Shown: piece after piece, positions 1 to 64,000 of the stretch
How positions within the stretch are numbered: position 1 is the stretch's first letter
How the letters are laid out: every line of letters begins with the position of its first letter
Program-made: the position numbers and the translations under genes
Notes under the pieces: model-generated
What the model saw: the letters and a program-made list of their open reading frames with translations, nothing else
Told to the model about the DNA's origin: nothing
Database searches by the model: none
NCBI GenBank assembly: GCA_048940925.1
Contig: JBHLOC010000005.1
Coordinates: 16,978-80,977 of the forward strand
From: Promethearchaeota archaeon
GTDB taxonomy: Archaea; Asgardarchaeota; Lokiarchaeia; Sigyniarchaeales; SOKP01
Reading direction: 5' to 3'
Length of the DNA: 64,000 bases

Positions 1-18
1 TTAACTGGTCAACTTTAA
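1..18 (+). CDS. Probable 3' end of an upstream gene (..LTGQL*), possibly a paralog of the serine hydrolase at 9593-11104
   Basis: tggtcaactttaatttttatgttt (6-29) nearly matches tggtcaactctaatttttatgttt (11092-11115), which spans the ..SLGQL* stop. Confidence 0.35.
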   Translation, partial: LTGQL

Positions 19-205
19 TTTTTATGTTTCTCTACATCTTTAATATTTTTATATTCCCATTTCTCGTCAGGTACTCTCTAATAGATATTTACTCTAAGAC
101 TCCTTGTCATTGAAATCTTTCTTCAATTATCCTCTAAATTCGGTGTCATTTTTACTTACCATCTATATCATAAATTATAAATACTTAAGATTCCTAGTGT
201 TTCTT

Positions 206-336
206 ATGGGAAAATGTCCATATTGCAATAAAGGGCTTCATATAGAGGATTTTTCGTAGTCAATCAAAAAGAGATAAAGTTAGGAAAAATTAGGACGACA
301 ATCGAGACACATGAGTTTGAAATAGAATGGATTTAA
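206..336 (+). pseudogene. Frameshifted small CxxC zinc-ribbon protein remnant
   Basis: ATG at 206 gives MGKCPYCNKGLHIEDF then TAG at 257. A -1 shift in the T-run (250-254) continues FVVNQKEIKLGKIRTT to TAA at 336. Confidence 0.5.
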
Positions 337-1037
337 ACCAAAAAAAAAGGTTGAAAAAGGTTTTAAAACATCTAAAGAAGTTAGTAATTTCGATATTCCT
401 TGTGGTTTTAATATGGAGTATTTATATCGGAATTCTTTTTAAAGAAAATCCAAGATTAAATTGCAAGACAATGGTAAATGAGGAAATTACATGGGAAATT
501 GAAAAATTTGAACCAACTGAAACATATCCAGGTGAAATTTATATAAAATTTTTCATCAAATATGAAATCTGGATAAACACTCCTTTACCCTTTATACATA
601 GCTTTGATGGGTGCCATTTAAAACCAAAAGCGGAAGCAATCCTTACAAATACATCTATATCAGATAAAACATTGTTTTATAGCTATGGTTGTTATTTAGC
701 GACAGTACCAGTATTTTATACACCTGGAATTACTCATAAATCAGGATCTATCCATTTTAGGATTAATTACACGGAAATATCAGGATTACCTGAAGGACTT
801 TACACCTTTTGGATAGATTTTGGCGATTTGTACGGGAGAGATGGTATTATAGAATCCTATAAAACCTATATGAGTGTCTCCGAAGATGGAACATCGGTTT
901 ATTCTGATGATACTGTTGATTATACGGTCTGGTTTTGGAGAGGATTTATAACTTCTGCAGCCATTATAACCGGGATTATTTTGATAATTTATATTGGATT
1001 AGTATTTAAAGATAAAATAATCAAACGTCTTAAATAA
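327..1037 (+). CDS. Hypothetical membrane protein (N- and C-terminal TM helices flanking a beta-rich domain)
   Basis: 236-aa ORF with two hydrophobic segments and basic flanks. Confidence 0.75.
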   Translation: MDLNQKKRLKKVLKHLKKLVISIFLVVLIWSIYIGILFKENPRLNCKTMVNEEITWEIEKFEPTETYPGEIYIKFFIKYEIWINTPLPFIHSFDGCHLKPKAEAILTNTSISDKTLFYSYGCYLATVPVFYTPGITHKSGSIHFRINYTEISGLPEGLYTFWIDFGDLYGRDGIIESYKTYMSVSEDGTSVYSDDTVDYTVWFWRGFITSAAIITGIILIIYIGLVFKDKIIKRLK

Positions 1038-1158
1038 ATAGTTTCTTCTATAGAAAAATCCTAGATTATTACTTGCTTATGATGGATTAAGAATAGATTC
1101 ATGAGTTCTATTAAAGATTTTGGGCTACTATCATTTTCTTTTTAAAGTTTTTCAAAGA

Positions 1159-1197
1159 AATTTTCATGAAAATCAGACTCTGAAGTTAACTTTCCAT
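1159..1197 (+). repeat. 39-bp intergenic motif, copy 1 (most diverged)
   Basis: aattttcatgaaaatcagactctgaagttaactttccat. Confidence 0.8.
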
Positions 1198-1707
1198 TCT
1201 AGATGTGTTAAATGCAATTGGCAAAAGTCTTTAAATTTATAGTAATACTTTTTTTATAGATTCTAAAATTGAGATGTAAATCAATTTAGAGATATTATGC
1301 TAAAGATCTATGATCTTTATCAATAATTTGTAATATAATAAGGTGGTATCTAAAAGAAAAAATAGGATTAGTTTAAATTTAAATTTTGAAAATTTAAAGA
1401 GAAAGTGAAAGAGATGTATTTCAAAACTATTTATACAAATGAAAAGACATATTGGATAGGATTTCTTTATGCTGAAACATATATGGAAACTAAAAATAAA
1501 AAAGGGGAAAATGAACATGTATAACGAAATTTTTGTTATTCTTAATTTATCAGCGTTTTGCTGAACAATTAAAATGCTTTTGATGTTCTGAAACATGTTT
1601 GAGATTCCAAATCATCAGTTATTCCCCTCCCTACTCAAAAATTTAAAGATAAGTTTTATTTTTAATAGAACAAAAAAAATTGTCTCTTTCTTTAAAGATT
1701 TCTATTA

Positions 1708-1729
1708 TTCTTTATACTTTCTTAATCGA
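1708..1729 (+). repeat. 22-bp direct repeat, copy A
   Basis: ttctttatactttcttaatcga, identical to 4414-4435. Confidence 0.8.
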
Positions 1730-1835
1730 TATAAATTTTTCAAATATACTTTCTATCCCTAACATAAAATTAAAAAAGAATTTAACAAAATAGATTAATA
1801 TATACAAATCTGGAAAAAAAAATTAAAGTGGTATT

Positions 1836-2570
1836 ATGGAAGAAAAGCTTAATACGATGTATAAAATTGTCCAAGGACTACTAGGTGATATTGTCCCTTC
1901 AAAAACAGCCTTAATTATAGTTGATATGCAAAAATATCAAGTAAAGAAAGATTATGTTCCATATAAATTAGCTAACAAAATTGCTCCAGGAGTTTTCGAT
2001 TATTTTGTAAATGAAGTAGAAAACAAGGTTATTCCAAATCTACAAAAATTAATTAACTTTTGTCATGAAGTTGGAATCACTGTAATATACACAAAATATT
2101 CAAGTTTTATGCCTGATGGAAGTGATCTCTCTAAAAACCTTAAAATTATAAATCAAACCAGTAAAAGTCTCGTAGGAGAAGTTAATTTTCCTTATATCTC
2201 TCACCCTAGCTCTGATATAATTGATGAATTAAAGCCTGAAGATGGAGATATTGTACTACAAAAAAACACGAGTGGAACTTTTATCTCAACAAGGCTTGAT
2301 AGTCTCTTAAAAAATATGGAAATTGAAACAGTTCTAGTCTCTGGAGTTGTAACGAATTTTTGTGTCCATGCTACAGCTCGAGAAGCAAGTGATTATGGAT
2401 TTCAAACGATTATTGTGGAAGATTGTTGTGCAGCCTGGTCTGAAGATATCCATTTAGCAATACTAAAATCATTTGGATTAATTTATGGGAGTATATTACC
2501 ATATGAAAAAGTAATAAAAAAAATCTCAAGAACTATGAAAAAAGCTAAAAAACAATTATTAACTCATTAA
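1836..2570 (+). CDS. Isochorismatase-family cysteine hydrolase
   Basis: ALIIVDMQ, K in LQKNTSGTF and GVVTNFCV give an intact Asp-Lys-Cys triad. Confidence 0.92.
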   Translation: MEEKLNTMYKIVQGLLGDIVPSKTALIIVDMQKYQVKKDYVPYKLANKIAPGVFDYFVNEVENKVIPNLQKLINFCHEVGITVIYTKYSSFMPDGSDLSKNLKIINQTSKSLVGEVNFPYISHPSSDIIDELKPEDGDIVLQKNTSGTFISTRLDSLLKNMEIETVLVSGVVTNFCVHATAREASDYGFQTIIVEDCCAAWSEDIHLAILKSFGLIYGSILPYEKVIKKISRTMKKAKKQLLTH

Positions 2571-2702
2571 ATTTATTGACTAGGATTACTTTAAAATGAT
2601 ATTAAGTAATTATTTAATTTTATTTTCTCTTTCTATTTTTCTTAAAATTTTATTGCAATAATTTACGGAATTTATATAGTTTCCAAATACTTAGATTGCA
2701 AT

Positions 2703-3485
2703 ATGGAGAATGATCGATTAAAGTCAATTCGAGTAATTACTGATAATGAAGCTATTTTCTATGATTACATTAAAAATAACTTCGCTGAGTACTTATTTTT
2801 CCACGTTGACTATGCTCAATATCCAGAAAGCACTGAAATATATATGGCGTTAGATAATGAAGAAAAAATTCAAGGAATGGTCTTAATCTGGAAAGAACGG
2901 AGAATTGAATTGAGAGGATCTATAGAAAGTCTTGAATTTTTATTAAGTGTAAAGCATTATAAACCGATATCTATATCTGGATTTGATAACCATAGGGAAT
3001 TGATTTCAAGATATTTCCCAGATTATAAAAAAAAAATTGCAAGGTATCGAATGAGGTTAAAAAAAGGAGATCAAAAGGATTTTGAGAAATACACATTTGA
3101 TGTACTTTCTGATTCTCATAAAGAAGATATAACATCCTTAATGAGAATAGCTGATCCTATTTTCTGGGGTTCAAGCGAGCCAGAGAATATCATGATTGAT
3201 GAAAATAATATATGGTATGGTATAGTGGAAAAAAAAAAATTGAGATGTATGATTGGGATATTGAAATATCAAAAGATAGGATATGTAACAACTGTTGCAA
3301 CTCACCCAGACTACTGGACCCAAGGATATGCAAGTTCGTTAATATCGTCGGCCTTAAAAGATTTATTTCGAGAAAAAGAACAATGTTTCCTCAATGTAAG
3401 GGTCGCCAATGCTCCTGCTATCCATACCTACAAAAAATTAGGATTTTCAATTTGCAATACTCATTATTCTTATGAGAGATTGTGA
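2703..3485 (+). CDS. GNAT-family acetyltransferase (C-terminal GNAT domain)
   Basis: VATHPDYWTQGYAS and NAPAIHTYKKLGF motifs. Confidence 0.9.
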   Translation: MENDRLKSIRVITDNEAIFYDYIKNNFAEYLFFHVDYAQYPESTEIYMALDNEEKIQGMVLIWKERRIELRGSIESLEFLLSVKHYKPISISGFDNHRELISRYFPDYKKKIARYRMRLKKGDQKDFEKYTFDVLSDSHKEDITSLMRIADPIFWGSSEPENIMIDENNIWYGIVEKKKLRCMIGILKYQKIGYVTTVATHPDYWTQGYASSLISSALKDLFREKEQCFLNVRVANAPAIHTYKKLGFSICNTHYSYERL

Positions 3486-3499
3486 TATTTATACCAATT

Positions 3500-3762
3500 T
3501 TGTATCTTGATTTTTTAAGCGAGGGGATATAATTACTGATGGTAAATTTTAATACGTTATTCACTTGAATTTTCAATGAAATTAATCTCTGAATAATTAA
3601 AGACATAGGAGCATTAGGAGAGAGGTAATTTTTATTGTATTCAATATTAAACGATCTACGATCCTGATTAAGATTAATAGTAGATATAGATGTTAATGAG
3701 AAAGCGAAAAGAGTTCCTAAAATGATTAAGTTTGATTTTATGTTCCATTTTTTTTCACTCAT
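3500..3762 (-). pseudogene. Truncated N-terminus of a secreted/surface protein
   Basis: Signal-peptide-like start MSEKKWNIKSNLIILGTLFAFSL. The frame then runs into the convergent GNAT gene; the 3' limit is approximate. Confidence 0.35.
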
Positions 3763-4041
3763 ACCATTTAATTTTCGCCAAGAGTGTATTATCTCTTAAA
3801 TAAAATGAAACAAATCAATACTTAACATTTTTGTCAATTATTCTGAGCTTGAAAAAATTTTTTTCCTTTTCTACTTAGCGAAGATACTTCAGATAATTCT
3901 CTTATTTTAAAGAAATTTACATCTTTAGGATTCTACAATTACGTAAAATTTTAAATGCCTTGTCAATAAATTATACTTTATACCGAAATCTAATCCAAAA
4001 AAAATAAATTTAAAAATCAAATTATAAGGTGGTAAATAAAA

Positions 4042-4356
4042 ATGATGTTTATTACATATTGGGAGATAAATCCTGATTTTGATCCAGCAGAATTGGCTGA
4101 AATAGCTCAGGAACTTATAAGCAAAAAGGTGTACCCTGCTGAAGGTGTTAAAGAACATGCATTTTATATTAGTACCTCTGATTATTGGGGTATTGGTATA
4201 GATGAGGCCGATAGTGAAGAAGCTCTGGCAAGAAATGTTAATATGTGGAGAATTGCTAAACCTGGTTTTATTAAATTCATAAAATCCACTCCTGCAATGG
4301 AAGTTGTTAAAATACTCCCAGTATTAGTAAAGTTGAAAAAACAAATAAAAGGGTAA
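4042..4356 (+). CDS. Small dimeric alpha/beta-barrel protein (DUF3303-like)
   Basis: MFITYWEIN..WGIGIDEADSEEAL..TPAM pattern; GGTGG RBS upstream. Confidence 0.7.
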   Translation: MMFITYWEINPDFDPAELAEIAQELISKKVYPAEGVKEHAFYISTSDYWGIGIDEADSEEALARNVNMWRIAKPGFIKFIKSTPAMEVVKILPVLVKLKKQIKG

Positions 4357-4413
4357 TAATAAAGAAATTTTAGATCCTTCTGAAAAATTTTTAGCTCTTT
4401 AAATTCAATTTTT

Positions 4414-4435
4414 TTCTTTATACTTTCTTAATCGA
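4414..4435 (+). repeat. 22-bp direct repeat, copy B
   Basis: Identical to 1708-1729. Confidence 0.8.
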
Positions 4436-4551
4436 ACAAAAAGAAGAACTCAAAATTTTAAAAATATATATCTAATCTTAATATTAAGCTTCTTTAACTT
4501 AAAAGATTATGTAGGAGAGTCAGACTCTTTAGTAGTCTTATTTTTCGTAGA

Positions 4552-4590
4552 AATTTTCATTGAAATCAGGTGCTGAATTTACCTTTCCAT
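4552..4590 (+). repeat. 39-bp intergenic motif, copy 2
   Basis: aattttcattgaaatcaggtgctgaatttacctttccat. Confidence 0.92.
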
Positions 4591-4623
4591 AAACTTTAGT
4601 GGAAGTAAAAAAAAAGCTCAAAA

Positions 4624-5592
4624 TTATTCCCATAAATTTGAAGGTTCAAATATATTTGAATAATAAGGTCGTAGAAATTTCTGCACGCTATAACACAAAT
4701 GACACTTATCGGCATAACCCTTTAATGGCTTATATCCTTTTTCAATAGCCAGCTCAAGGAGACTACCCACCCCTCCTTTACCCATGACTTTGCCTATTAT
4801 AGGATGTTTTCTTGGCTTAAACTCACTAATTATTTTTAATAACGAATCTTTTTTAGCATTTCCCAAACAAATACCTTGACATCCTTGGCTGAAAACCCAT
4901 CCATTAGGATCTATCATATACATAGGCGCCCTAAATATAGAGCACCTTTCTGAAGGTATGGAATTCATCGGATAATATTCTAAAAGATTTTTTATGGCTC
5001 GTCCTTTTACCTGTATTGGACTTTTTATTATTTGGCAGAACTTAAACTCATTATAGATGCTTTTACATATCTTGTTTGTTTCGTTATTGAAAGAATTTGA
5101 TTCATTTGGGGCACCTACAACTTGGGCAATAATAAGAATATTTTCTATCTCCGCTTTATGGGCTGCTTTAATTGCCTGCTTTACATTTTTAAGAGGAATA
5201 AACTCTTGGTGGAAGGCATCAACACTAAACCCAATTAATTTAACTCCAACTTCTTTTAGTTTTTGAGCATATTTCTTAGCAATCTCATCATCCTTACCCC
5301 AATAACCATTAGTTGGTAATCCTATCTTCGAAATATCAAACTTTTTTGCCTCTTCAATGAGACGGATTAATAAATTAAAGTATAATAGTGGTTCGCCACC
5401 AAAAAAATTAACCTCACATATATTATAATTTTGAGTAATATCTTCCAAATACTTTCTTACATCCTCCGGTTGAATCGTAATATCTTCTTGATTCGGAGAT
5501 GCTTGAAGTGCACAATGTTTACATTCATTTGTACATTTGTAAGATACTAAAAAAGTAAGCATATTAATTGTTTTTTTCGTACTTTCACTCAT
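4624..5592 (-). CDS. Radical SAM protein with C-terminal Cys-rich (SPASM-like) region
   Basis: CTNECKHC (CxxxCxxC), GGEP, TNG, SVD motifs and C-terminal CHLC. Confidence 0.93.
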   Translation of the reverse strand: MSESTKKTINMLTFLVSYKCTNECKHCALQASPNQEDITIQPEDVRKYLEDITQNYNICEVNFFGGEPLLYFNLLIRLIEEAKKFDISKIGLPTNGYWGKDDEIAKKYAQKLKEVGVKLIGFSVDAFHQEFIPLKNVKQAIKAAHKAEIENILIIAQVVGAPNESNSFNNETNKICKSIYNEFKFCQIIKSPIQVKGRAIKNLLEYYPMNSIPSERCSIFRAPMYMIDPNGWVFSQGCQGICLGNAKKDSLLKIISEFKPRKHPIIGKVMGKGGVGSLLELAIEKGYKPLKGYADKCHLCYSVQKFLRPYYSNIFEPSNLWE

Positions 5593-5599
5593 ATTTATT

Positions 5600-6181
5600 T
5601 CACCTTTTTTTCTTCATTTCCTCCTTAATTTTCAAAATCGTTTCATCAAAATCTTTAATATAACCATTCATTCTTTCTATATTCTCTTTAATTGAAGCTC
5701 TCATATCTTCAAGTAGTTTGAGTCTTTCCTGAAGTGTTAAGTTTCCCTTAAACTTGTCTGGTTTCATTGCTGTTGGCAACATTTGTATATTTGGCACATC
5801 TTCGTAATGTTCAAGTTCTTCAATATCAATAGAACCTCCATTTTGTATAGCAGATGACAAAAAGCGACGATACATCTTTCTTATCTTTCTTTGAGACTGT
5901 CTCATAAGTTTAAGGGCTTGACTCCCCATATCCGTAATTTCATATATCTTTTTGTTCTTTTCTTCTTCTTTTATCCTTATAAATCCTTTCTCCCTTTGAT
6001 TATTTAATATCCAATATAAGGATGATGCAGTAGGTTTCCACATTCCTAAAGTGCGTTTTTCAATCTCTAATCCTATTTTATATCCATGAGAAGGACTAAT
6101 CTCAAGAATAGAAAGAACAAAAATATTTACAAAATTCTTTTTCAACACTTTTTCAAAGTTTTTGTGATAATTTTCAACCAT
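5600..6181 (-). CDS. PadR-family transcriptional regulator
   Basis: HGYKI..SLYWIL..KKIYEITDMG winged helix plus C-terminal coiled coil. Confidence 0.9.
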   Translation of the reverse strand: MVENYHKNFEKVLKKNFVNIFVLSILEISPSHGYKIGLEIEKRTLGMWKPTASSLYWILNNQREKGFIRIKEEEKNKKIYEITDMGSQALKLMRQSQRKIRKMYRRFLSSAIQNGGSIDIEELEHYEDVPNIQMLPTAMKPDKFKGNLTLQERLKLLEDMRASIKENIERMNGYIKDFDETILKIKEEMKKKR

Positions 6182-6229
6182 TTTTACTTAAACTCAAATT
6201 TAATTTATATTTGATTATAGATATTATTA

Positions 6230-6252
6230 CAGTCACCGTATTACAGTGACTG
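6230..6252. promoter_or_regulatory. Palindromic operator candidate upstream of padR
   Basis: CAGTCACcGTA-T-TACaGTGACTG near-perfect dyad about 50 bp upstream of the padR start. Confidence 0.6.
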
Positions 6253-6455
6253 ATATATCTTTTTAATATTTAAAATTAATCTATAATCCAATTTCCAAAG
6301 AATAGGGGATTACTTTCAAATAGGTTTAAAACTCATTTTTGCCTTAAATAATATAAGACAAAATAAGCAATATTTTATCTCTAAAAAATATTTAATCACA
6401 TGACAGTGAATTTTATATATGCTTTTTAAGCTAAATTATATTATTTTTTCAAATA

Positions 6456-6494
6456 AATTTTCATTCAAATCAGACGCTGAATTTACCTTTCCAT
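6456..6494 (+). repeat. 39-bp intergenic motif, copy 3
   Basis: aattttcattcaaatcagacgctgaatttacctttccat. Confidence 0.92.
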
Positions 6495-6526
6495 AAATTT
6501 TAGTGGAAGAAAAAAAAAGCTCAAAA

Positions 6527-6660
6527 TTAGTCCCATATATTTGAAATTTCAAGTATATTTGGATAATAAGATCGTAGAAATTTCTGTGCGCTATAACACA
6601 CATGAGATTTATCTGCATATCCCTCTAATGGTTCATACCCTTTTTTAAGGGCTAGTTCAC
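6527..6660 (-). pseudogene. 3' fragment of a paralog of the radical SAM gene
   Basis: ELALKKGYEPLEGYADKSHVCYSAQKFLRSYYPNILEISNIWD aligns with the C-terminus of 4624-5592; the downstream DNA is also duplicated. Confidence 0.85.
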
Positions 6661-6910
6661 CTCCGCTTAGATCCTTCATTAATATGTTTGATTTAAAAAA
6701 TAACAACTTGCCGTATGGACCTGTGCTGCAGGACAAACTGAAAAACCAATATTTCAAATTAAAAGGATTTTCGAAAATAATATAGTAGATACAATTCGCT
6801 TAATTGAACCACTCAAAAAGGATACCGATGAAGCAAAAGCGATAGAAAGGGCAAAAAAAATTGCTCACTCATAATTTAAAATTTTTATACTATTGTGTTT
6901 TTAAGCATTT

Positions 6911-8098
6911 ATGCCTAAGATTTTTGAAGGATTAAGAATCCTTGATTGTTCCCAATTTATTAGCGGTCCTTGGGCGAGTATATTTTTCGCTGACCAAGGA
7001 GCAGAAGTGATTAAAATTGAACCTCCTCCATTTGGAGAAAGCTTTCGACTTTTTACGGTATTCGATAAATCTATTTTTCCCTTATTTTCGATTTTAAATA
7101 GAGGTAAGAAATCGGTTTCTTTAGATTTGAGAAAGGATGCCGCTAAAGAAATATTTAAAAAACTCGTGAAAAAGTCCGATGTTCTTATTGAAAACTTTGT
7201 AAAAGGAACTATGGAGGGTTGGGGGCTTGGATACGATATTTTAAAGGAAATCAATCCAGAATTGATATACGCTAAGATTTCTGGATATGGAAACGAAGGA
7301 GTAGACCAGTATACTAGCAAGACTGCTTTTGACATCGTGATTCAAGCGAATTCAGGTGTCTTAGACGCGATGGATATTCACGAAGGACCACCTAAATTGC
7401 CCTTTGCAGATTATACTGCTGGCCATGTATGCGCGATCGGGATAAGCCAAGCACTCTATTACAGAGAAAGAACGGGAAAAGGGCAATTTATTGATATTTC
7501 TATGCATGATCTTATGTTTGCGATTAATATAAGAAGTCAGGCAAAAGAATTCATAGGGTTGGCTTCAAAGCTTGATAGTTCTAAATGGTTACCTATTTAT
7601 AACCAATATCCGTGTAAGGATGGACTCATCGCAATGACAACGCTTACAGAAGGCCAGTGGGTTCGATTATGTGAGGGTGTTTTAAAGAAACCTGAATTGG
7701 TTAAAGACCCACGGTTCGACAATGTAATCAAAAGATTTGACGAAGTTGCAGTTCTGGATGATATCATAGTAGAATGGTCGAAGAACCTTACTAGAGACGA
7801 AGCTATTGAACAATTAGAGGCCGTGCGTATTCCTTGCGCAAAATCATTAAAGATGACTGAGGTTCACCAACATCCCAACCTTAAGGCTAGAGGGATGATG
7901 GTTGACCACTTTGACTTCAGCAAGTGGGGAGTAGAAAAAGCAACAATACCAAACCGTTTAATTAAATTTTCCGAGACAGAGGGGAGTGTAGAAGCTCCAG
8001 GACCAGAGTATGGTAATAATAACGAAGAAATTTACTGCGATTTGTTAAACTACCCGAAGGAAGAGCTGAAAAAGTGGAAAAGAAAAAAAATTATTTAA
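6911..8098 (+). CDS. CoA-transferase family III (CaiB/BaiF)
   Basis: GLRILD..GP..ADQGAEVIKIEPP, LNRGKKSV, DVLIENF, catalytic D in PFADYTAG. Confidence 0.95.
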   Translation: MPKIFEGLRILDCSQFISGPWASIFFADQGAEVIKIEPPPFGESFRLFTVFDKSIFPLFSILNRGKKSVSLDLRKDAAKEIFKKLVKKSDVLIENFVKGTMEGWGLGYDILKEINPELIYAKISGYGNEGVDQYTSKTAFDIVIQANSGVLDAMDIHEGPPKLPFADYTAGHVCAIGISQALYYRERTGKGQFIDISMHDLMFAINIRSQAKEFIGLASKLDSSKWLPIYNQYPCKDGLIAMTTLTEGQWVRLCEGVLKKPELVKDPRFDNVIKRFDEVAVLDDIIVEWSKNLTRDEAIEQLEAVRIPCAKSLKMTEVHQHPNLKARGMMVDHFDFSKWGVEKATIPNRLIKFSETEGSVEAPGPEYGNNNEEIYCDLLNYPKEELKKWKRKKII

Positions 8099-8247
8099 AT
8101 TTAATCCCACATATTTGAATTCTTCGTGGAGTGGATCTGACATCTTTTTATTATGAGTAATAATCGGATTTAAAAATTAAAAAGATACATTTCCTTAAAA
8201 GCATCTGCACTACAATTTTGGTTTAAGAATTTTTAGTTTTTAAAAGG

Positions 8248-8286
8248 AATTTTCATTGAAATCAGACGCTGAATTTACCTTTACAT
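8248..8286 (+). repeat. 39-bp intergenic motif, copy 4
   Basis: aattttcattgaaatcagacgctgaatttacctttacat. Confidence 0.92.
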
Positions 8287-8352
8287 GCATCTTTCAACTG
8301 ATATGAAAACCACAATCGCCGAATCGAAACCAGAGAAAATATTTCCAGAAAC

Positions 8353-9003
8353 TTAAGGTAATGAAAGAACTCGTACTTCAATTTCTTTTTCATCTTTGAG
8401 TAAATCAACCAACTCTTGTGGATTAGTTTTCCCTTGATGGTATGGATATACAATTCGTGGTCGTATTACCTTTACACATTCTGCTACTTCGTCGGGAGTC
8501 ATTGTATAAGGCAAATTCATTGGTAGAAAAGCAATGTCTATATCTCTTAATTCCTTCATTTCGGGAATACATTCAGTATCCCCCGCAATATATACCCGTT
8601 TACTAGCAAACGTTATGATATATCCATTTCCTTCACCTTTTGGATGAAATTTCACACCCAGACTCCGTTCTCTTACGATATTATATGCAGGAACTGCTTC
8701 TATTATTAATCCTTCTATTTCTCTTCTATCACCATTCTTCATTACAATATAATCTGTTAATTGCGTTCCACATAATTCCGTTCCAATTATTTTTGTATTA
8801 GTTTTTTTTAAACGATTGATCAAATTTGATTCCAAATGGTCTCCGTGATGATGAGTAATGAGAATTAGATCAGCTTGAGGATACTTACTATAATCAGTCC
8901 GGCTGATAGGATCAACATGAATGACCAAACCCCGGAATTTAAACATTATACTTCCATGAATCGTTGGTGTAGTAATTAATTCATCTTTTGAAACCTCTAC
9001 CAA
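8353..9003 (-). CDS. Metallo-beta-lactamase-fold hydrolase
   Basis: THHHGDH, YIAGDT, PYH motifs. Confidence 0.92.
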   Translation of the reverse strand: MVEVSKDELITTPTIHGSIMFKFRGLVIHVDPISRTDYSKYPQADLILITHHHGDHLESNLINRLKKTNTKIIGTELCGTQLTDYIVMKNGDRREIEGLIIEAVPAYNIVRERSLGVKFHPKGEGNGYIITFASKRVYIAGDTECIPEMKELRDIDIAFLPMNLPYTMTPDEVAECVKVIRPRIVYPYHQGKTNPQELVDLLKDEKEIEVRVLSLP

Positions 9004-9048
9004 TTTTCTATTCTCCTCTTATTATTTATTAATATGGTTGAGTTATTC

Positions 9049-9315
9049 TTATGATTCAATTTTTGTTCGAGTAACTTTGAAAACTACGGGATTATTCGGA
9101 TCTGGACAACAAACCATTGTTGTATCCTTATCTTGGGACCAAGGAAAAGAACCATCAAATCTTAATGTGGTGATAGACGGATAAATCGAATTATACGCAG
9201 ACTGGCAAATTTTACCGACATCATCGGGATATTTAAATTTATCACCAACTTTATGCCCTCGAGGGCATTCTCCCCTTTCGAGGATTTTAACAATTTCTAA
9301 AGAAATTTCATTCAT
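9049..9315 (-). CDS. Small Cys-rich protein (TIGR04076-like)
   Basis: GECPRGHKVGD..ICQSA..CCPDPNNPVVF. Start placed at the ATG after a GGTGG RBS; the ORF track extends to 9357. Confidence 0.85.
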   Translation of the reverse strand: MNEISLEIVKILERGECPRGHKVGDKFKYPDDVGKICQSAYNSIYPSITTLRFDGSFPWSQDKDTTMVCCPDPNNPVVFKVTRTKIES

Positions 9316-9427
9316 TATTTTTCCACCTTTTTTTGATATATAATTTAGTCTTTTCATTAATTAAACTATTTCTTATCTTAAAGAAGTTCTCCAATATATC
9401 TAAAAGTACTCTCAATTTTTTCAAAGG

Positions 9428-9466
9428 AATTCTCATTGAAATTAAACGCTGAATTTACCTTTCTAT
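9428..9466 (+). repeat. 39-bp intergenic motif, copy 5
   Basis: aattctcattgaaattaaacgctgaatttacctttctat. Confidence 0.9.
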
Positions 9467-9592
9467 TTGAGTGTTTTTTAAAATGAATTTTTATAGAAAT
9501 TTTATATAAGTGTTTAGTTATATAGTGAATAATTTTAAATCTTGAAAAACGCTAAATTCATTATTAGAAAAGAAGATTTAGGTTGAGTATTA

Positions 9593-11104
9593 ATGGGTGA
9601 AGAAATCAAAATAGGAGGATTTTGCGACCCTCAGTTTGAAGAAGTTAAAAAAACTTTTATATCCCATTTTAAAAAAGGTTGGGAGGATGGTGCATCATTT
9701 GCAGTTACAATGAACGGGAAATTCGTCGTGGATTTATGGGCAGGATATGCTGATGAAACTCATACAATACCTTGGGAAAAAAATACAATTGTGTGTGTTT
9801 ACTCAACAACGAAAGTAATGGCTGTGATATGTGGATTGATCTTATCAGATAGGGGGTTACTGGATTTTGAAGCACCCGTTTCAAAATATTGGCCAGAATT
9901 TGCCCAAAATGGAAAGGAAAAAATGCCAGTAAAATACATATTCGCTCATATGTCAGGTCTTGCGGGAATTGAAGAGGTAATTTCTGCAGAGGATTATTAT
10001 GATTGGGAAAAAATAACAAAACTGTTAGCAGAACAAAAACCATGGTGGGAACCAGGAACAAAAGCAGGTTATCATGCAATTACTCATGGTTATCTAATCG
10101 GAGAATTAATCAGGAGGGTTACCGGTAAGTCGCTTGGAACTTTTTTTCGAGAAGAAATTGCGGAACCTTTGAAAGCTGATTTCCATATTGGATTGTTAAA
10201 GGAAGATGATAATCGGGTAGCTGAATTAGTTACAGACCCGCAGCAATCAGGAGGATCTTTCCTTAGAATGTTTCAAGGTATTGCAGATCTTGCTAATAAA
10301 TCTTATATGGTTAAGGAAGAAATCGGAGATTGGGAGAAAAAGTTTCAAATTAAAGCTGGAGGAGAAGATGTTTGTTATTTAAAAACACATAATAGTGAGT
10401 TGTTTTTTGAGGAAGGAAAAGTTCAAAATCCAGATGGCATATTTAGGACACCAAAGAATCGTTCTAATATGATATTCTTATTATTTCCACATATAAAAGA
10501 AACTCCCGAATTTACAACCCGGAATTTACAAATTGAATGTAAACCAGAATATGTTGACAAACTAAAACGAATTTTTAAACACATTATAACTGATGCGATG
10601 AAAAATGGGAGTATTGGAATGAAAATGTACTTGAATGCAATGTCTCTTAGAAAACGAACATCAGATTGGGATTGGAAATCAGCAGAGATACCTGCGATTA
10701 ATGGACATGGTAACGCTCGTTCTACAGCAAAAATAGGCTCCATAATCGCGTGTCAAGGAGAAGTGGATGGAATTAGGTTTTTATCAAAACATACATGTAC
10801 AAATGTACTCATGGAAGAGCAATTTAAAGGAATTGATATTGTAAATGGCGGATTGGAACGTTATGGTATGGGCTTAGGATTAAAAAGCGAAAGAAGGCAA
10901 TTTCCGAATGACACAGTATGCAATTGGGGAGGAACAGGGGGGAGTAGAGTAATTATGGACCAAAAAAATAAAATGTCATTTGCTTATATTATGAATCGAA
11001 TGAGAGTTCAAACACCTGAAGAAACTAAAAAAAATATTATGATTTCAGATACACGTGCCAATAATCTTGCCATAGCAGTCTATAAATCGCTTGGTCAACT
11101 CTAA
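9593..11104 (+). CDS. Serine hydrolase of the beta-lactamase class C / esterase family with an internal insertion
   Basis: YSTTK (SxxK), GYHA, WGGTGGS motifs; about 110 extra aa in the middle. Confidence 0.92.
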   Translation: MGEEIKIGGFCDPQFEEVKKTFISHFKKGWEDGASFAVTMNGKFVVDLWAGYADETHTIPWEKNTIVCVYSTTKVMAVICGLILSDRGLLDFEAPVSKYWPEFAQNGKEKMPVKYIFAHMSGLAGIEEVISAEDYYDWEKITKLLAEQKPWWEPGTKAGYHAITHGYLIGELIRRVTGKSLGTFFREEIAEPLKADFHIGLLKEDDNRVAELVTDPQQSGGSFLRMFQGIADLANKSYMVKEEIGDWEKKFQIKAGGEDVCYLKTHNSELFFEEGKVQNPDGIFRTPKNRSNMIFLLFPHIKETPEFTTRNLQIECKPEYVDKLKRIFKHIITDAMKNGSIGMKMYLNAMSLRKRTSDWDWKSAEIPAINGHGNARSTAKIGSIIACQGEVDGIRFLSKHTCTNVLMEEQFKGIDIVNGGLERYGMGLGLKSERRQFPNDTVCNWGGTGGSRVIMDQKNKMSFAYIMNRMRVQTPEETKKNIMISDTRANNLAIAVYKSLGQL

Positions 11105-11118
11105 TTTTTATGTTTTAT

Positions 11119-12105
11119 TTACCAGAGATGATGAACTGTTTTTTTAATATCTTTTTCATAGATTTCTTGAATTTGAACCATTTGATCATGTGATAATGGC
11201 TCTAAATCTGAAGCTTGAATATTTGATTCAACATGGAATACTTTGCTTGCACCAGGAATGATGCAAGAAACAGCATCAAACATTAAAATCCAACGTAATG
11301 CATATGGAGCAAGATTTTCAGGATTTCCAAAGACTTTCTTTATTTCTTCAACAGCTTTTAATCCTATTTCATAATCCACTCCTGAAAATGTCTCACCTTT
11401 ATCAAATGCTTGTCCATTCCTGTTAAAATATCTATGATCTCCTTCTTTGAATACAGTGTCCTTGGTGAATTTTCCAGTAAGTAACCCACTTGCTAATGGT
11501 ACACGAACGATAATGCCAATATTTTTCTTTTTAGCTTGTTCAAAAAATAATTCGCTTGGTCTTTGCCGAAACATATTAAAAATAATTTGTACAGTTGATA
11601 CATTTGGGAATTCAATAGCTTTTAATGCTTCTTCAACTTTTTCCACACTTACCCCATAATTTTGAATTTTCCCTTCATCTTTTAAGGAATCTAAAATATC
11701 AAAGACCATTGGTCTATAATATACTGCTGTTGGAGGACAATGAAGTTGAAGCAAATCAATTGTCTTAATCTCCATATTCTTTAAACTATCATCAACAAAT
11801 TTTCTAATATTTTTTTCATTATATCCTTCAGTATTATGAGGATCTAAACGTCTGCCACATTTGGTTGCAACATAGACTTTTTCATCAATAGATTTTGAAA
11901 AAATACCACAAAAGTGTTCGCTTTGGCCATCTTTATACACATCAGCAGTGTCAAAAAAATTGATTCCATTTGAAACTGCAATAGATAGTGTATTTTGAGC
12001 TATAGTCTTATCAAATGGTTCACCCCATTTACCTCCTAATTGCCATGTTCCAAGTGAGATCTCTGACACTCTATATCCAGTTTTTCCTAAAACTCTATAT
12101 TTCAT
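11119..12105 (-). CDS. Aldo/keto reductase
   Basis: VSEISLGTW, FFDTADVY, VATKCG, DLLQLH, IPGAS. Confidence 0.95.
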   Translation of the reverse strand: MKYRVLGKTGYRVSEISLGTWQLGGKWGEPFDKTIAQNTLSIAVSNGINFFDTADVYKDGQSEHFCGIFSKSIDEKVYVATKCGRRLDPHNTEGYNEKNIRKFVDDSLKNMEIKTIDLLQLHCPPTAVYYRPMVFDILDSLKDEGKIQNYGVSVEKVEEALKAIEFPNVSTVQIIFNMFRQRPSELFFEQAKKKNIGIIVRVPLASGLLTGKFTKDTVFKEGDHRYFNRNGQAFDKGETFSGVDYEIGLKAVEEIKKVFGNPENLAPYALRWILMFDAVSCIIPGASKVFHVESNIQASDLEPLSHDQMVQIQEIYEKDIKKTVHHLW

Positions 12106-12373
12106 AATATTAACCATTAAAATTTCTTACTTTCTCAAAAAAAAAATCTTTTAACTGAAAATCTTTACTACAATTTGAAAACTTTCACACAAAATACACT
12201 AAGATATGCTAAAATAAATAGTTTGTAACCAAAAATGAATTCTTAAGTAATTAAATTAAATTTTTGAAAACGTCAGATAAGACAATTTTGAATATTTCTT
12301 CATTGGTAGCTACCTTAACTCAAAAATAAATAAAGATCTCCCCTCTTTATATTACACTTCTTATTTAGTAAAA

Positions 12374-12790
12374 TCATGAGACTAAGTCAGATTCTTTAGA
12401 AGTCTTCTTTTTAATATTGTCTAATCTTACAGTTAAATTTGTGGTCTTCATATAATTGGAAAGATCATGCTTAACTTCTTCTTTATTAGTCTTTATTGAG
12501 TGAGCAGCTTTTAATTGTTCCGAAAAATTAGTTAAGGATTCTGTCTTATCATCTGCAGGAAGTTTTTGAATAAATTTATTGGATAAGTCTTTAATAAGTT
12601 TATCTTTGGTTGGATCTGATTTACCATATCTATGACCCATAAAACTGCATTGGACAGCAATTTCGTTATCTGATTCATAATATCCACACCTACGGCAAAA
12701 TAAATCTTGTAAATAAAGATTTGTTTTTGGACACAAGACTAAGTCAATTCCTATTTTATCTGGTCTAATCGGTATTTTTTTAATGTTCAT
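12374..12790 (-). CDS. Hypothetical protein with an N-terminal Cys cluster
   Basis: CP..CRRC..C pattern; ATG after GGGGG. Confidence 0.65.
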   Translation of the reverse strand: MNIKKIPIRPDKIGIDLVLCPKTNLYLQDLFCRRCGYYESDNEIAVQCSFMGHRYGKSDPTKDKLIKDLSNKFIQKLPADDKTESLTNFSEQLKAAHSIKTNKEEVKHDLSNYMKTTNLTVRLDNIKKKTSKESDLVS

Positions 12791-12847
12791 ATAATCCCCC
12801 TTTCTCAACTAAATTTTAAAGAACATATGAGGTTATTAATTATTAGA

Positions 12848-12871
12848 TTATTACTTTCGATAAAGTAATAA
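12848..12871. promoter_or_regulatory. Perfect 10-4-10 inverted repeat between divergent genes
   Basis: TTATTACTTT-CGAT-AAAGTAATAA. Confidence 0.55.
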
Positions 12872-12995
12872 AAATCTGATATTAAAAATTTATTTTATTT
12901 AAATTTACTCTTAATTTTTAATTCCTTATTAAGTAGTATTAGGCAAAATTATAAATATGTAAAGGAATATTCAATACCCATAGAAATCATAATGA

Positions 12996-13706
12996 AGGGT
13001 ATGGATTCAAATTTCAGAATATCTAACATTAGCATTATCAATTGAATATATAATTATCATTCATAGAGAATCGAAAGAGATTATTTATTATAAGACAGCA
13101 GGAGATTTTGATCCAGATTTCCTTGATATTTTTCGAAGTTCAATTCAATATGAGCTGTTAGATTTACCCTTAGAAGAAGGAGGATTTGAACAAGCAACTC
13201 TTGAAGGTAAATATTTGATAACCAGGGTGGGTAAAAAAATTTGGGTTACATTAGTGACCAATGAAAGACCAGTTATATTATCAAGGGAAGCATTAACATC
13301 CTTTTCTGATAGATTTGAGAGACTATATAAGCAAGAGCTTCAAGATTTATATACAAAGCAAAAGGGAGATATATCAATTTTTCGGCGAAAATCATTTTAT
13401 AAAGTGAGTGTGGATATGATTGCGGATGATGAATTACACTTAAAACTTACTTTACCATATAAGTTGGGTTCCGCTAAAGGAAGGAAAATTTCTTCAAGTG
13501 GAAAACAAATATATCAAATTGCAAAGGATATTGCTCATAAAAATAAAGGGCGTGTTTTTCTTAGAACTGTCCTTATTATAGCGAATGATTCTTTAGAATT
13601 GGAAATTACAAAGATTGCCGATTTAATCTTTGATTTTGTCCAAAGGGAATTACTTGTACCTATGCCTTTAGAAGAGTTAAAAAAGAAATTTACCATACAC
13701 AATTAA
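12996..13706 (+). CDS. Longin-like domain plus C-terminal winged-helix-like protein; start unresolved
   Basis: Frame is open from 12996 (..SIEYIIIIHRESKEIIYYK..), well upstream of the first canonical start (TTG 13215). Confidence 0.6.
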   Translation, partial: RVWIQISEYLTLALSIEYIIIIHRESKEIIYYKTAGDFDPDFLDIFRSSIQYELLDLPLEEGGFEQATLEGKYLITRVGKKIWVTLVTNERPVILSREALTSFSDRFERLYKQELQDLYTKQKGDISIFRRKSFYKVSVDMIADDELHLKLTLPYKLGSAKGRKISSSGKQIYQIAKDIAHKNKGRVFLRTVLIIANDSLELEITKIADLIFDFVQRELLVPMPLEELKKKFTIHN

Positions 13707-13815
13707 TTTAAAACTTTTATTATTTCTTTTTGAAGTAAAGGGAAAATAGTATAAAAATTAATAGTATTATAATTTTTAATTAAATATTCTTCTTTAAAGA
13801 AAGAGAGATCTAGAT

Positions 13816-15084
13816 ATGGACTTAATAGAAATTGTTGGACTTAATAAAAATCATGCTAAGAAATTAGAAAAAGAAGGAATCCTTAGTGTTGAGGATCTTT
13901 TACCACTTACTAAAAGTCAAATAAAGAAGTTAGCAAAAAAATGTGGAATTCCCACTAATTTAATTGATACCTGGCAAGAACATGCTGATTTATTACAAAT
14001 TCAAGGCATGAATCCAGAAATCGCTAATGCGTTGAATATCATAGGTGTAGATTCAGTAAAAGAATTTGCTCATAGAAACGCTAAAAGTACGTTTGAAAGA
14101 TTAAAGCAATTAAAAAATGAAAATCCTGATGTACTTTCCAAAGAACCTTCTCAAAAGGATGTAGAAAATTGGATTAAAGATGCAAAAAGTCTTTCTGGAG
14201 CCCCAACAAAAAAACCAGTTAAAAAAGAAAAAGAAACTCCACAACCTGTCACTCCTGTTGAATATGTGCCAATTGAAGTATTTAGAGGTGATTATGGAGA
14301 TTATGGTCCAGATTATTGGAATAACAAATGGGAAAAAGCACCAATAATTTATACAGGAAGAGCATTACGTGGAGAATCGTATAATAAAGAAATAGACGTA
14401 GATGTTAAGTCATTTATTAAAAAAAATGATGCTATTCTATGGCATGTTATTAATCATGTTGGTTTAAGGAGAGATACTGCTAATGAGACAGCCTTTGCAA
14501 TCCAAAACTTCGTCTGCAATTTTCTGAAATATAAATATGATGAGATTACATCTGATTGTCCCGAATTCTGGCAGTTTCCATTTGAATCCGTTCAATCTGA
14601 AATTGGTGACTGCGAAGATGGGGCAATTTTAATAGCTTCTTTGCTAATTAATGCAGGAATACCATCATTTCGCGTAAAAGTGTGTGCTGCTCAAGTTTTT
14701 GCTGATCCTGTTGTAGTTCCTTCAGATGAAGAATTAGGAGGACATGCTTATTGTATATATCTTGCGGATAGACCTGATTCTGACAGAAAACTCGAATGGG
14801 TTATTTTAGATTGGTGTTATTTGCAAGATCCTGAAGTTAAAATCGAAGAAAAACCCTTAGCGAGGAATGGAGGTCAAGAAGGAGCATATAAAAATATTTG
14901 GTTCACTTTTAATGATGAATATAGTTGGTCGCAGAGTGCTTTTGAAATTAAAGAAGGAAGAATAAGCCAAAATAGAAAAACCAAGCAAGAGGATGTTTTA
15001 GCTCCATTAGAAGATGTCTTAAAGCATTTAGCAGGAGAGGAGCTTAAGAAGATCTTCAAGAAATTTAATATCGAAATGGAATAA
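13816..15084 (+). CDS. DUF4332-like (helix-hairpin-helix) domain fused to a transglutaminase-like cysteine protease domain
   Basis: N-terminal IVGL..HAKKLEKEGI and WQEHADLLQIQG; C-terminal GDCEDGAIL, GHAY, VILD triad. Confidence 0.8.
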   Translation: MDLIEIVGLNKNHAKKLEKEGILSVEDLLPLTKSQIKKLAKKCGIPTNLIDTWQEHADLLQIQGMNPEIANALNIIGVDSVKEFAHRNAKSTFERLKQLKNENPDVLSKEPSQKDVENWIKDAKSLSGAPTKKPVKKEKETPQPVTPVEYVPIEVFRGDYGDYGPDYWNNKWEKAPIIYTGRALRGESYNKEIDVDVKSFIKKNDAILWHVINHVGLRRDTANETAFAIQNFVCNFLKYKYDEITSDCPEFWQFPFESVQSEIGDCEDGAILIASLLINAGIPSFRVKVCAAQVFADPVVVPSDEELGGHAYCIYLADRPDSDRKLEWVILDWCYLQDPEVKIEEKPLARNGGQEGAYKNIWFTFNDEYSWSQSAFEIKEGRISQNRKTKQEDVLAPLEDVLKHLAGEELKKIFKKFNIEME

Positions 15085-15323
15085 GCACTGAAATTACAAA
15101 TTAATATTTTTCTTCGTTATTCTAAATTCTAAGATCATATTTTTTTTCAATATGTAGAACAAGGTTCTTGGAATTCTTTAAATCCAGTTATGTTTTTAAA
15201 ATAATACTAATTATATTAGGAATTATAAAATCAATCAAGATGATTATTAGTAGCAAAAACTATAAATAGTAATTAGTGCAACTTATTCAAAGCGCAACCA
15301 CCAATTCAGACATAAGTAAAAAT

Positions 15324-15980
15324 ATGTCAACATTATCAGAATATCTCGATAGGCTTGAGGAATGGGACCATCGAACTTTTTTAAGTATATATAAAAGTGA
15401 TTTTAGCAAAAGGACTAAGAAATTTGCTATTCTTTTCAGTTTCTTTGGTTCTTTATATTTTTGGGGACTGGTTTGGTTGATATGGTTTGTTTATGGATAT
15501 TTCACCAAAGACTACTACCTTTTGGTACTGTTTACTGGAGGTTTCGAACAAAGTATTATTATTCATAGTATTGTTCGTTATAAAATAATAAAAAGAAATC
15601 GTCCTTTTATCACACTTCAAAATGAAGGTGTAAAGAAACATGATGATCTTATAAGAATTCCATACTTGATGAAAGAATCAGATAAGCAATCTTTTCCTTC
15701 TGGACATGTAACGTTTTTGTTATTCTTTGGATTTATTTTTGCTTTTTATTTTTCTACCTTTTTCTGGCATATCTTATTTACGTTTATCATATTGGATATT
15801 ATTATGGCAATTTCAAGACTAATACTGGGGGTACATTTTCCTATAGATGTCATATTCGGATTTATATTTGGGGTTTTATACGCTCTTTTATATCTTAGTA
15901 TTACTTATATTTTTTGGATAAAGTTTTATTATTGGATTGGACCTATTTTTTCAGAGTTATTTCATTTTTGGTTAAAATAA
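15324..15980 (+). CDS. PAP2-family membrane phosphatase
   Basis: KRNRP, SFPSGH, SRLILGVHFPIDV. Confidence 0.93.
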   Translation: MSTLSEYLDRLEEWDHRTFLSIYKSDFSKRTKKFAILFSFFGSLYFWGLVWLIWFVYGYFTKDYYLLVLFTGGFEQSIIIHSIVRYKIIKRNRPFITLQNEGVKKHDDLIRIPYLMKESDKQSFPSGHVTFLLFFGFIFAFYFSTFFWHILFTFIILDIIMAISRLILGVHFPIDVIFGFIFGVLYALLYLSITYIFWIKFYYWIGPIFSELFHFWLK

Positions 15981-16001
15981 AATAATTTAGAAAATTCTTA
16001 A

Positions 16002-16706
16002 TTAAGAATTTTTCAATTTCCTTAAATCCGATGAAAAAAAAGTATCACCATAATGATTATATAATGCGGCTGCTGGATCATGGGGATGTGACCTATCTTT
16101 AGCAATTAATGTGGTAACTGGAGCTTCTGAAAGATTTGTAAATGTAATATCATGTCCTACGCATAATCCAATAATAATATTTAATTCTGTGTTCGCTTTG
16201 TTCAATAATAATGCTTGAGCAACAGGATTGCAACTAACAAGACCTATAGGATATCCTGTTTTTGAGAACATTGTAAATTCTTTCGGTACACCTACATCAA
16301 CTTTTTTTATTGAACCTGTTTTACAACAAACTGAGCAAACTTCAAAGCCGTATTTATATAAATATTCTGCTACTTTATTAGCTTCTTTCCTTAACCCTAT
16401 ACAAAAGGCTAAACCTAGCTTTTGATATCCCATTCTTTTCGCATATTCTATAGTATCTTTCAAGCGTGGCCAATGAATATATCCTTCAGCTTCTACGATA
16501 GATGCAGCGTTTGTACATTTTTTAATGAAATTATCATTTTTATATAATTCAAAAGCATTTTTCTGAATTTCAGGAGAATTTATCATTGGACAACGCCCTA
16601 AATCTTTATTTGCCTTTCCAATTGTGCAAAAATTAATACCATTACATTTATGGCAGGTTGGATTTATCTTATCATTTTTTTCCAAACTTTTATTTTTAGA
16701 TGTCAT
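16002..16706 (-). CDS. DUF1847-family metal-binding protein
   Basis: LGLAFCIGL, SVCCK, CNPVAQA, GLCVGHD. Confidence 0.9.
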   Translation of the reverse strand: MTSKNKSLEKNDKINPTCHKCNGINFCTIGKANKDLGRCPMINSPEIQKNAFELYKNDNFIKKCTNAASIVEAEGYIHWPRLKDTIEYAKRMGYQKLGLAFCIGLRKEANKVAEYLYKYGFEVCSVCCKTGSIKKVDVGVPKEFTMFSKTGYPIGLVSCNPVAQALLLNKANTELNIIIGLCVGHDITFTNLSEAPVTTLIAKDRSHPHDPAAALYNHYGDTFFSSDLRKLKNS

Positions 16707-16869
16707 TTTTAACTTTAAGTTAATCTTAGAAAGAGATTAATTTGATATTTAGTATAAAGGGAATTAAAATAAAATATTAATTAATTTTTAAGCTCTAATT
16801 AAGTATATCTAATAATTTTTCAAATTGATAAGAAACATTAAAATTAGGAAAATTACTCTCTTTTTTACT

Positions 16870-18321
16870 ATGGAATCAAATATTAATTCAGGGGATGCAG
16901 AAGAAAAAACTGGATTCTTAATACTTATAAAACGACTTTGGCCTCATTTTCTCATTTATAATTCATATGCATTTACAATTTCTACATTATTTATTAATAT
17001 CGTTATAGTTTCGGGTATTATGTGGCCCGGTGATACCTTTGCAGATCACGCCGGTGAGTTAGGTATTTTGACAGGAACTTCAATTTATATTATTGCTTTT
17101 TCAGGAATATTATTTGGTGTATTAGCTGATAAATTTTCTCGAACAAAATTGATGGCGATTGTAGAGATGACTTATGGAATTGGTCTATTCTTTAATAGTT
17201 TCGTAACTGAAGGTAAAGGGCAAACAACTTTTATGTTTTTTTTAATATTTAGCTTAGTTAGAGGATTTTCGATCGGAGGTTTTTGGCCGCTTATTACTTC
17301 GCATGTTAACGACTCTACAGAAAGTAAAGAGAGATCTCAATTTTTTGGTGCTATACAAGCATTATTTCAGCTATTTCAAATTATTGGGATGGTAGTTTCT
17401 GCCTTTTCATTTCAAAATAATTATTGGAAACAATTTTTTTTAATAGTAGGTATAGTAGCATTAATTTTTGGGATCATTATATTTTTAAGAGGAAAAGAGC
17501 CAAAACGAGGTGCTGCGCGCGAAGAATTAAAAGATATTCTTTCAAGTGAAGATACTGTTTATGAATATCAATTGACGAAAGAAACCATAAAGTCTACGAT
17601 CATAACTCCCACTAATTTAATTGCTTTTTTTGAAGGTATCTTTACAACTATTTTATTAGGTGTCCCTGATTTTCTACTTGTAGCATACTTACAATCGCCT
17701 CCTTATAATTTATCTTCACTCGTAACTGCATTATTCATGATAATCTTTGGACTACCCGGAGGTGTAATTGGTTCAATAGCTTTTGCCAAATTATCTGATC
17801 GATTAGGCAAGAGAAATATCAAGAATAGAATATATATGATAGTAATTTCAATTATAGGCTTATCAATTGCTTATATTGTTATTTTCAATCTATCTATTCC
17901 GAATATGACTATTGCAGAGGGAAATAATTTAATATTTATTTTGTCAATTCCAATCTTATGGATATTTGGATTAATCGCATTTATAGCACGTTCAATCGTA
18001 GGTCTTTGGAATATAAATCAACCACCTATTTTACAGGAAATAAATTTACCTGAGGCCCAAGGGAAAATTAACTCTGCTAATCAATTTTTAGAGGGAATAG
18101 GAAGCGGTTCGGGACCAATAATTGCGGGGTTTATATTGATGGCTTTTAATCAAAATTTCCAAATTACAGTTTTTATAACTATGATGTTAGGAATTATAGG
18201 TGGTTTATTATGGTTACTTGCTACAATATGGGTAAATAATGATGCTAATCGCATTTCTTCAATTTTAAAACAAAGAGGAATAGAATTAAGTAATCGAACA
18301 GGTTCAAATAAAAAAGAATAG
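16870..18321 (+). CDS. MFS transporter
   Basis: GVLADKFSR motif A; about 12 TM helices. Confidence 0.9.
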   Translation: MESNINSGDAEEKTGFLILIKRLWPHFLIYNSYAFTISTLFINIVIVSGIMWPGDTFADHAGELGILTGTSIYIIAFSGILFGVLADKFSRTKLMAIVEMTYGIGLFFNSFVTEGKGQTTFMFFLIFSLVRGFSIGGFWPLITSHVNDSTESKERSQFFGAIQALFQLFQIIGMVVSAFSFQNNYWKQFFLIVGIVALIFGIIIFLRGKEPKRGAAREELKDILSSEDTVYEYQLTKETIKSTIITPTNLIAFFEGIFTTILLGVPDFLLVAYLQSPPYNLSSLVTALFMIIFGLPGGVIGSIAFAKLSDRLGKRNIKNRIYMIVISIIGLSIAYIVIFNLSIPNMTIAEGNNLIFILSIPILWIFGLIAFIARSIVGLWNINQPPILQEINLPEAQGKINSANQFLEGIGSGSGPIIAGFILMAFNQNFQITVFITMMLGIIGGLLWLLATIWVNNDANRISSILKQRGIELSNRTGSNKKE

Positions 18322-18380
18322 GATTATCTATAATTTCAAAATTCTTTTTTTTTATGTTTTTTTTTTATTCAATTAATATT

Positions 18381-19703
18381 ATGCGTTTAGACTTGAGAAG
18401 AGTTAAAAGAGAATATATTCCCGATAGTCATAAATTTACATCAGATTTTAACTCTGTAATCTTTATTGTTGTCTGGAATTCTTTAGGGTTTTTTTTCGTG
18501 GATTTTATTATGACATATATAATAAGTCAGGTTTTAGGTGGATCAGGAGTCGCAATCGGTCTTTTTCCTGCATTTTTAACTATTGGAGGACTGATTAGCT
18601 CTTCTTTTATAGGATATTTAACGGATCGTTATTCTAAAAAAATACTTGTAATGATTGGAGCCTTTGTCCGTGGATTGTCCTATTTTGGGTTATATACATC
18701 AATACTAATACAATCTTTAGTAGGAATGTATTGTAGTGCGTTTCTCTTAGGATTTGGAGCATATATTTTTTGGAATCCGTTAGATACTATTATATCAGAA
18801 AAATCATCAAAATATCATCGTTCTTCTGCATTTGGGAAGAGGAGATTCGCGTTGGGAATAGGAATGGTACTCGGTACAATTGTTGGTTTTACTATTTTTA
18901 GTTTAACAAATATTTTTATGCCTGATAATGCCTTCCTCATCTTTAGTGCGATTCCTATATTTGGGATGGCCAATTTTTATGCAGGAATTCAATTTTCTCG
19001 AAAAGTTGATGAAAACAAAAAGTTTCAATATCCTAATAATTCTATTGAGGGAACAATTGAAAAACTCGAATCTGAATTCAATGATATTAAAAATCCAGAA
19101 AAAACGGTTCACTTCTATTTATTAGGAATAATTTTATTATTTTTGGCATTATTCTTGGGTGCAACTAATGCAGGCGTTTATAGACCTTTTATATTACCTT
19201 TAATCTTCCTCAATATAAGCAGTAATCCAAGTTTGGTATCATGGTTTTTCCTTCCAACTTCAATAATTGGAACGATAATTGCACCAAAGTTAGGTACTAT
19301 TGCCGACAAAATTAATCCTTATCTAGGGCTATCAATAGCGAGTACAATAGGAGGATTTGTCACTTTCTTAATTATTATATGTAAGGATTTATGGTTTTTC
19401 GCCTTTTTATTAATAATTGATAACACTATTATGCTTACCACTGGATTTATAATGATTAATTTCATTAGTCGTGTGTCGATTAAACATCGCGGGAAATTAT
19501 TTGGTTTAATTTCTGCTTTTGAATCTACTGGTATGATAATAGGGCCTTTCTTAGGGGGTATTGTATGGGACACAGTTAGTCCACAAACTCCTTTTATAAT
19601 TTCAATAATAGTTGAATGGTCTTTAATCCCATTTTTTCTTTTAGGAATATATATTCTCAATCCCTACATAATGGAAACAATTGATAAAATAAAAGGTAAA
19701 TAG
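18381..19703 (+). CDS. MFS transporter
   Basis: GYLTDRYSKK and GTIADKI motifs; about 12 TM helices; start approximate. Confidence 0.9.
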   Translation: MRLDLRRVKREYIPDSHKFTSDFNSVIFIVVWNSLGFFFVDFIMTYIISQVLGGSGVAIGLFPAFLTIGGLISSSFIGYLTDRYSKKILVMIGAFVRGLSYFGLYTSILIQSLVGMYCSAFLLGFGAYIFWNPLDTIISEKSSKYHRSSAFGKRRFALGIGMVLGTIVGFTIFSLTNIFMPDNAFLIFSAIPIFGMANFYAGIQFSRKVDENKKFQYPNNSIEGTIEKLESEFNDIKNPEKTVHFYLLGIILLFLALFLGATNAGVYRPFILPLIFLNISSNPSLVSWFFLPTSIIGTIIAPKLGTIADKINPYLGLSIASTIGGFVTFLIIICKDLWFFAFLLIIDNTIMLTTGFIMINFISRVSIKHRGKLFGLISAFESTGMIIGPFLGGIVWDTVSPQTPFIISIIVEWSLIPFFLLGIYILNPYIMETIDKIKGK

Positions 19704-19725
19704 AAAATATAGTTTCAAACTAAAG

Positions 19726-20256
19726 TTAATACCAATCAATAAATTCATCTAGCGAGCGACGTTGTCTTTCACGTGGCTTTTCTCGAGCTTCATCAACTAA
19801 TCCTATTGCTATAACTCCCATAAGTTCAAATTTGTCAGTTGGGAATTTAAATATTTCATTAACTTGATCTTTTTTATTCAAAATTTCACCAATCCAAGCT
19901 GCTCCAAGACCTTCCATAGCATGGACCCCTAAAAGTAGATTCTGCATAAATGCGCCAATTGCTTGAATATCTTTTACTCTATCATAACCTCTTTCAAGAT
20001 CTAAAAATATTACCAGATTTACATAGGCATCTTCAATAACTCCCCCATATGTAGTGAGTTCTGAAATCATTCGTTTAACAGTTGGATGAGTAACTATACA
20101 AACACGCCATGGTTGACTATTTTGTCCAGAAGGTGCCCAGCGCCCACACTCTATAACCGAAAGTATAGTTTCCTTGCTGATTTTCTTATAAACAAAACTT
20201 CTAACGCTTCTCCGTGATTTTATAAACTCTATAAACTCATTCTTAACTAGTTCCAT
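19726..20256 (-). CDS. Nitroreductase-family protein
   Basis: IKSRRSVRSF, WAPSGQNSQPW. Confidence 0.95.
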   Translation of the reverse strand: MELVKNEFIEFIKSRRSVRSFVYKKISKETILSVIECGRWAPSGQNSQPWRVCIVTHPTVKRMISELTTYGGVIEDAYVNLVIFLDLERGYDRVKDIQAIGAFMQNLLLGVHAMEGLGAAWIGEILNKKDQVNEIFKFPTDKFELMGVIAIGLVDEAREKPRERQRRSLDEFIDWY

Positions 20257-20320
20257 ATTTTAAACATAGTTCTTTTTATAATATAAATTTATAATTTCTC
20301 AATTACAAATTCTCAGACTT

Positions 20321-20824
20321 ATGCAAAACTATCAAATTTCTAAATATTTCAAGATTCTTTTTTCTCTGATCAACGTAACATTGACTCCATTGTCTTGTTT
20401 TATCATATTCCCAAGTGGTGGAATACATTATCCTGTAGAAGGATTTACTTCAGATCGTGTACAGAGGCTTAGAATTGAATTCTTTTCTCCAGGAGATTTT
20501 AGACTTGATGTGAAGATGTTTAGAGAACCAAATATTTCAACAGCATACCTTGCTAATGTTGTTGTAGATAAAAATAATCTCTCTATTTGTGTCTTTTTTC
20601 ATGCGGTTAGAAAAATTGAAGTAGGTGTGGAATATCGTAGTAGATATTGGTTAGGATTTATCATGAAGAATGGGATACCAGTAAGAAAAAATCGCTTAAT
20701 GCCTAAAAGAGTCATGATGCACATGGCAAGAAATAATTGTATTCATAGCCTCATAGAATATAATAATCTCGCATCATTTCTTCCACAACTTTATAATAAA
20801 ATGAATGGAAAAATTGATAATTAG
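20321..20824 (+). CDS. Hypothetical protein
   Basis: 167-aa ORF filling the gap between two minus-strand genes; no recognised motif; start uncertain. Confidence 0.5.
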   Translation: MQNYQISKYFKILFSLINVTLTPLSCFIIFPSGGIHYPVEGFTSDRVQRLRIEFFSPGDFRLDVKMFREPNISTAYLANVVVDKNNLSICVFFHAVRKIEVGVEYRSRYWLGFIMKNGIPVRKNRLMPKRVMMHMARNNCIHSLIEYNNLASFLPQLYNKMNGKIDN

Positions 20825-20894
20825 ATATCAGATTCATTTTAATTGTTTTTCTTATAAAAAAAATATTCAGAAAAATATGAATGTTGATTTCAAT

Positions 20895-21212
20895 TTATTC
20901 TTGAAATTTAGAAAATAGTTTATCCATATCTTTCCTATAGAGTGCATACGCTTTACGACCATCATCAGTAAGACTAATTATCGTATAGGGCTTTTTTCCC
21001 TTGAATTTTTTTTCAATGAAAATGTACTTAGCATCTTCTAATTTCGAAAGATGTGAAGATAAATTTCCTTTGGTTAAGCTTGTTTGAACCATGAGAAATT
21101 GAAAATCACAATTCTTTACTACATAAAGAAAAGACATTATTAATAATCGAGCGGGTTCATGAATCAATTTATCAATATCTGAAAATAGAGGGATGTCATT
21201 ATTTTCAATCAT
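20895..21212 (-). CDS. Winged-helix transcriptional regulator (ArsR/MarR-like)
   Basis: IHEPARLLIMSFL..TKGNLSSHLSKLE..LTDDGR. Confidence 0.92.
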   Translation of the reverse strand: MIENNDIPLFSDIDKLIHEPARLLIMSFLYVVKNCDFQFLMVQTSLTKGNLSSHLSKLEDAKYIFIEKKFKGKKPYTIISLTDDGRKAYALYRKDMDKLFSKFQE

Positions 21213-21262
21213 CTTTTCTTTTTTAATTACTTACACCCTTGGTTTAAAATTTATTTATCTTA

Positions 21263-21877
21263 CTATTTATTATCATTATTAGGTAGGGGATACTGTTTGA
21301 GAAATTTATAAAGTATAGCGCCCCACATGACCATGAAAATTAAACTAACTATTACACATGGAATTAATTCATAAAATGGTTCTGGTATTTTTACTAAAAA
21401 AAGTAGAATCTGCATGCAGAAATTTAAACCGAATAATAAAGCAAAAATGTATAGTCGTTTATAACCAGAAACCAAAGCAAAACAACATATTAGTAGGGGT
21501 AAAAATAACAAGTTTAAAAACAATGCCATCAAAATATCGTCAGGAAAAATTCGAACTTTTAAAATTACCAATATAATAGTACTGATCACTGAAATTATCG
21601 CAAGTAACATTATTTTAAGGTTCATGAATTTACCAAATCGAACCCGACCTATTCTTGGCCAAGTAACATATTTCTTAAATATAATAAAGGAAATAATTAT
21701 AGAGATAATTACTATAGGTATGATGAAATAATCTATGAACCACCAAATACCCAATAAACCACTAGCTAAAACTTCAATCCCAATCCACAAGCATAAAAAG
21801 CCATCTTTATCTTCAATTTGATATATTTTTCCTTCAATTTCCTTTAATTTAATCCTTTTCGGCATGATTTTTATCAA
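21263..21877 (-). CDS. Multi-pass membrane protein
   Basis: About 6 TM helices; VTWPRIGRVRF motif. Confidence 0.75.
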   Translation of the reverse strand: MIKIMPKRIKLKEIEGKIYQIEDKDGFLCLWIGIEVLASGLLGIWWFIDYFIIPIVIISIIISFIIFKKYVTWPRIGRVRFGKFMNLKIMLLAIISVISTIILVILKVRIFPDDILMALFLNLLFLPLLICCFALVSGYKRLYIFALLFGLNFCMQILLFLVKIPEPFYELIPCVIVSLIFMVMWGAILYKFLKQYPLPNNDNK

Positions 21878-21944
21878 TGTTATATCATTTTGATAGTAAA
21901 TATTTGTATATGATTTTAATAAATATATAAAAAAAAAGTTGTGA

Positions 21945-22979
21945 TTAATTACTTTTTTGATACATTCTATCCTGCAGAATTAGAAAAACAACAATTGTAT
22001 AAAATGTAATAATGATAATAATAGTCACTATTATACTAGAAGGAGGTGCGATTCTGAAAAATAGACCAAACATGTTTAAAGATGTATGGAGAAAAACACA
22101 ACCTAATAAATTCCCTTGAGATTTGATGTAGTACCATGTAAAAATAATCCCAAAAGGTATATTATATATGAATCTTAGGAGAAATCCTAGTAATCCATCT
22201 CCATAGAACCCATTAAAATGTAAAGGAGCGTGCCATATTGACCAAATAACACCAATAATGAGTCCTGTTATCAAGGGACTATATTTCTCTAGCAAGCGTG
22301 GTGTAGCAAATCCTCGCCATCCAGGTTCCTCATTTAAAGGTCCACCAAAGAAGAAAATTTGGGCAAATCCTAATAAAAGAACAATCAAGAATGCTATCCA
22401 TGAGAAGTTTTGATTATATACTCCTCCAAATAGTAATGAGATGATATACACAAATAAATAAAATCCAAGAGGAAGAAATATCGCAATGAGAATGGATTTA
22501 TTATGACCTTTTATACCTCTTAGAGTTTTAAGCATCATGGCAACATCTTTTTTTGAGGAATAAATTGAAGAAAAGATATACGCAGCTATAATTGAACCTA
22601 CAACGATAAAAGGAATTATCTGAATAATAGGGAGAGTTGTAAAAATTCCAATTGTCAAGCTTAGAATGAAAATAATCAAGAATATCTTTACTTGCTTTTT
22701 TCTTTGCACTTCGAATTTCTGGTTATTCTTGGATGTTAAAATAATAGCGACTAATGAGGGTGCATATCCTCCTATTATACTTATGCCATTAATAAGATAA
22801 ACGTCTCCAAATGAAATAAATGGAGCTATTATCCAAATTATCCAAGAAAATACAAAGGTAAGTAAAAAAAAGTTCTTTAATTCTTTATATTGGTCCTTGT
22901 TACCAATATTTTCTAAAGCTTCCAAGCTATCTTGTTCATTTTTCTCTAAAAATTGATTTTCTTTTATATTCAGTATCAA
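21945..22979 (-). CDS. CPBP (CAAX protease type II / Abi) intramembrane metalloprotease
   Basis: EEPGWRG, WSIWH, HTSLN. Confidence 0.92.
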   Translation of the reverse strand: MILNIKENQFLEKNEQDSLEALENIGNKDQYKELKNFFLLTFVFSWIIWIIAPFISFGDVYLINGISIIGGYAPSLVAIILTSKNNQKFEVQRKKQVKIFLIIFILSLTIGIFTTLPIIQIIPFIVVGSIIAAYIFSSIYSSKKDVAMMLKTLRGIKGHNKSILIAIFLPLGFYLFVYIISLLFGGVYNQNFSWIAFLIVLLLGFAQIFFFGGPLNEEPGWRGFATPRLLEKYSPLITGLIIGVIWSIWHAPLHFNGFYGDGLLGFLLRFIYNIPFGIIFTWYYIKSQGNLLGCVFLHTSLNMFGLFFRIAPPSSIIVTIIIIITFYTIVVFLILQDRMYQKSN

Positions 22980-23418
22980 TACCTTATTTACTATTTTTTT
23001 TCTTTTAGATTAATAGTAAAAACATTACTATTTTTATTTAATAATAATTAAATAGTAATCATACCATTTAAGGTTTGCGATACAAACTGGTTCATATTGA
23101 AAACTTAGATTCGATAAAGTCATAATTTCTTTGATTTCTAAGCCTGATATAACACTCTATGAAAAACTATAATTATGAATCTCAAATACTAATATTCATC
23201 ATATATATGATAGATTTAAGTTTAGTTTCAATAATTTATGATTTTTTTTTGGTTATACGTTCTTAAGAGGTTATTTGATAAATTTTCTCAATAATATCCA
23301 CATATTATGAGAATATGTATCACAATAATTCTTTATTTTAAAACTCTTTTAAGGCATTATAATAATGAAATAATTAAAAGTTAGATTTTCGTCGGAAGTA
23401 AGAGGTTAGATATTATAA

Positions 23419-23763
23419 ATGGGTAAATTTTGGGGAAAAAAAGAGGATATTGAACTTTTGGGTTCACCACAGGAAACAATGGGTTTTTCGAAAGAATATT
23501 CTTCATTGTTACAAAATTTTATCATCAGAAAATACGACTTTTCAAATCTTTCTCAAATAGAGGATATCAAGAATCAATTAATGAAACAGAAGATCTTAAT
23601 TATTAATGCTAAAGAAATTCTTGAAAAAGTTGATGTTTCTGAGTTAAAGGGCGCAATTGAAAATTTGAAATCCTTTCTAAGAGAAAATGGAGGATCATTA
23701 GGACGCCTTGGTGACCAATATTTAATTGTAACTCCAAACTCTCATATAAAAATATCAAATTAA
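23419..23763 (+). CDS. sepF: Cell division protein SepF (archaeal type)
   Basis: ILIIN..GGSLGRLGDQYLIVTP C-terminal signature. Confidence 0.8.
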   Translation: MGKFWGKKEDIELLGSPQETMGFSKEYSSLLQNFIIRKYDFSNLSQIEDIKNQLMKQKILIINAKEILEKVDVSELKGAIENLKSFLRENGGSLGRLGDQYLIVTPNSHIKISN

Positions 23764-23964
23764 TTAAATCCTCTTTAAAACAAATTAATTACACTTTTTA
23801 AAAAGTCTTTTTAAGATATTTATCCTAAATTTTATAAAATATATTAAGAAATGTTGAAAAGATAAATAATTCTATCAGAAAAGCTTTTTTACTAATTATT
23901 TTTTCTACTATATTTATTACAGGTCAATAAGAAAAATTATACACAATACACGACTAAATTACCA

Positions 23965-25632
23965 ATGATTAACGATCAATTTAAATGGTGGCAAAAAACT
24001 GTTGTTTATCAGATTTATCCTCGATCATTTAAAGATAGCACTGGAAATGGAATTGGAGATCTTATGGGAATTATTGAAAAATTAGATTATTTACAAGATT
24101 TAGGAATAGAAACTATATGGTTTTCTCCGTTTTTTGAATCTCCGCAACAAGATCATGGTTATGATATTACCAACTTTCGTGAAATTGATCCTGTGTATGG
24201 AACAATGGAAGATTTTGACAAATTGTTAGAAAGAATTCATGATAGAGAAATGAAAATCGTTTTAGATCTTGTTCTTAATCACACTTCAATTAAGCATCCA
24301 TGGTTTATACAATCTGCTTCTAGTAAAGATAATTCTAAACGTAATTGGTACATTTGGCGAGATGGAAAAAAGCAAGGAGGAAAAAAACCTCCTAATAATT
24401 GGAAAGCTATTCCCGGAGGACCAGCATGGAAATATCATGAAAATACTGATCAGTGGTATTATTTTCATTTCTTACCCTTCCAACCCGATTTAAATTATAG
24501 AAACCCAAAGGTTAAAGAAGAAATGTTTGATACTATGAGATTTTGGTTAGATAAAGGTGTTGATGGATTTCGTTTAGATATTTTACATTCAATTTATGAA
24601 GATGAATTACTTAGGAATAATCCCTTTTCTTGGAATTTAGCTTTATCCGATAAAAAGCCAGCATGTTATTTTCAATATCACAAATATGATTTAAATCTTC
24701 CTGAAACTTTTGAACTCACTATAGAATTAAGAAACATAATGGAAGAATATGACCCAGAAAGATTCTTAGTCGGAGAAATTTCTGGTTCAATTGAAAATGT
24801 AAGAAAATATTATGGTCCAAACAACAATGGTTTACACATGGCCTTTCTATTCGAGTTTACATCAACACCCTTTAATTCTAAAAAATATCGAAAAGTGATT
24901 TCAAGAATCGAGAAAGTTTTAGCATTTCCTTATACACCCACATTTGTATATAGTAATCATGATAGAACAAGACATATATCTCTTTTGAAAGAAAATATAA
25001 AGAAAGCCAAGATCCTTGCTGCATTACAATTAACATTAAGAGGAGTTCCTTTTATATATTATGGCGAAGAAATTGGAATGAGTAATATAAAGTTTAAACT
25101 TAAAACAAGTGAAGATCCTTTGGGACAGAAATTTTCTAAATTTCCTTTTCCTCAAATTGCCAGAATATTAGGACTCTCATTGACAAGAGATAGTTGTAGA
25201 ACGCCAATGCAGTGGAATGCAGAACCTAATGCTGGATTTACATCTAATCCAGAAATCACTACATGGTTAAAAATATCTGAAAATTATAAAAAGATCAATG
25301 TCTATAATGAAGAAAATGACGCAAATTCTTTATTGAATTGCTATAAACAATTAATTAATGTTAGAAGAGAAAGCATCCCACTACAAAATGGAGTATTTCA
25401 CTTAATCGATCTTGGAAAAGTAAATAAAAAGTGTATAGCATATAATAGAATTTACGAAATGCACGAGATCTATGTTTATTTAAATTTTTCAAATAAGGAG
25501 TTATTAGTAGAAAAACCTACTCAAAAACCAGCATTGATTTTTTCTACATTAGCTAATAGAAAAGCATTAAATCCAGATGCGTATGATGGAAACATAAAAT
25601 TATCACCTTTAGAAGGAGTTATCTTCAAATAA
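23965..25632 (+). CDS. GH13 alpha-glucosidase (oligo-1,6-glucosidase-like)
   Basis: YQIYPRSF, DLVLNH, GVDGFRLD, VGE, NHD. Confidence 0.95.
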   Translation: MINDQFKWWQKTVVYQIYPRSFKDSTGNGIGDLMGIIEKLDYLQDLGIETIWFSPFFESPQQDHGYDITNFREIDPVYGTMEDFDKLLERIHDREMKIVLDLVLNHTSIKHPWFIQSASSKDNSKRNWYIWRDGKKQGGKKPPNNWKAIPGGPAWKYHENTDQWYYFHFLPFQPDLNYRNPKVKEEMFDTMRFWLDKGVDGFRLDILHSIYEDELLRNNPFSWNLALSDKKPACYFQYHKYDLNLPETFELTIELRNIMEEYDPERFLVGEISGSIENVRKYYGPNNNGLHMAFLFEFTSTPFNSKKYRKVISRIEKVLAFPYTPTFVYSNHDRTRHISLLKENIKKAKILAALQLTLRGVPFIYYGEEIGMSNIKFKLKTSEDPLGQKFSKFPFPQIARILGLSLTRDSCRTPMQWNAEPNAGFTSNPEITTWLKISENYKKINVYNEENDANSLLNCYKQLINVRRESIPLQNGVFHLIDLGKVNKKCIAYNRIYEMHEIYVYLNFSNKELLVEKPTQKPALIFSTLANRKALNPDAYDGNIKLSPLEGVIFK

Positions 25633-25715
25633 ATATTATTGGAAAGTATTAAGAGTCAGACTATATTAAAAAAATCCTGAATTCTATTATGGAATTTGGG
25701 TTTTTAGACTCATTA

Positions 25716-27107
25716 TTATATATTAATTTCATGAATTTTTTTCAGGATAATTTCTGAGCATTCAAGAGCACTTTGTGCCGCAAGTTCTGTTCCAATACCC
25801 CATCCCCCTGCATCTCCTCCCACCATATATAATCCCTTGATTGGTAAAGATATTGCAGGTCGATTGATTCCTACCTGTCCTGTTGTCTGAGAAACACCAA
25901 TAACTGAACCTTCTTTTCCCCACATTGTTTCAATATCATATGGAGTAGTAATATCGCACCATAATATATTTTTAGATAAATCTGGAAAGACTTTTTCTAA
26001 TGTGTTCATTGAATTTTCGATCCATTTCTCTTCATTTTTTTTAAAATTATCTTTTGGTACAAATGTTCCTGCTGTCATCAGCTGGCATCCTTCAGGAGCG
26101 ATTGAGGCGTGATAATTCGAGGGTATGGGAATAAAGAAATCTATCTCATCAGGTACTTTACCATTTAAAATTGACTTATTTTTCTTTTCTGGGTCTTCTG
26201 AAGTGAAAGATACAACAATTTTATATGGTGACAATGGCTTTTTAAGAGCAATTTTTAAGGTAAGAGCACTCATCGAGTACTTTAGATTGTCCATCTCTTT
26301 CAAATAACTTTTATCAAAGTATTTTCTGCCAATCAAAGTATTGACAGTTTCTTTTATTCCAGCATTTGAGATAACAATTTTCGAAGAAATAAATTCACCA
26401 TTATCTAGTTTCACACCTTTGACTTTATCATCTTCTATAACAATTTCTTGAATAGAAGTTCCTGTTTTAACTGACCCTTTATACTTTCTAATTCCATCAG
26501 CATAAGCAGAAGGAATTGATATACACCCCCCTTTAGGATAACCAACACTCTGAAATTTATTAAGTGTTGTTAAACATCTAATAAACTCCCCGGTTGATAC
26601 TATATAATATGGGATTACAAAATATAACCCACATATAATATAAAAATATGAATGTATTAGGGTATTCGTTGTATATTGATTCAACCAAGACTTTACATTA
26701 ATTGTATCTAATTCATTTGTATTGTTTATCTTTGATGTCTCACTAATCAATTTTATCAATCCAAGAAAATCTTCTTTAGGTAATAATTTTCTGAAATCTT
26801 CTGGAAATTGATAAAGGTTATTTTCAAGGTGCCAGCGTGCTTCATCATTTCCTGCTATACTCCAATCAATGGCATTTTGCATTCCAATTTTATTTAATAT
26901 TGCTCCAAGAGGTCCATGTTGGCATCTAGCAAATGAATGTACACCAAGATCAACTTTAAAACCTTCTTTTTCATATGTACTACACCGTCCTCCTATTAAT
27001 TTATTCTTTTCAACAAGTAATGTTTTTAATTTATTTGAAGCTAAAAGAGCTCCAACGGCAGTCCCTCCAATACCACCACCAATAACAATTACATCATAAT
27101 CAGTCAT
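25716..27107 (-). CDS. FAD-dependent oxidoreductase, phytoene-desaturase-like
   Basis: DVIVIGGGIGG, GGRC, YPKGG, GLYMVG. Confidence 0.88.
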   Translation of the reverse strand: MTDYDVIVIGGGIGGTAVGALLASNKLKTLLVEKNKLIGGRCSTYEKEGFKVDLGVHSFARCQHGPLGAILNKIGMQNAIDWSIAGNDEARWHLENNLYQFPEDFRKLLPKEDFLGLIKLISETSKINNTNELDTINVKSWLNQYTTNTLIHSYFYIICGLYFVIPYYIVSTGEFIRCLTTLNKFQSVGYPKGGCISIPSAYADGIRKYKGSVKTGTSIQEIVIEDDKVKGVKLDNGEFISSKIVISNAGIKETVNTLIGRKYFDKSYLKEMDNLKYSMSALTLKIALKKPLSPYKIVVSFTSEDPEKKNKSILNGKVPDEIDFFIPIPSNYHASIAPEGCQLMTAGTFVPKDNFKKNEEKWIENSMNTLEKVFPDLSKNILWCDITTPYDIETMWGKEGSVIGVSQTTGQVGINRPAISLPIKGLYMVGGDAGGWGIGTELAAQSALECSEIILKKIHEINI

Positions 27108-27379
27108 AATTAAAGTGATATGCACTCTTTTCTATAAATATTTTTATTAATTATTGATCAAGCGAAAATATAATATCTTTTTATATAAATCTTACATATC
27201 TGTATAATAGATAAAAATTGAGAATTTTACCAAAATCTTTTTAGAAATATCACAAAAATCTATTGCTTGGTTAGTTTTTTCTAACACTTTTATATACTGG
27301 AGGAAAGTGTTGGTTGTCATTTTCTGACACGAGAAATTAAGAGAATTGTAAAATTTTAAAAGATAACGATTTCAAGGTT

Positions 27380-28645
27380 TTAATTTTTTTTTCTTTTCCG
27401 TAATAACTCTATGAAACTTTCAATTTGATTAGATACTTGAACTTCATTAAATTTACGTGGATCATTTTGGTCTGCATCAATGATTAAACAGGGGATATCA
27501 GCCTCCTCGCTCAAAAGACGCTTTAAATCATAAAAGGCAGCAGTGTTTGGTCTACATGAAACATTATTATGCATTAAAACACCATCTATTTTCCATTCCT
27601 TTACAGTATCTTTAAACCATTTTACTCTAGTTTCAAGATCAAAAATATACCAAAAACTTAGCATTAGGGAACTCATACATTCAATTGGGTCTTTCAATAA
27701 TCTTTCTTTTGTGATTTCCTCAAATGGATTCGAAAAAAACTTAGAGAACGCAAAAGTGTAAGGTTCATAAACTATTATCGCATTAAATCTTTCTAACATT
27801 GCGAAATATTTTAGATTATACCAAAATGGGATTCCCTCAAACATAAGTCTAAATTCTTCATTATCTAATGCACCTTGACCTGAATCAACCCTTATTTTAG
27901 CTTCCCTATACATTCTCTTGTATAATTTAATGGGAGATCTCAAACCGGGCATGGTAAATAAAGGAAACAGTCCGCCGAAAGTGTCTTTTGTAGAAATGGG
28001 TGAGGGAACATTCTTTCTTAATTCATAAATGTCTCTCCATACTTCACTTAGTTCATAAGAATTAGCTGCAACTTCTTTAGCTTTCTCCATATTTATTTCA
28101 TTACCCGTATGTTCTTTTATGAACTCAAGAAGCTCCCACATCTGCTCTTCAACATACTTTTTGAAATAATCTAACTGTTGCTTAGTTGTATTGCTTACTA
28201 CATGAGGTACATCTATGATAAAGTGAGGAACCCCTCCAAGCCTTTCCGCTTGAACTTGAAACCAATGGCTATGAGTATCACATATAACATCACTCGATAA
28301 CATGAAAGTGGGTTTTTTAATGCCTCCTTTATAAACATCAACGTTCTCCATTACGGCTCCCACGTTTGTTTTAAAATAACTGCACATATCATAAGAAAAT
28401 CCTTCCTCTTCTGCTAATTCTATAAAATGTTGGGAATACTTCTGAGATGCTGAAATTGTAGCAGAATTTTCTGGGAGCATTGGTTGAATGTCCATGGCAT
28501 AGAGAAGTTCGACAGGACAACCAGATGTAGCCCATGCTGTTGGTTTTCCATCTCGATAGGCTTGTTCAATTGCTAAATAATGCCTGCCCATTATATTTTT
28601 TAACCCTTGAGTGGCGTTTAACATTTTACTTCTTTTTTCAGACAT
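27380..28645 (-). CDS. 2-hydroxyacyl-CoA dehydratase / benzoyl-CoA reductase-family subunit
   Basis: PEN, DMCSY, ICD, SCRP; AGGTGA 5 nt before the ATG at 28645. Confidence 0.9.
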   Translation of the reverse strand: MSEKRSKMLNATQGLKNIMGRHYLAIEQAYRDGKPTAWATSGCPVELLYAMDIQPMLPENSATISASQKYSQHFIELAEEEGFSYDMCSYFKTNVGAVMENVDVYKGGIKKPTFMLSSDVICDTHSHWFQVQAERLGGVPHFIIDVPHVVSNTTKQQLDYFKKYVEEQMWELLEFIKEHTGNEINMEKAKEVAANSYELSEVWRDIYELRKNVPSPISTKDTFGGLFPLFTMPGLRSPIKLYKRMYREAKIRVDSGQGALDNEEFRLMFEGIPFWYNLKYFAMLERFNAIIVYEPYTFAFSKFFSNPFEEITKERLLKDPIECMSSLMLSFWYIFDLETRVKWFKDTVKEWKIDGVLMHNNVSCRPNTAAFYDLKRLLSEEADIPCLIIDADQNDPRKFNEVQVSNQIESFIELLRKRKKN

Positions 28646-28656
28646 TTCTTTCACCT

Positions 28657-29694
28657 CTAAATTATTTCAGCAAAAGCTTCAAATCTTGTTGAGAGTTGCT
28701 TATATTGTTCTCGATTATAAAGCATTTCTATAAATATATATGGAATTCCTAATTCTTTAAATTTTTTATTCATATATGGATGATCATAAAGCATAGGTTC
28801 ACAAAATTTCATTGCGATGTTGATCACACCATCCACTTCATATTTTTCAGTTAAATTTTTCAAGAATTTAAAGCGATTATAAGAGGGCATTTTAGTAGAA
28901 TAGAGCGGCTTGCTTAAGATATATTCGGCAATTGCTATTAAAGGATCCCTATCTTCTTTAATATTATTCCAGAAGTATCGAGAGCCGATACATAAATCGT
29001 CTGCTACAACTTGAAATCCTTTATCTTCTAAAAATTTCAAAAATTCTGTATCATCGATAACAGACCCTGTTAGTAATATCCGTTTCATTTTTTCATCAGT
29101 AAAAGGAGCCTTACTTTTTAATTCTTCCAATCTTCTTTTCAAAAGTTCTAAAACATAATTTTTATCGTTAGTCTGTGATAATTTTACCAATTCATGAAAT
29201 TCTGATCCTTTTAAAATCATCTTACTTCTATACTCAGATATTTCTTTTAATAATGAGCGAATTTGATTGGTTATTTTAATAGCTTCTTTAATTTTTTCAG
29301 TTTGGATTTTAATTTTAAATTTATCTTCAATTTGGGAGATCAATTCTCTAAGATCGTTCAAAAAGAAATTTAAAGCAGTCTTATCTCTCTTTAATGGCAC
29401 ATTTAAATAAAACAAGAAATCAAGATCAACAGATTCGACCCAAATATCAAATTCTCTATTGGTACAATCACAGCCATGACTTGTGACTACTCCTTTTATC
29501 TCAGGATTGAGCCCCCTTATTGCTTGTTCAAGAATATTTTTTGCCCAGACACAATGTGTAGGGGGTATGTGTTCATTTACTTTATCATGTTCGATGGTGG
29601 GATCTCCTAAAAGTCTAATAGGGGTGAATCCCGCAGCCATAAAAATCTCTTCAGGACTAACGACATCCGCATCAAAATAGGCTATTTTTGCCAT
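28657..29694 (-). CDS. 2-hydroxyacyl-CoA dehydratase-family partner subunit
   Basis: PEEI..AAG, HGCD, DDLCIG, KFCEP, TRFEAFAE. Confidence 0.9.
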   Translation of the reverse strand: MAKIAYFDADVVSPEEIFMAAGFTPIRLLGDPTIEHDKVNEHIPPTHCVWAKNILEQAIRGLNPEIKGVVTSHGCDCTNREFDIWVESVDLDFLFYLNVPLKRDKTALNFFLNDLRELISQIEDKFKIKIQTEKIKEAIKITNQIRSLLKEISEYRSKMILKGSEFHELVKLSQTNDKNYVLELLKRRLEELKSKAPFTDEKMKRILLTGSVIDDTEFLKFLEDKGFQVVADDLCIGSRYFWNNIKEDRDPLIAIAEYILSKPLYSTKMPSYNRFKFLKNLTEKYEVDGVINIAMKFCEPMLYDHPYMNKKFKELGIPYIFIEMLYNREQYKQLSTRFEAFAEII

Positions 29695-29824
29695 GTAATT
29701 CCAGCTCTATTCTTATTGTTTAAAGTTAAATATTAGTAGAGTAAATCCTTTGTGAAATAAAAAAATATTTATAATTTTGAATAATTTTCTTCTTTATTAG
29801 CAATAATTTTAGTTTGTTTTTCAG

Positions 29825-30133
29825 ATGTCTCAACACACAATTTCAAGAACTCTAAGCAAAGCGATTTTAAAACCAGAGATTCGAATAAAACTTAAGATAT
29901 GGAATACCTATCTCACTGGTAAGTTAATTAAATTTGACAATTACATGAATTTAATTGTTAAAGAAGCAAAAGAAGTATATTTTGGGAGAGGTGGTAAACG
30001 TAGTAAGGAACTAGGGACAGTTATGATTCGTGGCGCTTCAGTAATTTATGTTGGTCAAGATCGGGAAAAATTAATATTTGCTGGAGACAATGAAGAAAAG
30101 TTAATGCATGTAGATGAAAGTGATGATGAGTAG
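29825..30133 (+). CDS. Sm/Lsm-like RNA-binding protein
   Basis: GKLIKFDNYMNL (Sm1) and MIRGASV (Sm2); adjacent to rpl37e. Confidence 0.92.
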   Translation: MSQHTISRTLSKAILKPEIRIKLKIWNTYLTGKLIKFDNYMNLIVKEAKEVYFGRGGKRSKELGTVMIRGASVIYVGQDREKLIFAGDNEEKLMHVDESDDE

Positions 30134-30154
30134 ACATTAGAGAGGATGAGAAAA

Positions 30155-30361
30155 ATGGGAAAAGGAACTCCTAGTAGTGGAAAGAAAAATAAGGCTGCAA
30201 GCCATAAAACCTGTAGACGATGTGGTAGACATTCTTATCATCGACGGAAGAGATTTTGTGCTTATTGTGGTTTTGGAAGATCAGCAAAACTTCGTCAACC
30301 AAGCTGGAGAAATAGACACAGACCTTTTAATGGACAAAAATCTTTCTATCGTAAATTTTGA
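30155..30361 (+). CDS. rpl37e: 50S ribosomal protein L37e
   Basis: MGKGTPS.GK..HKTCRRCGRHSYH..CAYCGFG. Confidence 0.97.
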   Translation: MGKGTPSSGKKNKAASHKTCRRCGRHSYHRRKRFCAYCGFGRSAKLRQPSWRNRHRPFNGQKSFYRKF

Positions 30362-30474
30362 GATTTCTTACTTTTTTATAATTACACTATAAAAAATTGC
30401 TAATAATTTATTAGCTTCCATATATTTACTATTATCTACTAGAGATTAATAGTTAATTTAGTGAGACATTTTCA

Positions 30475-30849
30475 ATGAATAATTTAAAAATTGAGACTCT
30501 TAATAAAGAATTAGAAAAGTTAGAAATCTTAGGAGATTTTATCGGGAGTGCTATTGTAAACCGTAATGGTTTGTTAATAGCATCAAGCTTACCGAGGGAT
30601 ATAGACGAGAGAAAATTTGGGGCAATGGCAGCTACAATGTTTGGAGCAATTGAAACTGCTGCAATTGCAGTAAAAGAAAGTCATGTGAACAACCTCACAG
30701 TTGAATATAATGATTATCAATTACTTATCATTGGAATAGATGAACAATTTATTTTAGTTACATTAGTAAATTTAAATATCAATTTGGGTTTAATTTTTAT
30801 TGAGATTGAAGAAACTATAAAGAATATAAAAAAAATATTAAAAAGGTGA
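30475..30849 (+). CDS. Roadblock/LC7 domain protein
   Basis: SAIVNRNGLLIAS..GAMAATM. Confidence 0.92.
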   Translation: MNNLKIETLNKELEKLEILGDFIGSAIVNRNGLLIASSLPRDIDERKFGAMAATMFGAIETAAIAVKESHVNNLTVEYNDYQLLIIGIDEQFILVTLVNLNINLGLIFIEIEETIKNIKKILKR

Positions 30850-30855
30850 AAGTTA

Positions 30856-31596
30856 ATCTTAAATCAAAAGCAAAAAGAAAGATATTCAAGGCAAATTATC
30901 TCCCCTTCAATTGGAGAGGAAGGACAAGAAAAACTATCAAAAATTAAAGTTTTGCAAATTGGAGCTGGAGGTTTAGGTTCTCCCTTTGCCTTATATCTGG
31001 TCTCTGCAGGGATTAAAAAACTTACTATAATAGATAATGATAGATTAGATATTTCGAATTTGCAAAGACAGATCTTATATAATGAAACTCAAATTGGAAA
31101 CGCAAAAGCAGATTTAGCCAAGGAAGTATTATCTAAATTAAATTCTGATGTCAAAGTTAACACATATAAAGAATATGTGGATAGAAACTCGATAACTAGG
31201 TATCTTAAAGAGGAAGATTATGATTTTATTGTTGACTGCAGTGATAACTTCTCAACTAAATTTTTAGTGAATAAGGTTTCAGTTGAAAATGGTATAAAAT
31301 GCGTGATTGCGGGAATAAAGGATTTTTATGGTCAAATTATTACAGTTAATCCAAAAAAAACAGCATGTTATCAATGTGTGTTCTCTGAACCAGTAGGGCC
31401 ATTGGTAGATGAAAAACCCTTACCTGTTATTGGTGTCACTCCAGGGATATTGGGAACACTAGAAGCATTAGAAGTAATAAAAACAGCGTTAGGTCTACCC
31501 AATTTGGAAAATAAAGTTCTAATGGTTAATTTAATTGATTTAAGGTTTAACACTATTGATATTGTTAAGAATGAAAATTGCTTTTGCTCAAAATAA
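30856..31596 (+). CDS. ThiF/MoeB/E1-like adenylyltransferase (probable ATC start)
   Basis: ERYSRQI..IGEEGQEKL lies upstream of the ORF-track start (30952); GAGGLG, SNLQRQ, DCSDN, CYQC. Confidence 0.92.
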   Translation: MLNQKQKERYSRQIISPSIGEEGQEKLSKIKVLQIGAGGLGSPFALYLVSAGIKKLTIIDNDRLDISNLQRQILYNETQIGNAKADLAKEVLSKLNSDVKVNTYKEYVDRNSITRYLKEEDYDFIVDCSDNFSTKFLVNKVSVENGIKCVIAGIKDFYGQIITVNPKKTACYQCVFSEPVGPLVDEKPLPVIGVTPGILGTLEALEVIKTALGLPNLENKVLMVNLIDLRFNTIDIVKNENCFCSK

Positions 31597-31607
31597 ATTA
31601 AAAAAAA

Positions 31608-32175
31608 TTAAAAGTTAGGATTTTTTTCAAAAAATTCCTTGAATTTTTTTCCCTTAAGAGCATAAATTTTTGAAGTTCTAGCTCCTTCTAGTTTACCTGT
31701 ATAAATCCCTTCTTTTTTAATTGAAGCGGGGATACCAACCGCTAAGCTTCGGGGAGGGATTTCCTTATTCAGAAGAACAGCTCCCGCTGCAAGTACGGAT
31801 CCTTCACTAAGTTTTGAACGATGAAGCACATTTGAACCAATTCCGACTACACATCCATCTTCTATTATGCAAGGTCCGTGAACCATTCTGCAGATTGAAG
31901 GAAAATCTTCAAGCCTTAGCATGATGACCTATGATACAATCATTTCCTATGTATACGGAACTGTTTGCTTCAAGATGAATCGTTACGTTTTCTTGGATAC
32001 TTGTATTATTCCCTATCTTAATAGATCCCCAATCACCCCTTAAAACAGCTCCAAACCAGACATTCGACCCTTCTCCTATGGTAACATCTCCAATTATAAT
32101 TGCTGTTGGAGCAATATAAGCAGTATTATGAATTTCTGGCTCTTTTCCTGTTTCCGGACTTGGAATTACTGACAT
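31608..32175 (-). CDS. Gamma-carbonic-anhydrase-like hexapeptide-repeat protein, split by a 31-nt insert (join 32175-31917, 31885-31608 = 178 aa)
   Basis: IIGDVTIG..VWFGAVLRGD..QENVTIH..IGHHA in ORF1 and MVHGPC..GIPA in ORF2; removing 31 nt fuses them in frame. Confidence 0.9.
31886..31916 (-). other. Candidate bulge-helix-bulge (BHB) mRNA intron, 31 nt
   Basis: AGGCTTGAAGATTTTCCTTCAATCTGCAGAA with an internal TTGAAG/CTTCAA hairpin; the predicted cuts restore HHA-M-VHG. Confidence 0.7.
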
Positions 32176-32326
32176 ATTTCTTCACAGAAAAATTTTTGAA
32201 TTTGAAGAATTAAGCGAAGTATAATAAGGTTATGAAAACAAATAAGAAGAGTTATTTTAACTGCTTATAACAATTGTTTATAGGTAAAAGCAAAATTAAA
32301 AATAAAAAAATTAGATTCTTGTAGTT

Positions 32327-34729
32327 TCATGTTGAGTGCATCATTAACCATTGAGTAAATAATTGTGATATTTGCATCATAAAATTAGCATCATCAATAG
32401 AACCATTTTTTAATTGCAATACAAGATTCCCTATTTCATTCTTTTTACTTTCATGAAATTGCCTTAATCTATCAGATTCCACGATACCTTCTAGTATTCC
32501 CATAAATGTATCCCAATCTATAGTTGTGGGAACACTAACAGCTTCCTCAGCTACTTCCACTTTTTTAATCTTATATAAGGGATGCTCTTTATAAAATTCT
32601 TTTACATATTCATAGATCTGCTCACAAACCCTTTCAAATTCTTGTGGACTAAAATCAATACCAGGTTCTTGTTTGAGCCCAATAGACATAATATCAGACC
32701 AAGTAACATCTGTTCCTTTCATGGGCAAAACAGGTACCTCATACTTTTTTGAGAGTTCTAATTCATGAGCACAATCGACTGAATTGAATACAGATTTATT
32801 AGTACCTAAGAAGAAGACAACATCACTTATCGGAACATTTTTGTCCATGAATTCATCAATATTACCTGATAGGTCTTGTTCACAGAGAAGTACGTCATAC
32901 ACTTCAGGTTTAGCCTCTAAATAATTACCTAAATCAGATAAGCGATATGGTTCATAGTCTACAACTGCATGAGAAATGAAAATTGACATGCATGATCTTT
33001 GTTTAAAATAATCTCGAAGTGTATCTAAATCGCGTTTAGCTAATTGCTTTTCTTGACTCGATAAAGGATTATCCTCTAAGTTTAAAATTTCTAACGCTTC
33101 TAATGGCCATAATACATATGGCAATTTCTCGAATTTATTTTTATTAAGATTTAAACTCTTAATGTTAGAAAATCCCATGCTTTTTGGCAAAATTGTCAGT
33201 TCATTTTCCTCTAAATTAACATATTCTAGTTTTTCACACTGACCAAGAGATTCTGATATTGAAATTAATTTATTTCTACGAGCATCTAAAACATTAAGAG
33301 AATTCAGTTTATTGAATTGATCAGGTAATCTCTCTAATTTATTTTCATTTATATTTAATTTTTCTAATGAGGATAAATTACAAATTTCAGAAGGTAAGTT
33401 TAGTAATTGATTTTGATCTAAATCTAATTTTTGTAAGTTTACTAATTCTCCTATACTAGAAGGTAAGGTTTCAAGTTGATTATTAGATAAATATAATTCT
33501 CTTAATTTCTCTAACTTTCTAATACTCATAGGTAAACTTTTTAGGTTGCCTTCGGTAATTTTCAAGTACCACAAATAATTTAATTGTCCTATTGAATCGG
33601 GTAGGGATTCTAGAGGTGTTCTGCTAATATAAATATATTCCAGTTTTTTAAGCTGACCAATGTTAGCTGGTAATTGAGATAATTTACAATCACTAATAGT
33701 AAGACGTTGTAGTCCTTTCATTAGGGCAAATGATTCAGGTAAAGAAAAAATGTTATTCCCACTTAAGTCAAGGCCAAATACTTTATCTAAATTGCTTATC
33801 GATTCAGGTAATGTTTCAAGTTGGTTATTTGTTAAATTAATAGTAGCTAAATTTGTTAGATTGCCAATGGATTCAGGTATCTCTTTAACTTGATTATTAT
33901 CTATACGAAGATTAGTTAATGATCTTAAATTACCGATACTAGAAGGAAGAGATTCGAGTTTATTATTTTTAACGAGAAGAACCTTCAGATTTAACAATTT
34001 ACCAATAGATTCAGGTAAACTATGCAAATCTAGAGAACTAATTTCTAAGTTCTCAAGTGCAGTGAGATCTCCAATTGAATCTGGTAATTGAGTAATGTTA
34101 TTTACTCCTATATCAAGAGAATTAAGTGATTTAAGCTGTCCTAGTATTGTAGGTAACTCTGTTATTTTATTATGACCAAGTGCAAGTTTTCTTAGAGCAT
34201 GTAAATTATAGATATTTTCTGGAACATGCATTAATCTGTTATCACTTACGTCGAGTTCAATTAAGGTTGAACAAGCACCAATTTCAATTGGTATATCTCT
34301 TAATTTATTAGAACGAAGATCTAATTTTTCTAGATTCTTGAAATTAGATATCCAGCTTGGAAGTACTTTCAACTCATTAACGCCTAAGCTTATTTCTCTT
34401 AAAGATATACAATTTGCCATACTTGAAGGAAGTTCTGTTAATTGATTTTGAGATGCTCCTAACCATTCTAAGCTAGTTAATTCCCCAATAGAATTTGGTA
34501 GATTCTCAATTTTGTTCCCATAACAAAGTAATGTTTTTAATTCTTTGCAATTTCCTAAATTTTCAGGTAAGTTATCAAGATTACCTCGAGTAATTTCAAT
34601 TCTGATAACATGATTATCCTCCACCCAGAAATTATTAGAACTCCAACTTGATCCTACTTTTTGTTCTAAATCCTTTAATACTTCTACTTCTTCATTCGGT
34701 AATGTAAAATCCATATATTGGATACTCAT
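32327..34729 (-). CDS. LRR (about 22 repeats)-TIR protein with catalytic Glu
   Basis: 23-aa LxxLPxSIGxLxxL repeats; TIR from aa 581: SIFISHA..DVVFFLGTNKSVFNSVDCAHELE (E656). Confidence 0.88.
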   Translation of the reverse strand: MSIQYMDFTLPNEEVEVLKDLEQKVGSSWSSNNFWVEDNHVIRIEITRGNLDNLPENLGNCKELKTLLCYGNKIENLPNSIGELTSLEWLGASQNQLTELPSSMANCISLREISLGVNELKVLPSWISNFKNLEKLDLRSNKLRDIPIEIGACSTLIELDVSDNRLMHVPENIYNLHALRKLALGHNKITELPTILGQLKSLNSLDIGVNNITQLPDSIGDLTALENLEISSLDLHSLPESIGKLLNLKVLLVKNNKLESLPSSIGNLRSLTNLRIDNNQVKEIPESIGNLTNLATINLTNNQLETLPESISNLDKVFGLDLSGNNIFSLPESFALMKGLQRLTISDCKLSQLPANIGQLKKLEYIYISRTPLESLPDSIGQLNYLWYLKITEGNLKSLPMSIRKLEKLRELYLSNNQLETLPSSIGELVNLQKLDLDQNQLLNLPSEICNLSSLEKLNINENKLERLPDQFNKLNSLNVLDARRNKLISISESLGQCEKLEYVNLEENELTILPKSMGFSNIKSLNLNKNKFEKLPYVLWPLEALEILNLEDNPLSSQEKQLAKRDLDTLRDYFKQRSCMSIFISHAVVDYEPYRLSDLGNYLEAKPEVYDVLLCEQDLSGNIDEFMDKNVPISDVVFFLGTNKSVFNSVDCAHELELSKKYEVPVLPMKGTDVTWSDIMSIGLKQEPGIDFSPQEFERVCEQIYEYVKEFYKEHPLYKIKKVEVAEEAVSVPTTIDWDTFMGILEGIVESDRLRQFHESKKNEIGNLVLQLKNGSIDDANFMMQISQLFTQWLMMHST

Positions 34730-37107
34730 GTTTGTCCCCCTCCAAGATATTGCTTCATAGCTTGTTTTTGTTGCATAAATCCCATGAAATAACCAGAGAG
34801 TTGGGTAAGAAATAAACCTTCTCCCCCAACCTTTGCACTCTGCAAACTAGTACAAATTGTAGTTAAAGCTACTTGATTTTTCTCAAAAAAATCTTTCATA
34901 TCATTTAAATGAATTATACGATTAAGCTCAGCTTTAAATGTTCCAAAACTAGTAGTATCACCGACTTCTGCCTCAATTTCTTTTAGTAGAATGTTAGTTT
35001 TGTCTTTAAAGATATTATGTGATCGTTTCAATTGTTGAATATAACTATAGGTATTTTCACAAAAACCGGTAAAGTCATTGGGAGTAAATTCATGGCCTAA
35101 TTCACGGCTTAGATCTACTACTGCAAGATCAGCCCAACTAACATCCAGTCCTTTTAAAGGTACTACTTCAATTCCTTGTGATTTAGCATTTTTTAAGATT
35201 TGAACCATATTTGGAGAATTTATTGATCTTGCTGTAGCAAGAAATAAAATTAAATCAGTCGCAGTGAGATTAGATTCAATAGGAGGTAGGATTGCAAAAA
35301 TTTCGCTTTTATTTTCTAAATATTCAATCAATTCAGGAATACGATGAGCTTCCGCATCAATTTCAGTGTGCATAAGCATTATTGCGATACTTGTTCGTTG
35401 ACGACAATATTCTAATATGGCATCAGTGTCTCTTTGTGCAATTTCCTGTTCTTCTTCTGAAAGTGGATTGCCCATAACTTTTAACTTTCTTAAAGATTTC
35501 ATTGTCCATATAAAATAAGGAAGGGTTGAAAGTTGATTATTAGAAATATCAAGATCAGATAATTTCATCTCTGTAATGGCTTCAGGTAATTCAGAAATTT
35601 GGTTATTACTTAACCACAGAGTTTCTAGACTATCTAAATTCGCAATAGATGGAGGTAGTTCTGTAATCTTATTATTCATTAATAAAAACCAGCTTAAAGA
35701 TTTCAATTGTTCGATGCAATCTGGGATCTCATTTATTAAATTAAATGAGAGTTGTAATTGATTAAGTTTTGTTAATCTACAGAGGGATAAGGGAATTGAT
35801 GAGATCCTATTTGAATTAAGATTTAGACTTTTTAAATCAGAGAGTTCACCAATAGAATCTGGTATTCTAGACAAACGATTTTGGGATAGACTAACTTCTG
35901 TGAGTAGTGTAAGCTGACCAAAATTGTCTGACAAGATCCTTAATCCATTATTTTCACATTTAAATACTTTTAACTTTTTCAATTCACAAAAAGATTTAGG
36001 GAGTTCTGATATTTCATTGTAAAGAGGTTTATCATCATTAGTTGACCATGTACCATTAAGATCTAATTCTTCTAACTCGTGGAGATTCCCAAAAGATTCG
36101 GGTAAGGATTCAAGTTTATTTTGAGACAGATCTAAGAACCTTAGGTTGGTTAAATTACCAATACTGTCAGGTAGAAGGTCTAGATCTTTCCAACCAATAT
36201 TTAATCCTATAATATGTTGATTGTCACTTATAAAGCCAAAATGGCTTACACTAGCAGATTGTTCTGATACCTGCTGTACTGGTTGCATAGCTTGTTGTTG
36301 CACTTGTTGCGATGTTTGCATTTGTACTCCATATTGTGCCAGAATATTTTGTATATTTTGAAATATTGATTGAGCATATTGTTTAGCGAATTGCATCGCT
36401 AACTCTTCACTCATTCCAAGTACTGGTTTCAAACCAGCGAAAGTAGGGTCGTTTTCTCCTAATACCTGAATACCCACTTCGATAGTTTCTTTTAATTGGG
36501 TTTGATATTCTGGTGTAATCATCGAATTGTAATAATTTATGCATTCCTTTTCTAATTCTTCAAAAGGTATCTGAGAAAACATGACATCATTTATTCTTCG
36601 AGTTGCTTCTTTGTTTACTGCCTGGAGTTTGAAATTTTGTTGCATAAATATCGCCATAGCTTTTGCTTTTTGTTTTGCCTTATCTTCGTCCATTTCTAAC
36701 ATTGCTTTAATTTGCTTAACAGAGGGATGTTCTTCCCCTAACATCGGAACAAGAGATTTAAGCTGCGCTTGTAGACTTGCTTGCATAGTTGGATTTACTT
36801 GTGCTAAATACTGACTTTCATACTGTTTCTCTAAATCTTCTAATGAGAGTTGTGCTAATCTTTCCTGTTCCGCCGTTTGAGCTTTGACAGCTTGATCTTG
36901 GGAATCTAGAATTGACTGAATGCTCATCTGACTTGTTTGGGGTTGGTATGCTTGAAATGATTCAGCTACTTTCCGTTTTGCTTCATCTCTATCTTCACGA
37001 CAAGGAATTTTTTCTGCAATGAATTTCTCTATTTGCTCAAGAAATTCTGTTTCTGATGCTACTAATAATACACCATTATATTCTTTTAATTCTTCAATAA
37101 TTATCAC
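34726..37107 (-). CDS. LRR (about 11 repeats)-degenerate TIR protein with a Gln-rich helical insertion
   Basis: LRRs; C-terminal region aligns with the neighbour's TIR but NSPNMVQIL replaces NSVDCAHEL; ATGA overlap with the neighbour. Confidence 0.85.
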   Translation of the reverse strand: MIIIEELKEYNGVLLVASETEFLEQIEKFIAEKIPCREDRDEAKRKVAESFQAYQPQTSQMSIQSILDSQDQAVKAQTAEQERLAQLSLEDLEKQYESQYLAQVNPTMQASLQAQLKSLVPMLGEEHPSVKQIKAMLEMDEDKAKQKAKAMAIFMQQNFKLQAVNKEATRRINDVMFSQIPFEELEKECINYYNSMITPEYQTQLKETIEVGIQVLGENDPTFAGLKPVLGMSEELAMQFAKQYAQSIFQNIQNILAQYGVQMQTSQQVQQQAMQPVQQVSEQSASVSHFGFISDNQHIIGLNIGWKDLDLLPDSIGNLTNLRFLDLSQNKLESLPESFGNLHELEELDLNGTWSTNDDKPLYNEISELPKSFCELKKLKVFKCENNGLRILSDNFGQLTLLTEVSLSQNRLSRIPDSIGELSDLKSLNLNSNRISSIPLSLCRLTKLNQLQLSFNLINEIPDCIEQLKSLSWFLLMNNKITELPPSIANLDSLETLWLSNNQISELPEAITEMKLSDLDISNNQLSTLPYFIWTMKSLRKLKVMGNPLSEEEQEIAQRDTDAILEYCRQRTSIAIMLMHTEIDAEAHRIPELIEYLENKSEIFAILPPIESNLTATDLILFLATARSINSPNMVQILKNAKSQGIEVVPLKGLDVSWADLAVVDLSRELGHEFTPNDFTGFCENTYSYIQQLKRSHNIFKDKTNILLKEIEAEVGDTTSFGTFKAELNRIIHLNDMKDFFEKNQVALTTICTSLQSAKVGGEGLFLTQLSGYFMGFMQQKQAMKQYLGGGQT

Positions 37108-37242
37108 CTAATAGTTGCATTTAATGCAATATTGATTCTAATTTTTGATTAGTATTATTAATGAAGCTTAAGAATTTTTATATGTTTGCTTTCATATAAT
37201 AACAAATCTAATTAAAATAATTCAAAATATATCTTATCAAAA

Positions 37243-39705
37243 GTGACTAAGATGGAAACACCATCTTTTAAAAGAAGTAATTCTAAGAAAATAATTGAGA
37301 AACAGATATCTACAGAGACTAAAATTTCAAAAAAGGTAATCGAAACTGTATTATCTCATCATAAACTTGAAGTAAGAGATATTGAAATAAGTCCTGATGG
37401 GAAATTCTTAATATCTTGCTCTGAATGTGAAGAACAAGAAAATCCAAACTTAATTGTTTGGAATATCGACGAGTTACTAGAGGGAGAGACTACTCCTGAA
37501 ATTATACTTCAAGCAGAAAAAAAAGTTAATAAATACACAAAGGTTTCAAATTGGCTTTTATGCGTTGATTCTACAGTTGTCAAGATTGGGAATATCATAT
37601 GGTGGGTAATATGTGCGGGAAGCATCATTGGGGACATTTATATATGGGCTTTTAAGCATACCCCAGATATAAAAAAATGGGATTTTGAAAATTATAAATC
37701 TATAATCTTATCTGGAGGTAACGTAAACCCTGAAGAATATCCAAAAGCTATATTTGATATTAAGATACAAAATGATATAAATCAAAACAGTTTGTTCCAT
37801 ATTTATTTTGCATTAAATAACATACATACAACCATATGGAAAGAAAAAACTCATGATAATACACTTAATAAAATGAAAGTTTCTCTTGATGGATCAGGAA
37901 TAATTTCAAAAATAGAAGATAGTAAAGTCATTGGGATTAACGATGAGTGGATAACAAAGCTTATGATCAAAAGAGATCAGAAAGAAGAAATATTATTCAC
38001 TGGTTCTAAAGATGGTAAATTGAATTTATGGAATATTGCTGCAGGAACAGATCCAACATTAATTGGTAAGCATGATGGGGGAATTACAGATATTAGTATA
38101 ATCAAAAATGGCAAAATGATCGCATCATCCTCTAATGATACAAAAATAACTATCTGGGAACTAGATTCTGCAAACAAGTATAATAAAAAGAAGGATCTTA
38201 TTGGACATACAGAAGCAGTTTTAGCTATTGATGTTCAAACTGATGATAATTATTTAATTTCAGCATCTAAAGATAATACTATTAAAATATGGGATTTAAA
38301 AGAATTAAGATGGATTAGGAGTATAAATATTCATAATTACATGGATAAGTATGAGAAAAATGGAAAAGATGCTGGAAAGGAGGTTCTGGTAAAGGGATTA
38401 AATTATGTGAGAAATATTAAAATTTCACCTGATAATCGTTATATATTTGTCTCAAAGTATAACAAAATTGTTATTCTACGTAATTTTGGTAATGTATGGC
38501 ATTTCATTCAGCAATTAAAATATATTAAAGAATATGACCCAGAATTATATAGAAAGATCTATGGAGATAATTTAAAACAGATTGCTAAACATAGCCCTGA
38601 AATTGAAGAATCTCTCAAGAATTTGTATAATATCATAAAAAAACGTTTAATAAAAACTAGGAAAATTGAGTTAGCAGGTAAAACAGAACAAAAGATAGAT
38701 TATAACATGCGTGAACTAGGCACACTCTTTATACCATCATTTATGAAATTTGAACCAAAATTAAAATCCCAAATGGAGTTTATATTAGGAACTAAACAGA
38801 ATTATGAAGCTTATTGGCAAAGTATAAGAAATTCTATATTTAAATTACCTGATATCCCTTGGGGTTTCAAGCTATATATAACAACTTCAGAGATGGACGA
38901 AAGGATTGAAGATTCTAATTTCGTAGAAATAACAACTCAAGCTGAAGAGTTTCCTTATATTATTTTAAAAGATCGATCTCAGACTCAAATCCGATTTTTA
39001 ATGGTATTAAACAAAGTCCCAACAAGTTTTATTCCTTTATTAAACAATATTTCTATCGATATTGAAGATGATCGCGGAGATAAAGACACTTTAGTGTTTT
39101 CCGATTTTACATATTCAAAAAATTTTCTACGAATTTTAACAAATCCACTACGTTCTTTAGAAAAAGTTAAAAAAATATATGAACCGGAGTATATTTATTA
39201 CGCTGATTGCACTTTTCAGATTGATGAAGGATATTGTGTTGAGGATTTTGCTAATATTTTTATAAGAAAAATTACAGTAGAATATACAGATACTTTAGAG
39301 CCCTCAGAATCTACTACAAGTAATAAAGAGGATTTTAAAATCATTGAAGCTTTTAAAAATAATTTTATATATCCGCTAACACCAAAAACTAAGATCCAAA
39401 TTGGTAAAGGCTTGAAATCAAAACTAGGCAAAATGATTGATGAATATTTTGCAAAAATAATCATTGTAGAATTTTTGTTAAGTATATGGGGTTTTATTGA
39501 AGTCGGAATACCCTCTATAATTCCTGATTTTGAGATGCCTGGATGGATTTCAATACTAGTGAATATTGCATCAATTAGTATTATTCTTATAATTTTCATA
39601 ATGATGATAGTGCAATCACGTAGCGGAAAGAAAAGAGATATTGATATAGATGAATTAGATGAGAAAATGAGAAAAAGGAGGAGACGTAAATATGGAAAAA
39701 AATAA
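37243..39705 (+). CDS. WD40-repeat protein with C-terminal TM helices
   Basis: FTGSKDGKLNLWN, GHTEAV..ISASKDNTIKIWD; two hydrophobic helices and a basic tail. Confidence 0.88.
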   Translation: MTKMETPSFKRSNSKKIIEKQISTETKISKKVIETVLSHHKLEVRDIEISPDGKFLISCSECEEQENPNLIVWNIDELLEGETTPEIILQAEKKVNKYTKVSNWLLCVDSTVVKIGNIIWWVICAGSIIGDIYIWAFKHTPDIKKWDFENYKSIILSGGNVNPEEYPKAIFDIKIQNDINQNSLFHIYFALNNIHTTIWKEKTHDNTLNKMKVSLDGSGIISKIEDSKVIGINDEWITKLMIKRDQKEEILFTGSKDGKLNLWNIAAGTDPTLIGKHDGGITDISIIKNGKMIASSSNDTKITIWELDSANKYNKKKDLIGHTEAVLAIDVQTDDNYLISASKDNTIKIWDLKELRWIRSINIHNYMDKYEKNGKDAGKEVLVKGLNYVRNIKISPDNRYIFVSKYNKIVILRNFGNVWHFIQQLKYIKEYDPELYRKIYGDNLKQIAKHSPEIEESLKNLYNIIKKRLIKTRKIELAGKTEQKIDYNMRELGTLFIPSFMKFEPKLKSQMEFILGTKQNYEAYWQSIRNSIFKLPDIPWGFKLYITTSEMDERIEDSNFVEITTQAEEFPYIILKDRSQTQIRFLMVLNKVPTSFIPLLNNISIDIEDDRGDKDTLVFSDFTYSKNFLRILTNPLRSLEKVKKIYEPEYIYYADCTFQIDEGYCVEDFANIFIRKITVEYTDTLEPSESTTSNKEDFKIIEAFKNNFIYPLTPKTKIQIGKGLKSKLGKMIDEYFAKIIIVEFLLSIWGFIEVGIPSIIPDFEMPGWISILVNIASISIILIIFIMMIVQSRSGKKRDIDIDELDEKMRKRRRRKYGKK

Positions 39706-40561
39706 AGAATTAAATATTATTATAACCAGTTCGGTTCAGAATGATTTCATTGAACCATTAGATATTCATCCCGTACCAGAAGATAGTTTAAAATTAGGGT
39801 ACGCACAAGTTTCAAATAAATGGATGGAATATTTTTTAAATCAAAATAGAGATACGAGTGAAGCAAATATTGATCAATTCATACTTTGGTTGAAACATAA
39901 CGCTAGTAATGAAGCGATTGGCGAATCTTTATCTTATCATCACATCTTAGAGCATTTCAGGCATAGAGTTCATATTGATTTTGATGAAACCAGAAGATTA
40001 TGGGAAGGGAATAAACTTAACCTTTTCATACGAGATTTGATGAATAAAGCATCTGAATCAAATTCAAATGAAACTAGTGGAGTAGAATATCAGTGCATTC
40101 ATTTAAGAGATTGGCATGACCACACAGATGAAACACAGAAAGGAGAAATGGATCTCTTTGGGCCCCATTGTATAAAAGGCACTTATGGAGCTAAATTTAT
40201 ATCACCATTGAATGAACTGATACAAAAGCATCATGACTTTAATGTGGTTATAAATTCAAATAGCCTTAGTTCATTCGATGAAACAGATCTCGAATCTGTA
40301 TTAGAAACAGTTATTAAAAATGCAGGGAGTTCCCATAAAGAAGTTAAAATTGGTGTTTTTGGAGTGATTACCAATGTAAAAGTTTTTCTTTTAACATTTG
40401 AGCTAATGATTATCCACAAATTTAAAAATGTTTATGTTTGTGGTGATTTCTGCGCTGGTTTTAACAAACAAGGTCACGAAACAGGTATTAGCTCAATGGC
40501 TAACATTTTAGCAGCCAATGTTGTGGATCAGATCAAATTTAGAGAAATCTTTAATATATAA
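39692..40561 (+). CDS. Nicotinamidase/isochorismatase-fold protein with a substituted catalytic triad
   Basis: SSVQNDF, RDWH, GPHCIKGTYGA, GVITNVKV. Confidence 0.8.
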   Translation: MEKNKELNIIITSSVQNDFIEPLDIHPVPEDSLKLGYAQVSNKWMEYFLNQNRDTSEANIDQFILWLKHNASNEAIGESLSYHHILEHFRHRVHIDFDETRRLWEGNKLNLFIRDLMNKASESNSNETSGVEYQCIHLRDWHDHTDETQKGEMDLFGPHCIKGTYGAKFISPLNELIQKHHDFNVVINSNSLSSFDETDLESVLETVIKNAGSSHKEVKIGVFGVITNVKVFLLTFELMIIHKFKNVYVCGDFCAGFNKQGHETGISSMANILAANVVDQIKFREIFNI

Positions 40562-40679
40562 CTAACTAATCTTTTTATTTTCTTTTTTCTCTTTCGTTTT
40601 ATTTTTTATCACAAGAGGACTTATTTTAACTTAAACCTTTTATATACTTCAGAAGTGATGAAATTATTTTACTATACAC

Positions 40680-41624
40680 ATGACTGCAAAACAATTACAA
40701 GAAGAGATTTTAACTCTAAAAAAGCACAATGAAGTAACAATTCTAGCTCATTATTATCAACCAATCGAAATTCAAGACATTGCAGATTTCGTAGGTGACT
40801 CTCTTGGGTTATCCCGTACTGCTAAAGAACAAGCAAATACAGAGTTTATTATATTTGCTGGCGTTGATTTTATGGCAGAAACTGCTTCAATCTTAAATCA
40901 AGATAAACATGTATTAATTCCTAACTACGAATCATGTTGTCCTATGGCAGCATTTTTAACTCCAGAAATGGTTATAGACTTTAAAAAAGAATATCCTGAA
41001 TTACCCGTTGTTGTATATGTTAACTCAACTGCCGCAGTAAAAGCTGAATCTGATATCTGTTGTACATCTGCTAATGCGGTTAAAATTGTTGAGAACATTA
41101 GTCATGAATTTGGTGTTGAATCTGTATTATTTGGACCAGATGCCAACTTAGCAGATTATGCTGAACAGATCTCAGGGATTAGATGCCTTAAAATGCCAGA
41201 AGAAGGTCATTGTTATGTGCATTCGCAGATAACTATAGAAGACATAAAAAATGTAAAAGAGAAATATCCTAGCGCAGAACTCATTGTACATCCTGAGTGT
41301 ATTAGAGGTGTAAGAGAATTATCAGATTTCGTAGGGTCAACAACTCGAATGTATAATTATGTTAAAAAAAATTCTTCAAAAGTAGATGAATTTATTATAG
41401 GAACGGAAGTTGGACTCTTAGAACGTTTAACTGAAGATTTTCCTGATAATAAGTTCTACCTCGCAAAAGATAGACTAATTTGCTACAATATGAAGAAGCA
41501 CAATCTCGAACTCATTAAATACCTTTTGGAAAATTTAGATGATAAAGCTTTTGAGGTGAAAGTGCCTACAGAAATTGCAGATCGTGCTATAAAGCCAATT
41601 GAAAAGATGCTAAAATACTCTTAA
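40680..41624 (+). CDS. nadA: Quinolinate synthase
   Basis: ILAHYYQ, GDSL, FMAETA, CPMA, YVNS, CTSANA, CYVH, VHPEC, GTE, CYNMK. Confidence 0.97.
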   Translation: MTAKQLQEEILTLKKHNEVTILAHYYQPIEIQDIADFVGDSLGLSRTAKEQANTEFIIFAGVDFMAETASILNQDKHVLIPNYESCCPMAAFLTPEMVIDFKKEYPELPVVVYVNSTAAVKAESDICCTSANAVKIVENISHEFGVESVLFGPDANLADYAEQISGIRCLKMPEEGHCYVHSQITIEDIKNVKEKYPSAELIVHPECIRGVRELSDFVGSTTRMYNYVKKNSSKVDEFIIGTEVGLLERLTEDFPDNKFYLAKDRLICYNMKKHNLELIKYLLENLDDKAFEVKVPTEIADRAIKPIEKMLKYS

Positions 41625-41635
41625 GAATTATAACT

Positions 41636-43159
41636 TTAAAAGAAATCAGTAATTCTCATCTGATATCTATCATCTAGATATTTCAAAAAAGCGGAAGTAG
41701 GCTTTAAAAACCATAAAGCATTATTATCGGCGTTCTTTTCAAATTTTTTAATAGTATTATAATTAAATTTAAATTGTTTCATTAGTGTACGGAGTTTAAA
41801 CAACCATTTTACAAAATTCTTGTACAATCTCCCATTATTGCTTGCTCTTGAACTATGAGTTTTTTCATAATATTTAATATCGTTATCAGTATATTCTGTA
41901 TAATATCTGAAATTTTGCCCCATCCAAAAAAATCGTGATACTGATTCTGAAAACTTTTTAATTCTACAGCCTGTTAGCTTTAAGGTTTTAAGATTCTTTA
42001 ATTCGTTTAGACTGTCGGGAATTTCTTCTATGTTAATATTTCCTGAAAGATCTAATAGTTCTAAATTATAAAGTCCCCGTAAACCTTCAATTTTTTCTAT
42101 ATAATTATTTTTTAAGTAGAGCTTTTTCAAATTGGTAAACCTTTCAAATCCCTTTATACTTTTTATTCTATTATTACTTAAATCGATTTCTTCTATAAAC
42201 TCATAATTTGCTTCAATTCCCTTGATATCTTCAAAATTTTCTATCAGTTTATTTTTTAAGTTAACTTTTGCTTCTAAGATAATTCCAATAAGGTTTTTAT
42301 TATAAGTAATTAATTTTAAAGCTAAATTGTCGAAACTAATTTGAGCTTTATTTAAGAATTTAAGTATAGGAAAGCTTCTATTTGTTTTATATCTCTGGTA
42401 TATAATCTCAACGAATCTTTGTCTCAATTTTTCAGGTACTTTCTCTATTGCTTTCAATAATATTAAATATTTATATTTAAAACGGAATCTATTCACAAAA
42501 CGAGTTGTATATTTTTTTATTTGTTTGATGGATTCAGAATCTCCAACATCTCTTAAGTATGGAAGGATATTTCTTATATATTCATCAATACTTGGGAAAT
42601 CTATATCAATTAACATACTTTCAAATTCTTCTTCTGTCAAATAATACAAATAACCATTTTGTGTTAAGTATCTAATCACTGTAGGATGACCAGTGGCATA
42701 TCTTATTGCTATTTCTTCTTTAAACTTTCGTCTTGCAATAGGATCACCAGCATCAACAAGAGCTTTTAATAAGGGAAATGCTATATTACGGTGTAGAATC
42801 CTTGTATCATATTCATTATCAGCCCAAGCTTGAATATTTGAACAATGGCCCCAAAATTCTGTCTCAGGAGGAACTTTTCTATGATTTCTTTCCATAGATC
42901 TATCTAGTTTTACTGAAGCCTCATCTATAGATTCAATCTCATCATATTCTTCAATTTTGTCTACAGGAATATTTATTAATAAGTACATACATTGAATAAA
43001 GCGACTATTGTTTACGTATATATTAGTCCTTCCACTTTCAAGTTTTAATTTAAGATACTGGTTAATCTTAAATTCTTTTATTTGATTAAAAGGTTTATTT
43101 ATGATATAATAAGTAAGTAATGAAATAATTAACAATATAATTATCTGATTTAAATGCAT
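41636..43159 (-). CDS. LRR-containing protein with an N-terminal EFWGHCSNIQAW-motif domain; true start probably near 43081
   Basis: KEFKINQYLKLKLE..EFWGHCSNIQAW..LHRNIAFPLLK, then LSNNRIKSIKG-type LRRs. Confidence 0.85.
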   Translation of the reverse strand: MHLNQIIILLIISLLTYYIINKPFNQIKEFKINQYLKLKLESGRTNIYVNNSRFIQCMYLLINIPVDKIEEYDEIESIDEASVKLDRSMERNHRKVPPETEFWGHCSNIQAWADNEYDTRILHRNIAFPLLKALVDAGDPIARRKFKEEIAIRYATGHPTVIRYLTQNGYLYYLTEEEFESMLIDIDFPSIDEYIRNILPYLRDVGDSESIKQIKKYTTRFVNRFRFKYKYLILLKAIEKVPEKLRQRFVEIIYQRYKTNRSFPILKFLNKAQISFDNLALKLITYNKNLIGIILEAKVNLKNKLIENFEDIKGIEANYEFIEEIDLSNNRIKSIKGFERFTNLKKLYLKNNYIEKIEGLRGLYNLELLDLSGNINIEEIPDSLNELKNLKTLKLTGCRIKKFSESVSRFFWMGQNFRYYTEYTDNDIKYYEKTHSSRASNNGRLYKNFVKWLFKLRTLMKQFKFNYNTIKKFEKNADNNALWFLKPTSAFLKYLDDRYQMRITDFF

Positions 43160-43312
43160 ATTTCAGATAAAAAAAATTAGGTCTTTTGTAAATGAAATTA
43201 TATATGATTTTAGTTTATGATATTAAAACCCCAATGATTTTATATTATTAAAAAAAAATAGTTGTACTTATTTTAATTTAAAAAAAAATTATAATTTAAA
43301 CTTAGAATAAGA

Positions 43313-44437
43313 TTAAGCCCAATCAAAAAGATTTACACTTCTTCTTTCAGGGTATTCATCTCTTACTTTTAACATTTTGATTGCGTTATTAGGACAATTC
43401 ACAGCACAGGTTCCGCATCCCATACACATTTCTTCTCTGACTTTCATTCTTTCATCTGAAGAATCCGGTTCATTTGGCCAGATATGATAAATTGCTTCAT
43501 TTGGGCATTTTTCCATACATATTTCACATTTTGTACAGAGTTCCATATCAAATTCGGGAGAAAAATTGGTTTGATTAACACCCAAATAATGATATAATTT
43601 TGCTGGAAGAAGGTTTCCACAATGACAAGTGCAACAATTACAAATCCACTGTGATGTCTCCTTACTGGTATCCGCAACAGTAGCATGCACGAGACCTGCT
43701 TTTTCAGTTTCTCTAATAAACTCAATAGCTTCTTCCTTAGATAGCCTTTTTGCCCCATAAGCAATCTGCCTTTCCGCTCTTTCTCCAGTCAAAAAACAGC
43801 CCATTTCAGCAGGTGCTTGTTTACAGGGTTCACCTGTATATTCACCAATTAACCGACATTGACAAGGTACAACTGCAAATGATTCATTTTTATCAATCAT
43901 ATCTTTTACTACCTCATAAGGAAGAACTTGAGTTTCAACGTCAAAAGATTCATCAACTTTAATTAGCTTCTCCTCAGAGTCATATGGAAGCAAAGGACGC
44001 CATGTTTTTCGTATATTATTAACATTATCTAAATCTGGTCCTAAGGAAGAAACTACCCGGTTCTTAAAAATATATCGGTATATTTCAGCAGCTTTTTGAA
44101 GATTTTCTTCAGAATCCTTACGTCTTATGAAATACATTTCAAATATACCCGGTACAAGAGGTAATAGTCTATAATCTGAACCAATTCTTATAATAGTCCC
44201 ATTTCTAGCCGGTCTTCTTAATATTTTTTCTATCCCTTCTTCTGATAAACCTGTTCTTTCATGTAATTCTTTTAGTGATATTTTTGAACCAACATTATTA
44301 AATTGGGTCAAAATCTTTATCTCTTCTTCATTCCAGAAGATCTTCATCAATTTGAATATTTTTTTGTTTTTAGGAGCATTTATTCTACCAATTTGCAGTT
44401 TTTGCCTTACAATTTCATAATTATCAACTTCAGTCAT
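43313..44437 (-). CDS. 4Fe-4S dicluster protein with an N-terminal HTH-like region
   Basis: CQCR, ICNCCTCHC, CTKCEICMEKCP, CMGCGTCAVNCP. Confidence 0.92.
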   Translation of the reverse strand: MTEVDNYEIVRQKLQIGRINAPKNKKIFKLMKIFWNEEEIKILTQFNNVGSKISLKELHERTGLSEEGIEKILRRPARNGTIIRIGSDYRLLPLVPGIFEMYFIRRKDSEENLQKAAEIYRYIFKNRVVSSLGPDLDNVNNIRKTWRPLLPYDSEEKLIKVDESFDVETQVLPYEVVKDMIDKNESFAVVPCQCRLIGEYTGEPCKQAPAEMGCFLTGERAERQIAYGAKRLSKEEAIEFIRETEKAGLVHATVADTSKETSQWICNCCTCHCGNLLPAKLYHYLGVNQTNFSPEFDMELCTKCEICMEKCPNEAIYHIWPNEPDSSDERMKVREEMCMGCGTCAVNCPNNAIKMLKVRDEYPERRSVNLFDWA

Positions 44438-44641
44438 ATGATATATGATAGCAAGAATTAATTAAAACTTAATGTTTCTAAAAATCTTATTTTCATATTG
44501 ACAGAAATGTCATTGGAACTGTTTAATGCTTACTATTTACAAAAAGTTATGTTATTCTTGTTTGTTTTTAATTATCGAGATACTTTAAAAAAGATTGGAT
44601 TAGTTTTCCTGAAAAAATTGCATGTAAAAATTCTCATTAAT

Positions 44642-45754
44642 TCATTCATTGATAGATAATGAAGTAAGAATATTGACATTTACATCTAATTTAGAGCCAT
44701 TTAATATAACTTCTCGAAGCGCTTTACCTTCTTCTGTTATGAGTAATTTTTTAGATTGTGTAACTCCTTCCATCAATTTCTCTCTCTCAATATCTAAAAA
44801 TCCCATTTCTATCGCGTTCTTAATAATCAAATTTAATACTAATAATTGAAATTGTTCTTGAATTGCGTCCCAAATTAGACCCATTTCTTTTAATTGATTT
44901 GTTATTTCTTCAGCCATAATATCTAAATCATAGATCATATCATAGATACCTTCTTGAAGATTAATTATTTCATTTATTAATTTGTCTTTAATAAGTCTGA
45001 GAGTTGTTGTTCCTAATAAATCTTCCTCATGAAAAAAAAAATCATTATGTTCCCGTTTAATTAAATAAAAACCAAAATTACTATTCATCAACTTAAATTT
45101 AGCTAAATAATTAATTGCTTCTTTTGAAACATTATGTAATTCGCAAAATTGGTCTAAATTCAATTTATACCCTACAAATTTTTGAGAGCTAGATTCATCA
45201 AAGTGCCAATATTTTCGAGCAAAAGCACCCTGACCTAGTATAGAATTATAGAATATATAAAAAAGTGATAAATACAGATCTCTATCTTGTTGCAGCTCAA
45301 AAAAATTATCTCCAATTTTGGAAATAATTCTTACAATATGGATTATAAATGGGTCTTCCACACTTATAACTTTGTAAAAATCTATTAAATCCTCGAGCTT
45401 TCGTACGTTTTCTTTTAATTCATTGATAACAAATAACTCATCTTTTAGTTTTAAGGGTTCTTCTTCAAGTTTTTCTATTCCCTTATCTGTTATAATATAA
45501 CCTCTATATTGTTTATTTGTTTGCTTATCTGTAATTAAGCGTTGTTCTACATTTCCACTCTTTTGATGAAGATTTAGATATTTAGAAACTGTGGATCTAC
45601 TCAATTTTGAATATTTTATTATATTAGTAAATCTCTGCGGGCCTAGATTTCTAAGAATGAACAATATCCTCCTACTATTATCTTCAATATTACTAGATTT
45701 AGTTAGTAACTCGTTCTTTAACTTTTTCGATATATTCCAGCTTTCCATATTCAT
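44642..45754 (-). CDS. Winged-helix DNA-binding protein
   Basis: RRILFILRNLGPQRF..LSRSTVSKYL..YIITDKG. Confidence 0.8.
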   Translation of the reverse strand: MNMESWNISKKLKNELLTKSSNIEDNSRRILFILRNLGPQRFTNIIKYSKLSRSTVSKYLNLHQKSGNVEQRLITDKQTNKQYRGYIITDKGIEKLEEEPLKLKDELFVINELKENVRKLEDLIDFYKVISVEDPFIIHIVRIISKIGDNFFELQQDRDLYLSLFYIFYNSILGQGAFARKYWHFDESSSQKFVGYKLNLDQFCELHNVSKEAINYLAKFKLMNSNFGFYLIKREHNDFFFHEEDLLGTTTLRLIKDKLINEIINLQEGIYDMIYDLDIMAEEITNQLKEMGLIWDAIQEQFQLLVLNLIIKNAIEMGFLDIEREKLMEGVTQSKKLLITEEGKALREVILNGSKLDVNVNILTSLSINE

Positions 45755-45779
45755 ATAATGATAGTCTTACTATAAAAAA

Positions 45780-45815
45780 TTATACTTTTTTACTATACTA
45801 AAACTAAAAGTATAA
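45780..45815. promoter_or_regulatory. 10-bp inverted repeat between divergent genes
   Basis: TTATACTTTT-N16-AAAAGTATAA. Confidence 0.35.
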
Positions 45816-45940
45816 TGTAATACTAATAATATTAAATTTAGTATATTTTGAAACTAACTCTTAAATATCTAAAGTTTTATAACTATAAGAATAAATTTTA
45901 AAACTTGAGTATTAAAAATTAAATATTTATTCATAGTAAA

Positions 45941-46147
45941 ATGTCAATTGAAGACCCAAATTTATTAAAAAGGATAAAAAATATCGAAGATAGACTAGAT
46001 AAAATAGAAACCCGTATTTCTCGCTTGGAAAGCAGGATAAGTCGTCAACCAATATCACCATCACCTCAACCAGGCCCAATTCGTCCTCCAGGTCCACCTG
46101 GTCCCCCAGGACCTCCACCAGAACCCTTCCGTTTCACTAATGATTAA
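45941..46147 (+). CDS. Small coiled-coil plus proline-rich (PPG)n protein
   Basis: Heptads RIKNIEDRLDKIETRISRLESRI, then PPGPPGPPGPPP. Confidence 0.75.
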   Translation: MSIEDPNLLKRIKNIEDRLDKIETRISRLESRISRQPISPSPQPGPIRPPGPPGPPGPPPEPFRFTND

Positions 46148-46290
46148 GTTAGATTAATTATCGATATCAATAACAAATTAGAAGAGTAATTTAAACTGAA
46201 GTCTAATTGAAAACACCAAAGACCTTAAGTAAAAAAAAAACAACTATCATTTAATAGATAAAAAAATTTTTGAAAAAGGTTAGAATTAAC

Positions 46291-46551
46291 ATGACTCAAT
46301 ATCGATTTAGACTTACAGGGGTTCCACCTGATCAAGCTATCAAATTGATCGAACTTGATCCGAATAATTCAATAGCAGACATTAAGAAAACTGTTCAACG
46401 GGAATATAAATTAAATCCAATATTAGCAATTCAATTTATCTTTAAGGGAAAAGTTTTACCCGACCAATTGAAGTTTTCTAAAATAGGAATCCATCCAAAA
46501 AAAGACGTTATAACCGTTATGGCAACGCAAGCTGGTGGACGATTCTCTTAG
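46291..46551 (+). CDS. Ubiquitin-like protein with a C-terminal GG plus short extension
   Basis: SIADIKK..QFIFKGKVLPD..AGG-RFS*. Confidence 0.88.
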   Translation: MTQYRFRLTGVPPDQAIKLIELDPNNSIADIKKTVQREYKLNPILAIQFIFKGKVLPDQLKFSKIGIHPKKDVITVMATQAGGRFS

Positions 46552-46753
46552 AGGAAAAATAACCATCCTAGTTTTTTTCATTATTTTTTTTTAATAATAC
46601 CTAATTTTCTAATTCAATTCTTATTGAAAATATTCAAAAACATTGCATTTACACTTTATTGTAAAACGAATATTATATATATTATTGAAGAGTATAAATT
46701 TAATAATTACAATTAAAGTAATTGAAATCTTAGTTTACAAAAATGTGATAATT

Positions 46754-47293
46754 ATGGGTAAAGGTTCTGGTTTAGCTGTATTTGCTTTACTTATAGGTAT
46801 TGGTGGTTTAGGCTTTGGAATCTATACATATTTCACCTTTAACCAAACTATAGAAGCTATGCAGGGTGATATTGATAAATTTGAAGTAGGATCTTATGTT
46901 CATCGAACATATTATGATAATAGGACTGCATATTATACAGCAACAATGTCAGATTCTTGGTATGAGATTCCAGATTTATCTATTCTATTTAAAGTAGAAC
47001 CTGGAGAAAGTGTGTATTTTTTATTTACATGTAGAGCTTATCTTCATCCCGATTCAAGTACTTGGTTCATGCGATTTAGACTAATAATTGATGATGTAGC
47101 AATTGATCGATCAGCTACCACGGTAGGAGGTGCTGGGACTTTAACATATATATATTATTCAATAACGCTTCAATACACAGATATATCTATACCAGCAGGC
47201 AATCATGAAGTTAAGGTTGATACTATGAGAGAGTGTGATGATAACTCTTACATAGATCATTGTTCCTTATTAGTACAAACCTATATACCATAA
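46754..47293 (+). CDS. Membrane-anchored beta-sandwich hypothetical protein
   Basis: N-terminal TM helix GLAVFALLIGIGGLGFGIY; beta-rich C-terminus (IPAGNHEVKV). Confidence 0.75.
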   Translation: MGKGSGLAVFALLIGIGGLGFGIYTYFTFNQTIEAMQGDIDKFEVGSYVHRTYYDNRTAYYTATMSDSWYEIPDLSILFKVEPGESVYFLFTCRAYLHPDSSTWFMRFRLIIDDVAIDRSATTVGGAGTLTYIYYSITLQYTDISIPAGNHEVKVDTMRECDDNSYIDHCSLLVQTYIP

Positions 47294-47500
47294 AGCTATT
47301 TAATAATTCTCTTTTAATCTTCTTTTTTTTTATATATTTAATATTAAATCTAATATTTTATTCAATTTCCTTTGAGAATGAACTAATTAGAGATAGATCG
47401 CTATTAAAATCTTTCAATACCTTAATCATAATTTTCTAAAGGGTTTTCATTTATCCAATTTGACCTCTTTTTAAAAAAAATTTTAATTTCATAATTATAA

Positions 47501-48493
47501 ATGAATAATATGAATATAATAATTAGATGGGGAATTATAGGTTGTGGAAGAATAGCACATAAGTTTGCTGAAGGATTAAAGGTACTTCCTAATGCAATTT
47601 TGGAGGGTGTTGCTTCTAAAACAGAAGGAAAAGCTGAAAGTTTTGCAAAGATTTTTCATGGAAAAAGTATATATAATAATTATTTAGAATTAGTGAATAA
47701 TCCTTCTGTGGATGTAGTTTATATCGCAACCACTCACAATTTCCATTATGAAAATACACGACTCTGTTTAAATCATGGAAAACCCGTACTCTGTGAAAAA
47801 CCTTTTACGTTGAATGCTAAACAAGCTGAAGAATTAATCGAGACTGCCCGTAAAAATAAATTATTTTTAATGGAAGCGATGTGGACAAGGTTTTTACCGT
47901 GTATTGTAAAATTAAATGAATTGTTAGAAAAGAAAATATTAGGAGAAATTCAACATTTTAAGGCTGATTTTGGAATTCGACATAAATTTGATCCTAAAGA
48001 ACGTTCATTTAATCCTGATTTAGGAGGTGGTGCATTACTTGATCTGGGAATCTATCCTATTTCATTCGCAAGAATGATTTATAAACGATCTCCTTCAAAA
48101 ATAATGAGTACTGCATATATTGGAAAAACAAATGTAGATGAAAAATCTTGTTATTTATTTGAGTATGAAAATGGACAAACAGCTATGCTTTCTTCTTCAC
48201 ATAGATTAATTATGCCGCATGATGCTTTCATTTTTGGAACTAAAGGATATATGGAAATTCCAGACTTTTATCATCCATCAAAAATGATTTTGAAATTAGA
48301 GGGAAAACGAAAGAAAGTGATTAAAGTCCCTTTTAAATCAACAGGTTACAATTATGAAGCCAAGGAAGTGATGGAATGTCTAAATAACGGAAAATTGGAA
48401 AGCAAAGTCATGCCTTTGAATGAAACTTTAAAAATAATGAAAACCATGGATACTTTACGTTCCCAATGGCATTTTAAATATCCTGGAGAATAA
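47501..48493 (+). CDS. Gfo/Idh/MocA oxidoreductase
   Basis: WGIIGCGRIA, VLCEKP, MEAMWTRF, GGGALLDLGIY. Confidence 0.95.
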   Translation: MNNMNIIIRWGIIGCGRIAHKFAEGLKVLPNAILEGVASKTEGKAESFAKIFHGKSIYNNYLELVNNPSVDVVYIATTHNFHYENTRLCLNHGKPVLCEKPFTLNAKQAEELIETARKNKLFLMEAMWTRFLPCIVKLNELLEKKILGEIQHFKADFGIRHKFDPKERSFNPDLGGGALLDLGIYPISFARMIYKRSPSKIMSTAYIGKTNVDEKSCYLFEYENGQTAMLSSSHRLIMPHDAFIFGTKGYMEIPDFYHPSKMILKLEGKRKKVIKVPFKSTGYNYEAKEVMECLNNGKLESKVMPLNETLKIMKTMDTLRSQWHFKYPGE

Positions 48494-48577
48494 AAGACTG
48501 CTACAATTTAATTTTAAAAAAGAATTTAAAGGGAAAAAAAAAAAATTTATATTTAAAATCTTCTATTAGTTATTGCT

Positions 48578-49699
48578 TTACTCTTCTGCAGGACCCGGAA
48601 TTAAATTCTTTCCTGTGTTTGCATCAAAAATATGAATTCTTTTATCATCAAATGTTAAATTCACTTCTTTACCAATCTCTAAATCTTGTATTGATTTAGC
48701 TATTACAATTACAGGTTTCTCATTCAATGTAAGATGTATATATAATTCTCTGCCCATACCTTCGATAATCTCAACTTTTGCTTTTATTGAACTATCAGTA
48801 GTGTCTTTTGAAAATGAAATATGTTCAGGCCTAATGCCTAGTACAACATCAGTTGTTTTTGGTTTTTTTAAATTATTAAATCTATTTGGTAATTCATACA
48901 TTTTAATTCTTAGATCAATGTAATTCTTTCCATTCTTTTCTATAAGTGTACCATTTAACATATTCATTGGAGGACTCCCTATAAATCCAGCAACAAATAT
49001 ATTTTTAGGAAAATTGTAAATATTTTCTGGGATATCCACTTGTTCTACAATACCATTATTTAAAATAGCAATCCTATCACCAATTGACATTGCTTCTAAT
49101 TGATCATGTGTCACATATATAATAGTTGTACCTAACCTTTGATGTAATCTCTTTAATTCGGCTCTAGCAAAAACTCTCAATTTAGCATCAAGGTTTGAGA
49201 GAGGTTCATCCATCAGAAAAGCGTTGGGTTCTCTAACGATAGCTCGTGCTAATGCTACCCTCTGTCTTTGACCTCCACTAAGTTGTTTTGGCTTTCTATC
49301 TAATAATTGAGATATTTCAAGATTCTCAGCCACATTTTTAACTCTTTCCTCAATTTCTTGTCTGGGTTTCCTTCTAATTTCTAAAGGAAAGGCTATATTC
49401 TTAAATACAGTCATATGAGGATAAATTGCATAATCTTGAAACACCATAGCTACATTTCTATCCTGTGGCCTTTCAAATATATGATCTTCTATGCTTGTAA
49501 CTCTTTCATTCCCAAACCATATTTCACCTTCATCTGGTTTAATTAATCCTGCTATACATAAAAGAGTCGTAGTTTTTCCACATCCAGAAGGCCCTAGCAA
49601 TATAAATAGTTCTCCATCATTAATTTTTATGTTGATATCCTTGATTGCTATGGTATTATCATATATTTTTGACAAATTTTTTATTTCTACACTTGCGAT
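48578..49699 (-). CDS. Sugar ABC transporter ATP-binding subunit (MalK-like; probable ATC start)
   Basis: GPSGCGKT, LSGGQRQR, MDEPLSNLD, YVTHDQ; the N-terminus (I)ASVEIKNLSKIY extends beyond the ORF-track start. Confidence 0.95.
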   Translation of the reverse strand: MASVEIKNLSKIYDNTIAIKDINIKINDGELFILLGPSGCGKTTTLLCIAGLIKPDEGEIWFGNERVTSIEDHIFERPQDRNVAMVFQDYAIYPHMTVFKNIAFPLEIRRKPRQEIEERVKNVAENLEISQLLDRKPKQLSGGQRQRVALARAIVREPNAFLMDEPLSNLDAKLRVFARAELKRLHQRLGTTIIYVTHDQLEAMSIGDRIAILNNGIVEQVDIPENIYNFPKNIFVAGFIGSPPMNMLNGTLIEKNGKNYIDLRIKMYELPNRFNNLKKPKTTDVVLGIRPEHISFSKDTTDSSIKAKVEIIEGMGRELYIHLTLNEKPVIVIAKSIQDLEIGKEVNLTFDDKRIHIFDANTGKNLIPGPAEE

Positions 49700-49711
49700 T
49701 TTACATCACCT

Positions 49712-50536
49712 CTACCCTTTTACTGCTCCTGTCATAAATCCTTTAATAAGAAATTTACCTAATACTAAATATACTATTAAAGCAGGTAATGTATACCATA
49801 ATGTTCCTGCCATTTGACGATTCCACAAAGCTACAAATCCTCCTTGTAAATTTGCAAGAGCAACCGAGGCGGGCATAGATTCAGTTCCTCTTGCTAATAT
49901 TAACCCGAAGAGAAAATCATTCCAAATACTTGTAAATTGAAATACTGCTGCAACAATAAAAGGCAATGCAGATAACGGCAATATTATCTTTTTATATATA
50001 GTCCACGTTCCAGCACCATCAGTTTTAGCTGCTCTTATTATACTATCAGGTACACCATCGTAGAAACTCCTGAAAAGAAGTGTGCACATAGGAATACCAT
50101 ATGCCGTATGAGTGAGGATTAACCCCCATACAGTATTATATAATCCTAAAGCAACCATTGTTAAAATAAGTGGTATTAGAACGATTTGATAGGGTATAAA
50201 AATCCCTAAGATTAGTAAAATGAAAACTGTGTTTGAACCTTTGAATTGTATTTTAGTTAATACAAAACCACAGATGGAACCTAACAAACAAGATAATATA
50301 GTAGCGACAGATGTAAAAATAAAACTATTTATCAAAGGTCTTTGCATGATTTTAAAAGTTTCTGCTAAAGGCTCTAAAGTCGGAGATAAAGGAGGTTCTA
50401 CTGGAATTGTGCGAACTAAATCTTGTTCTGTTTTAAAAGCAGTCATAATACCAGCCCATAAAGGAAGCATCATTATTATCGCAATAAAAATCAACAAAAT
50501 ATAAAGAATTACTCGTCTAACTATTAATACGTTTAT
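49712..50536 (-). CDS. Sugar ABC transporter permease (probable ATA start)
   Basis: RAAKTDGA EAA-type loop, WNDFL; frame open to 50548. Confidence 0.92.
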   Translation of the reverse strand: MNVLIVRRVILYILLIFIAIIMMLPLWAGIMTAFKTEQDLVRTIPVEPPLSPTLEPLAETFKIMQRPLINSFIFTSVATILSCLLGSICGFVLTKIQFKGSNTVFILLILGIFIPYQIVLIPLILTMVALGLYNTVWGLILTHTAYGIPMCTLLFRSFYDGVPDSIIRAAKTDGAGTWTIYKKIILPLSALPFIVAAVFQFTSIWNDFLFGLILARGTESMPASVALANLQGGFVALWNRQMAGTLWYTLPALIVYLVLGKFLIKGFMTGAVKG

Positions 50537-51462
50537 TTTGCTCCCCTCCTATATGTGATATAGAGATATGGAATTACTATTATCATGACTAATGAAAATA
50601 ATACTGTGGCTATGGCAGAGCCGTACGCAGGATGATTTGCAGCAAAAGTTTCTTTATACATTGTGAGTGGTAAAATCTCGGTTGCATAGCCAGGACCTCC
50701 ATTAGTTAATATGTATATGAAATCAAAAGCTTTTAGCGCAAATACCATGAGAACTACAAAGCCAGTGAATGTAGAAGTCTTTATTTGGGGAATAATAACA
50801 CGAGTGTACAACTGAAATCCAGATGCTCCATCTACCTGCGCAGCCATAATGTGAGATTCTGGAATCGAGCGAATTCCTGCTAAAAATATTATCATGGTGT
50901 ATCCAGAAAATTGCCAAGTAAGGGCAATAATCACAGAAAATAGTGCAAGATCAGAGTCTGATGTCCATCCTGGTTTCAAAAATCCAAGTCCAATTAATTT
51001 TAATAACGTATTTATAACCCCTCTTTCTGCATTAAACATCCATCTCCATAAAAATCCAGTGACTATGAATGATAGAGCAAAAGGTAATAGATAAATCGTT
51101 CTAAAAACACCCTCTCTCCTTACTTTTTGATCTAGAAGTATGGCTAAGAACAAACCTATTAATAAACTTAAAGGTACAAAAATAGCCATTAATACAAGAT
51201 TGTTCCTTAAAGATGTTAAAAATACTTCATCAGTGAAGAGTTTAGCATACTGTTGAAAACCAACAATGTTATAGCTTTGTCTAAGGCCCTCCCAATCAGA
51301 TAACGAGACTATTAAATTCCATCCAATAGCAAAATATACAAAATATACCACAAGGAAAATGCAAAATAAGAATAAAAGCTGAATTATCAAATTCTCTTTT
51401 GAAAAGATATACTTTTTTTGATAGATAAGGCTTTTTATTCTTTCAAATTTCTTTTCTTTCAT
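50533..51462 (-). CDS. Sugar ABC transporter permease
   Basis: FLAGIRSIP..AAQVDGAS, FDFIYILTNGGPG. Confidence 0.95.
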   Translation of the reverse strand: MKEKKFERIKSLIYQKKYIFSKENLIIQLLFLFCIFLVVYFVYFAIGWNLIVSLSDWEGLRQSYNIVGFQQYAKLFTDEVFLTSLRNNLVLMAIFVPLSLLIGLFLAILLDQKVRREGVFRTIYLLPFALSFIVTGFLWRWMFNAERGVINTLLKLIGLGFLKPGWTSDSDLALFSVIIALTWQFSGYTMIIFLAGIRSIPESHIMAAQVDGASGFQLYTRVIIPQIKTSTFTGFVVLMVFALKAFDFIYILTNGGPGYATEILPLTMYKETFAANHPAYGSAIATVLFSLVMIIVIPYLYITYRRGAK

Positions 51463-51601
51463 TAAATCACCTGAAATATAACTTAATTTAAATATTATTT
51501 AAAATTATCTAAAGTTTTTCTATAAAAATAAAAAAAGGGGAAAGGATTAAATACTTATAATTTTCCCTTACTAAAGTTAAATTATAATTTTCACCTTATA
51601 T

Positions 51602-52939
51602 TTAAGCTAAGCTCCATACTACTGTATATTCATCAATTATACTTTTTATATAATCAGTTATAGCTTTTGCTGCTTTATTTACATCTTTATCTTCTACAAA
51701 TGCCGACATTATATCATTTAATTTTACTTTAAATGCTTCAGGTGCTCCACTTCCATGAACTACACTAGGAAACATATATGGGACTTTCTTAAAGTCGGCG
51801 ACAGCGGCTTTTTGATACGCTCCGTATTTAGAGAGGTCTGAATCAGTACGAGCTGATATCGATCCTTTAAGAGGATTAAAAGCATCTTGACCTGCTTTAG
51901 AACCTACAACTTCTAACCATCTATCTGAATTTTTAGGGTGTGCTACATTCTTTGGATGCTGGAAACAATCTATTACAAGACCGTACATATCACCTGTTCC
52001 TGGAGGCGCAAATGTGCCATATTCGACACCATATGTATAATTCGCAACAGCAGGACCGAATTCTCCATTTGCCCAATCTCCCATGATATTAAAGGCACTT
52101 TCATTATTAATAATTGCTGCTGTTGCTGCGTCCCAAGTTAAATCAGGTGATTCTTTGGTATCAACAAATCCTAGATACTCTTTGAAGGTAGTAAGTGCGC
52201 TTACTAAATCTTCATCATCAGCTGAAGTAATTTTTCCATTTATATAGTCTTCATAAACATCAATTCCCTCGCTAGCAAGGATTTGCTCAAAAGCATGTGC
52301 TGCAGTCCAATCTTGACCCATACTTATGGGATGAGCAATCCCACCATCATCATGTAATACAGTACAAGCATTAAAGAAAGCAGTCCAAGTAGTTAATTTT
52401 TCAGGATCAATATTGTTATCTTCAAGTAATTTTGCACTATACCATACTACATTAGCTCTATGGATGTTAACTGGCATAGAATAATAATGCCCACCAAATT
52501 TATTCATGCTTTGTACTACATCTGGAATAACATTCTTTAAATCAGCAGTCCATAAATCATCTATAGGTTCTAGTAAATTCGCGTCATAATAGGGTACACC
52601 CTCATAGCCAGCATGCATTTGAAATGCATCCGGAGCTTCTCCCGCAAGGACTAGGGATTTAATAACTCCTAACATTGTAAATCCTGCTCCACCTGACACT
52701 GGACTTTGTATGACAGCTACATCAGGATATTCTTCTTGAAAAACTCCAACAAGCGCTGCAATAGCTGCTGCTTCTCCTCCTGAAGTCCACCAATGGTATA
52801 TCTCAAGTGCATCTACTTTTTTTTCAGGTTGGGATAAAACAGCATAAGTTACGCCACCTGCCACTCCACCTACTACTATTGCAGTAATTATTATTGCAAT
52901 AGCTATTTTTCCTTTTGATGATAATTCCATTTTCATCAA
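51602..52939 (-). CDS. Sugar ABC transporter substrate-binding protein (glucose-binding type), N-terminal membrane anchor
   Basis: LEIYHWWTSGGE, PVNIHRAN, IMGDWANGEF, FNPLKGSI. Confidence 0.93.
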   Translation of the reverse strand: MMKMELSSKGKIAIAIIITAIVVGGVAGGVTYAVLSQPEKKVDALEIYHWWTSGGEAAAIAALVGVFQEEYPDVAVIQSPVSGGAGFTMLGVIKSLVLAGEAPDAFQMHAGYEGVPYYDANLLEPIDDLWTADLKNVIPDVVQSMNKFGGHYYSMPVNIHRANVVWYSAKLLEDNNIDPEKLTTWTAFFNACTVLHDDGGIAHPISMGQDWTAAHAFEQILASEGIDVYEDYINGKITSADDEDLVSALTTFKEYLGFVDTKESPDLTWDAATAAIINNESAFNIMGDWANGEFGPAVANYTYGVEYGTFAPPGTGDMYGLVIDCFQHPKNVAHPKNSDRWLEVVGSKAGQDAFNPLKGSISARTDSDLSKYGAYQKAAVADFKKVPYMFPSVVHGSGAPEAFKVKLNDIMSAFVEDKDVNKAAKAITDYIKSIIDEYTVVWSLA

Positions 52940-53091
52940 TCTCTCTTAATTATTTTTTTTAGGATAAATTGACTTGTTGTCAGATTTACCTTTCTCCCAT
53001 TCTTTAAAAGCTTTACTTTTTTTTTTTGAGATCTTTTGACATAACTAAATAAGTATTAACTAAATTATTTTTTTTAGATATAATATCGCAG

Positions 53092-53517
53092 TTAATATTC
53101 TAAAATTAGAGTTTTTTTATACTGCTTTATCTTTGAAGTAAGAATTCGTTCAATTATATCTGAGAATGAACTAAATTGAGATATTTCACCATTGAAATCC
53201 GTTAAAACTTCTTTATATTTTTCTAAAAAGATTTCAATAATAATTTCCGCTATATCTTCTAACGTTTTCTTGTCAAGAGTCTTATTTTCACACTTCATTA
53301 CTAAATGAAAATTAGATTTATGAGTATAGAAGAAAAACATATAACTATCAAGTGTTAACATACGTAGACTTTCTTTAAAACTCTGTTTAGTAAAGCGACA
53401 TATTACATCAAAATAACTTGCTAAAGATTGTTTATCATCCATTTTATGATTTTTTATGAAATCATGATAAAATAAAGCTATTCCTGCTTGATTAATAATC
53501 ATTATTTCCTGAATCAT
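53092..53517 (-). CDS. Longin-like domain protein
   Basis: MIQEIMIINQAGIALF..FLEKY..FNGEISQFSSF. Confidence 0.75.
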   Translation of the reverse strand: MIQEIMIINQAGIALFYHDFIKNHKMDDKQSLASYFDVICRFTKQSFKESLRMLTLDSYMFFFYTHKSNFHLVMKCENKTLDKKTLEDIAEIIIEIFLEKYKEVLTDFNGEISQFSSFSDIIERILTSKIKQYKKTLILEY

Positions 53518-53867
53518 AATTGTTTAACTTTTAAGATATAATGGATTTTTCTATTCAACTAACCCTTGAGAATAGATGCTATTAGAATTGGTACATCTAA
53601 CTTATAGAACAATAAATTTTTAAACTTTTATTTTAAGAATTATTAACCTCTTAGCAAACGATTACATAGCATAAATTGCACATAACGAATATTTAAATGT
53701 AATACTATCATACAATAATAATTAGGAGTGCTTTTTTGTCGGAAACTTTCATTAAAATCAATTTAAATTATTTTAATGCCGTTTTAAGCTATTTTATAAT
53801 TTTTTTAGTTAATTATAGAAATATTTAATGGTTACTCTTTACTAAGGTATCTAATTATAAATCACTG

Positions 53868-54068
53868 GTGTTTAAACTGACATGGGGAGGTTCCCTTAAT
53901 AAAGAGGGTTCTGATTATATTAAAAAACTTAGGGAAGCAGATAAAGTAATATTGTTGTTTTTAGAAAGCATGAAAAAGGATTTGAATCAAGAAGAACAAG
54001 CAAAAATCTCTAAAACAGTTGAAATAATAGTAGATTATATTTCTAAAATTTCAGAGAAAAAAGAATAA
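53868..54068 (+). CDS. Small helical hypothetical protein
   Basis: 66-aa ORF with amphipathic helices. Confidence 0.5.
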   Translation: MFKLTWGGSLNKEGSDYIKKLREADKVILLFLESMKKDLNQEEQAKISKTVEIIVDYISKISEKKE

Positions 54069-54072
54069 CATT

Positions 54073-54642
54073 TTAGATTTTCTTCATAATGTATTTAATG
54101 ATATCTATAATTTGATCTGCTGCGTTTTGAATTGTCTCTGTGAGATGAAAATCAAAAAACGGAAGATCTATATTCTCGCTTCTCTCCTCGAGAGAGATTT
54201 CATTTTTCTTATACAAATCCAACTCTGTGAATCCTTCAAGACTTTCTGGTACAAAACCTATCATAAAAACTTGTAACTTTGGTAATTTTTGCAACAATAA
54301 ATCAATAACTACATTAACTGGTAACGTATGAGAGGATATTGGGACAAGTTCCTTAATATTCTCACGTTCTATTATAGATACCGTGCCAGCAGGTTCATTG
54401 AGGGTACATGTATCTAATATTACTAAGTGTGATGGTTGAAATTCAAAGACATCATCAATTCTATTCATTGGATCAATGCCCGCATTTATGAACAAAAATT
54501 TTTCATTAGAATATTCTAAGAGTTCACTTATTATATAAACACCTATTGCGTCGTCTCTAAGCTTTTCTTCACCTATACCCATGAAAGCTATTTTATTAGC
54601 TCTATGCAATTTTTTTAAAAGTATCCCAATTAGCTCTTTCAT
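54073..54642 (-). CDS. hycI: Hydrogenase maturation protease (HycI-like)
   Basis: MGIGEEKLRDDAIG, VILD, SSHTLP. Confidence 0.85.
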   Translation of the reverse strand: MKELIGILLKKLHRANKIAFMGIGEEKLRDDAIGVYIISELLEYSNEKFLFINAGIDPMNRIDDVFEFQPSHLVILDTCTLNEPAGTVSIIERENIKELVPISSHTLPVNVVIDLLLQKLPKLQVFMIGFVPESLEGFTELDLYKKNEISLEERSENIDLPFFDFHLTETIQNAADQIIDIIKYIMKKI

Positions 54643-54769
54643 AATGAGGCAATATTATTTTGAATATTATAATGATCCATAGCTATTCTAATTAATCAAA
54701 AAAAGAGTTGTAAAATTATATGCAATTCCATTGATTTATTTTAAAAATAATAAAAACAATGAAAAATGC

Positions 54770-55822
54770 CTAGATTACCTGTTCAATTGGAATTTTCTTA
54801 ATTGTATGAAAAGCAGCAGTTAGACATTTTTCTGCATCATTCACAATAGTATTGATTATATTGGATACACTCTCTACTCTTGTAATAAGTCCAATACTTT
54901 GCCCTATATATACAGTACCATCTTCAACATTACCTTCATAAGTCATTTCCAGTTCTGCTAGTTCCCTTTCTACATTGGACATCGAAGTCTCTCCAGCTCT
55001 TTTTTCTTCTTTACTTTTGACAAGTTCTTGGTTTTCAGCCCTTGTATTCTTCCATACCCTCGCAGGTCCAAAAATTCCAGTTTTTAGTTCAGTGTCAGAA
55101 GCAGTGGAATGAATTACGACATTTTTATATTTTTCATGAAATTCACATTCTTTTGAAGCTATAAATCTGGATCCCATAGCAATTGCTCCTGCACCCATAG
55201 ATATGGCAGAAGCTAAGCCTTCACCCGTGGCAAATCCTCCAGACGCAATTATAGGAACATTCGGTAATTCTTTTCTTATCTGTTGTAAAAGAACTAAAGT
55301 ACTTACATTATCATAGGATTGATGTCCTCCACCTTCAGTTCCAGTAATAATCAACCCATCGACTCCACTATTAACCAGTTTTTTAGCGAGATATGATGAA
55401 GGAGCAACATGGAAATGCTTAATATTTGAACCACTCTCCTTTAATTTTTCAAAGTGTTTATTATAAATCATTCTTGGGGAACCTGCACTTGTAACTATAT
55501 AGATACACTGTTCTTTTATTTTTGGATTTTCCATGATAAATCTTGGAAGTTGTCTGCACAATTTTATTGCATCTGGCTGTAATCTAGCCGTTCTGATGTT
55601 AAATCCGAAAGGCTTATCAGTATGTTCAACAACGTACTCCATACTTTTTTTCATTTCATCAAGAGTTATAGTTCCATGTAAAGTAACATGACTTAAAACA
55701 CCTAATCCACCTGCTTCAGATACGGCAACAGTTAATTTAGTAGTATAAAAAGGGCCCATTGGAGCACTTAATATTGGATGTTTAATCCCAAGCATTTTTG
55801 TAATATTCGTTTCGATTACCAT
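54770..55822 (-). CDS. Nitronate monooxygenase / FabK-like flavoprotein
   Basis: HPILSAPMG, VSEAGGLG, GTEGGGH, IIASGG, MGSRF. Confidence 0.92.
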   Translation of the reverse strand: MVIETNITKMLGIKHPILSAPMGPFYTTKLTVAVSEAGGLGVLSHVTLHGTITLDEMKKSMEYVVEHTDKPFGFNIRTARLQPDAIKLCRQLPRFIMENPKIKEQCIYIVTSAGSPRMIYNKHFEKLKESGSNIKHFHVAPSSYLAKKLVNSGVDGLIITGTEGGGHQSYDNVSTLVLLQQIRKELPNVPIIASGGFATGEGLASAISMGAGAIAMGSRFIASKECEFHEKYKNVVIHSTASDTELKTGIFGPARVWKNTRAENQELVKSKEEKRAGETSMSNVERELAELEMTYEGNVEDGTVYIGQSIGLITRVESVSNIINTIVNDAEKCLTAAFHTIKKIPIEQVI

Positions 55823-56263
55823 TCTTAATCACTAACTTTTATTATAAAAGTCTTTAATTTATTAAATCAAATCTTCAATTAATAAATTAAATATTTAGTT
55901 ATTTTTATCAACAGGTTATTTATAAAACTTTTACATGAAAACACAATATCAAAAGTATGAAATTTTAAGAGATATTATTAAAAATTTTTATAAATTTTAT
56001 TAAATATGAAAATTTAGGTAATCTTATTAAAATAAATAGTGCTATTTTATTCAAGCAGAAGGATTTTCGAATTCAAACAAATTTCTTCAATCAATTTCAA
56101 TCTGAAACTTCTTATTTTATGTGAAAATTGTAAGATGGAACGAGAAAAATTAGTGAATTATCAAGTTAAATAATAAATACTTCTTAGAAGGTTAAGATTT
56201 TTTCAAATTTATTAGAAGATGGCATAAATTCATTAATTATTATACATTTTTAATAACTATTAC

Positions 56264-56866
56264 ATGACAGAAGAATCGATTGAAAAAGCGGAGAAACTAC
56301 AATTCGAGGGAGTTATCGAAGAAGATAAAGTTATTGTCTCTGATAAAAGAGGAATTGACGAATTTTACAATTCATCCTATATTGGGACTCTCACAAAAAA
56401 TAATGAAGGAAATGAAGTTTTAATTTTTGATGCTATCGAAGTATTACTTCTATGCGAAAGAAATAGAATCCTCTTATGGGAAGAAAACGATAAAGGTAAA
56501 ACCCAATATGATTTTGAGGGTTTGTTATTGTATTTCACTCATTATGATGAGAGATTATGGCATAAATATATAATCTATATGGATCTAAGAAAAAGAGGAT
56601 ATATCGTCCGAACTGGCTATGGAAATGGAATAGAATTTCGTGTTTTTAAGAGAGGAGCTGATTTTGAAAAGGATACAGCGAAATTTTTGATATATCCTGT
56701 ATTTGAAGGAGAACCTATAGAATTAAGGGATTTAGATAAAATGTCAAGAGTAGCCATGAGTTCACGTAAAGATTTAATTGTAGCAACTGTAGATAGATTA
56801 AGCAAACCAATATATTATAGTGTAAAGAAATTCCAGATTCTAAATATAGAAGATAATTTAGAATAA
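56264..56866 (+). CDS. endA: tRNA-splicing endonuclease subunit, probably the non-catalytic (structural) one
   Basis: IYMDLRKRGYIVRTG..EFRVFKRG..SRVAMSSRKDLIVA; catalytic Tyr and His positions read F and T. Confidence 0.88.
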   Translation: MTEESIEKAEKLQFEGVIEEDKVIVSDKRGIDEFYNSSYIGTLTKNNEGNEVLIFDAIEVLLLCERNRILLWEENDKGKTQYDFEGLLLYFTHYDERLWHKYIIYMDLRKRGYIVRTGYGNGIEFRVFKRGADFEKDTAKFLIYPVFEGEPIELRDLDKMSRVAMSSRKDLIVATVDRLSKPIYYSVKKFQILNIEDNLE

Positions 56867-56909
56867 GATAATTAATTTTTATTTGAAAATAGTAAAGAAT
56901 GGAACGAAG

Positions 56910-58568
56910 ATGCCTGATAAGTTTGTTTGTGATACCTCAGTTATTTTTAATGGAATGATTCTTGATTTAATTGAAAATGGCGAGCTTGGGGAATATCCTG
57001 AGATATTGATCCCCAATATAGTAATTGCTGAAATTGAATATAGGACAAATATTCATAAAGAAATTGGATTTTATGGTTTAAATGTTTTAAAGACATTAAG
57101 AGAATTAAATGAGGAAGGCACAATAAGGCTTCAGATAGTTGGCAAGCGTCCTACTAGAGAAGAAATAAAAATGGCACCAGGAGGGGAACTTGATGCCCTC
57201 ATAAGAGAAACTACGCTGAAAAATAAAGGGGTATTAATAACTGCAGATAGGATTCAAGGTGAAGTAGGTATTTTTGAAGGTGTAGAAGTTTTTTTTGTAA
57301 AAGAAAGAGGAATCCATAAACCAAAAGAACCACTCTCTCTTAAATTGCTGGAATATTTCGATGATAAGACTATGAGTGTTCATCTTAAAAAGAATTTACC
57401 TGCATATGCTAAGAGGGGCTCACCTGGAAATTGGAAATTAGAAAAGATTAACAATGAAATCATTAATCCCAAACTCATCGAAGATATCGCTTTTGAAATT
57501 ATTGAGAATGTAAGAGAAGATAATCATTCATTTATTGAAATTGAAAAAATGGGTGCTGTTGTTGCCCAACTGCGAGAATTCAGAATAGTAATCACCAGAC
57601 CTCCCTTTTCTAATGATGTTGAGATAACAGCAGTTCGACCACTTGTAAATTTAAAATTATCAGATTATTCAATAGATGATAAATTGAGATATCGGATACA
57701 AAAGGCTGAAGGTATACTAGTGTGTGGATCTCCCGGAGCAGGAAAAAGTACTTTCTGTGCAGCATTAGCTAATTATTACTTAAGTCAAAATAAAGTTGTT
57801 AAAACACTTGAGAGTGTACGGGATCTACAGGTTCAACCAGAAATAACTCAATATACAAAATTAGAAGGTAGTCTTGAGAATTCAGCAGACATTCTTTTAC
57901 TTGTTCGTCCTGATTTCACAATTTTCGATGAGGTAAGAACTACCAAAGATTTTGAAGTATATGCAGATTTTCGTTTATCTGGAGTTGGTATGGTTGGTGT
58001 CGTTCACTCATCTTCTGCAATAGATGCTATTCAAAGGTTTATTGGTCGTATAGAACTTGGAATGCTACCTTCTATTATTGATACAATTATTTTTATCGAA
58101 GGCGGTGATATTACAACGGTTTTAGTTATTAAAATGACTGTTAAAGTGCCTTCGGGTTTAAGAGATAAGGATTTAGCGAGACCTGTAGTAGAAGTAAGAA
58201 ATTATAAAACGGGTCAACTTGAGTTTGAAATTTATTCTTTTGGACAAGATATTGTGATAAATCCAATTAGATCTAAAAAGTCACATTATCGAACTGATCA
58301 ATATATAGACTTATTTACTTATAAAAAGAGCAGATCAAAAAAAGATAGGATTAATATCGACATTGAAGCAAGGAAAGATAGAATAATTCTAAAAGCTGCG
58401 CCAAAATATGCGAGTCAAAATATTATTGTGTATGCTGACCAAGAAGAAATTTTTACGGGATCATTAAGTAGGAAAAGTGAAATAAATTTATCATTAACTA
58501 ATAAAGAAGGAAGGAGAATTCTTAAAGAATTTGATAAAAATAAGGATATTTATGCTAGACAAAAATAA
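56910..58568 (+). CDS. PINA-type ATPase (PIN domain + P-loop ATPase)
   Basis: VCDTSV PIN start, KTMSVHLK, GSPGAGKST, LLVRPDFTIFDEVR, RLSGVGMVGVVH. Confidence 0.93.
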   Translation: MPDKFVCDTSVIFNGMILDLIENGELGEYPEILIPNIVIAEIEYRTNIHKEIGFYGLNVLKTLRELNEEGTIRLQIVGKRPTREEIKMAPGGELDALIRETTLKNKGVLITADRIQGEVGIFEGVEVFFVKERGIHKPKEPLSLKLLEYFDDKTMSVHLKKNLPAYAKRGSPGNWKLEKINNEIINPKLIEDIAFEIIENVREDNHSFIEIEKMGAVVAQLREFRIVITRPPFSNDVEITAVRPLVNLKLSDYSIDDKLRYRIQKAEGILVCGSPGAGKSTFCAALANYYLSQNKVVKTLESVRDLQVQPEITQYTKLEGSLENSADILLLVRPDFTIFDEVRTTKDFEVYADFRLSGVGMVGVVHSSSAIDAIQRFIGRIELGMLPSIIDTIIFIEGGDITTVLVIKMTVKVPSGLRDKDLARPVVEVRNYKTGQLEFEIYSFGQDIVINPIRSKKSHYRTDQYIDLFTYKKSRSKKDRINIDIEARKDRIILKAAPKYASQNIIVYADQEEIFTGSLSRKSEINLSLTNKEGRRILKEFDKNKDIYARQK

Positions 58569-58744
58569 GTGTTAAAAATTAAATATATTGTATTTTTTTT
58601 GCACCTTTAATCTATTTAGTAGAGCTTCGTAAAAATCATTTTCAAGCTTATCATCAAATAGACAAAAATTTATCCAAAAATGAGTATGAAACCTTTACCT
58701 ATTTTTAATTTCAAGTTATAGGTGTGTTCTTTTTTGTTTTTAAT

Positions 58745-59284
58745 CTATTCATCTGAATGGGCTATAAAAATCATCTGATCCATGATATAACCCCATGGAT
58801 CTGAATGTCCGTCAATTTTATCGGCAGGAGGATTTTCTAAACTAAATCGAATATGTGCTATTTGTCCGAAATGATGGATAGCATGCATTGAAGTCCTGTA
58901 AATTTTCCAAGCAAGAGTCCCTCTTCTCCTCAAATTTTGATAATTTTCATCTTCCCACTCCGGAATTCTTAGATTTAGATCATCATTATCTGCATTATCA
59001 ATTAGTTCGAGTATAATAGGCTCGTGTTTTTTAAAACTATTAACTAAATCATTAAAGTAGATTTCTTTCGAAAAATATTCAAATGATTCATCCTTTATCA
59101 TTTTATACCAATAAGCCTCCGCATTAAGAATATGTCTTAGATAACTCTCAATTGATCTTGCTTTTGTATTCTCTGGAATCCAAGTCGCTTCATTTTCTTT
59201 TAAACCTTCCAACATGCGATTTCCATAAAGTCTGATAGTTTTCACAACCTCTTTCAATTCCTTTTTTGTAGTTTTTCTGACCAT
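58745..59284 (-). CDS. DinB/YfiT-family protein
   Basis: LRHILNAEAYW and HAIHHFGQI. Confidence 0.88.
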   Translation of the reverse strand: MVRKTTKKELKEVVKTIRLYGNRMLEGLKENEATWIPENTKARSIESYLRHILNAEAYWYKMIKDESFEYFSKEIYFNDLVNSFKKHEPIILELIDNADNDDLNLRIPEWEDENYQNLRRRGTLAWKIYRTSMHAIHHFGQIAHIRFSLENPPADKIDGHSDPWGYIMDQMIFIAHSDE

Positions 59285-59593
59285 TTTTAAGCACTTTGTT
59301 ACAGTATTAGATTGCAATTTTTTCAAATTAATAAAGATTACTACATTCTATTGTTAAACAATAGTTGTGAGACTAATCTATAAGTGTTGGAACGATTTTA
59401 AAGATGAATTGAAGAGGATATAATATTTCTGCTGAAAACTAATTAATTCTCAGATTTGCTACTTTATGTTTAACCTCCCATCTTCGAAAGTAAAGTTTTT
59501 TATCTTTTTAATTTGGTTTTAATTAATCATATTATCATGAAATGAATCTTAATTAGAATTTGATCGAGCTTTTTTATCAATTTTAAAGGTACA

Positions 59594-60349
59594 CTAACTA
59601 CTTTTTATTAGTTCTCTAACTCTTTCCATTATATAAGGGAGTACTTCCTCAATTTTGTTATCGAATCTTAAATCGCAAATATCATCGTATGGAGTTTCAC
59701 CTTTATTTATGATAATTAATTTTGCTCCATTTTGCAACGCTAATCCTGGCATATTTGCTGCAGGTGTAACAACTAAGGAAGAACCAATTACAAAAAATAC
59801 ATCAGAATTCTGAGAACGAATTATTGATTCTTGAAGTTCATCATATGGCAATGGATCTCCAAAATTGACTATACTGGAAATTAATCTTCCCCCACAATGT
59901 GGACAAGATGGTTGACCTTCACGAACTCTATGTGTTCTATACCCTGGGCCCCATTTTCTTTTATCCCAACCAGCATCTTCAAAAGTCATTTTCTTTCCAC
60001 AGTCTAAACATTTCATAAAATACTGATTCCCATGAAGTTCAGCTAACATTTCAAAAGGAATACCTGATTTAGCGTGTAATCCATCAACATTTTGAGAGAT
60101 TAAATAATTTAATATTCCCATATCCATTAATTCTGTAATCGCATAATGATTAGGATTAGGTTCTACTTGATCCCATGGTATGCTTTTAGGGGGAGGAAGT
60201 CCTTTATCTCGTCTTGTCCATAGACCATCAGGTCCACGGAAGTCGGGCAATCCACTACCTGTAGAGATTCCCGCACCAGTGAACACGACTAATCTTTCTG
60301 ATTCAGCTATCCATTTAGCAGCTAGATCAATTTTTTCATCTAACTCCAT
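59594..60349 (-). CDS. Sir2-family NAD-dependent deacylase, copy 2
   Basis: GAGIST, PDFRG, SQNVDGLH, ELHG, CxxC..CxxC, GSSL. Confidence 0.97.
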   Translation of the reverse strand: MELDEKIDLAAKWIAESERLVVFTGAGISTGSGLPDFRGPDGLWTRRDKGLPPPKSIPWDQVEPNPNHYAITELMDMGILNYLISQNVDGLHAKSGIPFEMLAELHGNQYFMKCLDCGKKMTFEDAGWDKRKWGPGYRTHRVREGQPSCPHCGGRLISSIVNFGDPLPYDELQESIIRSQNSDVFFVIGSSLVVTPAANMPGLALQNGAKLIIINKGETPYDDICDLRFDNKIEEVLPYIMERVRELIKSS

Positions 60350-60448
60350 AATACAAAGATAACGATATTGATCATAAAAAGATAATTATAGATTAGAATT
60401 AAATTAAGAGAAACTAAGTTGATAATTACTCAACATTAAAAAACTAAA

Positions 60449-61204
60449 TTAACCATTTTTTACAATGTCCTTCACTTTTTCCATTATAGGGGGAAGTACT
60501 TCTTCAATTTTGTTATCAAATTTGATATCTGCTGCAGAATCATAAGGAGTTTCACCTTTATTTATGATAATTAATTTTGCACCATTCTGTTTGGCAATTC
60601 CCGGCATATTTGCTGCTGGAAAGACCACTAAAGATGACCCAATAACGAAAAAAACATCAGCATTTTGAGAACGTCTAATTGCTTCTTGAAGTTCATCATA
60701 AGGGAGGGGATCTCCAAAGTCAACGATGCTTGAGATTAATCTTCCTCCACAATGTAGACATACTGGTTGACCTTCTTTAACGGGGTCTTTCCTAAACCCA
60801 CGTCCCCATACGTTCTTATCCCATCCAACATCTTCGAACAACATTTTTTTATTACATGACAAACATTTCATGAAATAAAGATTTCCATGTAATTCTGCTA
60901 GTTTTTCAAAGGGAATTCCAGACTTAGCGTGTAAACCATCAATATTTTGAGAAATAAGAAAATCAAGTTTTCCCATCTCTAAGAGCTCCACAATTGCAAA
61001 ATGATTAGGATTGGGATCTACTTGATCCCATGGTCGAGACTTAGGAGGAGGTAATCCTTTATCTCTTCTAGTCCATAATCCATCAGGTCCACGGAAATCT
61101 GGTAAACCACTACTTGTAGAACATCCTGCTCCTGTAAATACTACTAATCTTTCTGATTCAGCAATCCATTTAGCTACCAAGTCAATATTTTCTTCTAATT
61201 CCAT
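60449..61204 (-). CDS. Sir2-family NAD-dependent deacylase, copy 1
   Basis: Same motifs; co-linear paralog of 59594-60349. Confidence 0.97.
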   Translation of the reverse strand: MELEENIDLVAKWIAESERLVVFTGAGCSTSSGLPDFRGPDGLWTRRDKGLPPPKSRPWDQVDPNPNHFAIVELLEMGKLDFLISQNIDGLHAKSGIPFEKLAELHGNLYFMKCLSCNKKMLFEDVGWDKNVWGRGFRKDPVKEGQPVCLHCGGRLISSIVDFGDPLPYDELQEAIRRSQNADVFFVIGSSLVVFPAANMPGIAKQNGAKLIIINKGETPYDSAADIKFDNKIEEVLPPIMEKVKDIVKNG

Positions 61205-61257
61205 AATATGAAAATAACGATTTGAACTATAAAAAGATAATTACAAGTTTATAATGA

Positions 61258-62028
61258 TTATTTTTTTAAAATCGATTGGATTACATTAAAATCATCGAGG
61301 TTAAAGGGTTTTAGTATCGAACCTGTAGCATTTAGTTCTCGAGCCTTTTTCTCTGCCTCAATAGATGGTATAGCTGTTAAGAAAAATACAGGTATATCTT
61401 TAAGCTTACTATTGGTCCTAATTCTCTTTAAGACTTCATATCCATTAATATCTGGTAGAATAATATCAAGAAGTATTATTTTCGGAACATACATCTTTAA
61501 TTCTTTCAAACCTTTTAAACCACTCAATACTCCTTTGCATGATATTTCAATTGATTCAAAATAACTAGTTAGTAAATTAACTGTTTCAGTATCATCTTCA
61601 ATTAAAAGAATATCATAATCTTTCTTTTTATTATTTTCATTCTCATCTTTTATAGTTGTGATATTATCTAAATGATCAACGATAATATTTTCGAGAGTTA
61701 AACATTGACCCAGTACATTTTTTAATATTGATATAATACTATCTTCTATTGAAACTCCATATTTTTCAATAATTAATTGTAAATATCCTTTAATAGATGT
61801 TAAAGGTTCTTTTAAATCGTGGGAAAGACTGGAAAGAAGGTCAATTTCTAAATTTTTATCTTTTACAATAATCCTTGACCTATATCGAATAAAGAACTTC
61901 AATGCTTCTCTAATTAATTTTGATAAAGTAGCATAACCATTATTCTTTGCAAAAGTCTGCCATTCTTCTTTGGCATATTTAGATACATATAAAGAAATTC
62001 TTTCTTTATCTTGGTCCTCTTTTGTCAT
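61258..62028 (-). CDS. Ribbon-helix-helix + HisKA + receiver domain protein
   Basis: ERISLYV..LSKLIREAL; SHDLKEPLTSIKG; ILLIEDD..LLDIILPDING..FLTA..LKPF. Confidence 0.88.
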   Translation of the reverse strand: MTKEDQDKERISLYVSKYAKEEWQTFAKNNGYATLSKLIREALKFFIRYRSRIIVKDKNLEIDLLSSLSHDLKEPLTSIKGYLQLIIEKYGVSIEDSIISILKNVLGQCLTLENIIVDHLDNITTIKDENENNKKKDYDILLIEDDTETVNLLTSYFESIEISCKGVLSGLKGLKELKMYVPKIILLDIILPDINGYEVLKRIRTNSKLKDIPVFFLTAIPSIEAEKKARELNATGSILKPFNLDDFNVIQSILKK

Positions 62029-62083
62029 AATTTTAATCTGTTAAATTAAGTTTTTGGAAAGCATATAATAAATAATATAGATT

Positions 62084-62128
62084 TTTTACATAATTATATT
62101 CTTTTACATATTTATATTCTTTTTTACA
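62084..62128. promoter_or_regulatory. Tandem 18-bp direct repeats upstream of the RHH gene
   Basis: TTTTACATAATTATATTC / TTTTACATATTTATATTC / ..TTTTACA. Confidence 0.55.
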
Positions 62129-62401
62129 CTCAAATTTATAATTAAAAATTTAATTTCATTTAATTCTTGTTACTTCACATTGATAAAATAAAAGAAAAAT
62201 GAAGAGTTTTAGAAAGAGGAATTTGATAGATTTATGTAAATAAATAGAGATATGATAATAAATTACAATTTTTCCATAGTTTTTTTATTAAGATTCACTT
62301 TAAAAGATACTGACAATACTGACTTTAATTAAAATAAGATTGTTTAAAAACTAAAATTATAATAACACTCATTTTGATTTTGTTTGAATGAGGAGGAAAT
62401 T

Positions 62402-64000: not shown

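Follow-up and report, generated by a model that had tools for sequence, protein, structure and literature searches.

The window analyzed here, a stretch of 64,000 nt from a Promethearchaeota archaeon, carries five full copies of a 50-bp motif, all on the + strand, which bound a series of gene modules (Table 1). The earlier note had placed five same-strand copies at these positions and no further full copy in the remaining 54 kb, and both statements were borne out: shuffles of the window gave 0 motif matches, with none expected by chance, and the best nhmmer match in the other 54 kb has an E value of 0.23. Its inventory nevertheless missed two decayed sites inside the array, recovered by a profile search and by alignment, and the array as counted here comprises at least seven sites and 7–8 modules. 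The gene orientations that had been described around each copy also hold, the motif lying between convergent, tandem, and divergent genes alike. Copy 1 is followed by what appears, as judged by eye, to be a decayed extension of the long form of the motif described below.

Table 1. Modules, motif copies, and decayed sites of the array (positions within the window).
Feature	Position	Strand	Content or evidence
Leftmost module	147-1197	+	236-aa gene (327-1037) and copy 1; 91.5 % identical to G000 contig C48:1666-2712
Motif copy 1	1148-1197	+	nhmmer 46.6 bits
Module a	1198-2612		98-aa ORF (1300-1596, -) and isochorismatase-family gene (1836-2570, +)
Remnant, motif right end	2613-2633	+	Aligned to the motif right end before the same GNAT gene in L110, L141, L037, L133
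Module b	2634-3602	+	GNAT acetyltransferase cassette, gene 2703-3485
Decayed motif copy	3549-3602	+	nhmmer 3558-3594, 17.6 bits, E 1.6e-4 (profile search)
Module c	3603-4590		DUF3303 gene (4042-4356, +) and copy 2
Motif copy 2	4541-4590	+
Module d	4591-6494		Radical-SAM gene (4624-5592, -), PadR regulator (5600-6181, -), copy 3
Motif copy 3	6445-6494	+
Module e	6495-8286		CoA-transferase III (6911-8098, +; Pfam) and copy 4
Module e, radical-SAM 3' remnant	about 6510-6757	-	Repeat D4
Module e, TPR-cassette gene promoter and first codons	about 8105-8230	-	Matched by the TPR-cassette promoter region at other loci
Motif copy 4	8237-8286	+
Module f	8287-9466		MBL-fold hydrolase (8353-9003, -), 102-aa gene (9049-9357, -), copy 5
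Motif copy 5	9417-9466	+
Module g	9467-11115	+	Beta-lactamase-family (PF00144, Pfam) 503-aa gene, 9593-11104

Several of these modules recur elsewhere, in the same assembly (G000) or in other genomes, with homology that ends at the motif. The homology of the leftmost module, whose 236-aa gene has no Pfam match and belongs to no known family, with contig C48 ends at the right edge of copy 1. Module b has 81–83 % identity with a cassette that consists of one gene between two motifs and occurs in the same assembly (C72:13829-14788) and at L037, L110, L133, and L141; at 12 other loci, the TPR-cassette promoter region matches the sequence immediately left of copy 4. Module f is 93 % identical to a segment of G013:C9 that lies in an otherwise unrelated context and there has one end without a motif; its right boundary is the motif end in four genomes, and its 102-aa gene stands alone between two motifs in G024. 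Module g shares 93.6 % identity with its counterpart in G067:C147, which has a motif on either side; the homology begins at the left edge of copy 5, and its downstream motif has been lost in the window. No tRNA genes were found in the window.

The motif itself contains a 35-bp block that is nearly invariant across two genera, save one freely varying central base, as well as a nearly invariant T6 run at its left edge, while no conservation was seen beyond the motif edges around the copies. The two dyads described earlier (4 bp each with 3-nt loops, the second loop being the most variable part) are present in the sequence; however, they do not behave as conserved helices. In a set of 239 distinct copies, each stem pair shows 0–2 compensatory changes, and 75–92 of these copies have a broken outer AAAGG/CCTTT pairing. 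Because the stem changes are uncompensated, a folded structure is unsupported, as is the label “structured”. The near-invariant block and uncompensated stems would rather fit a DNA site that is read by a protein. A small structured RNA or 3'-UTR element, to which the two dyads with their short loops and the concentration of variation in the second loop could point, is accordingly extremely improbable: many pairs are broken with hardly any compensation, the position relative to genes varies, and no Rfam family matches at threshold (Rfam 15, 0 matches at gathering score in the window). Readings as a C/D-box sRNA, CRISPR, ORB, or promoter were rejected in view of the spacing, the identity of the copies, and the changing gene context.

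Motif distribution and module exchange between genomes

The host is a Lokiarchaeial (Asgard) MAG with about 30 copies of the motif, grouped in co-oriented clusters. Within the genus, the motif was detected in 50 of 53 genomes, and within a sister genus in 36 of 42; the arrays occupy several chromosomal places, and the copies within them are strictly co-oriented. In the genome-wide scan, which had been proposed to distinguish clustered from dispersed copies, the motif proved to be clustered and at no fixed distance from gene starts. Exact copies were absent from the IMG/VR viral contigs. In many assemblies, this one included, arrays sit at contig ends, which makes the repeat relevant to work with MAGs. 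Misjoins could hide in such data, but two observations weigh against them: the closed chromosome CP070831 (G006) has the same arrays, and the motif is shorter than the final assembly k-mers given in contig titles (k127, k141).

Among 261 copies, 308 pairs share a flank, and they do so almost always on one side (left only in 105, right only in 201, both in 2), with the ends of BLAST blocks piling up at the motif edges. The modules between motifs are about 1.1 kb long and contain one gene in 70 % of cases; 18 recurrent types were recognized among 130 modules. One-gene modules (encoding, for example, a carboxylesterase, an alpha/beta hydrolase, or the GNAT protein) recur between two motifs with their length kept and their neighbors different, as illustrated by the carboxylesterase module with 1917–2034 bp in 4 contexts. 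Genes are oriented either way relative to the motif (94 on the minus and 86 on the plus strand), and the cassettes contain conserved upstream regions of their own, often with their own promoters. Homology between genomes breaks exactly at the motif, and synteny breakpoints coincide with it rather than lying away from it, as the opposite reading would have had it. This supports the view of the earlier note that the motif represents a recombination- or attachment-type junction, which would partition accessory genes into cassette-like modules.

Copy 5 is particularly instructive, as the module on its left is shared with G013 and the one on its right with G067: the loop variants of this copy track the left partner, and the bases after ACCTTTC track the right partner. 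An esterase cassette repeats this pattern, with the left and right parts of the motif following different partners. Because the motif core is nearly invariant, linkage over all pairs places the crossover no more precisely than between the left arm and the bases that follow ACCTTT; these two cases, taken singly, confine it to the last ~15 bases.

A selfish repeat of the REP or MITE type, inserted in intergenic DNA, would likewise be short, intergenic, multi-copy, lineage-restricted, and partly palindromic. Insertion of such a repeat should, however, keep both flanks syntenic, which was observed in just the 2 pairs mentioned above; furthermore, the copies within arrays are strictly co-oriented, and neither terminal inverted repeats nor target duplications are evident, because nothing is conserved outside the motif. 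We therefore regard this explanation as very improbable.

The linked integrase operon

An operon encoding an RHH protein and a 302-aa Xer-like tyrosine recombinase follows directly after a long form of the motif in relatives and in metagenomes. This long form, consisting of the motif, a hairpin, a TATA-like box, an SD sequence, and a start codon, forms the upstream region of the RHH gene (gene X; PF21983), which overlaps the recombinase gene (PF00589, E 5.6e-24) by 4 nt. The spacing of motif, gene X, and integrase is fixed in 14 of 14 contigs with a readable upstream region. Upstream of more distant homologues of the integrase, the motif is diverged or only partly present, and one of these homologues adjoins a tRNA gene. 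The PF00589 match covers profile positions 2–159 of 172, and candidate R-K-H-R-H/W-Y residues can be recognized by eye in P0001, the integrase encoded at L155:13059-13964 next to gene X (L155:12544-13062). The enzyme is most similar to XerA (NF040815, 96 bits with a cut-off of 220; PDB 5hxy, E 2.8e-16).

The motif lies in direct orientation at both ends of five integrase units (L176, 5.1 kb; L182, 3.7 kb; L181, 6.3 kb; L177, 6.8 kb; G042:C168, 9.3 kb) as well as of the 130 integrase-less modules. The G042 unit has the same two rare base changes at both ends, integrase units occur in tandem in L155 and L181, and 5' stumps of gene X lie beside the motif in many arrays, including contig C60 of the host assembly. 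A search with the flanks of integrase units revealed no clean, exact empty site among the loci covered. The motif site also lacks the clear pair of 9–13-bp inverted arms around a 6–8-bp spacer that is usual for such sites.

The integrase is multi-copy in some genomes; within the genus it was detected in 6 of 52 genomes and within the family in 19 of 131, far more rarely than the motif, and most arrays are therefore without a resident enzyme. This applies to the present case: as had been noted before, no recombinase lies in the window, and the recombinases of the whole assembly amount to one XerA-like gene on contig C41, away from the array, and one broken resolvase. Other candidate enzymes were discarded, since no more than 5 of the 54 genomes examined in the genus contain a serine recombinase and most genomes have no additional tyrosine recombinase besides the Xer-like one.

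The motif is probably the core att site of a Lokiarchaeial family of integrative elements, with the window containing an integrase-less array. According to this model, the motif would be read as double-stranded DNA by the Xer-like integrase, which is presumably co-transcribed with the RHH plus winged-helix-like protein. Integrase-bearing elements and small integrase-less gene packets with one site would insert successively at existing copies and thereby build up co-oriented arrays, in which a T-run and the motif close each packet on the right. Strand exchange would take place in the right-hand part of the site, within ~15 bases ending in ACCTTTC, and the small packets may move as circles with the integrase supplied in trans. 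The array in the window would be the product of such insertions, the enzyme being absent from this genome. What the sequences show directly is the repeat with its co-orientation and spread, the exchange of modules up to the motif edge, and the physical link between motif and integrase operon; cutting and joining by the integrase at the motif, the circles served in trans, and the exact points of cleavage are what we infer from these patterns. Points against the model are the scarcity of the enzyme relative to the motif, the lack of clear inverted arms, and module ends without a motif, namely in the G013 counterpart of module f and at 11115 in the window.

Alternatively, the motif might be kept for another reason, such as a T-run terminator or insulator or a regulator site, with homologous recombination shuffling the modules and the integrase operon being a passenger. 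The archaeal termination signal is oligo-T, and + strand cassette genes stop 16–60 nt before the nearly invariant T6 run; moreover, such an integrase is missing from most of the genomes that have many copies, and identity over 50 bp might suffice for homologous exchange at a low rate. We nonetheless deem this scenario unlikely. It does not account for the fixed distance between operon and motif, for integrase units bounded by motifs, or for diverged integrases that go with diverged motifs; a terminator would manage with the T-run alone and does not call for 35 invariant bases, and the variety of gene settings around the motif likewise counts against this scenario. Even with the att-site model, homologous recombination between the 50-bp repeats could account for part of the shuffling.

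Relation to integrons and other att-bounded islands

Asgard MAGs have been reported to show an enrichment of integrons, most of them CALINs (Ghaly et al. 2022, PMC9668308), and the earlier note had called the array integron-like. The resemblance is considerable: co-oriented sites each end a mostly one-gene cassette of about 1 kb, a tyrosine recombinase is linked to them, arrays exist without a resident integrase, and the same cassette appears in different arrays. It is nevertheless an analogy only. The R'' and R' box triplets are missing, with neither AAC nor GTT on either strand of the conserved 50 nt, which confirms the lack of attC RYYYAAC/GTTRRRY ends stated before, and a folded-strand signature is absent. 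The linked integrase is not IntI, scoring 51 bits against the integron-integrase model TIGR02249 with its cut-off of 265, which no gene of the host assembly exceeds either. Whereas integron cassettes are mostly co-oriented, promoterless, and driven by Pc, those of Lokiarchaeia lie in both orientations about equally and often have their own promoters, and their arrays, located at several chromosomal places, lack a fixed intI-attI-Pc platform, since the integrase is carried by units within them. That the window holds a canonical CALIN like the reported archaeal integrons is thus barely conceivable.

A closer parallel may be drawn to the tycheposons of Prochlorococcus, tyrosine-recombinase elements that integrate repeatedly at one short att and leave islands of module rows split by att copies with integrase remnants, the elements being rare or transient and the islands universal (Hackl et al., bioRxiv 10.1101/2020.12.28.424599). 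All of these features have counterparts here, with rare elements and widespread islands, direct repeats of the putative att at both element ends, and an integrase adjoining it. In tycheposons, however, att consists of partial tRNA genes beside a full tRNA at fixed islands, whereas the Lokiarchaeial site is not a piece of a tRNA, occurs at several chromosomal places, and bounds mostly single-gene modules of ~1 kb in an Asgard host. In the SCC composite islands of staphylococci (at rlmH/orfX) and in CIME-type elements mobilized in trans, direct att repeats likewise bound successive elements, of which some carry a recombinase and others depend on one supplied in trans. In contrast to the Lokiarchaeial arrays, both systems have just one anchor, located at the 3' end of a housekeeping gene, and much larger elements, and SCC elements use serine recombinases. 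As to the archaeal XerA/dif system, XerA is what the linked integrase resembles most; the integrase nevertheless scores far below the 220-bit XerA cut-off, is accessory, is multi-copy in some genomes, and is paired with an RHH protein.

More tentatively, Lokiarchaeia might possess a gene-capture platform of their own, independent of integrons, in which an Xer-derived integrase and its RHH partner on small units would move hundreds of single-gene cassettes between att copies within and between genera, as a main route for accessory and bacterial-type genes. If so, this platform would belong to the archaea closest to eukaryotes. Asgard genomes are large and rich in horizontally acquired genes whose routes of arrival are little known, and our literature search yielded no paper that describes this repeat or, for Asgard archaea, a cassette system other than integrons. 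The repeat provides a concrete, searchable system with one candidate enzyme pair, in which the flexible gene pool of both Lokiarchaeial genera can be located by means of a single 35-bp signature. Should the integrase indeed recombine the site, it would represent a second way of capturing cassettes besides the integron, and it might furnish a compact tool for site-specific recombination in archaea.

The cargo of the cassettes includes hydrolases, surface beta-helix proteins, acetyltransferases, and regulators. One minus-strand frame (KVNS...) has no stop codon within the motif and runs into an ORF of at least 100 codons in 16 of 271 copies (0 for the other two frames); the motif is therefore a gene start in a minority of copies, mainly for the last gene of integrase units, and a coding repeat, with the motif as the end of a protein gene, was rejected on the same count. 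Together with the adjacent and possibly bidirectional TATA-like box, this open frame could also supply captured genes that point leftward with a start codon and a promoter.

Copies of the motif in the window and across genomes

The earlier note had claimed five same-orientation copies of a 39-bp motif. All five are present (see table) as parts of a repeat of about 50 nt, and the gene orientations that it described around them are borne out. Three of the five lie within two mismatches of its 39-mer, which had no match in shuffled sequence, and against a profile built from 261 copies all five score 46-57 bits. The profile search found no other credible site in the remaining 54 kb, in agreement with the reported lack of a full copy there; it also picked up a decayed copy, and alignment with related cassettes a right-end remnant. 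With these two, the array formerly comprised at least seven sites.

Features of the window and of related loci
Feature	Location	Strand	Source
Motif copy 1	1148-1197	+	repeat analysis of window
Motif copy 2	4541-4590	+	repeat analysis of window
Motif copy 3	6445-6494	+	repeat analysis of window
Motif copy 4	8237-8286	+	repeat analysis of window
Motif copy 5	9417-9466	+	repeat analysis of window
Decayed motif copy	3558-3594		profile search of window
Right-end motif remnant	2613-2633		alignment with related cassettes
Segment recurring on contig C48	147-1193
Module f	8328-9466
Module g	9416-11115
Aldo/keto-reductase gene	11119-12117	-
Mosaic segments	11113-12123; 12374-13700
Two adjacent ~800-aa genes	32327-37107	-
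Tandem paralogous 251-aa genes	59580-61204
Half site	G000 (own assembly) contig C84, ~7495-7560
Resolvase-type gene	G000:C79:1055-1462
RHH-integrase pair	L162 (G043:C79), ~5440-7091
1494-codon frame	L208:2138-6622 (= G042:C168:12138-16622, minus strand)

The assembly to which the window (contig C18) belongs has 4.8 Mb and 30% GC, and it holds about 30 good motif copies on at least 12 contigs, frequently close to contig ends and with one orientation per cluster. When species genomes were scanned for the exact pattern, almost all matches fell in Promethearchaeota (Lokiarchaeia) MAGs, which marks the host as a Loki-type Asgard archaeon. A search with a 32-nt core and up to three mismatches detected the motif in 50 of the 53 genomes of the own genus, in 36 of 42 of a sister genus, sporadically in seven further genera of the same family, and in none of 16 genomes from three other families of the order. 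All 227 copies in 123 fetched loci are co-oriented within their locus; on the closed chromosome CP070831, arrays stand at six places, on either strand. Contig L069 (DATKTW010000066.1), assigned by its label to a Nanopelagicaceae bacterium MAG, bears the motif together with Lokiarchaeial cassette genes and is probably mis-binned; the labels Hod-, Hermod-, Thor- or Odinarchaeota on several other matches may be label issues, too.

Conservation of the site

A 35-bp block, columns 13-47 of the site, is nearly invariant but for one central base, which is T in 119 copies and G in 103. The motif had been described as structured, a reading that was not supported: compensated changes are almost absent from the two small dyads, and there are two main forms of the left arm against an unvarying presumed partner arm. 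Furthermore, no Rfam family matches the motif. It thus behaves as a sequence read by protein on duplex DNA, and not as a folded RNA or a folded single strand.

Modules and their joints

Between successive motifs lie modules (n=130) with a median length of 1.1 kb, 70% of them with one gene, and the genes point in either direction (94 versus 86). Their cargo includes NosD-type beta-helix proteins, carboxylesterase, alpha/beta hydrolases, luciferase-like monooxygenase and TPR proteins and, in the window, isochorismatase, GNAT, DUF3303, radical SAM plus PadR, CoA-transferase, MBL-fold hydrolase and a beta-lactamase-family protein. Eighteen module types recur at equal length next to different neighbours. 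The clearest case is the carboxylesterase module, which is found in four contexts (including contig C60 of the own assembly) with similarity from the T-run of the left motif to just past ACCTTTCCA of the right one. Among all pairs of the 261 copies, the left flank alone is common to 105 and the right flank alone to 201 (partly due to the common long form of the site, see below), whereas 2 pairs have both flanks in common.

Module f of the window (MBL-fold hydrolase plus a 102-aa gene) is 93% identical to contig C9 of a relative, G013; nothing else in 60 kb of the window's contig had a match in the 34 kb fetched of this contig, and in four genomes the similarity stops at the right end of the motif. 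Module g, with the beta-lactamase-family gene, has a counterpart of 93.6% identity between two motifs on G067:C147. Copy 5, which lies between them, has its left arm and loop bases as in G013 and the bases past ACCTTTC as in G067. Copy 5 is thus a recombinant joint, with the exchange placed within the last ~15 bases of the site, so that the motif belongs to each module's right end. Elsewhere, including contig C72 of the own assembly, the GNAT module forms a clean cassette between two motifs; in the window, both of its flanking sites have decayed. The segment ending in copy 1 occurs a second time on contig C48 (91.5% identity), with divergence at the end of this copy. Right of 11115, where an aldo/keto-reductase gene follows module g, the DNA is a mosaic among relatives with no recognisable site at its breaks; this gene and the segments after it each match different contigs of different relatives and break at gene ends.

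The linked integrase operon and a proposed mechanism

A right-hand extension (the long form) is common to 24 copies and comprises a hairpin with a 7-bp stem, a TATA-like box, an SD and a start codon. Behind it stands gene X, an intact gene for 172 aa with an RHH NikA-like N-terminus, which overlaps by 4 nt the gene of a Xer-like tyrosine recombinase (302 aa) that falls below the cut-off of both the XerA and the integron-integrase model. Complete operons occur in G019, G042 and G059 and on more than ten metagenome contigs (85-92% identity), and the distance between motif and operon is constant in 14 of 14 contigs with readable upstream DNA. The integrase units (3.7-9.3 kb) have a co-oriented motif at each end or stand in tandem; in that of G042, two rare substitutions are identical at both ends. 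In many genomes gene X is reduced to 5' stumps beside the motif, in the own assembly on contig C60, and no such integrase was found in this assembly.

We propose that integrative elements with the layout att-X-int-cargo would insert at existing att copies, that one-gene packets without integrase, each with one att copy, would be moved in trans, and that arrays would be the outcome of serial insertion and subsequent decay. The rarity of the integrase among genomes leaves room for plain homologous exchange between motif copies. Oligo-T is an archaeal termination signal, from which it is inferred that rightward cassette genes probably have their terminator in the T-run of the left edge. The array had been called integron-like, a label that holds by analogy only, since every tested defining feature of integrons is absent; functionally, the system stands between integrons or CALINs (integrase-less attC clusters) and tandem-accretion islands such as tycheposon-built ones. 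A literature search found no paper on this repeat or this integrase-site pair.

Read on its minus strand, the site contains no stop codon, and the last gene of integrase units begins in it. One copy in G042 lies, in the KVNS frame, within a 1494-codon open frame that joins an upstream part of ~1000 codons to the body of this last gene; two genes may here have been fused in frame across the att site. In L162, an RHH-integrase pair (26-45% identical) directly adjoins a tRNA gene recognised by eye, so that the same element family also has tRNA-targeting members. The half site on contig C84 of the own assembly (motif right end, long-form hairpin and TATA-like box) stands ahead of a 286-aa gene, and the sole resolvase-type gene of this assembly has an in-frame TGA. 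As to other repeats in the window, a 58-nt repeat family (D3) lies inside both ~800-aa genes and points to leucine-rich-repeat-like proteins, and the 251-aa paralogues lie 855 nt apart with ~78% identity over 300 nt (repeats D1 and D5).

Follow-up and report, generated by a model that had tools for sequence, protein, structure and literature searches.

A putative 31-nt BHB-type intron in the coding region of a gamma-CA-like gene of an Asgard archaeon, and inserts of the same architecture in other genes

Background

A gamma-CA-like gene of an Asgard archaeon is interrupted by 31 nucleotides that introduce a stop codon and change the reading frame, and the coding sequence on both sides of the interruption is open. 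The question raised by this locus is whether the insert is removed from the messenger RNA, and by what means, or whether the gene is expressed as two polypeptides, read through by the ribosome, dead, or simply misassembled. An earlier reading of this DNA, made from the letters alone (the sequence-only reading), proposed an intron of the BHB type, excised by the archaeal splicing endonuclease.

Short elements that interrupt otherwise intact genes are known from other settings. In eukaryotes, HAC1/XBP1 mRNA is spliced by Ire1 together with a tRNA ligase or RtcB, the metazoan ligase being RtcB. Translational bypass elements, such as those of T4 gene 60 and the mitochondrial byps, are not removed from the mRNA and depend on take-off and landing codons that match.

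In archaea, the intron of cbf5 is a BHB-like intron in a coding region of Crenarchaeota, and its cleavage depends on EndA (Watanabe 2002; Yokobori 2009, PMC2738675). A study from 2020 gave cbf5 as the only additional (coding) BHB intron reported and added one case from a Haloferax 5' UTR (PMC7714728), in which the BHB intron of the HVO_1309 mRNA of Haloferax volcanii is a substrate of EndA both in vivo and in vitro. The tRNA genes of Asgard archaea are rich in introns (PMC11291895; bioRxiv 10.64898/2026.10.13.758758); neither of these two reports mentions protein-coding introns, and the word 'mRNA' does not occur in the preprint.

In this paper we describe the interrupted gene and the predicted fold of its insert, follow both through related species, and report a partial census of similar inserts in other genes of the same genome.

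Methods

Relatives were searched with exon 1, and both exons were mapped onto every locus found. Values of dN/dS were obtained pairwise by the Nei-Gojobori method among the 8 species that carry the insert. Structure was scored on an alignment of 82 nt around the insert, which comprised these 8 related species only.

For the census, ORFs were taken from the closed chromosome of a congener, G006, of which 2.4 of 3.34 Mb (72%) was covered, and were compared with this genome (G000) by tblastn. Two signatures were sought: gaps of 10-300 nt that break the frame, and gaps that keep it but contain stops. The census is partial: introns shared with G006 and very short first exons are missed, and it is biased to conserved regions. 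Interrupted genes were named from the NCBIfam matches of their uninterrupted G006 orthologs. In the register test about 70 registers per locus were scored for BHB pairing, and restoration of the protein was asked independently.

Results and Discussion

The interrupted gene

The window, that is, the whole stretch of 64,000 nucleotides that was analysed, is contig C18 of a 4.8-Mb MAG of 90 contigs, for which contamination is estimated at 8.4%. The gene is laid out as follows:

31917..32175, minus strand: putative exon 1 of the gamma-CA/LbH gene; codons 1-86 and base A of the split codon 87; hexapeptide repeats, ending in GHHA
31886..31916, minus strand: putative 31-nt BHB-type mini-intron between exons 1 and 2, splitting codon 87
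31608..31885, minus strand: putative exon 2 of the gamma-CA/LbH gene; TG of codon 87, codons 88-178 and the stop codon

Read on the minus strand, the sequence runs GGT CAT CAT GCT A, then the 31-nt insert, then TG GTT CAC GGA. Without splicing, translation in the first frame would stop at a TGA within the insert (ORF 31909-32175, 88 aa), and the second half of the gene lies in a different frame (ORF 31608-31922). Excision of exactly 31 nt (31886-31916) yields a product of 178 aa with GHHAMVHG; the predicted spliced junction of the mRNA is ...CATGCT-ATGGTTCAC... and the predicted junction peptide is ...GHHAMVHGPCIIEDGCVVGIGSNVLHR (...GHHAMVHGPC...). The sequence-only reading had put the insert in a gamma-CA-like gene at these very coordinates and had it bring a TGA and a frameshift between putative metal-ligand histidines, which are here His84 and His89; both statements are borne out. 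It had also taken the DNA to be from an Asgard-like archaeon, in agreement with the relatives found, which are Promethearchaeota and Lokiarchaeota.

The two halves occupy adjoining coordinates of the profile NF050158 (6-82 for exon 1 and 87-170 for exon 2); scored singly they reach 77 and 46 bits (NCBIfam equivalog cut-off 250 bits). PF00132 matches both, the top PDB matches of the halves are gamma-CAs (E 4e-19), and after in-silico splicing His67, His84 and His89 stand in the expected H...H-x4-H arrangement. The host gene is thus predicted from its sequence to encode a hexapeptide-repeat left-handed beta-helix protein that is gamma-CA-like; enzymatic activity is not established. An intact paralog on contig C5 is 55% identical across the first 84 residues, so the interrupted gene is not demonstrably essential.

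Predicted fold of the insert

The insert and its flanks can be drawn as a BHB motif with an outer helix h, a central helix H and an intron hairpin h', in the parts given here (predicted cut sites are marked ^):

31919..31925, minus strand: exon strand of the motif; 5' strand of h, AUC, at 31923-31925, and 5' strand of H, AUGC, at 31919-31922
31916..31918, minus strand: 5' bulge UA^A, predicted cut after 31917; the first bulge base varies between U and A (a synonymous Ala site)
31892..31915, minus strand: intron hairpin h', in which 31907-31915 pairs with 31892-31900 around a loop of 6 nt at 31901-31906
31885..31891, minus strand: 3' strand of H, GCAG, at 31888-31891, and 3' bulge AA^U at 31885-31887, predicted cut after 31886
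31882..31884, minus strand: 3' strand of h, GGU (GAU in other species)

From its 5' end the insert therefore consists of 1 nt of the 5' bulge, a 9-nt strand, the 6-nt loop, a second 9-nt strand, the 4-nt strand of H and 2 nt of the 3' bulge. The motif is relaxed, not canonical: H has three standard pairs and an A.G that is invariant in 8/8 species, and the 9 positions of h' include one C.U. Under the rule shared with the other genes described below it scores H 3/4, h 3/3 and h' 8/9. An additional helix, GGUC/GACC, lies past a 5-nt loop beyond the outer helix h.

All pairings of the sequence-only reading were recovered: AUC/GGU, AUGC/GCAG with its A.G, the bulges UA^A and AA^U, a stem of 9 positions and a loop of 6 nt. 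Its proposal that cutting behind the second bulge base on both sides takes out 31 nt and gives 178 aa also held, and the codon so restored is the ATG of the orthologs. At this locus 71 registers were tested; 6 of them give back the orthologous protein, and the best for BHB pairing is among these 6. Cuts placed 1 nt earlier at both sites give the identical mRNA, because an A precedes both cut sites, and cuts 2 nt earlier give the identical protein. The worry, raised in the same reading, that a 30-nt register would break the frame has been resolved: a 30-nt version exists in one species, where the loop is 1 nt shorter and the frame is still restored.

The minimum free energy fold of the single sequence is not the BHB fold, and its stability is not significant (z = -1.16); it is uninformative, so the case for a BHB motif rests on comparison and not on energy. 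Neither the window nor the surroundings of the insert matched any Rfam family.

Occurrence among relatives and selection on the locus

In the relatives searched, the locus takes two forms. Short open frames are found in eight species, of 90 aa in G000, G002, G004, G048, G061, G059 and G064 and of about 100 aa in G052, and continuous frames of about 184 aa in about 35 other congeneric species. In these uninterrupted orthologs exactly one codon, ATG, separates the halves (GHHA-M-[IV]HG). In the interrupted ones the halves are 34 nt apart (33 in G052), which corresponds to an insert of 31 nt in 7 species and of 30 nt in 1 (G052, loop of 5 nt), always at the same position. The top continuous protein matches (P0004, P0068, P0036, P0124 and P0125) come from intronless sister lineages, and among the longer proteins matching each exon in the protein collection there was no continuous ORF from the intron-bearing clade, which is a weak negative. 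The carriers (n=8) form one clade in a maximum likelihood tree of 43 orthologs, with support 95/91 and an intronless sister. By this comparison the insert is real and old, and a single gain in the ancestor of the 8 species is sufficient.

These data bear on the possibility of an assembly or sequencing artefact, or of a recently arrived MITE-like repeat. A MAG in 90 contigs with an estimated contamination of 8.4% invites the suspicion. Against it, 8 species, taken from several independent studies, have diverged versions of the insert at one and the same codon, the carriers including independent assemblies from different projects (JBHLNR01, JAGXNO01, JBHLLU01, JBHLRJ01, JAHQWY01), and the closed chromosome of G006 has inserts of its own of the same kind. 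As to a repeat, the insert is single-copy: a search of the genome that tolerated up to 5 mismatches in 28 nt gave no second one. We give this possibility practically no credence.

Among the 8 carriers, exon 1 has a mean dN of 0.076 and dS of 0.89 (dN/dS 0.086), and exon 2 a mean dN of 0.096 and dS of 1.64 (dN/dS 0.059). Both exons are thus under strong purifying selection while synonymous sites are saturated, and exon 2 is open and conserved in 8/8 carriers. The sequence-only reading had called the two halves undecayed and had named relaxed selection, with dN/dS near 1, as an outcome that would refute it; the frames are open in all 8 carriers and the ratios are far from 1. A pseudogene, in which the 31-nt insertion killed a redundant gamma-CA paralog whose halves have not yet decayed, could be suspected from the stop codon, the frameshift and the intact paralog on contig C5. 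Such a gene would not be expected to keep its insert through 8 species at saturated synonymous divergence with open frames and dN/dS of 0.06-0.09, nor to have its more constrained half downstream, where it would be useless if the gene were truncated. That the gene is dead is exceedingly unlikely, and the dN/dS values effectively refute it.

The alignment of orthologs, which the same reading had recommended for presence or absence of the insert and for covarying stems, gave 8 carriers against about 35 species without it, and a stem that covaries. In the proposed structure 85% of cells are standard pairs, compared with 31-42% once the 3' partners are displaced by 1-3 columns, and the covariation score, 0.127, is higher than in any of 500 shuffles or any slid control, on 8 related sequences. 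Three pairs of the intron stem have changed on both sides (e.g. U-A to G-C), and 79% of the h' cells are paired. The central helix H varies solely from G-C to G-U (GCAG/GUAG) with pairing kept, and the outer helix h is 100% paired in 8/8 species, its sole change, U-G to U-A, also keeping the pair. The 3' bulge AA^U is invariant across the 8 carriers, and the sequence of the hairpin loop drifts freely, as does its length of 5 or 6 nt.

The exon strand of the motif is also constrained at synonymous sites. Third positions are invariant in 4/5 of the last codons of exon 1 as against 9/50 (18%) elsewhere in that exon (one-sided Fisher, about 0.009; a small sample of related species). The sole variable third position in the motif's exon strand is the unpaired first base of the bulge, and the nearest intronless congeners vary at these third positions. 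These patterns show that the RNA structure of the insert is kept by selection.

The insert carries a TGA in frame and an ATG stands at its 3' edge; for the gamma-CA gene, sequence alone leaves a two-polypeptide reading possible.

In such a split gene, a serious alternative that the sequence-only reading had not raised, the TGA would end an N-terminal polypeptide of 88 aa, the ATG would start a C-terminal one of about 91-92 aa, and the halves would join noncovalently into the beta-helix. The in-frame TGA is invariant in 8/8 species, and a conserved Met codon lies exactly at the 3' edge of the insert. An insert length that is not bound to the frame (30 or 31 nt) fits two polypeptides and splicing equally. 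Two separate polypeptides leave unexplained, however, the covarying hairpin, the invariant 3' GCAG/AA and the frozen synonymous sites of the exon strand; no Shine-Dalgarno-like motif precedes the ATG, and the break would fall between metal-ligand His residues that are five apart. The remaining objection comes from other genes.

Inserts in other genes

A scan of the genome for further split genes with BHB folds had been suggested by the sequence-only reading, and the partial census brought to light at least 13 genes besides the gamma-CA gene with the same architecture and inserts of 29-31 nt. The cases are these:

aEF-2, G000 C32:27895-27924: insert of the 29-31-nt type; single ortholog in the genome
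aIF2-gamma, C68:45858-45887: 30-nt hairpin insert after GHVDHG, P-loop Lys codon split A^AG; single ortholog
GH38: 30-nt insert splitting HWDRE^WY; junction unique
Thiolase-domain protein: 29-31-nt insert
AMP phosphorylase: 29-31-nt insert
AIR-synthase-like protein: 29-31-nt insert
Acetoacetate-CoA ligase, two copies: 29-31-nt insert
MoeB/ThiF-like protein: 29-31-nt insert splitting the GxGxxG motif
MBL-fold hydrolase: 29-31-nt insert
Small GTPase: 29-31-nt insert after DIAGQ; junction unique
Methylmalonyl-CoA mutase N-domain: 29-31-nt insert; junction unique, inside a codon
176-aa protein of unknown family: 29-31-nt insert

A check of sequences found a 30-nt insert in RNase HII at DEAGR^G and a 31-nt insert in mevalonate kinase at GE^HF. 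The clear cases have the common layout 1+9+5/6+9+4+2, and their loops often end in UC. In all of them the 3' bulge starts with A, and the 5' exon often ends in RUGG-AA. In these sister introns H pairs at 3-4 of its 4 positions.

In 14/16 loci of the register test the register that scores highest for BHB pairing is among the 1-6 junctions consistent with homology, for which the chance is about 1-9% per locus. The junction is unique in aIF2-gamma, GH38, the GTPase and the mutase, and lies inside a codon in aIF2-gamma and the mutase. The 2 loci off the rule are GH57, whose ortholog is just 33% identical, and rpoA1, with an insert of 65 nt.

Codons split in this way, with no start codon available in the P-loop Lys of aIF2-gamma or in the mutase, cannot be accommodated by separate polypeptides, and a general mechanism of RNA excision must therefore exist in the cell. 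Two polypeptides from the gamma-CA gene are accordingly a very unlikely account of it. Moreover, the genome holds a single ortholog of aIF2-gamma and a single one of aEF-2, so their inserts must be removed from the RNA, at sites that the EndA cutting rule predicts; two polypeptides, bypass and a pseudogene are all unworkable there.

The same genes weigh on translational recoding, in which the ribosome would skip over the insert, in the manner of T4 gene 60 and the mitochondrial byps, or would shift frame. There is a superficial likeness: the insert is short, has a hairpin and brings a stop a few codons past the take-off site. Yet no take-off and landing pair resumes the right frame, since take-off would be at GCU/GCA and the only GCA in the insert, near its 3' end, lands out of frame. 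A gap of 31 nt is not a -1 or +1 shift, and sister introns that split codons in a unique register (aIF2-gamma, A^AG) are not repairable by the reading of whole codons. Recoding is scarcely credible here.

The inserts also differ between species. G006 carries inserts of its own that are absent from G000, e.g. at DG^NRRW in a UPP-synthase-like gene, so presence and absence vary between congeners. An EF-2 match that is roughly 30 nt longer and contains in-frame stops was found within the same family in about 25/134 genomes, spread over several genera, and in 0/26 genomes from the other six families of the class. Three ab initio genome scans, which combined BHB geometry with ORF restoration, gave no more passes than decoys or chance expectation, because same-strand gene junctions supply about 10^5 ORF-compatible sites per intron length. 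A narrow genome scan for the hairpin motif recovered known cases only.

Proposed splicing and its machinery

We conclude that the 31-nt insert is most probably a BHB (archaeal, tRNA-type) intron within a gamma-CA-like coding region, with a probability that we put at roughly 0.87; there is no RNA evidence. A split gene, a pseudogene, bypassing and an artefact are largely excluded. In the pre-mRNA, the central helix of 4 positions would arise by pairing between the end of exon 1 and the 3' end of the intron, the outer helix by pairing between the start of exon 2 and exon 1, and the intron body would form the hairpin of 9 positions, which leaves two 3-nt bulges on opposite strands. The host EndA, of which there are two paralogs, probably in an alpha2-beta2 form of broad specificity, would then cut after the second base of each bulge, and RtcB would ligate the exons, recreating the ATG between GHHA and VHG and one frame of 178 aa. 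The endonuclease-type mRNA splicing envisaged in the sequence-only reading has met every prediction testable at the sequence level, splicing and enzyme both being inferred without RNA data.

One of the two EndA genes lies in the window itself:

56264..56866, plus strand: EndA paralog of 200 aa, matching PF01974 (about 68-70 bits) and PF02778

The other is on contig C58 (PF01974, 102 bits in the genome search). The two proteins are 28% identical, and each has the N-terminal and the catalytic domain. In a pairwise alignment the His of EHS in the C58 copy is replaced in the window copy, which suggests a catalytic alpha and a structural beta subunit; the window copy is thus probably the beta-type and the C58 copy the alpha subunit of an (alpha-beta)2 endonuclease, roles that are inferred. 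The (alpha-beta)2 type of splicing endonuclease is the one reported to accept non-canonical motifs (PMC5829648). RtcB is also encoded in the genome (556 bits).

That EndA and RtcB are the acting enzymes is inferred, not shown, as are the extent and timing of splicing in cells. The RNA could instead be excised by other enzymes, for instance another structure-specific nuclease and a ligase acting on the hairpin. It is in favour of this that the assignment of the enzymes is only an inference and that the mini-introns (29-31 nt, a stem of 9 positions, a loop of 5-6 nt) are far more stereotyped than tRNA introns of 9-89 nt. Nevertheless, the junctions in 14/16 loci follow exactly the EndA rule of 3-nt bulges, a 4-position helix and a cut at the second base; two EndA paralogs and RtcB are encoded; and EndA-dependent cleavage of BHB-like motifs is documented in the cbf5 pre-mRNA (PMC2738675) and a Haloferax 5' UTR (PMC7714728). 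Excision by enzymes other than EndA and RtcB is very unlikely in our judgement.

Relation to known introns

The cbf5 intron is a close parallel to the putative gamma-CA intron: it too is BHB-like, lies in a coding region, has been gained and lost by lineage, and occurs in hosts with a hetero-oligomeric EndA. It differs in gene and in phylum (Desulfurococcales and Sulfolobales there, Asgard archaea or Promethearchaeota here), and cbf5 is the single such gene reported in crenarchaea, whereas here at least 14 genes have a stereotyped element of 29-31 nt. HVO_1309 is likewise an mRNA with a BHB intron, but a single case in a UTR, where no reading frame is interrupted. The BHB introns of archaeal tRNA and rRNA have the same h-B-H-B-h' geometry and the same presumed enzymes; here, in contrast, the RNA is an mRNA, the exon strand of the motif also codes, and excision must precede or compete with translation.

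Like the gamma-CA insert, the HAC1/XBP1 intron is short and frame-changing and is removed from mRNA without a spliceosome by an endonuclease and a tRNA-type ligase; Ire1, however, recognises twin stem-loops and not a BHB motif, and its splicing is stress-regulated and confined to one mRNA. Bypass elements are similar in being short inserts with hairpins and stops in otherwise intact genes, but the gamma-CA insert has no take-off and landing pair and its sister introns split codons.

Our full-text literature search, which did not cover most subscription journals, found no mRNA BHB introns in Asgard archaea, and their absence from the literature is not proven by it. The mechanism is of a known kind. 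New relative to the searchable literature are this gene, the occurrence in Asgard archaea, and a stereotyped family of inserts in many genes, essential ones included. EndA-type splicing of an archaeal coding region has hitherto been a matter of cbf5 alone, in some Crenarchaeota; endonuclease-type splicing is apparently needed for a gamma-CA-like gene in 8 Asgard species and for single-copy essential translation genes.

We think it likely that a whole Asgard family, related to Lokiarchaeia, routinely splices mRNAs with its tRNA-splicing machinery. Its protein-coding genes would contain dozens of stereotyped mini-introns of ~30 nt, with aEF-2, aIF2-gamma, RNase HII and possibly RpoA' among the genes affected. 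These introns would come and go from species to species, and many would sit within conserved motifs and at exon ends resembling RUGG-AA. If this is true, a relative of eukaryotes that has no nucleus must keep translation off its unspliced messages, and an unknown process keeps making near-identical intron architectures at new sites. Should RNA work confirm it, interrupted protein genes would be a normal trait of one Asgard family, and gene callers would systematically mis-annotate such genomes with frameshifts, pseudogenes and split ORFs. Cells with coupled transcription and translation would need a way to avoid translating unspliced mRNA, and the closest prokaryotic relatives of eukaryotes would offer a system, with clear presence and absence polymorphism, in which to follow how short introns originate and spread on the time scale of species.

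The tRNA genes of this genome are also frequently interrupted. ARAGORN called only 34 tRNA genes, 22 of them with introns of 9 to 89 nt. Its calls are unreliable in an intron-rich genome, and for this reason a comparison of the insert with the called tRNA introns was uninformative. The count of 22/34 intron-bearing tRNA genes is consistent with the intron-rich tRNA sets of Asgard archaea (PMC11291895).

Short inserts in other genes of the genome

Stereotyped hairpin inserts of 29-31 nt split genes throughout the genome to which the window belongs (G000), on contigs C32, C68, C43, C77, C64, C30, C17/C57, C87, C54, C78, C71, C70 and C40. The interrupted genes encode aEF-2, aIF2-gamma, GH38, mevalonate kinase, thiolase, AMP phosphorylase, an AIR-synthase-like protein, acetoacetate-CoA ligase, a MoeB-like protein, an MBL hydrolase, a small GTPase, methylmalonyl-CoA mutase, a 176-aa ORF and RNase HII. 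Conserved motifs are a frequent site of these inserts, and RUGG-AA is a common exon end. The acetoacetate-CoA ligase region is found in two near-identical copies, both of which carry the same intron, and this doubling represents either a duplication or else contamination of the MAG (estimated at 8.4%) or strain redundancy.

C17, 5106-5135: acetoacetate-CoA ligase intron, one copy
C57, 77604-77633: acetoacetate-CoA ligase intron, other copy

A longer, 65-nt insert shifts the reading frame of the gene for RNA polymerase subunit A' between GHFG and HIKL, and is absent from the same gene in G006, the closed chromosome of a congeneric archaeon. When folded, it forms several hairpins and does not match the simple 30-nt BHB layout.

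C62, 7960-8024, minus strand: 65-nt insert in the RNA polymerase subunit A' gene

Presence and absence among relatives

G006 has 30-nt inserts of the same kind of its own (among loci L082-L201), and these, for example the one that splits a motif between DG and NRRW, are lacking in G000. Presence or absence of the 30-nt inserts thus differs from species to species.

G006, 1505071-1505100, plus strand: 30-nt insert
G006, 1621948-1621977, minus strand: 30-nt insert
G006, 1410020-1410049, minus strand: 30-nt insert

EF-2 was surveyed by match length and in-frame stops, and insertion sites were not compared between genomes. Within the family of G000, approximately 25 genomes from several genera have an EF-2 match that is about 30 nt longer and contains 1-3 in-frame stops (e.g. 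L214 in genome G023), and in G018 the match is 57 nt longer. Longer, stop-containing EF-2 matches were found in none of 26 genomes from other families of the class.

Other genes in the window

A paralog of the tRNA-intron endonuclease, EndA, is encoded approximately 24 kb from the gamma-CA intron. It shares only 28% identity with the EndA of contig C58, and the histidine of EHS in the latter apparently has no counterpart at the aligned position. The window paralog may be a structural beta subunit.

Window 56264-56866, plus strand: EndA paralog

The gamma-CA gene adjoins a ThiF/MoeB-like ORF in which no ATG, GTG or TTG precedes the conserved ERYSRQ and GAGGLG motifs. After the TGA of an upstream roadblock/LC7-like ORF, the same frame runs straight into the ThiF/MoeB-like ORF, and G006 has the same arrangement. 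This could reflect a non-canonical start or read-through, or have some other explanation. On the other side are two large ORFs, the first of which, directly upstream of the gamma-CA gene and on the same strand, contains many leucine-rich repeats.

Window 30847-31596, plus strand: ThiF/MoeB-like ORF
Window 32327-37107, minus strand: two large neighbouring ORFs, 800 and 793 aa
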